Shown: positions 1-64,000 of the stretch, piece by piece
How positions within the stretch are numbered: the stretch's first letter is position 1
How the letters are laid out: every line of letters starts with the position of its first letter
NCBI RefSeq assembly: GCF_902652985.1
Contig: NC_047021.1
Coordinates: 26,164,001-26,228,000 of the forward strand
Length of the DNA: 64,000 nt
Origin: Pecten maximus
Taxonomy: Eukaryota
Reading direction: 5' to 3'
Notes under the pieces: model-generated
What the model was told of the DNA's origin: nothing
The model's input: the letters and a program-made list of their open reading frames with translations, nothing else
Databases searched by the model: none
Program-made: the position numbers and the translations under genes

Positions 1-3000
1 GATTAAGGATCTAGTGAGATTATCATGCCAATTGGATATTTTAAGGCATCATTAACTGCATGCCAACTCATATCCATTACCCAACTATCTCGTAAACATG
101 TCCGGGAATTAACGGAACTCCTCACAAGCCGGAAATGTTCACATGACTGTGAGGAAATTAAAGTAACTAAAGAAAAATTAACACGTAGCGTGTATCAAAA
201 CGATATATGAAGTTCGGACATACTTTGCACACCGCATGTACTTCAGAAACGGAGATATATAATGACAACTGAAGTTCATTCAAGGTTTAAACAATTCTTA
301 AGTATATTTTTCTAATGCAGCTGTATATTGGTAACGCTGAGATGAAAGGGGAAAATTGTCTTTTACATCAAACAGACACACCCCTCTTGAAATAAAACAC
401 TCAAGGAACTAATATAAACATAAAGACAATTTTCATTAGCCTATACTGGCACTTCTATTAAACAATGTGATAGATAGTTACGTTATGTTTTTTTATCATT
501 TCAAAAGTCCAACACGATATATTATTTCTATCACTTATGCAATGACTTCAAAATTGTTGATAAACAAGTGTTAAATAAGTATCATAATTGTGTTAATGTA
601 TTCCTGTATGCAACACTGCCACCTCACATTTGTACTTTTATATAATTCATACAAATAAATCAAATTGGATTTTACTGGTCCATACAAACATTAACTATAG
701 ATACGTACCATATGTATGGTTTAAATGACATTGGTGAGAAGTAGACATAACTCGTTTTTAACGTATAACAGACTCTACATCTGTACAACTCGATGCTTTG
801 AAGGGGAAATAGAAATTCCTTTTTCTTACTCCTAAATGATACGACTCACTTTATCTAAACATACTTTAACTACATTTTAAAAAGTTAATTGCATGTACAT
901 GTCAATAACTCAATAATTCTACATTTGATTTCCCAAGAGATGCAGTTTTTTCACCGGGGCTAATTTAGCTAGGGAATTTTTCGTGCTGATTGAGACTTTC
1001 TACAAAAAGATTCCTATTAGATGTCGGGTAATTTAAGAGTCATGATGCGAATTCGAATTCAATGGTTATGTTTTAGTCAGAAAGAGGCGTTCCTTCATTT
1101 CGCCAGACCTGAAGACTCTTTTTCTGGGTTCCATCTTTCATAGTGAGAAGTTAGGTATTTTATGTATTCAATCACGGAAGCTTAATGACTTCACCTTTTG
1201 TTTATACCTGAATGGGATGTTTACTTATTATCTCGCTACCACATGTAATGATGGCAACATGGATGTTGTGTTTAGTGTATAGTTCTTAAATCACGCGGCT
1301 AATGACAGTTTGCGGTTGTCCGTTCCCGAGTATTTACTTTCTAACAACCACGCCTTGTATACATTCTGTAGTTAACACTTCCGTATGTTTGCACATATAT
1401 ATGTAAACAGTCGCTGGATATTTATTTTAGCGCTATATTATATGACCGCGGATATAGCGAAACTGTATCCCCGCGAAAATGACCAACTATACAGTACCTG
1501 TTCACGGTTGCTAGATGCTGACTGACGTTAACGTTGCCTGCTGTTTTATGTGTTAAGACGAGTTCATCTTCTCGGATCTACGTGTCATGGTGCAGATGTC
1601 GATATTGTTAAAACCAGTTTTATATTTTACGAAACACGTCTTACCGTCCAGAAGTATTAACGTATTAAACAGTAGAACTTTAAATAACGACAGTAACATG
1701 TTTCCATTCACACTACAAAAATCGTAATCACTACGGCAACAAACAAGTAGAGTCAATAATGTTATATTCTTACGTAAACATCCACTCAAATTGTAATGCA
1801 GACCTGATTGAAATTTTATCTGATTTTCAGATTGATGGAATTTTGTACCGATCTGTCTGAAGACGCTATTTATCACTAGGTTGAGTGACGTCAGCGGAGA
1901 TTTGTTTGTTCGAGTTACTGCTAAGAGCGCATTTATAGTAGCAACACAACCCAAACAAACAAACGTTTCTACTGGTTTAACACTAGAATTGATTTCACAT
2001 CAACTGTTGATTTTGTTATGGCAATGGATATAAATCTTGATTAGCAATTACATCGACTGTTAATTGGTCCCTGAACAGTAATGAATAAAAAATTGTTTCC
2101 GATTCCTGATCGTCAAGACCAAAAACATATTCCCACAGCGATGTTAGATTGGTACCGGTATTGGTGTCAATAATAAACATGGAAAGAGAAAATCAATAAC
2201 TATACTGGATAAACAAAACATATCTGCCTTGATTTTAACCTGGTTTTTTTTGTGTGTGTATTTTCATATATGAGATTATTCTGAGGTATCAATGCAGATT
2301 TATATTTTTGTTTATATTTAAATTTGCCACTGTTTTTATTTAGAGACAAAATTTGTTTTGAAACTGTGAAACGTTATATTTCGTTCGATAGTTAACAGAA
2401 CAATAAAAAAAGTCTTTAATCTGACAACTCAACTCGTATGCAACATTCATTTCACTTTAAATACTTGTGATTGGACACGAGATTCAGTACGGAGGTCACA
2501 ACATATCAGTCGTTCGATTGCCGAGTTACCTAGCTCTCCCCAGACCCCAGTGCATACAAGTAAGAAGAACCGGCTATTTTTAATCAAATACGAGTACATG
2601 TACATAGACATTCGATATACTGTACATTTATATGTTTATCTACAGTACTATAGAATATAAACAGTTCTATCGTAGTGTATAACTGTCACCTTTACCGGGT
2701 ACATCGTACATGTGTTTACAATCATTAATGAAGGTCATTGTTATTCTTAACGTCCGACATGTATTCGATCGGAATAGGCCTCGGCTGACCTCCCGATCAT
2801 ACTGTTTTTCTACTCTTTTTATTCGCAATTTCTTCAGTAGAGATGCAACTTGTTATTTCCGACAGCAGTGTAATGATTAGATCAGTTTATGATTGGGAGT
2901 TGCCCGTTTGATAATTTAGGTTATCTGATTTTTTTCTCCAGTTTTAAAGGACAGTTTCTCCGATATATTTACATTCCGTTGTAAACAGGAAACGTACACA

Positions 3001-5717
3001 GGACAGATTATTCTTTCATGTAAATTCAAAAGAAATTATTATCAAGGTTCGGCACGTGCAGGACTAGTAATCATTTTTGCAAACGAGGCGTTTCAGACTT
3101 GATGAGATATTTTATGTGGGATCCAAGCGAAGTAGTGATATGAACCAAGAGCACGATTACCATGAACATGCCATACTGAAGCCTGGTAAAAATGTTGTTG
3201 TCACTCAGGTCACCAAGGAGTTCCGTAGGAAGACGCTATTCCGAGACATTGTAATGTCCTAATTTGATTTCATTCTGTATCAGTAACATTCCGACAGTAT
3301 AGCTGTAAAAACGGTTAATGGACCTTTGTCATGCTATATATGATAGAATACTGGTCCTCTTGAGAAAGGCCCGGTATGTAGTTGTCGCCTAAGGTAGACA
3401 GTGTACCAGTTTTAATACAGATACATTGCAATGATTGTCCCTCACCAACAAGGTTATCTAATGCAATACATTATAGGCCAGACTTTCCTTCTAACTAAAA
3501 TGTCGACACGCGATGTCTGTACTTACAATGACACTGGCAATGTATAATGGCTGCAGTCCGTAGAGAAGTAACTAAATCACTCAATTTGTACCGTCTTTTT
3601 TATTATTATTTTCTGTTTTTGATTTACTTTGTTTTCAGTCTTGTCTGACCTCAGTACACTTGTGATAGTAAATTCCGTGAGTTTGATTAAGAAAACATGC
3701 ATGCCTACTTACATTAGTGGTAATGCATTTGCAGAATTTACGCCATACTGCCTGTACAAGATAATTTCGAAGGAAATATGTTGTTTACGAGATGATCCGC
3801 TGCAATATTCCGAAAAGCAAATTGAAAAAGACACGAAAGAAGATATCAAAGAATTCGATACTTCAGATCTATAGTATGATACAAGTAGATTAGAGACTGC
3901 TTATCTGCGGAGAAATTAGAAACCGCATATATAGCTATATATCTATAAATTAGCGACCACGTATCTTTGTGCTAATTAAATATTATAATTCCATCGATTT
4001 CCAATACCACATATTTATATACAGATGGTCATATCACATACAGTGTATGTACAAATTAGAGGCCGCATACATATGTAGAAATTATACATCATATATCTAT
4101 TTGAAAATCATAACCCGCAAATTTATCTTCAAATGAGATACCATAGATGCATATATCTATAAATCAGAGGCAGTAAATTTATACGGATTAGAAACCTCGT
4201 AACTACGTACTTATTAGAGCCCACGTGCTTATTTACAAATTTTAGACAATAAATCAAAGCTTGAGCGTACATTATGTACCGGTATTTGTACATCCGCGTA
4301 TTGATACGAAAACGATTCCGATTTGTAGTTGTAAATATTGACACGAAATTAAGCAGTTAAACGATCGGACTAGTCAATGGTTCCATCTTTCTGTGACATC
4401 GCGTTACTTTCTCAACAAACACATGTAATAATAGGATAGTTAATGTTGTTCTACTCGACATATCGACTGTTATATTACATATGTACTTGTTCAGCAAGTT
4501 GTTAGTGATACAATGAATAAGCCTACATATACTTATTAATATGTTTTGAGAAAGGTCAGCATGTCCTCTTCCATAACATACAATGTAACAAGCAAAATTA
4601 AAAACATTTCAAAACGACAGATTACAACGTGCATTTTGTTACTCTTTCGTATACGTGTAACCAAGACTCCTTCAGCTTAGCCTTTACCCTATTATATTAA
4701 TAGTAATTGTCAGTATAGACATTTTTCTTTGATGTTTTTCGTGATCAATGCTATTAACAAGTATCAACTGCTGACATGGCCGTTGGCATTGTTATTACTG
4801 CTACTATGGTGTCTCTCCGTGTGTCAGTCAGTCAGGTAACGTACAGAGGTCTTCTCATAACCTCCAATAGCTTTGTGGGATGTTCTGCTATTCGGAATAG
4901 CTACTGACTCTCTACGGAGAGTTCTAAATGACTGGTGTTTTTTTTGGGTTTTTTTTAAACAAAACGTTTTAAAGTTTGCCTGCTTGTAGTAAATCAATAT
5001 TATTTTTCTACAAATCAAGTTAAACTATGTTTGACGTCTGGTATTATTAACATTTAAAATTTGCGATCATGCAACAAATGAATTATTTAGAGTTGCAGGT
5101 ACATTTGTTTCCGTTTTAACTGACAATGCCTCTTTCCTCGTGAAACAGAAAGTTCTCGGTTCTGACACAACAGAGATGGGACAGCTAATGCTCTTTACCA
5201 CTTTGGACTCCAGGGGGAGGGTATTGATTAATGATTTAAGGGGATGGTGATCTTAACATTGGTTTATGCTAGAAAAGAAAAAATATGTTGACAGAGCATT
5301 CGCTATGACTTGAACGTTGACTTGAGATGGGCGTGTGCCTCGGCAATGTTATTGTATGTAATATAAATTTTAAAAGGATTCAAGTCTGCTGCCGAGAAAG
5401 AAGCTCAATCCCATCAGCAAGTTAAAAGCTTAAACATGATAAAACTGAATTATAAATGAGAACAGTATCTTTGCGGCGCAGCAATAATAGGTGCTTGTTT
5501 TGGCACTAGAAATATTTTTATGTCTTTACATCTACCAACCGTTGCATGTATAACGATTTTGGGGGCAGTTTTGCCATCAGAATGTTGAAGACGTCCCTTC
5601 CCATAGAGACCGATGACAACACTGTACTCAATGTTGTGCTTGGTTACACGTAGCAATGTTATTATTATAATAGCTTATCATTGTGTGTGTTGGCAGGGTG
5701 ATAACTAGTCAAACAAA

Positions 5718-8700
5718 ATGGATAACTATACAACAACGATGGAAGCCCCGACTGCCATCCATTCTGATCAGATATGGGGCCGCCACCAGTTCCTTCAGGA
5801 GAGCCCTGGACTTGCTATTCCTTGTATCATTGTCCTCACATTTGCTTCCATCGTCGGAACTTTCGGAAACGTTCTAGTGATCGTCGCAGTATCAACGCAG
5901 AAGTCACTAAAGAATAGGGAGTCTATCTTCATCGTCAACTTGGCTATATCTGATCTATATATCACTACGGTAGCTGACCCTATGGGTATAGTAGGTAAGT
6001 AACTCGTGTAATCATTAGCTAAATCAGTCGTTGTTCAGGATTTACAAATGTACAAGTTAGTTTACTACAGTCCATTTGGGAATCAAGAATCGATAGCTGA
6101 CCATTTATACTTGCAATTTTGTCCTAACAGTGGTGTATGTATACAGCATGTAATTAATTTAGCTTCTAGTGACAAAGATCCTTGTGGTAACAAAGGGTTA
6201 CAGTGTGTAAGGTGTCTAGTTAATAATGATTTAGACCATGTGGTGGCCGTTAGATACAATGTATAAGGTGTCTAGTTAATAATGATTTAGACCATGTGGT
6301 GGCCGTTAGATACAATGTATAAGGTGTCTAGTTAATCATGATTTAGACCATGTGGTGGCCGTTAGATACAATGTATAAGGTGTCTAGTTAATCATGATTT
6401 AGACCATGTGGTGGCCATTAGATACAATGTATAAGGTGTCTAGTTAATCATGATTTAGACCATGTGGTGGCCGTTAGATACAATGTATAAGGTGTCTAGT
6501 TAATCATGATTTAGACCATGTAGTAGTTATGACCTTAGTCGTGTGTTATTCTATAAATACAATATTTAAGGTGTCTAGTTTCTCTGATGGTATCCTATCG
6601 ATACAATGTGTTTATCTATATTTTGTACGTGACTCTAGTCCGCGTTGCATCCTACGGTAACCTATGGATACAATGTACTGGCATTGGTCTAATTCCTCGT
6701 GAGAATATTCCTAGTGACATCTTGTGGTATCCTATAGATACAATAAATTGTCTTGTTTTTGTGACTGTATTCCGTGTGGCATTTTATGGTATCCTATAGA
6801 TACAATGTATTTACGTAGTTTCACATGACTATAGTTCTTGTAACATCCTATGGATAGAATGTGTAAGGTGTCTATTTTCTCGTGGGTATATAGCCCCATA
6901 AAGCCCCTTATTGTCTATGTAAACAATGTGTCAGGTTCCTAGGTACCAAATTCTCTGTGTTAACCGCAGGAGGTATGACTTGATCCCCGTGACTGCCATA
7001 AGATGTTCGTCCTTTTTGCATCATTTTTTACTGTTGCTAATTTCTCAACTTTCAATTGATGAAACCAGCTGAACCATCGACCTACAACTACCATTCTTAA
7101 ATAAAAAAAGTCGAGCCGTTTCCATTAGTAACTGTCGTACAGCTAACCTAAAATCGATCTCTGCCACCGTTATTCTATTAATTAAAATAAAATATATCGT
7201 TGTTATGATCAATTGACTCCGTCATTTGACTATTTCCGTATATGACAGAACACTAGGAACCCGTATGATACTAATAAGTTTACGGGTTATCGGATTGGGT
7301 CGAGAAGCTTGGTGCTTGTGATCGTAAAGCTGAAGTTCAGGTGGAACCTATAATGTATACACAGTCATTTTGATGAGGCTATAAACCTTCAGAGAAAATT
7401 GCTTTTTTTATTGGAAATTATGTGTGTACAGTTGATGAACCTTTTACGACCTGCATGTAATGGCTGGGGAATAATAAACTGTGACACAGATAAATAATGA
7501 AACGCCGGTTTTAGTAATTGTATATGTGTTAATATGGACACTGGAACGATATGACATGCACCATATTAAACCGAAACTTGTAAAGAAAAATCAACACAGC
7601 TTTCACCGACGAATGTAATAGTGATCATTTAAATGATAATCATCATAAAGTCATTAAAAACCAATGTAATGTGATATCAGAGGTGTTTAATGTTCATTAA
7701 AATGCTTCTGATTGATTTTAGATAATGATCTCATTTTGACCTAGATATACATGGATACTCTCGGCGATAAACCAGGAGATGATTGGCCTTCCGAAACACA
7801 CGGTTTTATCTTATTGATATATATTTATTTAATGATCCTAGAGTAAATCCTTTGTTTGTTTGTTTATTTACAAGCCCGTATTTTTTCGTTTTCCCAAATA
7901 TAGACTTTAAAAAAAGATATGACATATTTACTTGTTTATAAGATTATTATATAAATAATAGATAGCTGAATGAACAACTATGTACTAATTGATTTTACAT
8001 ACGTTTATGTAAATATTGTGGTAATACAGTGAAAATCATCGATTTTTATGTATGAATGTTATAATATCTAGAGATACGGATTCTCTGACGATTAATTATA
8101 TCGCTGCAGTGAAAAATTGTAAATAAAGGGAAACCCTAGGTTTATGTTCTTGTATTAAAAATGTCTCTTCTTTATTCAAAGTCATATTTATGCGACTACT
8201 TTATGTGTTAATAGAGAAGAACATCAAGTTCAAACTATCATATAAATCCCATAATACAGGTTAGTCACATAGATAAATCGGCTGGCATACTAGCAGCTGT
8301 GTATGTTGTGTATGACAAATCTTATACCAGAAGGAACAATCTTCCCTATTTTGAAAAATGATTTTGATCTCAAACGACCAATTCAATTCAGGCATTTTTG
8401 TTCTCTTATCTTTTTAATGCTCCAAGGCCAGCTTTGTTGGATGACGGCCAGTGTTAAGGCCTTGGGTTCCGTCTCCTTACCAATATTGTCCTCGCACAGG
8501 AGGGTTCTTACTCTCTGTAATCTTAAATTTAACATTCTTCAATCAATCACATTTGCTCATTGGATTTTCATAACTATCATACACCCATTGGCATAAAGTA
8601 AGCATCATTATTATGTATATTGTATCCATAATCATATCGTACACATCATTAATTGATTAATCCATTCATTTATATGCTGGACTGGTTGTGGTAGTTTGGT

Positions 8701-11184
8701 TATGGGTGGTTACATTAGGTTACAGTGACACTTTCATAAAGCGAGACTGTTGTGTATTTGTTTCATCTAGACGATCTGTTTATCTATTTGTATTCAATTG
8801 CAGATTTAACAAGCATTTTCGAGAGTATTGATAAAGCAACACATGTCTCATACAGGCCCCCGCTAAACCAGTAACATTGACCTTGAAACCTGAAACTCGA
8901 AGTTGATATGTAGCTTCTCATACTGAAGTGTCATGCCAACTTTCATCAACATTATTTGAAGCATTGTCGAGAAAATTGTAGAAAACTGAGGGGGCCGACA
9001 GACGGACGGACGGGGAGGACACCTATAGTCCCCCGGTTTCACCGGTAGGGGACTAAAAACATCATATCAAGCTGATTTTGGCAGATTTATGAACCTTATT
9101 TATTTACTCTCTAGATTCTGTACAAATGTAGGCGACAGGTGTTATGTAATTGGTGAAAAAGAATGTATGAATTTTTGACAAGAATACATACGTTTAAATT
9201 ATATCTTTATATCCATCAGAACTTATTAGCTGTGCAAGTATATGAATGCTAATTCTCTATTTTATATTTATACAGCTACATTTTTTTTTTTATATAATAT
9301 TGATTATTAGATGCTTCTGATATATCTTTATCAGTAATTGATAAAATGTATACACCGAAGATAAACCTACATTCCTGCTATCGAAACTATATATACATAT
9401 ATAGGGGATGTAGCTCAGTGGTAGAGCGTTCGCTTCGCATGTGAAAGGCCCCGGGTTCAATCCCCGGCATCTCCACAATTTTTACCAATTATTTTACCCA
9501 TGCTTAATTACATGTTTTATTCTGGATGCAATATATCACCCAAAAACATCATATCCACTAGTAGTGTTTGTATGTTTCATTACAGTATGCACGTATTTTA
9601 CTTCCTTCCGAAAGTACATTTGGAAAAAATTATATAATGCTCTCACTATAATGAAGGCGTATCTAACTATGTAGTTCTATAATCATTCAGACGATGGCGG
9701 ATATTAACCAACAATCCAGATGTCATCCGTGTTCATATCATTTTGTTATAATGTTCTTCGTCACGTAACGGTATCATGAATAGGATTTCAATGACGTAAT
9801 CAGTTATCACGTGCTGAAGATGAATTTCATTCTTTCTGGTTTTGAATTAAAAAACAAATGAGAACAAAATCAACTGAACATTGCATAGTTTGGACACTTA
9901 AAACTGTTCAAATGGAATACATGTATAGATCTGCTCTTAAGTATTTTTTCTATTCGATTGTCGATCCCAATACTTAAGAATTAACGTGATTTATTTTGTA
10001 ATTTATGTTCAAGAGATGTATGATGAAAGTGCACACGTATTTTTGTATGATAGTTTCATAACTTATATCTATAAACCAATCCTTATAATTTGATCTGCTG
10101 TACATAATCCCTGTGGAAATACACATTATTAATGGACTTTGTTCTCTTAAAAATCATTACACCACTGTATCAGCCAACCAACACCGACATTAGAAACGGC
10201 GATGTTATTTTTATGGGCTTTTTTTTTACCAAGCTAATGAAAATGCATATTACATGCAAGATTGAATTATATATATATTTATAATCATTTAGAGATGTTA
10301 CAATTTCGTTAATAATAGGCCTTGTAATTTCAGCTAAACTCGAAGGCGAGCAGTTCTTCGATCGTGTTCCAGGACTGTGTCGAACGATAGCCTCCATATG
10401 TACTGTTTCCTGTATCGTGTCCCTGGGCTCCATCGCCTGCCTCAGCTTTAACAGGTACATCCACATATGCCATAACCGTCACTACAACCGGATCTTCACC
10501 GGCCGGAATTGCATCATCATATGTGGCGCCCTCTATATGGTCGGTATCACACTGGTGCTTCTTAATCTGGCTGGAATAGGCGACCACAGCTTCGACCGTA
10601 AGAGTTTAGAATGTATCTGGGATAGGATGGCTACCTTCCCCTATACCGTCGTTTTTTCAGTGACTCTTGTCTGGGTGCCAGTTATTGTGACAGGAATTTC
10701 CTATATCAGTTTGTATATATATGTTTTAAAAAGTCAGAAACGCATTCAACAACATTCACAACTTTCTGCCACTATGATATCAGCCTCTGATATCACGGAT
10801 GCTGAAAAAAACGAAAGACGACAAAAACCAAACCACCAGGACCACCTATCAATTCCATCATTATTACAAAGAAAAGCCGTTCGGAAGTCCCTCCACCTCG
10901 CTCGGACTATCTTTGTGGTGTACGCTGTGTTTTCGACTTGCTGGATACCCTTCGCTATATTGATGGTTGTAGACACCCATAACACTTTCTCCCATGCCAT
11001 CCATCTGTATATCACAGTTTTTGCACATCTCCATCCCTCACTTAACTGGCTTGTGTATTACATTACCAACAAGAAATTTGCAGTTGCCTTCGACAAATTG
11101 GTGTTTATGAAAAGATGGGTGCCCCGATTGAGACCAGCCGAGCTCTCACAACATAGTACAATGGCCCACCAACGAGAAACATAA
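5718..11184 (+). CDS. Melatonin-receptor-like class A (rhodopsin-family) GPCR, 2 coding exons (5718-5994, 10334-11184), ~375 aa
   Basis: TM1 GTFGNVLVI, TM2 FIVNLAISDL, TM3 NRYIHICH (NRY as in melatonin receptors), TM6 CWIP, TM7 LNWLVY. Donor G|GTAAGT at 5995 and acceptor TTTCAG| at 10333 join in phase 1 to give 1128 nt. AATAAA at 11561. Confidence 0.9.
6208..6522. repeat. 56-bp minisatellite, ~5.5 copies (degenerate tail to ~6930), in GPCR intron
   Basis: Unit GTATAAGGTGTCTAGTTAATCATGATTTAGACCATGTGGTGGCCGTTAGATACAAT recurs with 56-nt period. Confidence 0.9.
8808..9059 (+). mobile_element. Non-autonomous Helentron/HINE (DINE-1-like) element
   Basis: Starts AACAAG, contains TGACCTTGA, a (GACG/GACA)n microsatellite (8997-9012), and a 3' stem-loop TAGTCCCCCGGTTTCACCGGTAGGGGACTA followed by an A-run; this is the layout of bivalve HINEs. 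Confidence 0.65.
9404..9475 (+). tRNA. tRNA-Ala(CGC), nested in GPCR intron
   Basis: 72-nt cloverleaf: acceptor GGGGATG/CATCTCC with G3:U70 alanine identity pair, D arm GCTC/GAGC, anticodon arm TTCGC-TT CGC AT-GTGAA, T arm CCGGG-TTCAATC-CCCGG. T6 Pol III terminator at 9479-9484; TA-rich upstream. Confidence 0.95.
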
Positions 11185-12892
11185 ACTGTAACATCGAAAT
11201 AATGTGTATATCCATAACATATCAATTATATATTACGCTAGCAAACCTGAACAGGAGAAATAGGTAGTTTTTCAGAGACATTGCATTGCGTCGACAATCA
11301 CAGCCGTGGACATAGGATTGACAAAGGTACTCCACCATGGTATAGCTACAACGACACAAGCTTCTTAACTCCCCTTCATCCATAGCTTGTTGTACAGTGT
11401 ATACAAACGAATATACTACGAACAAAACCCTTCCTACCTTATGTTTTGTAAATCACACCGACGTTTGTATGTTATGATAGCTTGCTAACATACACAAGAT
11501 CATGATTATACTGTCAAAACTACGAGGCTATCCAACAAAATTGGCATTTGATAATGACAAAATAAACATGTTGACATGTCTCATGTTTATTATTGAGCAA
11601 CTTCATTAATGTACATTTACATGTATTCAACATGCATGAATACAAGGTTTTATCTTACTTCTATGCCGGACAGGAGTTGTGTTTTCCAGCTAGAACCTCG
11701 CCTAAGTTAAGGTTGTCGGTAAAGTTCTAAGAACTTCAGTTTCATGGAGAATGTAATTCTCCATACTTTCTTTAAAAAACTGTATTAACGATCGATAAAT
11801 GATTATGTTTTTAGAAACATAATTTGCTTTCTGTTACGTTTGTACATTCCTATGCTAGCGTCAAGCAAATTATAATTATAAAAGTAATTTTTCTTCACGA
11901 ACATTAGTTTGGTTTAGGAAAGTGTACTGATATATCTATGATGACAGTATATTCTGCATGCGCTAGTAAATGTCTCTGGGCTGACATCGGTCAGGATTCC
12001 TCTACCCGACTGATTTGTATCGACATAACCAAGTTGTTTATTTGATATGTATTCCCCCGAGTAATGATACAATGTAATAAACAAAGTATTTGTGCCGCCA
12101 GCTCTGTTAGGCAGTGCAAGATCTAGTCTGTGTAAACTGATTTATGTAATTTGAGCGAGCTGTTTTATTTAATTAATTTGTGCTATTTATGGTTTACACC
12201 AAATTTGAATACCAGCAAACAAGATGGACATTTTAATCACAAAGAGTGCAGAATAATTAAATAAGAAGACAGCCAAAGGGAAGAACGTCAAGGAACGTAA
12301 TGTGAAGTCCCCTCAGAAAACAGAATTGTTTTCGTAATAGGTCACTTATTCTAAATATATCTAATTGAAACTGATGATAATTGGAAAGATATATTGGGGA
12401 ATATGATCCAAGTTTGATCACATTCTCCAAACTTTTAAAAGATATTATGTGAAAGGATATATACCCTTGGGAAATATGTTATCATCAACTACATTTTGTA
12501 TAATGAAAATTTTATTAAAGAAGACACACATGGGAAATATGTTGTCCTAAACCTACTGAAAATATTATGGAGGGTGAACCACTAAATGGATTATCGAGTT
12601 AATATGAGTAGTTATATTGCCTATAGTAACAGCGATAAGTTTCCCCAGGATCCCAATAACGACCCAGTAACGTTGTCCGCCCGGATGTGTGTGGCCTTAA
12701 TTTATCACACCCGACTGTAGTAAAATGTAAACAATAAATCAAATTGTCCAGTTATCAAATATAATCATGTAGTCCAACATGTGGTGAACAATTATCATTA
12801 AAAGGGCTGTCCAACAACTAGTTTAATATGCATGATACGCGTGATTTCAACAACCTCAAATGGACATAGTATATAATACGTGATGCCAAACA

Positions 12893-13012
12893 CAGGGGAC
12901 TTGGCACGATTTTCCAAATGATGGTCCATATATATATGTATGATAGTGTCTGACAGACACTATAATACATATATATATGGACCATCATTTGGAAAATCGT
13001 GCCAAGCCCATG
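12893..13012. mobile_element. Foldback MITE-like palindrome flanked by a 12-bp direct repeat
   Basis: Arms 12900-12952 and 12954-13006 are reverse complements (one mismatch, 1-nt loop); TGATGCCAAACA lies at 12881-12892 and 13013-13024. Confidence 0.75.
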
Positions 13013-13591
13013 TGATGCCAAACAACATATAAACTCGCCACAATAACACTATGGGCCTCATATTGTAAGTATGGTGTCCAGAAATATGTGAAATATAAAT
13101 CAAATGATAGCGCTCTTAAATACCATATTTTGAGATAACAACACACAATAACATTTTCATAAATTCTTTTTAATGAACATATTTAGAGGTATCGATGACT
13201 ATCAGTAGCGCAATATAAAGCAAAATATCGTCTTGTTTTTACCATCCATTGATATGTTTATCATATCAGTGGCCATCATCTTAATGCTATTTTGATCCTT
13301 ATTATCCAATGATGCTCCCTTTATTGATTGTCATGCACGTCTCATGTGGAATGGCACTTTCAACTTATAGCACTCCAATAACTTCTACACGACCCTCTTA
13401 ACGATGTAATCCATAAACAGTTTTTAGTTAATATTGGTTTGGCACATTAGAACAGATCAGGACATTACACAATATTCACCTGACTGTAAATTAAAATCCC
13501 CTTGTCTCTACGAATGTTAAGGATAGACATGGGCCATTATCACCCGTACTTCAACTCAAGGGCTTCGAGGAAAACGATCGATCATCCAGCA

Positions 13592-16500
13592 TTAAGGTGG
13601 TGTTAGGACCGTGTCAAGCATGTGGATGACTCCGTTAGAGACAGTCTCATCAACAGATATCACATTAGCACCGTTTACCTTCACACCATCTGAAGATAAA
13701 AAATCCGAATACAAAAATAATCCAAACGTTTATAATACGTTTGATTGTCATTAAACCGATTCAGCTTAGCGAAGGTCATGGGAACTGAGATCGAATATAT
13801 TTATACAGTTTGATAGTAGCATGCTGAAGGGATCAGCCAAAGAGAAAACAATTACGAAACGACACTGGATTACATGAACTTCTGTTCTAAAAGACCGTAA
13901 GTAAGTAATATACCAGTCATCTTACTAGCTCAGGATATCGGGAATTTCCCTTTAGCCTAAAAGATGAATTAGGATGTCCAATAACGAGAGTAAAAGATTG
14001 CTAGTTCGAGCAACTGCACGGGCAGGCTACATCTCACATCAATCTTTCCGATCTTCTATACAGTATACAAAAATGGATCGTAAGGTATCAAAAAGAAAAT
14101 GTTATGCCAATTAGAAATAGTTATTTTCATGGGTCATATAATTATGTTTACTCCAAAGGCGATTTTACTTTAGACAAGGTAAATTTATTGAACACTATCG
14201 AGAGTTTAAACCATTACCCAGAGACACGGTGAGGTTGACTGAGTTGCCGTTGAGCGTTTTCAGTGATCCAGTCTCCATGCCAGCCCTGAAGTAGGTGTTT
14301 AATACTACATGGTAATACATCAACTCTGTAAAGGGATCAAAACACGCACGTGACTACATATGTTTGGTAGTACATATGTAGGGAATATGTCTAAATCCTG
14401 CACGCAAACCATTGGGAGCACATCAAAACAACGATAATATATCGGTGGGGAAAATGTACATGCGTTGTCATATTTACGATGTCTACAACCCGTTACTTTG
14501 AGATTAACTGTAAATAGTTTGTGTTATAAATTTACAGCCTAAAAACATTGAAGATGTGTCTTTAATTTAGGACAATACTTTTAGTATCTCAATATAAATA
14601 CTAATTAAGGTTAACTCTTTTTGTCATTCAATGGATGCGTCACATCTTTTGATAGGTTTACAACAACAGTTTGAAAAAGGAAATTGCAATAAACTGTTCA
14701 TGATTACGTATAGCGTATGTCTATATTCTGACCTTTGAGTGCCGTTGTATTCTTCAGAAGTCCGTCAATGGCTCCTTTTGGAAGTTTGGCGAAGGCTTCA
14801 TTGGTTGGGGCGAATAGAGTGAGAGGCCCCAGTGCTACCAAAACATATTACAGCAATAACATCGAATTAGCAGAACAGACACATTGACATCATCGTGAAT
14901 ACGTATTATACTATGACATATAAATATGTATCAATATGCACATTTGCGGCATGATGGGTGGTAAAAAAAAATCAAAAAGCACTCCGACGGTTGCTCTCCC
15001 ATATACTGGCCACCAGACCCTAAGTTTTATGATTACTATTATTTATAATTTCAATATTCTAGAGACACGGGGCAGTCTAGCTCTCCCCTTACAATCAATG
15101 CTTTCGTGGCCTCATCCAATGCAACTCTGGTGATTTAAGAAGTCGAAATGAAGGTAAAACAAATTAGAGCCAATACATGCACTGATTTACGTACTACTGA
15201 CATCCTTGATGACACTGGACTCTATGAAGAGTGTGGTGAGTGTTTGGAGAGGCTGCGCCTGGCGACATCCGTCCGCCATTGTTCCCGTTGGTGGAAGCAT
15301 CACCCCATCCAGGACGTTCAACACACCGTTTGTTGCATTCAGATCAACCCTGCCGAGGTCGATAGGACGCCCAGATGCTGTCGCCACCTGGAACAAAAGA
15401 AACTCTTGGCTACATGAAACGCTCATGCTTTATACCGACAACAAACAGGTATTTTCCACTTTTAACCATTACAACCATATATGATACGATTTAACACATA
15501 TGTGAGATATGAAGAAAGTAGTTCGATATTATCTTTATCAGTATTATACATTAAGACCTCAAGTTGATCATCATAGACATCACCAATAAACAAATCAATT
15601 TAAACATTTACCAAGTACATGTTATTGCCAAACATCAATTAAATAGCAAGTGCTTATGCATATTACTTTCAAAGAAATGTTCAACTTCATAAACAGGACA
15701 TTATATAATTATAAACATTCAGTAAATATTGGTATCATTACAGTTACATTTTGTATGTGTAGGAACCATTTTGACAATGTGTTTTTTCTATGACCTACTG
15801 TATTGTTGTGGTAGAAGTTGATGCGGATTGGCTGTCCATAGAGAGTGTTGAAGGTAGCCTCGTTTTTTAGCTGAGACTTGTGTATAGTCTGGTTGACTAT
15901 GTGGTACTTGAGGAACGCAATCCTGGTCTGGTTATCATCCTCCAAAGCTTGTCGTATTTCCATGGGAAGCTCAAAGAAGGCGTCATCAGTAGGCCCGAAC
16001 AGTGTGAGGTTACCTGAGAGGAAGACAAGAAGAATTCCGAAAGAATGAGAGAACGAAATAGTGTTAACCTTAACATATTTTTGAAACATCAGCTTCAGAT
16101 CATGTCAACATGACGTCATAATAACATAAGTTAAAGCAAACTTGTATGTGTGGCATTTTTCATGATAAGGCAACTCATAAAATAATTTTCAAAAATCCGA
16201 ATTTCGCTTGCAGCAACATAATTGTTTTTTACATGTATTGTATAGCAATAAATGAAACTCAAATGGTACCTGTACCGCTAGGTATGAACGTTAAAGATAC
16301 TTGCGTACCTACCCTGTTACTTGTACTGCTAGGTATGAACGTTAAAGATACTTGTGTACCTACCCTGTTATCTGTACCACTAGGTATGAACGTTAAAGAT
16401 ACTTGTGCACCTACCCTGTTATCTGTACCGCTAGGTATGAACGTTCAAGATACCTGTGCACCTACCCTGTTGTCTGTACCGCTAGGTATGAACGCTAAAG

Positions 16501-17747
16501 ATACCTGTGTACCTACCCTGCTATCTGTACCGCTAGGTATGAACATTAAAGATACCTGTGTACCTACCTTGTTATCTGTACCGCTAGGTATGAACGTTAA
16601 AGATACTTGTGTACCTACCCTGTTACCTGTAACGCTAGGTATGAACGTTAAAGATACTTGTGTACCTACCCTGTTATCTGTACCGCTAGGTATGAACGTT
16701 CAAGATACCTGTGTACCTACCCTGCTATCTGTACCGCTAGGTATGAAACATTAAAGATACTTGTGTACCTACCCTGTTATCTGTAACGCTAGGTATGAAC
16801 ATTAAGTTACCTGTGTACCTACCCTGTTACCTGTACCGCTAGGTATGAACATTTAAGTTACCTGTGTACCTACCCTGTTATCTGTACCGCTTAGGTATGA
16901 ACGTTAAAGATACCTTGTGTACCTACCCTGTTACCTGTACCGCTAGGTATGAACGTTTAAAGATACTTGGTGTACCTATTCGCTGCTATCTGTACCGCTA
17001 AGGTAATGAACGTTAAAGATACATGTGTACCTACCCTGCTATCTGTACCGCTAGGTATGAACGTTAAAGATACATGTTATACCTACCCTGTTATCTGTAC
17101 CGCTAGGTATGAACGTTAAAGATACTTGTGTACCTATCCTGTTACCTACATGTACAAAATGTATAATGTCGGCATGGACATTAAAACGTCATCGTTGATT
17201 TTGAGATGTTTAAAATGTGGATATGGAAGTTTTTCAGTCATTGATGCCACATAAAAAGTGTAAATATTTGCTGTACGCGATCAGGAACTTGTTGATGTAA
17301 TGTGTTAACATTGCTTTACTGTTTATATGTAAACGCATATACATGTAGTTTATTTTTTATAACATCTCTAATGGAGATGGGACTACATCCTACGTTTTAA
17401 GTCATACAGTAAAGAGGAAGTATTGATATTTAGATCGACTTCCTCCTCCAATGTTAAACTATCTACCCATCCACATCTCTCTTCACGTTCAATACATGTC
17501 ATTACAATACTTCCCATCATATGTTAGTAGTATGATATATATATTAGACCTATTGCGTTGAGGTACCTGGTTTGGTCAGTATGCCGTCCAGTCCTGCCTG
17601 ACTGGCTAATGTCACGAGCACAGACTCCCCTTCATTCACAGCTGTTTGGACAAGTGACACCTTCTCCTTCACATACAGTAACTGATGTCCGGCTACCAGA
17701 ACGATGACCAGCGTGTGGACAATCAGGGTGAAACTTAAACACCACAT
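13592..17747 (-). CDS. Secreted two-FAS1-domain protein A (fasciclin/TGFBI/periostin-like), 6 exons: 17747-17567, 16013-15799, 15387-15195, 14834-14733, 14325-14218, 13689-13592; ~298 aa
   Basis: Signal peptide [20 protein letters not shown]; H1 motifs [10 protein letters not shown] and [10 protein letters not shown]; YH motifs LKYHIV and MYYHVV; H2 motifs [10 protein letters not shown] and [11 protein letters not shown]. All introns GT-AG, phases 1,0,1,1,1; 897 nt in frame; AATAAA (-) at 13320-13325. Confidence 0.9.
16266..17150. repeat. 51-bp minisatellite, ~17 copies, intron 1 of FAS1-A
   Basis: Unit GTACCGCTAGGTATGAACGTTAAAGATACTTGTGTACCTACCCTGTTATCT. Confidence 0.95.
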
Positions 17748-18509
17748 CTTAAATTAAAGGTTAACTCATGCTCGATATTCAATAATACATAGCTGACATG
17801 TTTGGTCACCTGATAGATAAGCGTATCGACTGTGTAGACACATTGTCACACGCTTATCCACACGTATACACACTTACACACATAAACACACCCACACGCA
17901 TAAACACACACCCGGTAATAGACAGGTAAGTGTGTCACATGGAACGAACGACTTGATAGATATCATATAACGCACATGTAGATTCGGTTTTTATTCATCT
18001 AGTCCGAGCTTAAAACAAAGGTAATAAGTAAACAAATTCATCAGCCATAAGTCAAGGTAAATGTAAAGTAAAATGCAAATGTACTGTATGCATTTGTTTG
18101 CCCACTTTATCAGTAAATAAAATTTGGTTATATTTATAGTGCTCTCAGCCGGTGACATACATCTGCTGATATCTGCGTTGAATGTGGATTTATATACCTT
18201 GGAATACTTATAGAAGAACTATAGAATGGTGATATAACTTTACCTATCGCTCCTCAGTATATATCTGACAGGTAACTAGAATATGTTTTGTTTTTCTATC
18301 AGTATATCGCGAAACCTAACTCATTTATTGTTCTCTTTCGTGTGCAACGCTATTTTTCAATTTTATTGCTGATAGTGTCTAGAGTGTGAAGATCTGTAAT
18401 ATGTACATAAACGTTATTAAATGAATGTTTACTGGTTACTTATTCTCGTTTAAGGACAGGCGCAACACATTCATTTGAATTACATTTGCAGGGCAGGTAT
18501 CGTCGATGA

Positions 18510-19575
18510 AGTAGAACACACATACCCTTACGGAACACCTGGAATAGAACACACGTACCCTTACGGAACACCTGGAATAGAACACACGTACCCTTACGGA
18601 ACACCTGGAGTAGAACACACGTACCCTTACGGAACACCTGGAGTAGAACATACGTACCCTTACGGAACCCCTGCAGTAGAACACACGTACCCTTATGGAA
18701 CACCTGGAATAGAACACACGTACCCTTACGGAACACCTGGAGTAGAACACACGTACCCTTATGGAACACCTGGAGTAAAACACACGTACCCTTACGGAAC
18801 CCCTGCAGTAGAACACACGTACCCTTACGGAACCCCTGCAGTAGAACACACGTACCCTTATGGAACACCTGGAGTAGAACACACGTACCCTTACGGAACA
18901 CGTGGAGTAGAACACACGTACCCTTACGGAACCCCTGCAGTAGAACACACGTACCCTTACGGAACACGTGGAGTAGAACACACGTACCCTTACAGAATAC
19001 CTGGAGTAGAACACACGTACCCTTACGGAACACCTGGAATAGAACACACGTACCCTTACGGAACACCTGGAATAGAACACACGTACCCTTACGGAACACC
19101 TGGAATAGAACACATGTACCCTTATGGAACACCTAGAATATAACACAGGTACTTTTAGGGAACACCTGGAGTAGAAAACTCGTACCCTTACGGAACACGT
19201 GGAGTAGAACACACGTACCCTTACGGAACACATGGAATAGAACACACGTACCCTTATGGAACACCTGGAATATAACACAGGTACTTTTAGGGAACACCTG
19301 GAGTAGAAAACACGTACCCTTACGGAACACGTTGAGTAGAACACACGTACCCTTACGGAACACCTGGAGTAGAACACACGTACCCTTATGGAACACCTGG
19401 AGTAGAACACACGTGCCCTTATGGAACACCTGGAATAGAACACACGTACCCTTATGGAACACCTGAAGTAGAACAGACGTACCATTACGGAACACCTGGA
19501 GTAGAACACACGTACCCTTACGGAACACCTGGAATAGAACACACGTACACATGTACCTTACAGAGTACCTGGAGT
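18510..19575. repeat. 33-bp minisatellite, ~32 copies, upstream of FAS1-A
   Basis: Unit GGAGTAGAACACACGTACCCTTACGGAACACCT; a diverged variant unit recurs at 132-bp spacing (about 19135 and 19267). Confidence 0.95.
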
Positions 19576-20236
19576 TATTCTCTATGACCAAAATGCCTCA
19601 AAGAAAATAAACATCTTGTTGATATTCTATAATTGATAAAAACAATGAATTAATAATAATGCAGTTATAATTCTATACCTTTCAGCATGCATATACATAT
19701 TCGCTGATCATATGTTTTCGTGCTACACACATGCATATTAAAATCACCACGAATATTTCCAGCTGTACTGTGATAAGTTTTATGACATGCATACGTAACT
19801 CATGCAGGTTTAAAACCGGTGACGGCTCGCCCCTTTCACAACAAATCTCAGTCAATAGTTTTGGTTTGGTTTATTTTGTTTAAGGACATGCCCGAGTTTT
19901 TCAAACAATAGAAGTCCATTGCAAACATAATAAAAACACCAGGTTATACATATCTAGTTGATGAACTACTTATTTTTACCTGCTGTTTATTATCATTACT
20001 GTTTAAAACGTGAATAATATTTTATCATCGTTTTGCAGAATGAATGTTTTATTGAAATATTGCAATGCTATGCACAGTATATTGTATAAAAATCGCAGTC
20101 CTATTTATCGTCTATAGTATATAAATATTCGATTTCAGACTGAATATAGCTGTCAATTTCAAATGCTTTATTATTGCTCCTCAACGCCAATGTAACAAAC
20201 TTTCCCATCCTCGATGTACACGAAGGTGTAGAGTTT

Positions 20237-20407
20237 AATACACACTGTTTTTCGTCAAGTCGTGTGTAAACATTAAATCGTGTCTGGTAGCCATTACACA
20301 TAATATCTTACAGGTAAATACACACTGTTTTTCGTCAAGTCGTGTGTAAACATTAAATCGTGTCTGGTAGCCATTACACATAATATCTTACAGGTAAATA
20401 CACACTG
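20237..20407. repeat. Exact 80-bp tandem duplication
   Basis: AATACACACTGTTTTTCGTCAAG...CTTACAGGTA occurs twice plus a partial third start. Confidence 0.9.
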
Positions 20408-21665
20408 CCGTACGGCGTCGCTTTTGCCAGGTTATATTAGGACATATTTGTGAAAGATTCCTGTAAATCTGTCTATACCTAAAAAGGTATATGGGGATAT
20501 CTAATTACAGAATGCACGGCATGATGTTATGTCAAGGAAGATTATCCTGGGACTTTTGACAGCACCGCCGACGGTACATGAAGAAAATATTCAGTGATGA
20601 TTAATATACCACTTTTTTATTTACTCTGTACAAAAGTAACTGGTTCAATCGATTATATCTAGCGACTTCGTCTCAGGAAACCGATCTGGTCACGGGTATT
20701 TGCTAAAACCCCAACCTCATTCTTCAACTGTATATTGATAACTAATTTCAATTTCAATAGTATATTGTAAAAATAATGCTGGAATAGCTGATTTAGATAT
20801 TGAGCTGCACGATTCGTTATAGTAATTATTCAAACAAATAAGACTTGGTTTTTAAGATTAAAGTGATTAAGTGTGTTGGATGTCCATCTAAGGTGCAGAA
20901 AATACTTTGATATCATCATAATGTGAAAAGAACAAGTAAAATCATTTTGTTACGAACACAAAATTAGACAGAAGCTTAAATGGGAGTTATCTTTCTTTAT
21001 ATCATACTGAACTACCGTATTTTCCTGTAATGTAATGTCATGCACGGAGTATTCAGACAAGACACCTAAATATATTTTAACTCTCAGAACTATAAATTTG
21101 ATATCAAACATTATACAATATGTAATTGCATACAGACATATAGAATCATACAACTCGTCCTATTTGATAACAAACTTAATTTGTTGATAATAAATTCCCC
21201 AGCAAACAACGTTTGACATGACATCAGTGTCTATATAAGGGATTTGTTGTATTTGGATTTTGGGGACATATTAAGTGGTGTTCTCATCTTAGCGTGTACC
21301 AGTGTGTTAACATATTTTATTACTGTCAACACTTTGTCAGCATATGTTGACCTAATTGCTGATTAACTCCATGGGATGCTGAGCCCATTTGATCTACCTC
21401 TCATGTTTTGTGAAGCACGTGGTCTATATATTGCTTTATGTAAAAACTGCATGTTTGTCCATGTGCTGAAGTTGTTATATATTTCTCACATAGATATTGA
21501 CACTCTTTGTTTTGTGCTTTTGTTTATGTTTTGATACATTATGGCGTTTTTTTTTCTGAATTCCTTCTTGACTATTGACGATTCAATCTTTTTTATGTAT
21601 CTACAACATGAGCTCATTGACTTAATCCACAATTAAGTCAGTCACTGCATTACATCACGTGTTAT

Positions 21666-22207
21666 TTAAGAAATAATTAACGATGATTCGTGTATTATTG
21701 CAGGATATACAACGAGGACGAGGATATTTTGCAATTCAATACACGAGTCAAAGTTGATTATTTCTATTCTACCATGTACTGTTTAGTTCTGAGATCGACC
21801 TCTTTCTAATAGAAAAACAGCAAAGAAACCCCGAGAAAACCTTGTAATTTATTTCTTGAGTATTGCATTATTTGTTGATGAAATATACAGGCAATTCAGT
21901 ACTACGATCAAGAGCATCTATCATATGGCATTGATTTTGAAAATTAAAAAAAAAGGAGAAAAAGAATTAAAATAGGGGGCCTCCATAGGATTCGAACTCG
22001 CGTCGTGATAAAAATTTATTGAAAGACTAACCCATTAGCCCACTCGGCTATAGTAACCTTTTATAAAACAGGTGAATATTACATATATAAAATTGTTACA
22101 GCCGTGACTGCCGACCGTGTATTATTGGCACGAGCGTGGGTTATTGGAAAATAATACATGGTTTTAAACCAATCAAAACTGGCGTTGCATAGCAAACATG
22201 GTAGAAT
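21666..22207 (-). mobile_element. Interspersed non-autonomous element, copy 1 (tRNA-like cassette on - strand; terminal palindrome partly deleted)
   Basis: Near-identical reverse complement of 42301-42927; internal inverted repeat ATTCTACCATGT...ACATGGTAGAAT. Confidence 0.8.
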
Positions 22208-23478
22208 AATAGTTAAACTACCATTACCACCGGCTCAGAATATACATATCGCTATAATTTGAAAAATATCATTCAAAATCGAGCAACTACTAACTTTGCA
22301 AAATCATGAAGTGTCAATGTACATTTTAAGCCCTTGTGCGAAAGTGTTAAAAAGGTGTTTATCCTTTTCCCGCCAAATCTGGATAGTTTGTAATCTCTGG
22401 TTTGTCTCTTCCGTCGTCACCAAACAGTCCTTTATGAGATGACACACACAAATGTCCGGGTAACACAAGAATGAGACAAAACATTAATAAATGAATAGTG
22501 AATGTTGTACGACAATGGTATAATCATGTATATTGTATGTGTAAATAGTATACCCTGTACCATGGTATTAGTCAAGAAAGCTTATAATATTATCATACAC
22601 GTTATCAACTGGATAACAATTTAGACAGGTATTCCTTAAATACCAATGAAATCCTTTCTTTACCCACATACACCTAGCACATACCCCAAATCAGTCACTT
22701 TGGTTAAAAAGTGGTTTCAAATTAGGTGAAGACGATATCGTTCTGGCATTTTAAAAAAATGTGCGTAATGGTAGAACAAATGCAACAACTTAATAAAATA
22801 ACTTGTCCATTCTATTTCCAAGTTTTCGGTAACACGCACCTAACATTTAGTTTATTTCCCCGAGGGATATTTATAAAAAACACTAGTTGTATTTATGCAT
22901 GCTCCACATAAAACTAAAACCAATGATTGAATTGAAAAGGCCATCTTATACAAGATGACAATTTATTAAAGAAACATGAAAAATATTATCATCAGAAATA
23001 TTTTGAAAAGCTCATCATAAGATGGCTAATTCCGCATCAGTATTAGAACAAAATACAAATTGTATGACAATTTACATCCTTAGGTGGGTATTCAACAGAA
23101 TTACGCCAAAAAGTATTGATAGAATTACACCGAAATAGAACAAAATACAAATTGAATGACAATTTACATCATGAGTGGATATTTGGCAGAATTACCCAAA
23201 ACCGTATTACATGTAAAAGGGTGGAATGAGGGTGGGCTTCGAAATAGCTTAATTTTAGATTTAGTTCTATATGCGTAAAAACAAAATGGCGATGATGAAA
23301 AAAAAATGTTCAAGTGAAGAAAAGTAAACAGCCAATCATCGACCAGCAAGTGCTGTGTGCTCTGGGGCCGCCAACGGGATAAAAAGGCCCCCATAAAGGG
23401 ACATAACCCAAACAGAATAAAATTACAAGAAAATGTATGTGTTACAGCATAAAATCAGCTATTTGCATAGCTTGCATT

Positions 23479-23611
23479 TAAGGATTGTACCTCATTTTGA
23501 CTGCGTATACGGTAGTATGCCCACAGTTGGCAACGCGCTAACCATAGGAAATGTTCGTTGCCAACTGCGGGCATACTACCGTATACGCAGTCAAATAAGT
23601 TACAATCCTTA
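23479..23611. mobile_element. Hairpin/MITE-like palindrome (~55-bp arms, ~20-nt loop)
   Basis: TAAGGATTGTACCTCATTTTGACTGCGTATACGGTAGTATGCCCACAGTTGGCAACG pairs with CGTTGCCAACTGCGGGCATACTACCGTATACGCAGTCAAATAAGTTACAATCCTTA. Confidence 0.7.
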
Positions 23612-24711
23612 TATTTACATCAAACAAATCGTTTAAATACAGTACGAAGAAAATAGAATTCAGGGTGTGTTGCGACTTTGGTACCTAAGGTAGTCGTGGT
23701 TGCTAAGATAATATAGTTCCAGTGAATCTACGTAAAGACACAGTATTGTTAACAAAATTAAAAGAAACAAATCCACATTTTTGTTAAATACCTTTTACGT
23801 TTTTAATTGATTGATTTAATTAATTAATCAATTAATTCACAATCCACAACTTCGTCTAACATTAACTATGGTTATAAAGCAAAGTGTGTTTTGACACAGA
23901 TTTAGTAGTGACGTGGTCAAATGTTCTCTTGGAACTGTACACTTCAGCCATTCTCGTGGAGAAGTCAAATATGCATCCATTTAAACAATATTCAGTTTAG
24001 TTTTTCATCAAATACTCACTTGACGTTGGCTTTTTGTGCAGATATCATCGGGAAACAGGAAACAAGGCTAAAATTGCATTGATCAGTCCTTTCAAAATAG
24101 CGCCATCTAGTTGACGTTGCGTAAAAAGACGACGTCATAATTATGTTACCGATTCCCGAGCTTATTAATCCGCTGTGCCTTTTTTTCACTTCGTATACGC
24201 TAATTTATTCGCAGTCAGAATTTACTAAGCTGAAGAAGGGAGAGATGTAAATATTTGATTATGTAAATAAAAACATTGGCAATCGTTATATACAAATGTA
24301 CGAGTTCAAATTCTTATTCTTCAGACGTCTTTCATGTTTTGCTCTATTTATTTTGTTGCTTTCTCTGATCATGTTTCAGTCACCAAGAAAAGAATTATAA
24401 TATTTCTTACAGTAATAAGACGAAATCCATAGTGAAATACATAATTGCGTGGATTAGATACAACTTAATCAAGTAATTATTGTCAATCACACTGACATAT
24501 ATATATATAATGTTATTTATGTACTAGCTAAATATTTTAACATTATGGGGTAAAGGCTCGCCGCTCTCTATATTTCAACCTCTGTTAAGGCTGTTTTCAA
24601 TCACAAAATTTAGTTTAATACAGTTTTTTATTGTAAACCGATAATATACATTCATTAGTAAGGTATTCCGTGACGTCACTCCCTTTTTTATAAGGACTGC
24701 GTCACGTGAAG

Positions 24712-27700
24712 TCAAATTTCTTCATCGTCCAACAGCTTGTGAGGAAATAAGACGGTGTCCATACCGTGTACAACTCCGTTACTGACGTTAATGTCCGGGT
24801 AGGCTATTTTGATACTATTTGCTGTGGCATAGGCTGCAATGAGTGGCATAGGTGACATAACATTTTAAAGTTAATGCAGTGTTTTAGTTATCAGCTGAGC
24901 TGATATGTAATTACAGAAGGCTACATTACCAATATCAATTAAATTAATTGTCTTGTTCATTAAGTTCATGATCTCAGATATATAACGTTATGGGATGGTA
25001 AAGCCGGATACCACAAAAGCAATGTAGTCTTAAAATAGAGCTAGTAAACTCTTATCCCGGGTCATTTGTCTGAATATCATCGGTTGACCTGATTTGTCAA
25101 TGAGAGTCAAACAAGAAATTTCAACAGAGAAAATCGATTTCGGTACATGGTACACGGGGGTTTATTAAGAATAAACCTTCGCTCGTCCATACAAACAACA
25201 TTATACTATGTTTCTGAAACGCTAGATATAATTAAAACAGCTAGATTTAAATCTCAATGGAATAGACATTGACTGGGGTGATAGCACTAACATGGTACCA
25301 AATAATCTTATTAAAAGCCTATAGAAGTGACTTACAATATAAATGGATATATTGATTAAAGTCATATTTTCAATTAAGGTGATTTGTTGGCGTAATATTA
25401 CCATTGGTCGTTTCACCAACATGTGTTGAAATAACAACACCTTCCGAAGAAACACACCAGAAATAGTCTACTTATATACGGTACACGGGGTTTTCCTTTT
25501 TACCGTTTTCGTACTAGAATTCGTTAAATTGGAGACACATTTATGATTTTCTGTGAGATTTGTCTTAATATTTGTTTAATTAAAGTCCTGTAACCGCGGC
25601 CAGGACCTGTATACTTACTCTCGGTGACATTGACGCTGACCCAGCCTAGCGATAGCATCTGTAGTAGATTGGAGTATTGCTTGGCCAGGAAGCCTTGGGT
25701 GAAATGTGTCCCAACACAAATGTGGTACGTCAGCACTTCTGTAAAAATGAGACAACATGACCACTGAGTAATTAATGAAGAGACAAAATGTTAATTACAA
25801 AAACGTAGAAAGACAAACAGTGAAATACTTAGCATCTAAAAAACTATTGAATGCAGACGATTTTGTTTTGAAAATGTTCAATATGTGGTATATGAAATAT
25901 GATCACTTGTGCCAACCTTCGTGAGCTGAATACCACATAAAATATCGCTTAAAATGTAAACAGAAATTGCACAGAGATCCTGGGGAAAAAAAGTAAAAAA
26001 ATCATAAGAACTGTTATTCCAGAGGGTAAACGTCAATGCATATTAATTAGTAGTTTTATTCTCGAGATATTTATAGTTCTACTTATATCAAATACATAGC
26101 ATGTGTCTGCATCAATACTTGCGAGTATGTTAAACGGTTCGGGTATCTGTTGTTAGCATTACATTGTCAGGGAAGTGAGGAAACAATATGCTGATAAGAT
26201 TGTATCCCCTGTATGATATGATCATCTGTCTATATAAAATAGTATATAGAAAACAACATTATGTTACAAGATAAGATTGTAGCCCCTGTATGATATGATC
26301 ATCTGTCTATATAAAATAGTATATAGAAAACAGCATTATGTTACAAGATAAGGTTGTATCCCATGTATGATATGATCATCTGTCTATATAAAACAACATT
26401 ATGTTACAAGATAAGATTGTATCCCCTGTATGATATGATCATCTGTCTATATAAAACAACATTATGTTACAAGATAAGATTGTATCCCCTGTATGATATG
26501 ATCATCTGTCTATATAAAACAACATTATGTTACAAGATAAGGTTGTATCCCCTGTATGATATGATCATCTGTCTATATAAAACAGCATTATGTTACAAGA
26601 TAAGATTGTAGCCCCTGTATGATATGATCATCTGTCTGTATAAAACAACATTATGTTACAAGATAAGATTGTATCCCCTGTATGATATGATCATCTGTCT
26701 ATATAAAACAGCATTATGTTACAAGATAAGATTGTATCCCCTGTATGATATGATCATCTGTCTATATAAAACAACATTATGTTACAAGATAAGATTGTAG
26801 CCCCTGTATGATATGATCATCTGTCTATATAAAACAACATTGTGTCACAAGATAAGATTGTATCCCCTGTACGATATGATCATCTGTCTACATAAAACAA
26901 CATTATGTTACAAGATAAGATTGTGTCCCCTGTATGATATGATCATCTGTCTATATAAAACAACATTATGTTACAAGATAAGGTTGTATCCCCTGTATGA
27001 TATGAGCATCTTTGTCTATATAAAATAGTAAAGATGTAAAACGTCATCGTGTTATAAGATAAGATTCCATTCTTAGTTAACTGTGGGTACATCACATTCC
27101 GGTCTACCTTGTTAAGTTAGATATGTTCTCACCTTCTAATGCCGTCCTATTAGATAGAAGTTTCTCCAACATGTCCCCTGGTAACTTCTTAAACGCGGCA
27201 TCCGTTGGCGCAAATATCGTGAGGGGACCATCGCCTTTCACATAAATTAAATAAAGCATAATTGTTGTTTTAATATAGTGATTTTGACATGATTTTATCT
27301 GGATAGAGAGTGGTGGCATCAGTAGCAACATAAGTGCAATGTTAAAATGCTGTGTCAAATTTTTCTTCTCATTTTCACATATGCTTATTAGAGCTGAAAG
27401 ATTAAAAGGGATTGATTTCCAAAAGTATTCCGGATGTTGTCCTTAAAAACTTTTAAAAACGTCCATATACCTGGAAATGTTGATGTAAACATTATCCGGA
27501 TGTTGTTATCACTTAAATGTCGTGTGTATCCATACTGTAGCATTCCACAGTTGTTTCAGAAAAAAATAGGGCGCATTACACTAAATGTATGCAGGAAAAC
27601 TCTCCCTGTCGGTATATTTTGTCAGATGTGAAGTACACAAAACCTATCTCAGCCAATGTACAATGTACCTATTCCCCTGTCACAAAATTGTGCATAAGAC

Positions 27701-30700
27701 CTACTACACTTACAATGGTTTACAGTTTGGGTATAATTCTACATGGTAGGAGATTATGAAACAGTATAGCTGTTGTTTATGCGAAATTCAAAGACGCTTT
27801 TTTATTTGATACCTACATACACACTATAAAAAACCAACATACATGAATTCTATACAATGTCACATTTGTTTCTTATGGCTTCCGTAATTATTTATATCTG
27901 AGTTAACATCCTTGTCCATATCACGCTTTATCTTCTCATTCGACCAGCCTGAACATATCAACAGTCCATACACTTAAATGGAAGTTATGATCCACTGCAG
28001 AGGAATGCTTTGCTTGTTTACGGGTAGATTATCTATCAAAATGATATGGGAAAATGTCATCGGTGTTGACCTTCCATTATGTCTGTTATTCCAACAATGT
28101 GAGATCTTAAGTCAGTGTAATATGGGTAGATAATGTCGGGGTTTAGTATAAGATCTTAAGTCAGTATAATATGGGTAGATGACGTCGGGGTTTAATATAA
28201 GATCTTAAGTCAGTATAGTATGGGTAGATGATGTCGGGGTTTAATATGACATCTTAAGTCAGTGTAATATGGGTAGATGATGTCGGGGTTTAATATGACA
28301 TCTTAAGTCAGTGTAATATGGGTAGATGATGTCGGGGTTTAATATGACATCTTAAGTCAGTGTAATATGGGTAGATGATGTCGGGGTTTAATATGACATC
28401 TTAAGTCAGTGTAATATGGGTAGATGATGTCGGGGTTTAGTATGACATATTAAGGCAGTGTAATATGGGTAGATGATAACGGGGTTTAGTATGAAATCTT
28501 AAGTCAATGTAATATGGGTAGATGATGTCGGGGTTTAATATGACATCTTAAGTCAGTGTAATATGGGTAGATGGTGTCGGGGTTTAATATGAGATCTTAA
28601 GTCAGTGTAATATGGGTAAATGATGTCGGGGTTTAGTATGACATCTTAAGTCAGTGTTATATGGGTAGATGATGTCGGGGTTTAGTATGACATCTTAAGT
28701 CAGTGTAATATGGGTAGATGATGTCGTGGTTTAATATGACATCTTAAGTCAGTGTAATATGGGTAGATGATGTCGGGGTTTAGTATGACATCTTAAGTCA
28801 GTGTAATATGGGTAGATGATGTCGGGGTTTACTATAACATCTTAAGTCAGTGTAATATGGGTAGATGATGTCGGGGTTCAGTATGACATCTCAAGTCAGT
28901 ATAATATGGGTAGATGACGCCGGGGTTGAGGATGACATCTTAAGTCAGTGTAATATGGGTAGATGAATGTCGGGGTTTAATATGAAATCTTAAGTCAGTG
29001 TAATATGGGTAGATGGTGTCGGGGTTTAATATGACATCTTAAGTCAGTGTAATATGGGTAGATGATGTCGGGGTTTACTATAACATCTTAAGTCAGTGTA
29101 ATATGGGTAGATGATGTCGGGGTTCAGTATGACATCTCAAGTCAGTATAATATGGGTAGATGGTGTCGGGGTTTAATATGACATCTTAAGTCAGTGTAAT
29201 ATGGGTAGATGATGTCGGGGTTTACTATGACATCTTAAGTCAGTGTAATATGGGTAGATGATGTCGGGGTTTAGTATGACATCTTAAGTCAGTGTAATAT
29301 GGGTAGATGATGTCGGGGTTTAATATGACATCTTAAGTCAGTATAATATGGGTAGATGATGTCGGGGTTTAATATGACATCTTAAGTCAGTGTAATATGG
29401 GTAGATGATGTCGGGGTTTAGTATGACATCTTAAGTCAGTGTAATATGGGTAGATGATGTCGGGGTTTAATATGACATCTTAAGTCAGTGTAATATGGGT
29501 AGATGATGTCGGGGTTTAATATGACATCTTAAGTCAGTGTAATATGGGTAGATGATGTCGGGGTTTAGTATGACATCTTAAGTCAGTGTAATATGGGTAG
29601 ATGATGTCGGGGTTTAATATGACATCTTAAGTCAGTGTAATATGGGTAGATGATGTCGGGGTTTAGTATGGCATCTTAAGTCAGTGTAATATGGGTAGAT
29701 GATGTCGGGGTTTAGTATGAAATCTTAAGTCAGTGTAATATGGGTAGATGATAACGGGGTTTAATATGACATCTTAAGTCAGTGTAATATGGGTAGATGA
29801 TGTCGGGGTTTAATATGAAATCTTAAGTCAGTGTAATATGGGTAGATGATGTCGGGGTTTAATATGAAATCTTAAGTCAGTGTAATATGGGTAGATGATG
29901 TCGGGGTTTAATATGACATCTTAAGTCAGTGTAATATGGGTAGATGATGTCGGGGTTTAATATGAAATCTTAAGTCAGTGTAATATGGGTAGATGATGTC
30001 GGGGTTTAATATGACATCTTAAGTCAGTGTAATATGGGTAGACGATGTCGGGGTTTACTATGACATCTTAAGTCAGTGTAATATGGGTAGATGATGTCGG
30101 GGTTTAATATGACATCTTAAGTCAGTGTAATATGGGTAGACGATGTCGGGGTTTAATATGAAATCTTAAGTCAGTGTAATATGGGTAGATGATGTCGGGG
30201 TTTAGTATGACATCTTAAGTCAGTGTAATATGGGTAGATGATGTCGGGGTTTAATATGACATCTTAAGTCAGTGTAATATGGGTAGACGATGTCGGGGTT
30301 TAATATGACATCTTCAGTCAGTGTAATATGGGTAGATGATGTCGGGGTTTAGTATGACATCTTAAGTCAGTGTAATATGGGTAGACGATGTCGGGGTTTA
30401 ATATGACATCTTCAGTCAGTGTTATATGGGTAGATGATGTCGGGGTTTAGTATGACATCTTAAGTCAGTATAATATGGGTAGATGATGGCGGGGTTTGAT
30501 ATGACATCTGAAGTCAGTGTAATATGGGTAGATGATGTCGGGGTTTAATATGACATCTTAAGTCAGTGTAATATGGGTAGATGATGTCGGGGTTTAATAT
30601 GACATCTTAAGTCAGTGTAATATGGGTAGATGATGTCGGGGTTTACTATGACATCTTAAGTCAGTGTAATATGGGTAGATGATGTCGGGGTTTAATATGA

Positions 30701-33700
30701 CATCTTAAGTCAGTGTAATATGGGTAGATGATGTCGGGGTTTACTCTGACATCTTAAGTCAGTATAACATGGGTAGATGATGTCGGGGTTTAATATGACA
30801 TCTTAAGTCAGTATAATATGGGTAGATGATGGCGGGGTTTGATATGACATCTGAAGTCAGTGTAATATGGGTAGATGATGTCGGGGTTTAATATGACATC
30901 TTAAGTCAGTGTAATATGGGTAGATGACGTCGGGGTTTAATATGACATCTTAAGTCAGTGTAATATGGGTAGATGATGTCGGGGTTTAGTATGACATCTT
31001 AAGTCAGTGTAATATGGGTAGATGATGTCGGGGTTTAGTATGACATCTTAAGTCAGTGTAATATGGGTAGATGATGTCGGGGTTTACTATGACATCTTAA
31101 GTCAGTGTAATATGGGTAGATGATGTCGGGGTTTAATATGACATCTTAAGTCAGTGTAATATGGGTAGATGATGTCGGGGTTTACTATGACATCTTAAGT
31201 CAGTATAATATGGGTAGATGATGTCGGGGTTTAATATGACATCTTAAGTCAGTGTAATATGGGTTGATGATGTCGGGGTTTACTATAAGATCTTAAGTCA
31301 GTGTAATATGGGTAGATGATGTCGGGGTTTAATATGAGATCTTAAGTCAGTGTAATATGGGTAGATGATGTCGGGGTTTAGTATGACATCTTCAGTCAGT
31401 GTAATATGGGTAGATGATGTCGGGGTTTAGTATGACATCTTAAGTCAGTGTAATATGGGTAGATGATGTCGGGGTTTACTCTGACATCTTAAGTCAGTGT
31501 AATATGGGTAGATGATGTCGGGGTTTAATATGACATCTTAAGTCAGTGTAATATGGGTAGATGATGTCGGGGTTTAATATGACATCTTAAGTCAGTGTAA
31601 TATGGGTAGATGATGTCGGGGTTTAGTATGACATCTTAAGTCAGTGTAATATGGGTAGATGATGTCGGGGTTTAGTATGACATCTTAAGTCAGTGTAATA
31701 TGGGTAGATGATGTCGGGGTTTAATATGACATCTTAAGTCAGTGTAATATGGGTAGATGATGTCGGGGTTTAATATGACATCTTAAGTCAGTGTAATATG
31801 GGTAGATGATGTCGGGGTTTAATATGACATCTTAAGTCAGTGTAATATGGGTAGATGATGTCGGGGTTTAGTATGACATCTTAAGTCAGTGTAATATGGG
31901 TAGATGATGTCGGGGTTTAATATGACATCTTAAGTCAGTGTAATATGGGTAGATGATGTCGGGGTTTAATATGACATCTTAAGTCAGTGTAATATGGGTA
32001 GATGATGTCGGGGTTTTACTATACTGCCTTCAGTCAGAATAACACAGGTAGATGACGCCGGATTATACCGTTAAGACTTTAGTCAGTTAATAAGTGTACA
32101 TGTAGGTGATGTCTTTGTATACCTTCCAGTATGTCTGTAAGTCCTATATCTATGAGACCTTTGGTCAGTATGGTCAGCTCTGGACACTTCCGTATCGCTG
32201 TCATTATTGTGCCGGGTGGCGGGAATAAGACACCGTTGAGTACATGAAGAACGCCGTTGTCAGCCTCGTTGTCGGCGCTAACGACCACCTTCCCGCATAC
32301 CGTCGTAACCTAGTGAAATGAAATACTACATATTTTGTTTGCTAGGAAAGATAAGCATCCTATGATGCAACTTTACTTTAAAAGTACTCAACAAAGGGGA
32401 CTATACTAATTAGAACATAGTTGTACAAACACTATATCTGAAGGTAAACTATTAATATAATCAGTTACGAATATTAACAAAACAGTATATTATAATGGAA
32501 TTTACAAAATGAAAAAAAAATCTCAAAATGCCTCTGAGATGTTTAGCTAACATAACGACACCTTCCTGTCTTCGTATCTAAGGAAGTGCATACATTTTAG
32601 TTTTTGTCTTTCTTGGTAACTTATATGCGCATCTGTCAGTATTTAAGTCTGGGACCGGTTAAACCGCGCTTGCCAGTGTATCATTTAGACTGGCCACCTG
32701 TTTCTAGGATATTAGAATTGTGAATTAAATTGAGGTTTATAATTTTGGGCTCGAGGATATGTCTGATTAAGTTTCACACTAGGGGGAGACAATCTAGCAT
32801 TAGAATTTAGTGGAGCAATTTTGACGAAAAACTTGGGCGCTGGTTGCCAGTCTACAGTATGTATCACTGTAAGAGGAAGGAGACGAATTTATGTTATCAG
32901 ATAATTTATCTATTTGTTGACATTGTTCTTTCACTTCCTAGAAACTGGAGAGGACTTGGAAAGCGCAGACGTAATTATCAGTAAATTTTGCAATATGAGC
33001 AAAATGACATAATTAAAAATTTATTACAACTTACACAATAATATATGCCCCATCATGTGTTAAACGCCTGGGTCAGTACATGTGTCATTACAGAAAATTT
33101 TTTACAAATTTTTACTTCAGAAAAAAATCACATTGTAAAATTCAGACAACACACTCACTTAACTCGTGTTTCACATCAATATACTCGCGTGTTATTCTAC
33201 ATATTCTTAACGGTGAACAAAGTGCTTCAGTGACGTATACGTAGTTATCTATCTTTGGTGTTCTCCCCCTTGGCCACAAGCTTTATCAGGCGCGAGTAAT
33301 GCACATTCGAAACATCTCGCCCTACCAGCTGCTGCCACTACCAATACACGCGTAGCGGATTCTTAGAAAAGTGTTCAAACAATCCGCTAATTTACTTAGG
33401 GATTCTTTTGAACAAATCATTTTGCAACGTCAATGGTCGTATTGTTACGTCATCTTTTTTGCGCCATGGATGTTAGTTTTTTTTTCATAGAAGCATTCTG
33501 CATACAGACAATGGAAAATAAAGTATATTGTATTAAACTCAGCAATTAAATTCGGCTATTAAACCCGGCTATTATATTTATAATATAGCTATTAAACTCA
33601 GCTTTATGCCTATGCATTGGTAGTGATTTTGTCTGCTAAGGTGCGATTCGAAAATGTGTAAGCTTTCCGGGATCACACTTTAAACGAACTGGTAAAAAAA

Positions 33701-34776
33701 TTGTTGAGGCTATTTCTCATTTATTTACTATGGTTACGACTAAAGTCATTTAGATAGTCGTGTTGCCATGTAATAATCAATGAAGAACTCTTCCTCGATA
33801 TTCCAGGGTTACGTCTACTTTGGCTTTGTGTAGAGAGCAAAAGTAAACGTAACCCATATATTATTGAGGATGTAGATAACTGTACCTTGCGGACGAATTT
33901 CCTGTGTTTGTACACGTTATACACATTGATCCTGATGGACGGCCCAGCCAGAGTACCAACCAACGTATCGTTCTGTGTCTCATTGTCGATTCGCAGTTCC
34001 TCATTCAACACGTGGTACAATATCACATTCACCAGCTCGGTAACGTTATTGTTCAGTAACTTCATTACGGCGGGCGATAATTTGGAGAAAGCGCTGTTAT
34101 TTGGAGCAAACATCGTCATAGGACCTGCAATAGGAAATAAAATATACTTTTGTTGACGAATAAACAATACCACGACGTCAATTTTAAAGGAAGAAACTGA
34201 ACAGTGAAATTCACTTAAACGATAACCACCGAATGCGAGGGCACATGTTCACTGGGAGATGGGAAAGTTATACTCCAGTAGAGTGTCTTCTTCACCAAGT
34301 TTGGTATCCGTCATTTTGCATCCTGTCTGTCACGAGTAAATCATGGTGCTGCTCTGACCACATCTAACGCTAGTATCAAACTGAACCTCAATCTAACGCT
34401 AGTATCAAACTGAACCTCAATCCAAAATCTAGTTGACATGAACCACGTCTGAAGCATGTCCTGTTACTATACAAGAGCATCACTATTGGTTGGAAAACAA
34501 GTGTGTTTGAGTTTGGGATATTTTAGGTCACGAGCAACATTGGGTAACTGGACATATTACACAAGAAAAAGAAGAATTGCAGATGACCCCGGATTAATAT
34601 ACTTTTATAGGCTTACCTGGTGCAGAGAGGGGCTGTCCAAGACTAGCCACGTTGATGAAGTTAGCGAAGATCGTAGCCCCGACCTTGGCAGCCAGATCTG
34701 GCAGGTAAACGTCATATTGTCCATAGGCAGGGGATAACGAGCAGAACATCAAAATCACCAAAGACAGAGAGGCCAT
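24712..34776 (-). CDS. Secreted two-FAS1-domain protein B, 6 exons: 34776-34617, 34124-33886, 32309-32123, 27234-27133, 25738-25619, 24833-24712; ~309 aa
   Basis: Signal peptide MASLSLVILMFCSLSPAYG; H1 TMFAPNNSAF and TIFAPTDAAF; YH ILYHVL and LTYHIC; H2 NGVLHVLNGVL and NGVVHGMDTVL. GT-AG introns, phases 1,0,1,1,1; 930 nt in frame. Confidence 0.9.
26194..27030. repeat. 63-bp minisatellite, ~13 copies, intron 4 of FAS1-B
   Basis: Unit GATAAGATTGTATCCCCTGTATGATATGATCATCTGTCTATATAAAACAACATTATGTTACAA. Confidence 0.95.
28102..32060. repeat. 49-bp satellite, ~80 copies, intron 3 of FAS1-B
   Basis: Unit CTTAAGTCAGTGTAATATGGGTAGATGATGTCGGGGTTTAATATGACAT, highly homogeneous. Confidence 0.97.
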
Positions 34777-36540
34777 GATGCTAAATCAAATTGTACACAC
34801 ATTTCTTGTCTGGATACCTGATAACACAATGGTGACACATACATTGTTATCAGCAGTATTTGAGTATGTAAATATTGATATTTTGACCCACTGGTGGTTT
34901 TGTATTTATATACTACGAGTACATATACATTTATATGATAAGCTTATGATTAAAGAAAAACAAAATAGAAATTATTGGCACCATGTGGTGATAATACGTA
35001 AGAAGTCATGTTTTCATCGCTTATGTTCCTTTTATTTCAGTTTGTTATCTGTGAAATACTGGTCACAGTAATATTAATCAGAATTTCAAATTTTGGAATC
35101 ATAGTTAATATATGAAGAAGAATGTATTGTAAAATCGAAAATCATTGATGTAAAGCAACAGAACAGAATATACGAAACTAAAACTCATTGGAGTGGAAAC
35201 GAGGCTGTTCTTATCATATCTGCCTCCTTCGTTGTAATATTTCAACCTAGAAATTATATCCAGCATTATTATATATGTGTCCCATTGAACAAGTAGTTTG
35301 GCAAGTTTCAGATAAATTATTAGACATTTTTGGTCTGTATCACATGTAGCTCTCAAATAATATTCATTTTGGTAAACATAGTTAATACACTATTTATATA
35401 TTCTAAACTTTCTTAGATATTATCCTTACTTTCAAAGTCATATCTCATATTAATTTAAACGTTTAATGTTGAATACAAATGCACTTTGAAATTTTGAAAT
35501 CGCAATATATATTATATATACACTCATTGTTACAAGTAGGAGATAACCGATACAGGCTATGTTCATCCTTTCTCTTAATGAAATAACATGTGTTGAAATT
35601 GCTCCGGCACCAAAGACATCTCAACAGTTGATACATAAGTTACCGTAATCTGGTAGGAATTGCCTAGAGGTAAATAGTGTCCAATACTTATCTAGGTCAA
35701 ATGTTCAGTGTGTAAATTATGCTGATTGTTCAATACAAAATAGTGTGTAAAACAACAGGATTATATAAGCTTTATCAAGTTTAAACTTCTGATATTTCCA
35801 CTGAATAAATAAATCTTTACCTAATTATGCATATTCAATTTGAGATAAAACATAAATGTGTTGATTGTTCAGCACCAAATGTAATGTATGATAATAATAC
35901 TTGTATAAGCTGTTATCAAATTTAAATTTGTGAAATTAATGTTATCTAATTATGATTTGATATGGAATAAAACACAAAACTCGATAGAACCATGTAACTG
36001 CTCAGTATTTAAATAAATCCTAAACAATGAGTCATAAATCTACATGTTTAAAAATATCTATTTGGTTTACGGTAACAGATTGTCAAACCCACTAAATACA
36101 CAAGATATCAGCTACAGAGAAGCACTCGGTCGAATCCTTATGCAAAGACCTCCATTGAATCTATCCATTCATACTACTTACAAAGACAACTTGGTCTCCG
36201 GAGTTTAAACCTTGATCACTGTTGTGATAGATCTAAGGTTCGTTACAGATCGCTGATGTCTGTCAGACGATGATAAGAACAACAATCCAGTAACGTTATA
36301 ACGGGATTGAACCTGACAGAAACGTTAGAACTGTCGCATGTACAGCCACAATTACGTAGTGTATAGCGGTTATAATTATCATATATCTTACACAGGCAGC
36401 TCGTCGGAAAATTAACACACAATAATTGAAATATTTGAATTTTCTGTTATTGATTGAATACACCGTATATATTCCTGTTTGTGATTCCTACACATTCCGA
36501 TAGAGGAGGCACCGGATTGAAGGACATATTTTTAGGCATT

Positions 36541-39500
36541 ATGTTGAAAAGACTTCGAAATGTACACGTAGTGTTTTGGACGATATTTATAGTACTCCCT
36601 ATAATATTTATCTTTGCCAGGTCTGTGGTATTACTAAGTACTCCTGCACGCCACAAAATACGTAAGTAAATCATCGACGTTTTATATTGACCTAATACTA
36701 ATTTGAATATGTTGAGCACATACCTATGGATAATCTAAAAGCAAAATCGATTTGTCACATTTTGATTCAACTGTATTTAGCGATGAGAGCTGCTAAATCA
36801 CTTTACCGTATACATCAATATGTACTTTAAAACAATATGTTGCAATAGCTGGTCTTAAATGTTCTCATTTTGTGATTTTTCACAGGAAAGCTCACAAACT
36901 TCCCGAATGTCGCCAAACAAGCCTTACATGTGCAGCACCCTAAAGTAAAAACGGAAGCTGATATCATGATAGTCGGGTATATCCGTGGAGGGTCAACATT
37001 CCTGGGAGAGCTGATGGGGATCAGAAAGGATAGTTTTTATCTGTATGAACCGCTGTACAGACTCAGTAAACTTGGCTACTACAAACCTGGGTATCATTGT
37101 AACACTATGGACACCTACTGTACGTAAGTATTGTAAATCTTACATATCTTACATCTGTCTACAGCATCTTCAGTTAAGGTATACTAATAACAAGATAAAC
37201 TCGATTAATGCAGATACAAATAGTTATGTTTAATATATATCGTAATGAAATATTACACAGACTTGTTTTTCAGTGGAATAGGTGAATTGATATCTTCGCA
37301 ATATCAGAAATAAGATAGTTTAAATCCTAGCATATATCTGTTACAACGGAGGACGTAATATGGAAGACCCCTCTCTAACACCAACTCTAGGCTTTCCTCT
37401 AAATGCTGTATTTCTTGAGTTACTCTGAATAGCTGTAATAACTTCCCTTCCTCGATATTTACAGTAAATTCACATCCTATCCCCGTCCTCGATATTTACA
37501 GTACAATTGACAAGCTATCTCCGTCCTCGATATTTACAGTACAATTGACAACCTACCCCGTCCTCGATATTTACAGTACAATTGACAACCTATCCCCGTC
37601 CTCGATATTTACAGTACAATTGACAACCTATCCCCGTCCTCGATATTTACAGTACAATTGACAACCTATCCCCGTCCTCGATATTTACAGTACAATTTAA
37701 TCCTACCCCCGTCCTCGATATTTACAGTACAATTGACAACCTACCCCGTCCTCGATATTTACAGTACAATTGACAACCTATCCCCGTCCTCGATATTTAC
37801 AGTACAATTTACATCCTACCCCCGTCCTCGATATTTACAGTACAATTGACATCCTATTCCCGTCCTCGATATTTACAGTACAAAGTTATTTTCCTTTGCA
37901 AGCGAAAATTGCATTCAAAAATGAATAGATGAATAGACTTGTTCAGATTAAAGGCACTGATAACAATGGAACACAAACAACAATACCCTGCCGACATATG
38001 AGCTGTCAGACAAGTTAAACGTCACGGATTCAAAGAATGTGACTTTTCAGCACATAAGAGACAACCAAACATCACCTTACAAACTTCAAATTTGTACATT
38101 TGTTTCGGGTATATCTTTTTATATCGTGATTGTTCCAGAATTTAATATTGACAATGTTGCATTAGAAACAAATAATTTGGTATTGTTTACTATTGATTCC
38201 CAGACTCACGAAGCATTAATAATATCCCTATTACTTTCCCAGCTGACAATGCAACATATATTGAATCCTACTCCCCGTGTCATTTTTTTCTATTTCAAGT
38301 TATCATATGAAACATCGCAACAATTTCCTGTCGATTACAAACTTTGTCATGTTGTGGTAAACAATGTCACGATTTGTTTATGAGATACATTGTAAATACA
38401 CGATACATGAAACTGTGGTAAATGATTTCATATTGAAGGTCATTGGAGCTAATCTATGATGACACATGGGCATGTTAGTGTAGAACTTCTCTGTGCAAAG
38501 TGGTATTGTATTACACTTTAATTGTACATGTGGGTTAAATCAGTCGAGTATTCTGTGTTGATGTGCGTGTTATGTGCATATTTAGATATATATGACTATG
38601 TACGTATTTTGGAATTCCATTTTTATTGATGTACTTTATACTTTATAGACTGTTAAGGGGTTACAAAAGATAAGTTCACATCAATAGCACATCCTGTGCC
38701 ATACACACCCTCGTACTGAATTTGTTGCGCTAATACACATAGAATGAGATATTGCGTAGGTGTTCTTTCGTCAAACGATTCTCTGCCTACTGCTAGCAAC
38801 ATACTTCTCCACGAAGTACGGCCTAGTGCGTCCAGTAGTGAATAACATACGTTTTGACGATACAAGAATAAAACCCGGTATCAGTAAAAAGTGCCCATTC
38901 AATCAGTATAAAACACATATTTATGATGAGGTTTTGTTATCTCCAGAATCTCGAATTTTGGTGTCTTTCAGTAATTTCTCGATGCCATGTTTCAGCTCTC
39001 GTCACCATACTCGATATATGAGATTAAAAAAGCGAGCCTTGTAATGTTTGGTTATCACGTGTATGCCGTTTTGTGCTAAATACATATCGAATTAGCATGA
39101 CTAAACCGTCCTCAGTGAATACCTTTGACATGTTAGTTCCATCTCATGTGATATAAGTTGTCGCGTTTAAAATTACCGTCGACAACGCTTCGCTATACAA
39201 CTTCTAAGCTGGATACAACAAACGTAACCTAAACAATTGGATTTAATGAGGTTTTGACGGTAACGAGATTTTTCATTCTAAAGTTGGTACATGTTAACTA
39301 ATAGTGCGGCTCAAAGATACTTCTTATACGTTCAGTGTCGGTACGTATTGCTAGGAGAAATTTGCCTATCTTTCTTTATGTTTGTCTTTTCCAGTGGAGC
39401 GATGAAAATGGATATGCATGCCCTTGGTTTTCTTAAATCCATATACAGCTGTGATTTCCGACTGATGGAGGGCAAGATATCGCTTTGGAGTTTTGCCAAG

Positions 39501-40217
39501 GGACGTGGAGACTTCAACTGGACAAAGTCACTAACAGACTGCAATGGACAGTTTCAAAATTGTTTCAACAAACAAATCCGCCGATGCGTTAGTGCAACAT
39601 CTATAGTTACCAAGGTCGTAAGAGTGACCGTAGGTTTAGTAGGTAGAATGCTTCACAAGTATCCTAATTTGAAAATTGTGCACTTAATGAGAGATCCACG
39701 AGCTGTGATTAACTCAAGGATGGAAATATGGCCATCAAATACAAAGAATATCCTAGAGTCTGCACGCAGTCTGTGTCGGAAAATGAAGGAAGATTTCATG
39801 GATTCTAAGCGATTGCTAATACAAAATCCTAATAGGGTTCGCACTGTGTTTTATGAGGATTTAGCAATGGACCCGATCACCGTTACAAAAGATTTATATA
39901 AATTTGCAAATTATAGTTTTACTGCAGATGATGAAATAAGAATCAGACAAATGACCGAATCTGATTTAACTGTGGAAAAGGCACAGCGTAAATGGAGCTT
40001 GTTCAAACCAAATTCCAGTGATACTGCCCGACAATGGCGCCTGACTATCCCCCCATCCGTTTCACTTCTGACCGGGCTGGGGTGTTCAGAGATATACGAT
40101 ATGGCTAGATATCCGGAGCTTAAGACAAAGGATGACTTGCGGAACTCTAGTATCCCTCTTAGACTCCCTATAAGCTCAAAATCGCTGTTGCATGACTATC
40201 TCAGTCATAATGGTTGA
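36541..40217 (+). CDS. Golgi carbohydrate sulfotransferase (CHST1/GlcNAc-6-O-sulfotransferase-like), 3 exons: 36541-36661, 36886-37123, 39395-40217; ~393 aa
   Basis: Type II membrane anchor (VVFWTIFIVLPIIFIFA); 5'-PSB-like YIRGGSTFLGE and FYLYEP; 3'-PB LKIVHLMRDPRAVINSR; YEDL; terminal W-R. GT-AG introns phases 1 and 2; 1182 nt in frame. Confidence 0.88.
37449..37882. repeat. 37-38-bp minisatellite, ~11 copies, intron 2 of sulfotransferase
   Basis: Unit CCCCGTCCTCGATATTTACAGTACAATTGACAACCTAT. Confidence 0.95.
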
Positions 40218-40903
40218 ACATTGCAAAGTGTATACGTTATATATGGCACTGATAAATAATCTCTAGCAAAAAGTCCTGATATAATGAGCAATACTTTGAC
40301 GAATATTCCGATAAACTCGGGTCAGTTACATGTGGAATATGGACCCTCTTATATATTAATGATTAATTAAAGAAGCTTGTATAAACATGATAGTTTCGAC
40401 TTTTATTTTAAACGAAAATCAGCGAAATTTCATCTACTGGTATAACATTTGCACTATTGTCTTCAAAATTCAAAAGCGGTGGAAACCTATTTGGGTTTCT
40501 ATATTATGTGTATGGTCGATGGTGATCATTAACATGCAATATAAGCGGTATCATTGTATAAAGGGAACTTCTTTACTTACAAAATATTTGCAATGTTCCG
40601 TATTTGCGAAAGAAGTGATAACACAGAACTAAGTAAGTTGTTTTTGCGGACATAAAAGGATATGTATATAATATACAATAACGAATATATTCAAACTTTG
40701 ATAACATTTTTAATTATATCATAAATAAAAACATAATTAAACATTTCTAACAGAAGTCTGTAAATATAACAACAGCTATTTATAATAAAGTATTGTCTAT
40801 AACGAATGTGCAATAGTTTATGGCTAATTTGAAGGTCGGCTACTCCACCAACAAAACGAATTAGCGAGGCCTCGTATCATGATTTCTGATCTTAAATAAT
40901 GTA

Positions 40904-40927
40904 GGGGGGGGGGGGGGGGGGGGGGGG
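40904..40927. repeat. G24 homopolymer
   Basis: Uninterrupted G run between the convergent 3' ends of the sulfotransferase and adaptor genes. Confidence 0.9.
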
Positions 40928-41650
40928 TCGTTTCAAACACGGAGACGGTCCTCGCCAAGATGACTGGGATTCCTACAACTCGCTAAAATCACGGGAGTGT
41001 CCCGCAACATGGTGGCAGTGGCATGCCTATCAAGTAGGTGGTTATCTAATAAGTTAACTGGCTTCAAAATTTTATTCGGCCCTGTGACAAATTAACTGGC
41101 ATGGAACATGGAATGGACCTGTATCAGGTTCATTCTCTTTTCAAAATCTTGATCGGTCCTTTGGCAAGTTAACTCGCCTGCAAAAGCATTGATCAGTCCC
41201 GCAACAGGTTCAATGACTGGAGTATCTCAACACGTACAATAAACATTTGTGAAACAAGTTACGAAAACCTATATCAAACACTGTTTCGAAACTCTTTATA
41301 AGTCTTACTTTGGAAGCAAACCGAAGATCATAGAATGAACCATCTTGGTCGGTTTGGTGACCTAATTCCTTATTACGTCCCATCATGGTATAGAAACGTG
41401 GTCGCCTTTGTAGTAATCAGTGTGTTTCCATTACACCACTCGACTACTAGAGAGGCTCATATATTAGAGTGTTGCACGCGTTGAATACTGGAGTGGAATA
41501 TGGCAGTTTGGTTTGGTCTCATCACTATGGTTGTCACCTTATCGCGTGCTTTATGGTAAACATGAATGCATCCTTTTACAGGACGATTCGTGTTGAACCC
41601 TGACACGTTCGTTGATGGGTAATCGTTTCAAGCTGGATCGTTTGCTTGCC

Positions 41651-44600
41651 TTAAACACTGGTGCGCCCCCTTGACTGAGTGACCGGATGTAGTAACTCTA
41701 CGTGTGACAATCGCGCCATCTGGAAGCTTCCTCTACCATTCTGCTGCTGTAGGAAATCATTTGAATGGCAGCCCTGGAGAGACGCGGGTTTAAGACCGTA
41801 GTGTTTGTAGTGGTAGAGAAGCTTGTGTAGGTCTGGGAACGTCTCGCCTTTGAATATGAAATAAGACAACTGCCCGTTCTCTTGTGTCATGTATATGGCA
41901 TAATGGATCAACTTCCTCAGGTGACTGAAAGCAGAAACGGCGGTTTACTCATTTAAAACGGCGGTTTACTCATTTAAATCAAGATATTTATAGGACGAGT
42001 AATTCTTAATCTCCTTATCCGATTGTCCAGTTATCTTAATCCGAAATCAATTGGAACACAATGTTATATTTCCTGTTTCACAAAAAAAAATATTATAACA
42101 CGGAAAGGCTACAAAAATCTATTTTTGAAAAGTTGTATACTGTATAAGCGGGAAATAAAATGTTTATATAATATTGATTGAAGCTGATGGAGGGCAAAAC
42201 AAACCATGTCAAACTGTCTATGCAATTGTACACCATGAAAAGATAACATTAAAAAGACGATAGCAAATACAGACATTCGTACATTGTAACATGAATCCAA
42301 ATTCTACCATGTTTGCTATGTAACGCCAGTTTTGATTGGTTAAAAACCATGTATTATTTTCCAATAACCCACGCTCGTGCCAATAATACACGCTCGTGAG
42401 TCACGGCTGTTACAATTTTAAATATCTAATATTCACCCGTTTCATAAAAGGTTACTATAGCCGAGTGGGCTAATGTGTTAGTCTTTCAATATATTTTCGT
42501 CACGACGCGAGTTCGAATCCTTACGGAAGCCCCCACTTTTTTTTCTTTTCTTTTATCCTTTTTTTTTAAATTTTCAAAATCAATGCCATATGATAGATGC
42601 TCTTGATCGTAGTACTGTATTGCCTGTATATTTCATCAACAAATAATGCAATACTCAAGAAATAAATTACAAGGTTTTCCCGGGGTTTCTTTGCTGTTTT
42701 TCTATTAGAAAGAGGTCGATCTCAGAACTAAACAGTACATGGTAGAATAGAAATAATCAACTTTGACTCGTGTATTGTTGCAGGATATACAACTCGGACT
42801 CGGATATTTTGCAATTTTAATTAATAACTCAGGCCTGCGGCCTTCGTTATTAATTTAATTGCAAAATATCCTCATCCTCGTTGTATATCCTGCAATAATA
42901 CACGAATCATCGTTAATTATTTCTTAAGTAAACTGCATATGATACGTGAATTGAAATTTTTGTTGTGCTTTAAAAGAATTTCTAATGAAAATTTCCCGAA
43001 TTTTATTTTTGGCTCTAGTGTATCTATCTCTCACTCTGTACTAATATCTCCTGTAGTACAACCCTTTGATATTACACGTTGTAGAAGCTACTAGTGAACG
43101 TACGTCCTTGAGGTTCTCCGTTGCCTTTATGTCGTGTTCTGATTCATTAGTGTCACAATTCATAAGTGTACATGGCGTTCGTTTGACACCAAGATTAAAT
43201 AGTAAAAGTTATTTAATAATAGGGCTATTGCAACCCATCTCCCGATTTAATTGATATTTCTTTTGACATATTTGCGTTTCCTCAGTCGTCTCCTAGGTTC
43301 TAACACTAGCGTCACTGACGAGTCCTAGCACTACGAAACAGCTGTATGATGCAGGTTAATCCATGTGTGCTTCTACAATTATACTGTATCTATGATGCTA
43401 CTGTGTCTATGATGTTACTGTATCTATAATTCTACTGTATCTATGATTCTACTGTATCTATAATTCTACTGTATCTATGATTCTACTGTATCTATGATTC
43501 TACTGTATCTATGATGTTACTGTATCTATGATTCTACTGTATCTATGATGTTACTTTATCTATGATGTTACTGTATCTATAATTCTACTGTATCTATAAT
43601 TCTACTGTATCTATAATTATATTGTATCTATAATTCTACTGTATCTATGATTCTACTGTGTCTATGATGTTACTGTATCTATGATGTTACTGTATCTATG
43701 ATTATATTGTATCTATAATTCTACTGTATCTATGATGCTACTGTATCTATGATGTTACTGTATCTATAATTCTACTGTATCTATAATTCTACTGTATCTA
43801 TGATGTTACTGTATCTATAATTCTACTGTACCTATGATTCTACTGTATCTATGATTCTACTGTATCTATGATTCTACTGTATCTATGATTCTACTGTATC
43901 TATAATTCTACTGTATCTATAATTCTACTGTATCTATGATTCTACTGTATCTATGATTCTAGTGTATCTATAATTCTACTGTATCTATGGTTCTACTGTA
44001 TCTATGATTCTACTGTATCTATAATTCTACTGTATCTATGGTTCTACTGTATCTATGATTCTAGTGTATCTATAATTCTACTGTATCTATGGTTCTACTG
44101 TATCTATGATTCTACTGTATCTATGATTCTACTGTATCTATAATTCTACTGTATCTATAATTCTACTGTATCTATGATTCTAGTGTATCTATGATTCTAC
44201 TGTATCTATGATTCTACTGTATCTATGATTCTACTGTATCTATGATTCTACTGTATCTATGATTATATTTTATCTATAATTCTACTGTATCTATAATTCT
44301 ACTGTATCTATAATTCTACTGTATCTATGGTTCTACTGTATTTATAATTCTACTGTATCTATGATTCTACTGTATCTATGATTATATTTTATCTATAATT
44401 CTACTGTATCTATAATTCTACTGTATCTATAATTCTACTGTATCTATAATTCTACTGTATTTATAATTCTACTGTATCTATGATTCTACTGTATCTATAA
44501 TTCTACTGTATCTATAATTCTACTGTATCTATAATTCTACTGTATTTATAATTCTACTGTATCTATAATTCTACTGTATCTATAATTCTACTGTATCTAT

Positions 44601-47600
44601 AATTCTACTGTATCTATAATTCTACTGTATCTATGATTCTACTGTATCTATGGTTCTACTGTATCTATGATTCTACTTTATCTATAATTCTGCTGTATCT
44701 ATAATTCTACTGTATCTATAATTCTACTGTATCTATAATTCTACTGTATCTATGATGTTACTGTATCTATGATTCTACTGTATCTATAATTCTACTGTAT
44801 CTATGATTCTACTGTATCTATGATGTTACTGTGTCTATGATGTTACTGTATCTATAATTCTACTGTATCTATAATTCTACTGTATCTATAATTCTACTGT
44901 ATCTATGATTCTACTGTATCTACAATTCTACTGTATCTACAATTCTACTGTATCTATGATTCTACTGTATCTATGATTCTACTGTATCTATGATTCTACT
45001 GTATCTATAATTCTACTGTATCTATGATTCTACTGTATCTATGATTCTACTGTATCTATAATTCTACCGTATCTATAATTCTACTGTATCTGTGATTCTA
45101 CTGTATCTATAATTCTACTGTATCTATGATGTTACTGTATCTATGATGTTACTGTATCTGTGATGTTACTGTATCTACAATTCTACTGTATCTATAATTC
45201 TACTGTATCTATGATGTTACTGTATCTATGATTATATTGTATCTATGATTCTACTGTGTCTATAATTCTACTGTATCTATGATTCTACTGTATCTATAAT
45301 TCTACTGTATCTATAATTCTACTGTATCTATAATTCTACTGTATCTATGATGTTACTGTATCTATGATTCTACTGTATCTATAATTCTATTGTATCTATG
45401 ATGTTACTGTATCTATGATGTTACTGTATCTGTGATGTTACTGTATCTACAATTCTACTGTATCTACAATTCTACTGTATCTATGATTCTAATGTGTCTA
45501 TAATTCTACTGTATCTATAATTCTATTGTATCTATAATTCTACTGTATCTATAATTCTACTGTATCTATAATTCTATTGTATCTATAATTCTACTGTGTC
45601 TATAATTCTACTGTGTCTATAATTCTACTGTATCTATGATTCTACTGTGTCTATGATGTTACTGTGTCTATGATGTTACTGTGTCTATGATGTTACTGTA
45701 TCTATGATGTTACTGTATCTATGATTCTACTGTGTCTATGATGTTACTGTGTCTATGATGTTACTGTGTCTATGATGTTACTGTGTCTATGATGTTACTT
45801 TATCTATGATTCTATTGTATCGAACTTATTTGTTTTCACATGTCCTAATATCCTGTATCCTTTTTGTACAATCCTTTACATCATACAACTCCTGACGTAT
45901 TAGCCTGGAGGTATTATATGATAATTATGACTATCCCATTTGATTCTCAGTCGTCAACGTATTGACAGGTGATCTAAATTATTCTCGCATGAGTAAGTAA
46001 CAAAAGTCTATCACGAAGTATTTAGTGTTAACACAAACATCAAAACAGCAGAAAGTGCTCTTGGTGTAAAGGTATAAACAGAATTGCATTCATATAAATT
46101 CCGAGAAAGTTACTCAAGTGTATTTTTTTCATCCTAGCCTACGCTAACTATTTTGCCTGAAAACATTCCCACGGATTCAGATACACATCTTACAATTAGG
46201 ACTAAATATGCCATGGCTTTAGAATAAAACAGCGTGTCTATCTAAAAAGCCTCTATCTGCCTACATGGAATATCAAATTATGTGTCTACCTGAATGTAAG
46301 AACTACAAATGGCCGCTGTCAAAATAGACCTGAGGGGTAAAAAATGTCTACCTGTCAAACAGAATCATATTTCACAGTTATATGCCTACCTGACAATGAG
46401 AGCTAGGGATATCTGTCTGTTAAATATAATTATATGCCTACCTGACAATGAGAGCTAGGGATACCTGATAAACAGAATTATATGCCTACCTGATAATGAG
46501 AGCGAGGGATACCTGTTAAACAGAATTATATGTCTACCTGACAATGAGAGCTAGGGATACCTGTTAAACAGAAGTATATGTCTACCTGACAATGAGAGCT
46601 AGGGATACCTGTTAAACAGAATTATATGCCTACCTGATAATGAGAGCTAGGGATACTTGTTAAACAGAAGTATATGTCTACCTGACAATGAGAGCTAGGG
46701 ATACTTGTTAAACAGAAGTATATGCCTATCTGACAATGAGAGTTTGGGATACCTGTCTGTTAAACATAAATATATGCTTACCTGACAATGAGAGCTAGGG
46801 ATACTTGTTAAACAGAAGTATATGCCTATCTGACAATGAGAGCTAGGGATACCTGTTAAACAGAATTATATGCCTACCTGACAATGAGAGCTAGGGATAC
46901 CTGTTAAACAGAATTATATGTCTACCTGACAATGAGAGCTAGGGATACTTGTTAAACAGAAGTATATGCCTATCTGACAATGAGAGCTAGGGATACCTGT
47001 TAAACAGAATTATATGTCTACCTGACAATGAGAGCTAGGGATACTTGTTAAACAGAAGTATATGCCTATCTGACAATGAGAGTTTGGGATACCTGTCTGT
47101 TAAACATAAATATATGCTTACCTGACAATGAGAGCTAGGGATACCTGTCTGCTAAACAGAATGATATGCCTACTTGACAATGAGAGCTAGGGATACCTGT
47201 CTGCTAAACAGAATTATATACCTACCTGACAATGAGAGCTAGGGATACCTGTCTGCTAAACAGAATATACCTACCTGACAATGAGAGCTAGGGATACCTG
47301 TCTGCTAAACAGAATTATATACCTACCTGACAATGAGAGCTAGGGATATCTGTCTGGTAAACATAATTATGTGTCTTATCTAAAAATGTGGAACATATGT
47401 GCACTGAAAAAGAGATTTAAACGACTGCCCTGCATAGCTAGCAGTGACCTTAATGGTTTATGCTCGCCTACATGCCACTTACAGATAGGACTACGGACAC
47501 CTACATGACAAGGACTATATACAACTGCTGCTTACCTGACAGTGAGCACAAGCTTCTTCTTCGAGGCCATGTACCACAACAGGTAGTGTCCATCAGAGTT

Positions 47601-50600
47601 GATAAAGTGTCTCATCTTATTTTCCACCTGTCTCATTAGAACAATAAACAAGTCACTTTACGGAGTTACTATCTACATTGTATTGTCTTAGTTTAAATGA
47701 AATACATAACTTAATTAGCCCGTGTGTTTGATTCTGATTAAATTACACCAACATGTAAATGTTTCCCCAGCTCAATAACACTCACCGTGTTCTCATTATC
47801 CCTCGGACTCCATTCCAGGTATCTACCCAACACCTTGTTTAGGTGTACGAACTTTGAATCAGCGCCTCCTGACCTGCTGCTGGGGTACGGTGCTGGTCTG
47901 TTGTTGCGTGGGGGTAGCGTTGGGGGCGTGTCTTGACGACTAGATGAAATCTGATGACACCTATCTACCTTTCTGGCTGGTAGTGGTGGTACTGTTTGCA
48001 TCTCTGTTGGTTGAGGACAAATATCGTCTACATTGTATGACATTGTATGTGTCTCGGGAAAGTTAAAACGAGGCGATACAGTATTTGTCCTGCCATTGTC
48101 CGAAATTGGAATCTCCACTTCTTGTGTCCTGTCTGGCTCGTGTGGATATACTCGAGGGGTTGAATGATGCGTTGCATCCATATCACTATTCGCATTTTTA
48201 AATACATCATCCGCGTCATCGCAATGTTCTATAGGACTTCTGTGCTGACGAGTAAACATGTCACCGATTGTCCCCAGATTATGCCCGTGCATTACCTGTA
48301 CGTTATCGAAAGTGAATCGTCCGATGTTCGTTTCTTTGTAGGTCATAGTTTCCCTGTTTAAACGTTGATAGGATGCTGTCGTATCGGATACGGACCGACC
48401 CATTACATGGGGACGTGTCTCCACCAAACCTTCTGTGTCATTTTCCATTGTGATATTTTCGGTTACGACTCTTACAAGCTTGCAGTGTGTCTGGCTGTGG
48501 TAAGGCGCCTTCACGAATGTCTGTTCCAAGTCGTCATCATGAAAATCCTGGCAATGTTGAGCGTGGGATGACACTCGTTGGAAACTTTTGTATCCGGAAG
48601 TTTCTGGCGATATTTTGTCCAAATCAGATTTGTTATTTGTCCCTTTCATGTCCACATCCATATCAGTGGTAGACGACACAACGTTTTCATTATCCGAATC
48701 ATCACTCAACTTCCGCCTAGTAGCCTCGCCTTCTTGCTCTGTCCGTGTGACATTACATGTTGTATCTGTCCTGTGAGAAGCTATGGTGAATCGTTCTCTA
48801 CCTAAGCAGGACACGCTTCCGATCTCTGATAGCTCACATGTACAACTACGGCAGTGCAATCCGGACTCGATTTTTCGGAGAGTTCTGTTATTAATTTCCT
48901 TATCCAGTAGTGAGTGAACTGTTTTCTGAAATATGTAAAATCAACAGAATAATGAAAAGAAATGATGTAAATGAACAACTCTTCAAATTCAACACATTAA
49001 CATGCACGTCGTCACAGAGTAAAGACCACGTCGTCACAGAGTCAAGACCATGTCGTCACACAGTCAAGACCAAGTCGTCACACAGTCAAGACCAAGTCGT
49101 CACACAGTCAAGACCAAGTCGTCACAGAGTCAAGACCAAGTCGTCACAGAGCCAAGACCATGGCGTTACACAGTCAAGACCACGTCGACACATAGTCAAG
49201 ACCAAGTCGTCACAGAGAAAAGACCAAGTCGTCACAGAGTAAAGACCATGGCGTTACACAGTCAAAACCACATCGTCACAGAGTAAAGACCACGTCGTCA
49301 CAGAGTAAAGACCACGTCGTCACATAGTCAAGACCAAGTCGTCACAGAGTCAAGACCATGGCGTTACACAGTCAACACCACGTCGTCACAGAGTCAAAAC
49401 CACGTCGCCACAGAGTAAAGACCACGTCGTCACATAGTCAAGACCAAGTCGTCACAGAGTCAAGACCATGGCGTTACACAGTCAAGACCACGTCGTCACA
49501 TAGTCAAGACCAAGTCGTCACAGAGCCAAGACCATGGCGTTACACAGTCAACACCACGTCGTCACATAGTCAGGACCACGTCGTCACAGAGTAAAGACGA
49601 AGTCGTAACAGAGTCATGACCACGTCGTCAAAGCGTCGAGAACACTTCACCCTTCACAATGATAATCATTGTCCACTATTGAAAGTGAAAAGTCAGCCTA
49701 AGATTGAATACGTCACATTTGTCACATTCAACTATCCCGTCCCTACTTGTATGTTAAAATGGTATATATATAAATATTTGCTTTTTTACTTATAATTGTT
49801 TTATTATTATAAGTTTTCATTGATTTTTGTTGCTTTATTTTATTTTGGAAAACGTGTTTGACAAATTACCTGGGAAAAAGTTTTAAACTTGCCACAATAC
49901 AAGCATTCCTCTGAAACATAGTCTTTGTGGCCAGGACAGGTTTCAATGCAACGTTTATGATCATCTACTGAAATGTTTCTAACAGTTTGTGTGCCAGTCG
50001 GATGCTCTCTACTGATACCCGACTTATCACCAAGAATATGTCTTTCTCCTGTCTCGACGCTTTTGTGCGGACAAGCGTTACCGCTATAGCGTCCTGTTAA
50101 CTGTTGATTCGGTTCTGACAAGTTGTTTTGCTCCTCCTGATTGCGGTAATGAGTACATTCTAGATATGTTGTCAAGGAAATTCCTTTACCGGAGCGCCTT
50201 TTTCGGCGTACGGACAAATGCATGCCCTGAAAACGAGGAACATAAAATGATGTACTATGTATGATATAAAGTTATATAGAACGCAACACTTACACAAATA
50301 TTGAATTGACTTTTGATTGACTGTGAAAATGTTATGTTTTATTCAGAGAAATTGAATGGTATATTACTTTAAACTGATGTGCTCTGTCTGTCCATGCCGC
50401 GCAGATCTCATAATCCTGTAGCTCCCCGCCGAAGACATTTTCCAGACTATCCTTGAGCGTCGCCTGGCAACGGGTTGGCACGGTAAGGAAGTAAGGTTTG
50501 ACTGTGTCACACGGGACTGTCTCATCTGTTATCTTCAGGTGCAGCTTCATCGAGAGTAAGTCTGAAAGCATGGACCAGGACAGTGTAAGATATTAATTAA

Positions 50601-53600
50601 AAACTTTACAGGTAATATTAATTATACTGTATTACCTGTGTTATATTCCTATTTACTCTGTATTATTGTCAGTATATAACCCTGCCAAACAAAATCATAA
50701 TTCTCACATAAATGGTGCCGTGATATGATCAACGCTAAACAATGACGTTGTTTTGTCTGACTTCAAATATACTTAGTGTATTGTGACGTCCTTGCTACCG
50801 AATTAAACAAGAATTTCACGGAAGTTGATGTGTCGCCTGCACAGCAAGCTAGTAGATGGATCTCAGATTATCGCACGGAAACCATTGTACCCCGAAACAA
50901 TACATGTAGTTATGTTGCATTAAATATGAATACCATCACGGTGGAATATATCGCTTAAAACGATATAATTAGATTAATGAGTTTTTATTTCCACGAACTG
51001 TATTGTTTTTTGTCAAGAACGGTGTCGTGTACTCATAAGAACAGTTCCCATTAACAATACGAAATTTGATTTTGGAATGCAATGACACTGTAACAGATTT
51101 GATAAAAGAACAATCAAATCTAATGCGGAAATACCAGTATTAAACAGCCTTTGCTAGAAACTTATGGTCATATATAACACGCAGTATTCAATCTGTCTGC
51201 AATCCTGCGAGAATAATCAGACAATAGCTTTCCAAGGAAGGAAGTTTAATGCTTAAATAATGTTTATTTATCTAGGGACGTGACTAAGAGAATTATACAC
51301 GTATTTACATGAACATACTTTTTATTGCCTGTTCCAAAAACACGACACAGTCCAACCGGCCACACTGTTTTAGAGACTCCAATAACACGTATATAGATCG
51401 ACCCCTTTCCTGTTTCGTCCAGTCTCTCAAAACTAGGTATCCCGGTGGCTTGTACTCGGCAGTTGATTGGTGATCAAACTCGTCAATCTTGTCTCTAGAA
51501 TAGCCCATGATTTCAGCAAGGCTTGCCCAGTTACCTCTCGTCATGTTCTGTAGCTTCAGTGACAGTTGATATAATACCTAGTAAAGATACAGACACCAAT
51601 GATATGTATACAGTTATCGTCACATAGTCCATAGGTGTTTAGCACGTGTATAAGTCCAAGACCGATTATAGACTAATATATATAGAAAGGTCTGCAACTC
51701 ATCCGTCCTTCAAAAAATCGTCAATTTCATTCAAAGTGTCGTCAAAATGTTACCAGAAAAGATTTTTCAATGCCGATAGTCTTAATCAAACACTTGCATA
51801 CTCTCTATCTAAACTAAGATCATAAAATTCAAAGTCTCTCTATTAATAAGACATACTCCAAACACTACCCCTGAAAACTCTCTAAGACTAAATCCTTATT
51901 CCAAAGACTCACTCTGAAAACTCTTCCAACAACTCAATCTAACAAGAAATATCTTAAAAAAAAGATAAACGGCATAGTTTTAATGCTGGTGGTTATAATG
52001 TAAAACTACTGGTGAAATAAGTTAACGAACTACATTGTAATTAATAAATGCGCAGTTTCAGCACGGATAACAAAATTATATCAGTTTGAATCATTTTTGG
52101 TGATAATAAGACTGCAAATGTGTCATTTGAATAGATGCATCCACTTATTCAGCTTGCATTCAATTTAAAAGGGACATCACGGTAAAAACGTTGCAATTTT
52201 CACTGAATGTACGCGTTTTGTTCCTTTCCAGTTATGTTTCTGTGCTGTCCCAATGTTTACAGTCAATCCCTATGTCCAGCTTGACCACTCGATTTAGTTG
52301 GGAATCCCCCTCTAAATTTAGAGCGGAAATTATTTTTAAATCATTACGTGACTGTTATGAAATTGTGGCAGCACAAACACACGATAGTTTACAAGGCGAT
52401 ACATATATTTCATCTGGGTTAGTTGGATAACGATATTATACAGTGGTTTAAATGTTAAATAACACGTTCTGTATATATTACGGCACACATATTTATGTGT
52501 AAATAAGTGTAAACATTGTTCATATAGTATAGTGACAGTAGCGATGTACTGGTACAGACTGTATAAATATTACCGAGTTTGTGGAACTATTACAGAGTGT
52601 GTGGAAATCTTATCGAGATTGTCATGACCTACTATCAAACAATCAAGCAGAATACGAGCGGCGTCCGTATTACTGTTGTTTTCATGTTTGAACTGTTACA
52701 GTCTATTGTACTGCTTCCCAAGTTTAATTCTAGTATTGTGTTTGACCCATTTTCCTATTATTCTCTTCATTGCGGAAGCTGTTATCGTTTTCAACCGCAG
52801 TCGATTCACATTGGAAGCCATTTTTGTTTCCATGTGTTTTAGTTTGTTGTGCGCATGCGTTTATCGTATATGTCACAAAATTTTTGCATATTCAGATTGT
52901 TTGATAACCTTTTAATAATTGATAATTGATGTTTTTATGTACATAGGCCTACATCATCGAATTCGAATGGTTATTGTTCAGAAGGTTATTTTTTTTAAAG
53001 ATATACCTAATAATATGATAAAAAATACAAAATAAATATTGGTTTACCGTGAGGTCCCTTTAACTTTGTTTCGTTTTTAACTGTATATCTGCATTTTGCA
53101 TTGACCGCTACATTGACCAATCACATACTTCATCTTGACCAGAACGCCACCTGTCGCGTCATGTCCGGGGCCAAAACAAAATTAGACGACTATGCCGAAA
53201 AAAGACCCTACTCTAAGTTAACAGACCTTTATATATGGCCAGCAAACTATTTTTGACTAGTGACATCACTTGCTAAACCCCACTACATACACTATAGATG
53301 CTAAACTTAACCACCGACACAGTCTAATAATAGAATGACATCATGGTCTATATATACAATCTGTAGGAACCGACTATAAACAGAGCATAATAGACAACAT
53401 CAGATACTGGTCAACAGACAACATCAGATACTGGTCAACAGACAACATCAGATACTGGTACATAGACAACATCAGATACTGGTCAACAGACAACATTTAC
53501 ACTTAAATTCAACAAATGCCTGAACAAGGGAAATCAGCAAAACAAGATAGAGATACTCAGTGAAATATTTAAAGCAGAAACTCAGTAAAATACTCAACAC

Positions 53601-56600
53601 AGAAACTCAGTTAAATACTCAACACAGAAACGCAGTGAAATACTCAACATAGAAACTCAGTTAAATACTCAACACAGAAACTCAGTAAAATACTCAACAC
53701 AGAAACTCAGTAATATCCTCAACACAGAACTCAGTTAAATACTCAACATTGAAACTCAGTAATACACTCAACACAGAACTCAGTTAAATACTCAACACAG
53801 AACTCAGTTAAATACTCAACATAGAAACTCATTTAAATACTCAACACAGAAACTCAGTTAAATACTCAACACAGAACTCAGTTAAATATACTCAACATAG
53901 AAACTCAGTTAAATACTCAACACAGAACTAAGTTAAATACTCAACACAGAACTCAGTTAAATACTCAACATTGAAACTCAGTAATACACTCAACATAGAA
54001 CTCAGTTAAATACTCAACACAGAACTCAGTTAAATACTCAACATAGAAACTCATTTAAATACTCAACACAGAAACTCAGTTAAATACTCAACACAGAAAC
54101 GCAGTGAAATACTCAACATAGAAACTCAGTTAAATACTCAACACAGAAACTCAGTAAAATACTCAACACAGAAACTCAGTAATATCCTCAACACAGAACT
54201 CAGTTAAATACTCAATATTGAAACTCAGTAATACACTCAACACAGAACTCAGTTAAATACTCAACACAGAACTCAGTTAAATACTCAACATAGAACTCAG
54301 TTAGATACTCAACACAGAACTCAGTTAAATACTCAACATAGAAACTCAGTAATATCCTCAACACAGAACTCAGTTAAATACTCAACATTGAAACTCAGTA
54401 ATACACTCAACACAGAACTCAGTTAAATACTCAACACAGAACTCAGTTAAATACTCAACATAGAAACTCATTTAAATACTCAACACAGAAACTCAGTTAA
54501 ATACTCAACACAGAACTCAGTTAAATACTCAACATAGAAACTCAGTTAAATACTCAACACAGAACTAAGTTTAATACTCAACACAGAAACTCAGTTAAAT
54601 ACTCAACACAGAACTCAGTTAAATACTCAACATTGAAACTCAGTAATACACTCAACACAGAACTCATTTAAATACTCAACACAGAAACTCAGTTAAATAC
54701 TCAACACAGAACTCAGTTAAATCAACATAGAAACTCAGTTAAATACTCAACACAGAACTAAGTTAAATACTCAACACAGAAACTCAGTTAAATACTCAAC
54801 ACAGAACTCAGTTAAATACTCAACATTGAAACTCAGTAATACACTCAACATAGAACTCAGTTAAATACTCAACACAGAACTCAGTTAAATACTCAACATA
54901 GAAACTCATTTAAATACTCAACACAGAAACTCAGTTAAATACTCAACACAGAAACGCAGTGAAATACTCAACATAGAAACTCAGTTAAATACTCAACACA
55001 GAAACTCAGTAAAATACTCAACACAGAAACTCAGTAATATCCTCAACACAGAACTCAGTTAAATACTCAACATTGAAACTCAGTAATACACTCAACACAG
55101 AACTCAGTTAAATACTCAACACAGAACTCAGTTAAATACTCAACATAGAACTCAGTTAAATACTCAACACAGAACTCAGTTAAATACTCAACATAGAAAC
55201 TCAGTAATATCCTCAACACAGAACTCAGTTAAATACTCAACATTGAAACTCAGTAATACACTCAACACAGAACTCAGTTAAATACTCAACACAGAACTCA
55301 GTTAAATACTCAACATAGAAACTCATTTAAATACTCAACACAGAAACTCAGTTAAATACTCAACACAGAACTCAGTTAAATACTCAACATAGAAACTCAG
55401 TTAAATACTCAACACAGAACTAAGTTAAATACTCAACACAGAAACTCAGTTAAATACTCAACACAGAACTCAGTTAAATACTCAACATTGAAACTCAGTA
55501 ATACACTCAACATAGAACTCAGTTAAATACTCAACACAGAACTCAGTTAAATACTCAACATAGAAACTCATTTAAATACTCAACACAGAAACTCAGTTAA
55601 ATACTCAACACAGAAACGCAGTGAAATACTCAACATAGAAACTCAGTTAAATACTCAACACAGAAACTCAGTAAAATACTCAACACAGAAACTCAGTAAT
55701 ATCCTCAACACAGAACTAGGTTAAATACTCAACATTGAAACTCAGTAATACACTCAACACAGAACTCAGTTAAATACTCAACACAGAACTCAGTTAAATA
55801 CTCAACATAGAACTCAGTTAAATACTCAACACAGAACTCAGTTAAATACTCAACATAGAAACTCATTTAAATACTCAACACAGAAACTCAGTTAAATACT
55901 CAACACAGAACTCAGTTAAATACTCAACATAGAAACTCAGTTAAATACTCAACACAGAACTAAGTTAAATACTCAACACAGAAACTCAGTTAAATACTCA
56001 ACACAGAACTCAGTTAAATACTCAACACAGAAACTCAGTTAAATACTCAACACAGAAACTCAGTTAAATACTCCATACAGAAACTCAGTTAAATACTCAA
56101 CATAGAAACTCAGTTAAATACTCAACACAGAAACTCAATTAAATACTCAACACAGAAACTCAGTAATATCCTCAACACAGAAACTCAGTTAAATACTCAA
56201 CACAGAAACTCAGTTAAATACTCCATACAGAAACTCAGTTAAATACTCAACACAGAAACTCAGTTAAATACTCAGCACAGAAACTCAGTTAAATACTCAA
56301 CACAGAACTAAGTTAAATACTCAACATAGAAACTCAGTTAAATACTCAACACAGAAACTCAATTAAATACTCAACACAGAAACTCAGTGAAATAATCAAC
56401 ACAGAAACTCAGTGAAATAATCAACATAGAAACTCAGTTAAATACTCAACACAGAAACTCAGTTAAATACTCAACACAGAAACTCAGTTAAATACTCAAC
56501 ACAGAAACTCAGTAATATACTCAACACAGAAACTCAGTTAAATACTCAACACAGAAACTCAGTTAAATACTCAACACAGAAACTCAGTGAAATACTCAAC

Positions 56601-58277
56601 ACAGAAACTCAGTAAAATACTCGATACAGAAACTCAGTAAAATACTCAACATAGAAACTCAGTTAAATACTCAACACAAAAACTCAGTAAAATACTCGAT
56701 ACAGAAACTCAGTTAAATACTCAACAGAGAAACTCAGTTAAATACTCAACATAGAAACTCAGTTAAATACTCAACACAGAAACTCAGTAAAATACTCGAT
56801 ACAGAAACTCAGTTAAATACTCAACACAGAAACTCAGTTAAATACTCCATTCAGAAACTCAGTTAAATACTCAACACAGAAACTCAGTAAAATACTCAAC
56901 ACAGAAACTCAGTTAAATACTCAACACAGAAACTCAGTTAAATACTCAACACAGAAACTCAGTTAAATACTCAACACAGAAACTCAGTTAAATACTCAAC
57001 ATAGAAACTCAGTTAAATACTCAACACAGAACTCAGTTAAATACTCAACACAGAAACTCAGTTAAATACTCAACACAGAAACTCAGTTAAATACTCAACA
57101 CAGAAACTCAGTAAAATACTCAACACAGAAACTCAGTTAAATACTCCATACAGAAACTCAGTTAAATACTCAACACAGAAACTCAGTAATATCCTCAACA
57201 CAGAAACTCAGTTAAATACTCAACACAGAAACTCAGTTAAATACTCCATACAGAAACTCAGTTAAATACTCAACACAGAAACTCAGTTAAATACTCAACA
57301 CAGAAACTCAGTTAAATACTCAACACAGAACTAAGTTAAATACTCAACATAGAAACTAAGTTAAATACTCAACACAGAAACTCAGTAAAATACTCAACAC
57401 AGAAACTCAAATTAGGAACCCACTAATGACTTATGACCCAGGCTGGTAAAAGGACGTGTAACAAATCAAACCAAACCAAACCCACTAAAAACTAAACCCA
57501 ACAATTAAAACAACAAATCAAACCAACCCCACTAAAAACTAAACCCAACAATTAAAACAACAAACCAACACACGATCAAAGACACGTATAGATAGAAAAA
57601 GTCATCACGTTATGGAATACTTGTTGATACAATGTACAAATATTTAAAAAAGAAAGCTGGGCATGCTATGTAAATATACAGGATGCTAATTATATATTTA
57701 CTACGAATGATCATAAACTATTAGAAGTAATCTAATGTCGGGACGGTATAATATAATTTGACATACATTTTAATTAGTAAGGATTGCTTGTTAATCAATT
57801 TGATAATCTTGGAAGATACATGTAAGTGATAATGAGTCAAAGGCATAAAAAGTCTTAAATATCACCATGTGCGTGAAAGTACATTGAGTAACATCATTAA
57901 TATAATATAGGTATAGGACATTACAATCGTATTGAACTGTTTGAGTTCACCATTCTAAGAACAAATTAATGTGGAAGTACATTGGTATACTACGATACTA
58001 CTGAAAACGAGAGTTATAACAATATAAAATGTTCCACTAGAATGGTGTTTAAATGTTAGGATATATTAGAGAAAAAACGAATTTCTAAGTCCCTGGTAAT
58101 ATATCATTAAAGTGTAATACTTACCTCAAGCGTCAACTCCTTGGCTGGTCTGTCCAGGTCCTCGTAAGTCACCTGTCCAGAGTTTTGACCAACACCAGGT
58201 TGTCCAACATGATTTTGACTAGTATGTCCTAAGCATTGCTGACCCACGTGACCAAAGTTAGGTACCATCGGATCCAT
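41651..58277 (-). CDS. Putative signalling adaptor: death domain + RBD/ubiquitin-like domain + Pro-rich linker + atypical SH2; 7 exons: 58277-58125, 51577-51319, 50561-50368, 50226-49870, 48925-47786, 47627-47536, 41924-41651; ~822 aa
   Basis: All six introns GT-AG with matching phases (0,1,0,0,0,2); 2469 nt open; in-frame TAG upstream of ATG 58277. Death domain LSLKL..NWASLAEIMGY..LVLRDW..LLESLKQCGRLDCV; SH2-like DGHYLLW..LVLTVS..LIHYAI..GETFPDLHKLLYHY..LLHPV. Confidence 0.8.
42301..42927 (+). mobile_element. Interspersed non-autonomous element, copy 2 (complete long terminal palindrome; tRNA-like A/B-box cassette at ~42450-42537)
   Basis: Reverse-complement match to 21666-22207; palindrome ~42768-42905 centred on AGGCCTGCGGCCT; A box TAGCCGAGTGG, B box GTTCGAATCC, then T-runs. 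Confidence 0.8.
43383..45820. repeat. 17-bp satellite, ~140 copies, intron 6 of adaptor gene
   Basis: Unit ACTGTATCTAT(A/G)AT(TC/GT)T. Confidence 0.97.
46380..47375. repeat. 48/52-bp minisatellite, ~20 copies, intron 6 of adaptor gene
   Basis: Unit CTACCTGACAATGAGAGCTAGGGATACCTG(TCTG)TTAAACAGAATTATATGC. Confidence 0.95.
49007..49635. repeat. 22-bp minisatellite, ~28 copies, intron 4 of adaptor gene
   Basis: Unit GTCGTCACAGAGTCAAGACCA(A/C). Confidence 0.93.
53392..53495. repeat. 24-bp tandem repeat, ~4 copies
   Basis: AGACAACATCAGATACTGGTCAAC. Confidence 0.85.
53555..57410. repeat. 24/25-bp satellite, ~155 copies with higher-order structure, intron 1 of adaptor gene
   Basis: Unit AGAAACTCAGTTAAATACTCAACAC. 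Confidence 0.97.
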
Positions 58278-58488
58278 AACGGATGTGCTGTCATTCAATG
58301 ATGTACTGTTTGGCTATAGCCTGTATGTAAACATACGTTAATATGTATTCGCCTTTGTAATGAATTAGCTCAGTGTTATGCCTAGCTTTAGCCTGTCAGT
58401 TGGTACCAGGGGTCCTCATCTCTTTGCCACCAATTATGGTTTCGAGTCGATATCATAGTACATTTCATAGGGTAAAACAAATACTGAC

Positions 58489-58765
58489 TTCAGTCTCTAG
58501 AAGGCGTGGCGTTTATCTACCACAACAAGTCTTCGTCAGTAGAACAGATGCTGAAGTTTTCAGATTCACTATATTCCAATGTGAGGTCCATAGACGTGAA
58601 AAGCATGTCACACTTACAATACACACCGTGACAGTCGTAAACTCGTTCAGAAGACGGCGACCGAACGTGTACATGTAAACATATGTGTTGACGGAAGATT
58701 TCTACCAGATTATTGTTATTAGGGTCATCATTGACCTTGCCGGCGTATTCTTATTGGCTGTGCTG
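58489..58765 (-). promoter_or_regulatory. Candidate 5'-UTR exon and proximal promoter of the adaptor gene
   Basis: Acceptor TACAG| before 58320, candidate donor AA|GTCAGT at 58488, locally CpG-richer sequence, CAGCCAATAA (CCAAT box) on - strand near 58751-58760. Confidence 0.35.
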
Positions 58766-59464
58766 CTCATGACGCTGTGTTTTACCTGGTGTCGGTTTAC
58801 TAGGTAGTGTGTTCACTCGTGCAAATCTTCAGTAATAGACTGTATTGCTTTACTCTAGCTGTGTTTGAAATATGTAAAAACTTAATTACACAATCCATGT
58901 CATAAGGTCATTTATATCAGCACCAATGGCTACGTCATAGAGTCTGTGGTAATGATTATCTAATAAAACCTGTTGTAATAAGACAATACTCTACACAACT
59001 GTTAACATTTACCTGTACAACATGTACACTTATTCAAATCGAACGTGTTTAATTTTTAACCCGCTCTCCATTAGCATTCATGTGACATCACTGACCGGGG
59101 GGCCTTAGTACTACCGCTGTAGCAGTGTAGGAGCGGCTGTTTCATAAATGTACACTTACTGCTGTGTCACGGTCGTTCTTTCATTTACGGCTAAGTCATG
59201 TATATCGATGTACAAATGTATGCTAAGTTCCTCTTGTTGCTATATAACTACTTACAATGTACATTGCCAAAGCACATATAAATTTTCTCCAGCTCAATAT
59301 GAAAATACTTGGCCAATCCATGCCATTGATATACGGAGATGTGATGTACAGTAGGCAGTGGAGGACTAAAATACATAACCATATTTACCTCTTAAACTGT
59401 TGTAACAGTACGGAGAAAATAGAAATAAGGTTAAAATGATGCAGATTTATACTTATTGAATAGC

Positions 59465-60718
59465 ATATTCTGTATCTATTATTACAAAGTATATAATGTA
59501 TCTAGTATTAAACAGTATATTCTGTATCTAATATCAAACAGTATATTCTGTATCTAATATCAAACAGTATATTCTGTATCTAATATCAAACAGTATATTC
59601 TGTATCTAATATCAAACAGTATATTCTGTACCTACATGTAGTATTAAAAGGTATATATTGTATCTAGTATTAAACAGTATATTCTGTATCTAATATTAAA
59701 CAGTATATTCTGTATCTAGTATTACACAGTATATAATGTATCTAGTATTAAACAGTATATTCTGTATCTAATATCAAACAGTATATTCTGTATCTAATAT
59801 CAAACAGTATATTCTGTATCTAATATCAAACAGTATATTCTGTACCTACATGTAGTATGAAAAGGTATATATTGTATCTAGTATTAAACAGTATATTCTG
59901 TATCTAATATTAAACAGTATATTCTGTATCTAGTATTAAACAGTATTACTGTATCTAGTATTAAAAGGTATATATTGTATCTAGTATTAAACAGTATATT
60001 CTGTATCTAATATCAAACAGTATATTCTGTACCTACATGTAGTATGAAAAGGTATATATTGTATCTAGTATTAAACAGTATATTCTGTATCTAATATTAA
60101 AAAGTATATTCTGTATCTAGTATTAAACAGTATTACTGTATCTAGTATTAAAAGGTATATATTGTATCTAGTATTAAACAGTATATTCTGTATCTAATAT
60201 CAAACAGTATATTCTGTACCTACATGTAGTATTAAAAGGTATATATTGTATCTAGTATTAAACAGTATATTCTGTATCTAATATTAAACAGTATATTCTG
60301 TATCTAGTATTAAACAGTATTACTGTATCTAGTATAAAAGGTATATAGTGTATCTAGTATTAAACAGTATATACTGTATCTAGTATTAAACAGTATATTC
60401 TGTATCTAGTATTAAACAGTATGTACTGTATCTAGTATTACACAGTATATACTGTTTCTAGTATTAAACAGTATATACTGTATCAGGTATTAAACAGTAT
60501 ATACTGTATCTAGGATTAAACAGTATATAGTGTTTCTAGTATTAAACAGTATATACTGTATCTAGTATTACACAGTATATACTGTTTCTAGTATTAAACA
60601 GTATATGCATGTACTGTATCTAGGATTAAACAGTATATTCCGTTTCTAGTAATAAACAGTAATAACTGTTTCTAGTATTAAACAGTAAATACTGTGTCTA
60701 TGATTAAACAGTATATTC
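59465..60718. repeat. 26-bp satellite, left of LINE insertion
   Basis: Unit TGTATCTAGTATTAAACAGTATATTC. Confidence 0.95.
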
Positions 60719-60720
60719 AG

Positions 60721-62908
60721 ATTTTTTTTTTTTTCAGATTCATTTTATTCAGTATCAAAGGCCTCCAGCCCACAGTACATGTTATTACAAATTTAAGTGA
60801 TTGTTCCAAATGGAAAATAGCAATCATTGTTTAACAAATTATAATTTACAAATTCATAATATAAACATGAAAGAAAATAACATTATATAATAATGATACA
60901 TGTAAACACAAATCATTACTGAGATGTATTGATCTCTCTTAATATATTTCAGAGAATTAATTACATCCACACTACATACGTGTTAATCAATTCATACATT
61001 TTGGAGATATTCACCACGAGTTTTAAATGCTCGTTTCAAAAATGTACAAAAAGGTCTACAAGACCGTATATCACACATTAGAAAAGAGAACCTCTCCAAC
61101 ACATTTAAGTAATTCATATCTACAGGTAAATTCAGATACAACTCATTTCTGAGCTCATCATACAAAGAACAAAGACATACAAAATGTATTTCATCTTCAA
61201 GTACTGGTCTGTTACAAACATTTAGACAGTAAATACAAAGTCTGTCATTTCTAGTGGTACCACTCCATCTCCCTGTTTCAATAGCAAGATGATGGTTACC
61301 ACTTCTAAAACATGCAAGTACAGTACGCATATACCTACTCATATTTTGAGTAAGATAATCTTCTTGACAAAAGATAGTGTTTTAAACTGCCTATAAGTAC
61401 ATAACTTATCACTGTCATACAATGCGCCATACCATGATTGTAAAAAAGTATCTACCAATCTGGTTTTAACGTTTTGAAGAAATACAGAAATATCTCCAAA
61501 ACCCTGATTTAACCAAGCTTCATTGAAGCCAAGACTGCCCAGTATTTGTCTCACATGAGTGGCCCAAGTGATTCTACCTGCAAGGTCTAGACTGTACAAC
61601 ATTTCATAACAGGCTTTTGGATACCTTAAAGCTGGCATAGCCATTATTCTCAACCAGTATTTTAATAACTTTAATGTATATGTTTCATGCAGGGAATATC
61701 TCCCAAGTTCACCGTACACAACGTTTCTGCTGGTATTCGAGTTGACACCTAATACTCGTTTACAAAATTTCAAGTGTACAGATTCTATTGTATCACTCCG
61801 GGTAAAACCCCATTACTCCGCACAATAACAGAGTATTGGCGTTACCATATGGTCAAAAAGGTAAAATACTGTGTTTACATCAATGTTACTCTTATACATA
61901 AATTTCTGTATAACAAATGAAGCTTTCTCAGCTTGCTGTGCAAGAGTTTTACAGCAAAGGCCCCATGACATTTTTGGGGTAAAAATAGTACCTAAGTACT
62001 TGTAAAAAATAACAATCTCAATTTGCTCTCCTTTGTAAAACCATTTCTCATTACATTTGACAATTCCACCTCTTCTGAATACAACAATCTTGGTCTTATC
62101 CAGGTTTACTTTCATACCATACTTATCACAGAAAGAAGATACACAGTAAATTTGTTTTTGTAACCCAAGCACTGTATCTGCTAGGCTTGCAATTTCATCA
62201 GCATATAATAAAGACGTAATGTTGTGAACATTTTCATTAACAAAAACACCTCTACATCCATGATTGTCCATTGATTCAAGCAGTTCATTTAAGAACAACA
62301 CAAAAAGTAGCGGACTGATCATACAGCCTTGTCTTGTACCCACAGAGCAGTTGAAAAATTCAGATAACATGAGTTTGTCTACTTTCACACAGGATTTGAA
62401 CTGAGAGTACATAGATGATATAACAAGAAAAAATCTACCTTTGACATTATTTTTCAAAAGGATATATCTTAATAATGTATGCTGAATACTGTCAAAAGCT
62501 TTTGAAAAGTCAATAAAAATACAATATAATCTGCCTTTGCGCTTAGTGACGTACTTTTGTACCATAGCAAATAATGTAAAGATATTGTCAGTAGTACTAT
62601 AGCCAGTTCTACATCCAATCTGATTTTCATAAAGTTTGTCATAAACTTCACACCAAAATCTCAATCTGTTATTCAATATCTTAGTAAATATCTTTCCAAT
62701 TACTGAAGATAAAGAAATACCCCTATAATTATTTGGATTATGTGTGTCACCCTTCTTATGCAATGGAGTGATTACAGCTTCACACCAAGCTGCTGGAAAT
62801 AATCAAGATCCAAGTATAGCATTGAATAACACAGAGAGATATGGTTTCAGGAGTGAATATGCATATTTCGTATGCTCATTCATGATGCCATCAGGACCCG
62901 GAGCTTTT
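60721..62908 (-). mobile_element. 5'-truncated, disabled non-LTR retrotransposon (CR1/L2 group), RT plus C-terminal zinc-finger region
   Basis: KAPGPDGI at the 5' break; PLHKKGD..NYRGISL, FIDFSKAFDS, GTRQGCMISPLLF, YADE, YKYLG; C-terminal HHLAIETGRW..CIYC..EDEIHFVCLC. Stops at 62803-62805 and 61813-61815, frameshift near 61340-61380; AATAAA and A-tail at 60722-60750. Confidence 0.92.
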
Positions 62909-64000
62909 AAAACAGTATATTCTGTATCTAGTAATAAAGAGTATATACTGTTTCTAGTATTAAACAATATTTTCTGTATCTAGTATTAAACAGTATATTC
63001 TATATCTAGTAATAAACAGTATATACTGTTTCTAGTATTAAACATTATTTTCTGTATTTAGGATTAAACAGTATATTCTGTATCTAGTAATAAACAGTAT
63101 ATACTGTACCTAGTATTAAACAGTATTACTGTATCTAGTATAAACAGTATATACTGTTTCTAGTATTAAACTGTATATATTGTTTCTAGTATTAAACAGT
63201 ATATACATGTACTGTATCTAGGATTAAACAGTACATTCTGTATCTAGTATTAAACATTATATACTGCTTCTAGTATTAAACTGTATATACATACACTGTA
63301 TCTAGGATTAAACAGTATATTCCGTATCTAGTAATAAACAGTATATAATGTATCTAGTATTAAACAGTATATACTGTATCTAGTAATAAACAGTATATAC
63401 CGTATCTAGTATTAAACAGTATATACAGTATCTAGTATTAAACAGTATATAATGTTTCTAGTAATAAACAGTATATACTGTTTCTAGTATTAAACAGTAA
63501 ATACTGTGTCTATGATTAAACATTATATATTCTGTATCTAGTAATAAACAGTATATACTGTTTCTAGTATTAAACATTATTTTCTGTATCTAGTATTAAA
63601 CAGTATATTCTGTATCTAGTAATAAACAGTATATACTGTTTCCAGTATTAAACATTACTTTCTGTATCTAGGATTAAACAGTATATTCTGTATCTAGTAA
63701 TAAACAGTATATACTGTTTCTAGTATTAAACATTATTTACTTTATCTAGGATTAAACAGTATATTATGTATCTAGTATTAAACATTATATACTGTACCTA
63801 GTTTTAAACAGTATTACTGTATCTAGTATAAACAGTATATACTGTTTCTAGTATTAAACAGTATATACATGTACTGTATCTAGGATTAAACAGTATATTC
63901 CGTTTCTAGTAATAAACAGTATATACTGTTTCTAGTATTAAACATTATTTTCTGTATCTAGGATTAAACAGTACATTCTGTATCTAGTATTAAACAGTAT
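62909..64000. repeat. 26-bp satellite, right of LINE insertion (runs off window)
   Basis: Same unit as 59465-60718. Confidence 0.95.

Follow-up and report, generated by a model that had tools for sequence, protein, structure and literature searches.

To our knowledge, death-domain signaling (Toll/IL-1, TNF receptor) and tyrosine-kinase signaling are normally linked only indirectly. MyD88 is an adaptor made of a death domain and a TIR domain, whereas the scallop protein in this report has no TIR and continues instead into a beta-grasp domain and a long disordered arm that leads to an SH2 domain. Tube and the IRAKs pair a death domain with a C-terminal arm carrying TRAF6 motifs, and may or may not include a kinase; the scallop protein has neither kinase nor pseudokinase but does have the beta-grasp and a C-terminal SH2. 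SLP-76 and BLNK have a SAM domain or a basic region at the N terminus, where the scallop protein has the death domain and beta-grasp, and its SH2 is missing the FLVR arginine. Like it, Grb7, Grb10, and Grb14 end in an SH2 and carry a beta-grasp of the Ras-association type upstream, but they also contain PH and BPS modules, both of which the scallop protein lacks, while it has a death domain and its beta-grasp falls outside Pfam RA and RBD. Engineered adaptors that join a death effector domain, a related death-fold module, to an SH2 or PTB domain redirect tyrosine-kinase signals, according to work cited in PMC2575513.

The window analyzed here is a 64,000-nucleotide stretch of Pecten maximus DNA. 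On its minus strand, seven exons (58277..41651) joined at GT-AG junctions splice to 2,469 nt, or 822 codons plus a stop, as follows.

58125..58277, minus strand: exon 1, with the start codon at 58277-58275; residues 1-51, including a conserved "RPAKEL" stretch that leads into the death domain
51319..51577, minus strand: exon 2; residues 52-137 plus 1 base of codon 138, holding the entire Pfam-defined death domain
50368..50561, minus strand: exon 3; residues 139-202, with ubiquitin-like beta-grasp strands 1-3 and the main helix
49870..50226, minus strand: exon 4; residues 203-321, with the last beta-grasp strand (205-210), after which the disordered linker begins
47786..48925, minus strand: exon 5; residues 322-701, mostly predicted disordered linker, ending in a Pro-rich stretch, the pre-SH2 helix, and the first SH2 residues (W693)
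47536..47627, minus strand: exon 6; residues 702-731 plus 2 bases, with the end of SH2 helix A and strands B and C
41651..41924, minus strand: exon 7; residues 733-822 and the stop codon TAA (41653-41651), with SH2 strands D-F, helix B, a BG-loop insert of ~30 residues, and the final strand

Two codons are split between exons, those of residues 138 (N) and 732 (S). All seven exon translations match consecutive stretches of the 822-residue RefSeq entry "uncharacterized protein LOC117330397 [Pecten maximus]" (P0030), and because they tile that protein, the start, end, exon count, and length of ~822 residues proposed in the initial annotation are exact, exon by exon. Whole-protein analyses were run on this database protein, which is identical to the exons piece by piece. 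The N terminus encoded by exon 1 is kept in the alignment of four scallop orthologues. LOC117330397 is a real gene of seven exons, present in single copy at one locus in the Pecten maximus genome.

The same layout is present in bivalves, gastropods, a hemichordate (the acorn worm), and amphioxus. Independent gene models with the death domain first and the SH2 last are found in Argopecten, Ylistrum, Mizuhopecten, Mercenaria, Ruditapes, Mactra, Ptychodera, and Branchiostoma. The same domain order is encoded by contigs assembled to 2.2-3.2 kb, whose products of 601-902 residues leave no room for introns. An amphioxus form of 339 residues consists of just the three domains. This distribution is based on one exhaustive search with the death-domain exon as the query; a homologue search with the family alignment returned four scallops only, and one with the 339-residue amphioxus protein recovered the query alone.

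We consider it very improbable that the fused order is a gene-model artefact, in which prediction software, and inspection by eye, ran together a death-domain gene and a neighboring SH2 gene. The 5.6-kb intron that parts exons 6 and 7 is full of satellites, which counts in favor of an artefact, but the identical order appears in at least 10 species from three phyla, including the intron-free assembled contigs and the 339-residue amphioxus protein, and phases agree at all six junctions. The SH2 is itself spread over exons 5, 6, and 7, and therefore exon 5, which carries the linker, and exon 7 must share one mRNA. The initial proposal of one gene that encodes a death domain at the N terminus and an SH2 at the C terminus is thus borne out by independent gene models and short contigs from many species.

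Every annotated member is labeled "uncharacterized," and a literature search by locus names and by death-domain/SH2 combinations found no named family or paper on a death-domain/beta-grasp/SH2 protein, in keeping with the earlier remark that no named family was known to have this domain order. Because the layout is common to molluscs, the acorn worm, and amphioxus, the sequences point to an old, unnamed adaptor family, which we read as a new conserved adaptor architecture assembled from known domains.

The Pfam death-domain profile PF00531 matches exon 2 with 44.9 bits (cut-off, 22.6; E = 1.3e-11) over profile positions 4-85 of 86, and it matches all 21 family members. Residues ~38-139 form the six-helix bundle of this fold, and the best structural match in a fold search was the death domain of MyD88; fold searches with the whole models listed SH2 and death-domain chains throughout. 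No Pfam match to TIR or Pkinase was found in any exon or any full-length homologue, as the initial annotation had noted for the locus, and the protein therefore stands outside the MyD88/IRAK family proper, in which a TIR or a kinase/pseudokinase follows the death domain.

The middle domain adjoins the death domain without a linker. AlphaFold2 (AF2) predicts strands at 141-150, 161-168, and 188-190 and a helix at 173-181 (pLDDT 80-89), in the order beta-beta-alpha-beta-(alpha)-beta. Structure neighbors in the Atlas are DIX-like, SUMO, and YukD models (TM 0.50-0.63), and a viral library gave ubiquitin matches; an Atlas search by features yielded no usable match. An invariant Lys-Gly pair (K202-G203) spans the exon 3/4 junction. 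We are confident, from these models, that residues 141-210 represent a ubiquitin-like beta-grasp. The domain had been called a Raf-type RBD, and of that description the fold holds while membership in the RBD family appears weak from sequence comparison. The Raf-like RBD profile (PF02196; cut-off, 25.7 bits) reached its cut-off in none of the 21 members and gave no match in the scallop protein; the sole match among the 21 was 11.9 bits (E = 0.23), at residues 149-203 of the Ptychodera protein. A six-frame PF02196 search of the scallop genome found five other loci, with this exon not among them. Alignment with hhalign to five scallop RBDs gave P values of 0.004-0.014 and probabilities of 3-8%, compared to P values of 0.025 for RA, 0.048 for ubiquitin, 0.35 for PB1, and 0.0097 for an RBD-RA control; in the register of these alignments, the basic Ras-contact residues (R/K/R) at the helix 1 end of the scallop RBDs face N/G/E in the beta-grasp.

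A linker of ~460 residues follows, predicted by AF2 to be disordered (pLDDT ~30 over residues 217-675). It is rich in Ser, Thr, and acidic residues (T, 10.7%; S, 9.1%; P, 5.7%), and the "Pro-rich linker" first described is accurate for the last ~45 residues only, just before the SH2, and not for the whole, at 5.7% Pro. Three short motifs were located in it.

48218..48235, minus strand: PIEHCD, residues 552-557, a putative TRAF6-binding motif
47972..47989, minus strand: PPLPAR, residues 634-639, a putative SH3 ligand of the class II type (PxxPxR)
47906..47923, minus strand: PTLPPR, residues 656-661, a putative SH3 ligand of the PxLP[PA][RK] type, ~30 residues before the SH2

PIEHCD fits the TRAF6-binding consensus PxExx[acidic/aromatic] (PMC10776578) and, by regular expression and alignment, is kept in four of four scallops; about 0.4 chance matches to that consensus would be expected in a linker of such size and composition. 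The first SH3-type motif is PPLPAR in Pecten and PALPAR in Mizuhopecten, and PxLP[PA][RK] is kept in all four scallops, Mercenaria, Ruditapes, Mactra, and amphioxus. Short linker motifs of this kind could be chance matches.

Residues ~678-815 have the SH2 fold, a central sheet between two helices, with a long BG-loop insertion; AF2 places a helix at 699-709 and strands at 715-721 and 726-733 (pLDDT ~90). Exon 7 alone matches Pfam PF00017 with 16.8 bits (E = 0.0075; cut-off, 21 bits), and the Argopecten orthologue, at 20.2 bits, is also under the cut-off; two amphioxus proteins (29.3 and 27.8 bits) and Ptychodera (23.7 bits) are over it. The family profile matched PDB SH2 domains with E values down to 4e-8. 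The VIA SH2 alignments extend to residues 815-822, and the C-terminal tail with its "SHV.L..PV" final strand is kept across phyla. An annotated Ruditapes isoform ends inside the SH2. The position of the FLVR arginine is as follows.

47574..47576, minus strand: TGG codon of Trp719, at the place of the SH2 FLVR (betaB5) arginine

In this column Trp is found in all 13 molluscs, His in Ptychodera, and Arg in all six amphioxus sequences, and the helix-A arginine of the phosphotyrosine pocket is also lost in molluscs. With Trp in place of the FLVR arginine, canonical phosphotyrosine binding by the mollusc SH2 appears doubtful. Human SH2 domains without this arginine have been reviewed (PMC7530234): SH2D5 has Trp, as molluscs do, and TYK2 and RIN2 have His, as Ptychodera does. 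The architectures of these three proteins are otherwise unrelated to that of the scallop protein, and orthology to SH2D5 was ruled out. The scallop family keeps the arginine in amphioxus.

The resemblance to SLP-76/BLNK suggested initially extends to the BLNK SH2 being among many tied fold matches, at 14% identity in the fold alignment, but not to orthology. Pfam found no SAM domain in the exons or the homologues, the N terminus is a death domain, the FLVR arginine is a Trp, and the SH2 shows no orthology at the sequence level, and so orthology to SLP-76/BLNK was rejected. The SH2 domains of Grb7, Grb10, and Grb14 are among the best sequence matches to that of the scallop; orthology to them was likewise rejected, since the RA, PH, and BPS modules that should precede the SH2 are absent, with no Pfam match at E values up to 10 among the 21 members.

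On the basis of its domains and motifs, the gene product is probably an 822-residue cytoplasmic scaffold of an unnamed family kept in molluscs, a hemichordate, and amphioxus. The death domain would enter MyD88/IRAK/Tube-type homotypic assemblies, the disordered arm would recruit SH3 adaptors and perhaps TRAF6, and the beta-grasp would serve as an extra docking surface. The mollusc SH2 would bind a partner without the canonical phosphotyrosine clamp (compare TYK2 and SH2D5), and the amphioxus form, with its arginine retained, may still read phosphotyrosine. The initial annotation went further, to a protein of invertebrate immunity that couples Myddosome-type assembly both to tyrosine-kinase/SH3 signaling and, by means of a genuine Raf-type RBD, to a GTPase of the Ras family. 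The MyD88 match of the death domain and the PxLPxR motifs agree with such a role, and weak hints come from the Ptychodera RBD match, which lies exactly on the domain, from hhalign P values similar to that of the RBD-RA control, and from whole-protein structure comparison, in which Raf and RGS14 clusters are among the nearest neighbors. We nonetheless consider it unlikely, given that no member reaches the RBD cut-off, the RA score nearly equals the RBD score, the basic helix 1-end residues lack counterparts in the N/G/E register, and a mollusc SH2 without its FLVR arginine would be a poor reader of phosphotyrosine.

A decoy or negative regulator would also account for the loss of both the FLVR and helix-A arginines in molluscs, the missing catalytic domain, and the Ruditapes isoform cut within the SH2: the death domain would cap or poison oligomers, the degenerate SH2 and disordered arm would only tether or sequester, and the mollusc protein would damp signaling. 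This strikes us as rather improbable, because conservation among molluscs is strong in the SH2 fold, the inserted loop, and the last strand, and the Trp is fixed, which argues for a binding function that has been kept rather than decay, and the linker motifs are conserved as well. The scaffold reading could be carried further, and we offer this only tentatively as a possibility: an ancient bilaterian family, missing in the standard model organisms, that directly connects MyD88-type assemblies to SH2/SH3/TRAF6 networks, in which the ancestral form, as in amphioxus, would have read phosphotyrosine, the mollusc Trp would mark a phosphotyrosine-independent SH2, and the beta-grasp would be a new Ras-association-like module.

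RefSeq already lists the product of this gene as an uncharacterized protein, and the gain would be small if it were merely a lineage curiosity. What it adds is a natural protein, found from scallops to amphioxus, that joins a MyD88-like death domain to an SH2 and has neither a name nor a study that we could find. It is a candidate node for the wiring of mollusc innate immunity, its Arg/His/Trp series is a natural set of variants in which to study how an SH2 gives up phosphotyrosine, and its death-domain/beta-grasp tandem is undescribed. A zinc finger at residues ~299-345 was considered and rejected; a Cys/His pattern is present there, but pLDDT is ~30. The Cys/His-rich patch, at residues ~299-315, is encoded by exon 4.

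The gene is a modular adaptor whose domain order, death domain, beta-grasp, disordered linker and SH2, is conserved but has not been described. It is encoded by seven exons.

Exons of the adaptor gene, each an open stretch with canonical splice bounds
58277-58125, minus strand, exon 1
51577-51319, minus strand, exon 2
50561-50368, minus strand, exon 3
50226-49870, minus strand, exon 4
48925-47786, minus strand, exon 5
47627-47536, minus strand, exon 6
41924-41651, minus strand, exon 7

AG acceptors and GT donors bound these exons, the reading phase is compatible at all six junctions, and the total of 2469 nt gives 822 codons plus a TAA stop. With exon 2 as the only query, an exhaustive protein search and a follow-up identified P0030, the 822-aa “uncharacterized protein LOC117330397 [Pecten maximus].” Compared one at a time, the exon translations map to successive P0030 positions with no mismatches, leaving only two split codons uncovered, and a six-frame search of the whole Pecten genome matched P0030 to this locus only; the window is accordingly king-scallop DNA. 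The seven-exon, ~822-aa in-frame model of the initial annotation is therefore reproduced exactly and equals the RefSeq prediction.

Judged from cross-species comparison, the death-domain and SH2 exons are parts of one gene, as had been proposed. Among the relatives of the death-domain exon are full-length scallop proteins of Argopecten, Ylistrum and Mizuhopecten (55 to 68% identity to the Argopecten orthologue P0001 and 66 to 68% to the Pecten protein), proteins of ~1110 to 1190 aa from Mercenaria, Ruditapes and Mactra, a 648-aa protein from the hemichordate Ptychodera flava, and Branchiostoma proteins in a 623-aa and a compact 339-aa form; P0027 (902 aa, from an assembled contig) is similar to a gastropod Babylonia model. 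Most full-length relatives have a Pfam Death match N-terminally and an SH2 match C-terminally, while a Potamilus model, the Babylonia model and a Ruditapes isoform X2 match Pfam in the death domain only. That the joining of the two domains is an artefact is very improbable, given that the order recurs in full-length relatives and that the SH2 coding sequence is divided among exons 5, 6 and 7 and so connects the linker exon with the final one. Three relatives of 601 to 902 aa are encoded on assembled contigs of just 2.2 to 3.2 kb; with no space for introns, these are most simply spliced mRNAs.

The Ruditapes isoform X2 (P0012) departs from the SH2 after strand C, and the Potamilus model (P0006) ends where the scallop exon 5/6 junction falls; alternative splicing or truncated gene models may account for both losses. 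Short ORFs from other bivalves (P0003, P0004, P0008-P0010, P0013 and P0015) pass into intron-like sequence at the two positions that bound exon 2 in the scallop, so that a single death-domain exon and its limits appear conserved among bivalves.

The C-terminal SH2 fold is clear (family profile against SYK, 4e-8). A ~30-residue BG-loop insertion precedes a conserved tail, SHV.L..PV, which we assign as the last SH2 strand because SH2 alignments extend to residues 815-822. The FLVR position in the scallop is Trp719 (TGG, 47576-47574), and Trp fills this column in 13 of 13 mollusc sequences, whereas Ptychodera has His and 6 of 6 amphioxus sequences have Arg. When motifs are used to set the register with the Pfam consensus, the helix-A Arg position is presumably Glu in molluscs. 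The only human SH2 domains lacking the FLVR Arg are those of RIN2 and TYK2 (both His) and SH2D5 (Trp), and TYK2 binds its receptor without phosphotyrosine (PMC7530234).

Directly after the last death-domain helix, both predicted models show a beta-beta-alpha-beta-(alpha)-beta domain (scallop residues 141-210, pLDDT 80 to 89; amphioxus 124-200), which is kept in every full-length family member and has an invariant or nearly invariant Lys-Gly pair ahead of its last strand. Structure comparison places it beside DIX-like, SUMO and YukD models (TM 0.50 to 0.63), along with many viral ubiquitins, and on these predictions it is a ubiquitin-like beta-grasp. The fold thus agrees with the earlier reading of a Raf-type RBD, but evidence for the RBD type is thin: no family member reached the Pfam RBD cut-off, and when hhalign sets the register, the basic residues that close helix 1 in scallop RBDs lie opposite N, G and E. 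The sole Pfam RBD match (Ptychodera, 11.9 bits) is located exactly on the domain. In hhalign comparisons with true sequences from the scallop's own genome, P was 0.004 to 0.014 for RBD, 0.025 for RA, 0.048 for ubiquitin and 0.35 for PB1, and a control with the same small profiles, the known-homologous RBD-RA pair, gave 0.0097. The closest whole-protein models include Raf and RGS14 clusters, with low TM values. The domain may be remotely related to the Ras-association class; as an RBD it is not demonstrable, and Ras binding is doubtful.

The linker (residues 217-675, pLDDT about 30) is rich in Thr, Ser, Arg, Asp and Glu. With just 5.7% Pro it is not the Pro-rich linker described initially, although its final ~45 residues are Pro-rich and contain PPLPAR and PTLPPR. 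The class II SH3-ligand pattern is PxxPx[RK]; PxLP[PA][RK], conserved at this place in scallops, Mercenaria, Ruditapes, Mactra and amphioxus, agrees with it. Within a conserved linker block, scallops have one conserved PIEHCD (48218-48235), which agrees with the TRAF6 consensus PxExx[F/Y/D/E]. At a comparable place the venerid homologues of Mercenaria and Ruditapes (P0011 residues 472-552; P0036 598-640) have PxEYRD four to six times in tandem, and every unit agrees with PxExx[acidic/aromatic]. We regard these SH3- and TRAF6-type motifs, recognized by pattern, as leads rather than findings. A Cys/His pattern (C..H, C..C, HC..C.C; P0030 residues ~299-345, window 49870-49960 and 48800-48925), conserved in scallops and the lineage of the contig-derived protein P0005 and absent from venerids, resembles a small zinc-binding knuckle, yet its AF2 pLDDT is about 30.

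With no catalytic part, the protein looks like an assembly platform. Through its death domain it would enter a homotypic death-domain oligomer, SH3-binding and perhaps TRAF6-binding motifs would be displayed on the disordered arm, and the SH2 would bind a partner. Mollusc SH2 domains would do so without the canonical phosphotyrosine clamp, which the amphioxus SH2 may still use. The protein may relay signals or, as a decoy, damp them.

The nearest systems, MyD88, Tube/IRAK, SLP-76/BLNK, Grb7/10/14 and SH2D5, each have one or two features in common with the family and fail on one defining feature; for SLP-76/BLNK, the likeness noted earlier extends to the SH2 fold but not to membership. No human, fly or nematode protein is known to contain both a death domain and an SH2. 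Our literature search found no paper on this family, and the named members are all labelled “uncharacterized” or “hypothetical,” in keeping with the initial view that no named family has this order. Because amphioxus and molluscs commonly have novel death-domain architectures, this one is less surprising than it might be; what makes it more so is that it is conserved in three phyla and shows the Arg/His/Trp series.

Tandem arrays in adaptor-gene introns and neighbouring genes in the window
43378-45821, tandem array, 17 bp x 144, intron
46378-47353, tandem array, 48 bp x 20, intron
49005-49645, tandem array, 22 bp x 29, intron
53551-57409, tandem array, 25 bp x 156, intron
5709-5999 and 10285-11181, plus strand, rhodopsin-family GPCR gene exons (Pfam 7tm_1 E 1.4e-28, second exon)
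15712-16104, 27107-27442, 32082-32309 and 33724-34248, minus strand, multi-exon fasciclin (FAS1) gene (Pfam Fasciclin E 6e-16 and 2e-13 for the two exons tested)
36876-37124 and 39282-40214, plus strand, sulfotransferase gene (Sulfotransfer_3 E 1.8e-12)
60995-62802, minus strand, retroelement reverse-transcriptase ORFs (RVT_1 E 1.5e-32)

The large intronic arrays explain the strong GC and AT skews between 54 and 58 kb and the spurious repeat ORFs on both strands. The sulfotransferase gene, on the opposite strand, lies just short of the adaptor gene's 3' end, and the retroelement ORFs, whose frame is broken between pieces, lie upstream of the adaptor gene. Further long tandem-repeat tracts occur at 18439-19597, with repeat ORFs in all frames, and at 28000-32000, with a GC skew of +0.54.

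What the first reader, a model, noticed from the sequence alone, without database searches (positions are those of the whole stretch)
47536..47627. SH2 domain lacks the invariant phosphotyrosine-binding arginine (FLVR -> YLLW)
Seen: exon 6 encodes NSDGHYLLWYMASKKKLVLTVS, with a TGG codon at 47574-47576. Knowledge: canonical SH2 reads DGTFLVRES, and Arg betaB5 is essential for pTyr binding. The alphaA2 Arg position also looks divergent. Exon 7 carries an insertion of roughly 25 aa between HYKHYGL and the terminal LLHPV strand. Inference: a pseudo-SH2 acting as a phospho-independent or decoy module.
Basis: partly seen in the sequence, partly recalled or inferred. Interest (0 to 1): 0.7.

Follow-up and report, generated by a model that had tools for sequence, protein, structure and literature searches.

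The report
Mollusc death-domain adaptor with tryptophan pseudo-SH2
This scallop gene encodes a signalling adaptor whose SH2 domain has a tryptophan in place of the arginine that normally grips phosphotyrosine, a swap kept in every clam and snail relative examined, so the domain has likely been repurposed as a phosphorylation-independent docking module in what is likely an immune or death-receptor pathway.

Summary
The window holds a spliced, intact 7-exon minus-strand gene whose 822-aa product is identical to a Pecten maximus protein. It has a death domain, a predicted beta-grasp domain, a long disordered linker and a C-terminal SH2-fold domain. Trp719 (TGG, 47574-47576) occupies the FLVR-arginine position betaB5. 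It is not a private change: 28 of 28 family proteins that cover the strand have Trp (22 named bivalve and gastropod species), and 30 of 30 other scallop SH2 loci examined keep Arg. AlphaA2 is Glu and betaD6 is Ala, so no canonical basic residue rescues the pocket in the scallop. A slug paralogue joins the same Trp-SH2 to a CARD. Best reading: a pseudo-SH2 that no longer reads phosphotyrosine and acts as a constitutive docking module in a death-domain scaffold whose linker carries SH3-, TRAF6- and (in snails) PI3K-type motifs. Ligand, pathway and 'decoy' role are untested. Arg-to-Trp has a precedent in human SH2D5, but this architecture and family were not found in the literature searched.

The parts
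58125..58277 (-). Exon 1 (aa 1-51): start codon, N-terminal tail and first helix of the death domain
   Evidence: gene model; loose end of an RNA-type contig matches this exon's 3' end (run X6)
51319..51577 (-). Exon 2 (aa 52-138): death domain (whole domain about aa 38-139)
   Evidence: Pfam Death E 1.1e-11; AF2 pLDDT about 90; spliced
50368..50561 (-). Exon 3 (aa 138-202): most of a predicted beta-grasp (ubiquitin-like) domain, aa 141-210
   Evidence: beta-beta-alpha-beta-alpha-beta topology at pLDDT 77-91; Atlas structure hits SOSEKI DIX-like TM 0.62 and YukD 0.49, both under the naming bar; no Pfam hit
49870..50226 (-). Exon 4 (aa 203-321): last strand of the beta-grasp domain (invariant Gly203), then disordered linker with a Cys-rich segment
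47786..48925 (-). Exon 5 (aa 322-701): disordered linker, docking motifs, extra N-terminal helix and start of the SH2 (invariant Trp693, Glu699 at alphaA2)
48218..48235 (-). PxExxD motif (aa 552-557), TRAF6-binding-like; motif meaning recalled, binding untested
   Evidence: present in 4 of 4 scallops; PxExx[FWYDE] in 16 of 24 linkers against 9.3 in shuffles
47906..47989 (-). Two PxLPxR motifs (aa 634-639, 656-661), class II SH3-binding type; motif meaning recalled
   Evidence: PxLPx[RK] in 10 of 24 linkers against 0.5 in shuffles
47536..47627 (-). Exon 6 (aa 702-732): alphaA, betaB, BC loop and betaC of the SH2; ends at a phase-2 intron shared with other scallop SH2 genes
   Evidence: the same position and phase with a GT donor and an in-frame stop right after in 8 of 30 other SH2 loci (read)
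47574..47576 (-). TGG codon, Trp719 at betaB5 (the FLVR-arginine position)
41651..41924 (-). Exon 7 (aa 732-822 and stop): betaD (His739 at betaD4, Ala741 at betaD6), betaE/F, alphaB, BG-loop insertion, betaG
   Evidence: Pfam SH2 partial hit
41696..41791 (-). Extended BG loop (aa 777-808), largely low-confidence, length variable across the family

Best explanation
This is a spliced scallop gene for an 822-residue adaptor with a death domain, a predicted ubiquitin-like domain, a long disordered linker and an SH2-fold domain in which the phosphotyrosine-binding arginine is replaced by a family-invariant tryptophan, so the SH2 likely no longer reads phosphotyrosine and likely serves as a constitutive, phosphorylation-independent docking module. 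Shown: the gene, the fold class, the pocket residues and their conservation across bivalves and gastropods. Inferred mechanism: (1) the death domain brings the protein into a death-domain signalosome (MyD88/IRAK type, or p75NTR/UNC5 type); (2) Trp719 fills the floor of the old pocket, next to the retained His at betaD4 and Ser/Thr at betaC5, and with an acidic or Gly alphaA2 turns the cleft from a phosphate site into one for an unphosphorylated, probably hydrophobic peptide, as JAK/TYK2 SH2 domains do with receptor tails; (3) the linker passes the signal on through SH3-type PxLPxR, TRAF6-type PxExxD and, mostly in gastropods, YxxM and other tyrosine motifs. The protein would thus be a platform that other SH2/SH3 proteins read, rather than a phosphotyrosine reader.
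For: Splicing and the TGG codon hold in 4 of 4 runs. Trp in 28 of 28 family proteins covering betaB5; Arg in all SH2 domains of the 5 non-family hits that were aligned and in 30 of 30 other scallop SH2 loci fetched, of 52 matches. W719 is 1 of 3 invariant columns in the full-length alignment. The 28 Trp domains form one clade (100/99) that broadly follows mollusc groups. The SH2 core is as conserved as the death domain (34% against 33% identity to non-scallop members; linker 12%). Fold: pLDDT 81, pTM 0.74; VIA Z 13.8, rmsd 1.6 over 97 residues to Abl SH2; Foldseek E 1e-6 to Grb7 SH2. Pocket: alphaA2 E13/G6/D2, betaD4 His 17 of 21, betaC5 Ser/Thr 21 of 21, betaD6 Ala 10 of 21. Linker motifs exceed shuffles. 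Precedent: FLVR-less SH2 domains of the JAKs bind receptor tails without pTyr (PMC7530234, section 12).
Against: No binding data and no ligand identified. The death-domain subtype is unresolved: p75NTR/NRADD 39-35 bits, MyD88 33, RIPK1 28; MyD88 Z 12.3, Tube 12.1, ties within 1; within the scallop genome the family profile scores other death domains (up to 30 bits) above the MyD88-like ones (15-17 bits, label from recall). The P. maximus linker has no YxxM. The death domain is shortened in heterobranch snails and absent from several annotated isoforms or partial models, so it is not the universal core. Linker motifs were chosen after seeing the alignment, and shuffles ignore relatedness. BC-loop Arg occurs in 11 of 21 relatives.
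Confidence: 0.5

Rival explanations
1. The domain still binds phosphate or another anion by a non-FLVR route, using BC-loop and betaD basic residues, as the p120RasGAP C-terminal SH2 does.
For: His at betaD4 in 17 of 21; Arg at BC1 in 11 of 21; Ser at betaB7 in 7 of 21; Arg at betaD6 in 4 of 21. The scallop has Lys724-726 beside the pocket. Precedent in PMC7530234 section 12.
Against: No basic position is conserved family-wide. The scallop has Met/Ala/Ser in the BC loop and Ala at betaD6; alphaA2 is acidic in 15 of 21. The RasGAP mode needs basic residues at betaD4 and betaD6.
Confidence: 0.15
2. The pseudo-SH2 is an intramolecular or structural module that packs against the beta-grasp or death domain and holds the adaptor closed until it is activated, in the way the JAK SH2 is part of a larger receptor-binding unit.
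For: The beta-grasp domain and the SH2 are both kept in members whose death domain is degenerate or absent; all 3 invariant residues lie in these two domains.
Against: The two domains are separated by 270-870 residues of poorly conserved linker; co-conservation fits separate functions equally well.
Confidence: 0.15
3. The whole protein is a decoy or brake: a kinase-less, TIR-less death-domain protein that enters a signalosome and dampens it, with the dead SH2 unable to pass on phosphotyrosine signals.
For: Only Death and SH2 are found by Pfam, no kinase and no TIR. BCAP, a YxxM adaptor, is a negative regulator of TLR signalling (PMC5241739 passages). Amphioxus SYK inhibits MyD88 through its SH2 domains (PMC13344425 abstract).
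Against: A pure decoy would not need an invariant Trp or a conserved SH2 surface; linker docking motifs suggest output. This reading is compatible with the best one if the docked output is inhibitory.
Confidence: 0.15
4. The Trp is a private mutation, a sequencing error or a sign of a decaying domain.
For: CGG/AGG to TGG is a single-base change; the Pfam SH2 score is marginal (22.1 bits against cut-off 21).
Against: TGG unchanged in 4 of 4 runs; Trp in 28 of 28 family proteins; SH2 core 83% identical among scallops against 56% for the linker.
Confidence: 0.02

Closest known systems
Human SH2D5 (SH2-like domain with Trp at betaB5), with RIN2 and TYK2 (His)
   Same: FLVR Arg replaced by Trp in an adaptor protein (PMC7530234 passages and section 12; PMC9783222 passages).
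   Different: SH2D5 pairs its SH2 with a PTB domain (recalled) and is called mammalian-specific (PMC11684657, start of abstract in listing). The mollusc family has a death domain plus beta-grasp, or a CARD. No hit named SH2D5 came up, so the Trp is likely convergent, but this was not tested on a tree.
Grb7/Grb10/Grb14 SH2 and PLC-gamma N-SH2
   Same: Best sequence and Foldseek matches for the SH2, including the 'SH-x-x-K-x-x-H' betaC-betaD motif of the Grb7 family.
   Different: They keep the FLVR Arg. The mollusc protein has no PH or BPS hit. The Grb7-family dimer Phe in alphaB (role recalled) aligns to His771. The donor family is unresolved: VIA Z values of many SH2 domains tie.
MyD88 / Tube / IRAK and p75NTR / NRADD / RIPK1 death-domain proteins
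   Same: N-terminal death domain; MyD88 gives the longest profile match, including the N-terminal extension; Z 12.3 to MyD88 and 12.1 to Tube. Like Tube (recalled), no kinase and a long disordered tail.
   Different: No TIR or kinase; adds a beta-grasp domain and a pseudo-SH2. The subtype is not resolved.
BCAP (PIK3AP1)
   Same: Works-like analogy only: a receptor-proximal interaction domain plus YxxM motifs that recruit PI3K p85 (PMC5241739 passages). YxxM occurs in 15 of 24 family linkers against 7.9 in shuffles.
   Different: BCAP uses TIR, DBB and ankyrin domains; none is found here. P. maximus itself lacks YxxM.

Membership tests
SH2 superfamily (PF00017) | SH2 fold (central sheet between two helices) | tested here: met
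   AF2 pLDDT 81, pTM 0.74; VIA Z 13.8, rmsd 1.6, 97 aligned; Pfam 22.1 bits against cut-off 21
Canonical pTyr-binding SH2 | Arg at betaB5 | tested here: not met
   Trp719; 28 of 28 family proteins
Canonical pTyr-binding SH2 | Basic residue at alphaA2 or betaD6 | tested here: not met
   Glu699 and Ala741 in the scallop; betaD6 is Arg/Lys in 5 of 21 relatives
Canonical pTyr-binding SH2 | His at betaD4 and Ser/Thr at betaC5 (position names recalled) | tested here: met
   His739 (17 of 21), Thr730 (Ser/Thr 21 of 21)
Canonical pTyr-binding SH2 | Phospho-dependent peptide binding | not testable with these tools
   needs a binding assay
SH2D5 | Trp at betaB5 | tested here: met
SH2D5 | N-terminal PTB domain (recalled) | tested here: not met
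   Pfam finds no PTB/PID in any of 25 members; the N-terminus is a death domain
SH2D5 | SH2 domains form one clade | not tested
   no SH2D5 sequence was returned by any tool
Grb7/10/14 | PH and BPS domains before the SH2 | tested here: not met
   no hit in 25 members; the region is predicted disordered
Grb7/10/14 | RA (beta-grasp) domain | tested here: inconclusive
   beta-grasp-like topology but no Pfam RA hit and no significant match to scallop RA/PB1/DIX loci (best E 0.14 among 814 ORFs)
MyD88 | N-terminal death domain | tested here: met
MyD88 | C-terminal TIR domain | tested here: not met
IRAK/Pelle/Tube-like | Kinase or pseudokinase domain, or a Tube-type death-domain subfamily | tested here: inconclusive
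   no kinase; death-domain subtype tied among MyD88, Tube and p75NTR/NRADD
BCAP/BANK/Dof | TIR, DBB and ankyrin domains | tested here: not met

The most novel reading that the evidence does not exclude
Molluscs have an old, undescribed class of death-fold signalosome scaffolds (death domain plus beta-grasp, or CARD) built on a repurposed SH2 in which an invariant betaB5 tryptophan makes a new, phosphorylation-independent ligand site, reached independently of human SH2D5. The family would be the mollusc link between Toll/TNF-type signalosomes and PI3K/SH3/TRAF6 outputs, and would supply a deep natural alignment for learning what Trp-type pseudo-SH2 domains bind.
Probability: 0.3. Interest if true: 0.75.

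Novelty: new variant of a known kind. Interest (0 to 1): 0.55.

Why it matters
FLVR-less SH2 domains are rare (3 of 120+ in humans, PMC7530234), and that review gives a structural account only for TYK2. Here a whole family, with members 23-44% identical to the scallop domain outside scallops, keeps a tryptophan at that position across bivalves and gastropods (a split of Cambrian age, recalled). That points to a selected new function rather than loss, and gives a tractable model for Trp-type pseudo-SH2 domains. The death-fold plus pseudo-SH2 layout is also a candidate missing adaptor in mollusc immune signalling, relevant to farmed scallops, clams and abalone and to schistosome-host snails (Biomphalaria, Bulinus), where orthologues are annotated only as uncharacterised.

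Tried and rejected
Complex prediction of the N-terminal unit (aa 36-214) with the SH2 (aa 676-816): no verdict, score 0.30 and 0.26 against a mark of 0.34, alignment not used; not counted for or against. Scallop Grb7-family gene: the BPS search found nothing and its control rang nowhere, so whether this gene is a paralogue or a transformed orthologue of Grb7/10/14 is open. Paralogues in the scallop: exon 7 matched only itself, exon 2 matched itself and one weak locus, the CARD-SH2 protein found nothing; absence is not shown. Members outside bivalves and gastropods: none among named hits, but one search recovered only 10 family proteins, so it is weak. My first pocket table was off by one residue and was redone. 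The automatic BG-loop length count mismatched in several rows and was not used. The raw phase-2 GT count of 14 of 30 includes chance GTs inside continuing frames; I kept the 8 with an in-frame stop right after. PxxP, YxN, Yxx[VIL], PPxY, pLxIS, PxQx[TS] and [ST]xQ[ED] motifs were not enriched. Literature searches for a death-domain plus SH2 protein in molluscs and for six gene identifiers found no description; PMC3039611 mentions the two terms separately (passages). Supplements were not read and subscription papers are not in the library. Earlier scan notes held nothing on this gene. Contig depths were not used to rank expression.
Full report
The gene. The finding lies on the minus strand. Seven exons (58277-58125, 51577-51319, 50561-50368, 50226-49870, 48925-47786, 47627-47536, 41924-41651), with AG/GT splice sites at all six introns, give an 822-aa open frame. 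The database protein P0001, named uncharacterized LOC117330397 of Pecten maximus, has that length and sequence. RNA-type contigs from four studies join exon 5 to exon 6, run on into exon 7 and show no other letter at the Trp codon (4 of 4 runs; only one of these is on record as RNA, three are guessed). The upstream joins appear.

The observation. TGG at 47576-47574 encodes Trp719 in GHYLLWYM. It aligns without a gap to the FLVR Arg of Grb14, PLC-gamma1 and a profile built from 28 of the scallop's own SH2 loci. Exon 6 ends at a phase-2 intron just after betaC. Eight of 30 other scallop SH2 loci have a donor followed by an in-frame stop at the same place, 14 residues after their Arg against 13 after the Trp, which supports the register independently. 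AlphaFold2 gives a confident SH2 (pLDDT 81, pTM 0.74) with an extra N-terminal helix and a low-confidence BG-loop insertion of 21-26 aa. Fold searches return SH2 domains (Z 13.8, rmsd 1.6 over 97 residues; Grb7 first in Foldseek). AlphaA2 is Glu699, betaD4 His739 and betaD6 Ala741. No canonical basic position is filled in the scallop.

Conservation. Three other scallops have GHYLLWYM unchanged. A profile search of 1.84 billion representatives gave 33 hits and a second-round search added one family protein and one outsider. Of the 38 proteins examined, 28 are family members that cover betaB and all 28 have Trp, 5 are fragments that lack the strand, and 5 are non-family proteins whose aligned SH2 domains all have Arg. 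The named members come from 9 bivalves (Pecten, Argopecten, Ylistrum, Mizuhopecten, Tegillarca, Mercenaria, Mactra, Mya, Ruditapes) and 13 gastropods (Lottia, Haliotis, Pomacea, Babylonia, Batillaria, Aplysia, Plakobranchus, Elysia, Biomphalaria, Bulinus, Physella, Candidula, Bradybaena); five have no name. In a 25-row full-length alignment only G203, W693 and W719 are invariant. A tree of 46 SH2 rows puts 28 Trp domains in one clade (100/99) that broadly follows mollusc groups; it is midpoint-rooted and holds no Grb7 or SH2D5 row. As a control, the 30 best of 52 Pfam SH2 matches in the scallop genome all keep Arg. The Trp is therefore old and selected.

The pocket across the family (21 domains). 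AlphaA2 is Glu 13, Gly 6, Asp 2. BetaB5 is Trp 21. BetaC5 is Ser/Thr 21. BetaD4 is His 17. BetaD6 is Ala 10, Arg 4, Lys 1, other 6. BC1 is Arg in 11 and betaB7 Ser in 7. So the classical phosphate clamp is gone everywhere, but some relatives keep basic residues that could support a p120RasGAP-like grip (PMC7530234 section 12). I had no model coordinates, so this is inferred from positions and not from measured geometry.

The rest of the protein. Residues 38-139 are a death domain (Pfam E 6e-10; pLDDT about 90). Its subtype is unresolved: p75NTR/NRADD, MyD88 and RIPK1 by profile, MyD88 and Tube by fold. Residues 141-210 form a confident beta-beta-alpha-beta-alpha-beta unit with weak beta-grasp matches (SOSEKI DIX-like TM 0.62) and no Pfam family. 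It is as conserved as the death domain and the SH2 (33%, 33%, 34%; linker 12%) and persists where the death domain is degenerate or missing. The linker is predicted disordered. In 24 linkers (P0048 dropped as a duplicate of P0015) PxLPx[RK] occurs in 10 (shuffles 0.5), PxExx[FWYDE] in 16 (9.3), YxxM in 15 (7.9), YxY[IV][DN] in 9 (0.1) and Y[ILV]PH in 6 (0.1). These patterns were picked after viewing the alignment and kin are not independent. Their meanings (SH3, TRAF6, PI3K p85) are recalled, except YxxM-p85 (PMC5241739 passages). P. maximus has two PxLPxR and one PxExxD but no YxxM. One Plakobranchus protein (P0033) joins the same Trp-SH2 to a CARD_2 domain (E 7e-11); it sits inside the clade on a long branch.

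How it most likely works. Shown: gene, fold, pocket residues, conservation. Inferred: the death domain recruits the protein to a death-domain signalosome; the Trp-floored SH2 cleft binds an unphosphorylated partner constitutively, as JAK SH2 domains do; the linker presents docking motifs to SH3, TRAF and SH2 proteins. I give this 0.5. An alternative phosphate grip, an intramolecular clamp and a pure decoy get about 0.15 each, and a private or decaying change 0.02.

Comparison and novelty. Arg-to-Trp at betaB5 is known from human SH2D5 (PMC7530234 passages and section 12; PMC9783222 passages; PMC12470777 passages add nothing), so the substitution is not a new kind. The protein is not an SH2D5, Grb7-family, MyD88 or BCAP member by domain content. 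Five topic searches and one on six gene identifiers found no description of this family or of a death-domain plus SH2 architecture in molluscs; subscription papers and supplements were not searched. Verdict: a real, deeply conserved pseudo-SH2 in an apparently undescribed mollusc adaptor family, a new variant of a known kind, with ligand and pathway open. Interest 0.55.

Noticed in passing
P0033 (Plakobranchus ocellatus GFO46492.1), not in the window: A CARD_2 domain joined to the same Trp-SH2: a second death-fold architecture for this pseudo-SH2. Its database name, SETMAR methyltransferase, does not fit its domains.
   Followed up: partly
window 50203-50553 (minus), aa 141-210: An unnamed beta-grasp-like domain, conserved across the family (SLEN helix end, W194, K-G203) with no Pfam model; worth a study of its own.
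   Followed up: partly
window about 48840-49950 (minus; exons 4-5), aa 296-350: Cys/His-rich segment (CPGHKxYVSEECxYCGKF...HCRSCxC) kept in 4 of 4 scallops and partly in the ark clam and one unnamed relative; modelled as a low-confidence sheet. Possible metal site.
   Followed up: no
P0006 and P0024/P0062 (venerid clams): Linker carries tandem (R/K)DPxEY repeats that read both as PxExxD and as YxxP motifs.
   Followed up: no
P0019/P0049 (Haliotis), P0020/P0051 (Biomphalaria), P0024/P0062 (Ruditapes): Annotated isoforms lack all or part of the death domain, or (Ruditapes X2) stop just after betaC of the SH2; these may be natural dominant-negative forms or annotation errors.
   Followed up: no
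window 36876-37124 and 39282-40214 (plus): ORFs that look like a carbohydrate sulfotransferase (recalled motifs), convergent with and just downstream of this gene.
   Followed up: no
window about 15100-34250: Several exon-sized ORFs with fasciclin (FAS1)-like motifs (label recalled).
   Followed up: no
window 5709-5999 and 10285-11181 (plus): Two-part ORFs of a class A GPCR, melatonin-receptor-like by recall.
   Followed up: no
window 60995-62802 (minus): LINE-type reverse transcriptase fragments in three pieces upstream of exon 1 (label recalled).
   Followed up: no
window 43400-45800, 46400-47350, 48990-49640, 53600-57400, 59500-60700: Long tandem-repeat arrays inside introns 6, 4 and 1 and upstream of the gene.
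   Followed up: no
window 51640-52600: Intron 1 stretch covered by many short, divergent RNA-type contigs with loose ends, typical of a multicopy repeat.
   Followed up: no
L036, L037, L039-L042, L044, L047, L048: An expanded set of near-identical death-domain exons on several contigs (UNC5-like by recall) that score above the MyD88-like ones against this family's death-domain profile.
   Followed up: no
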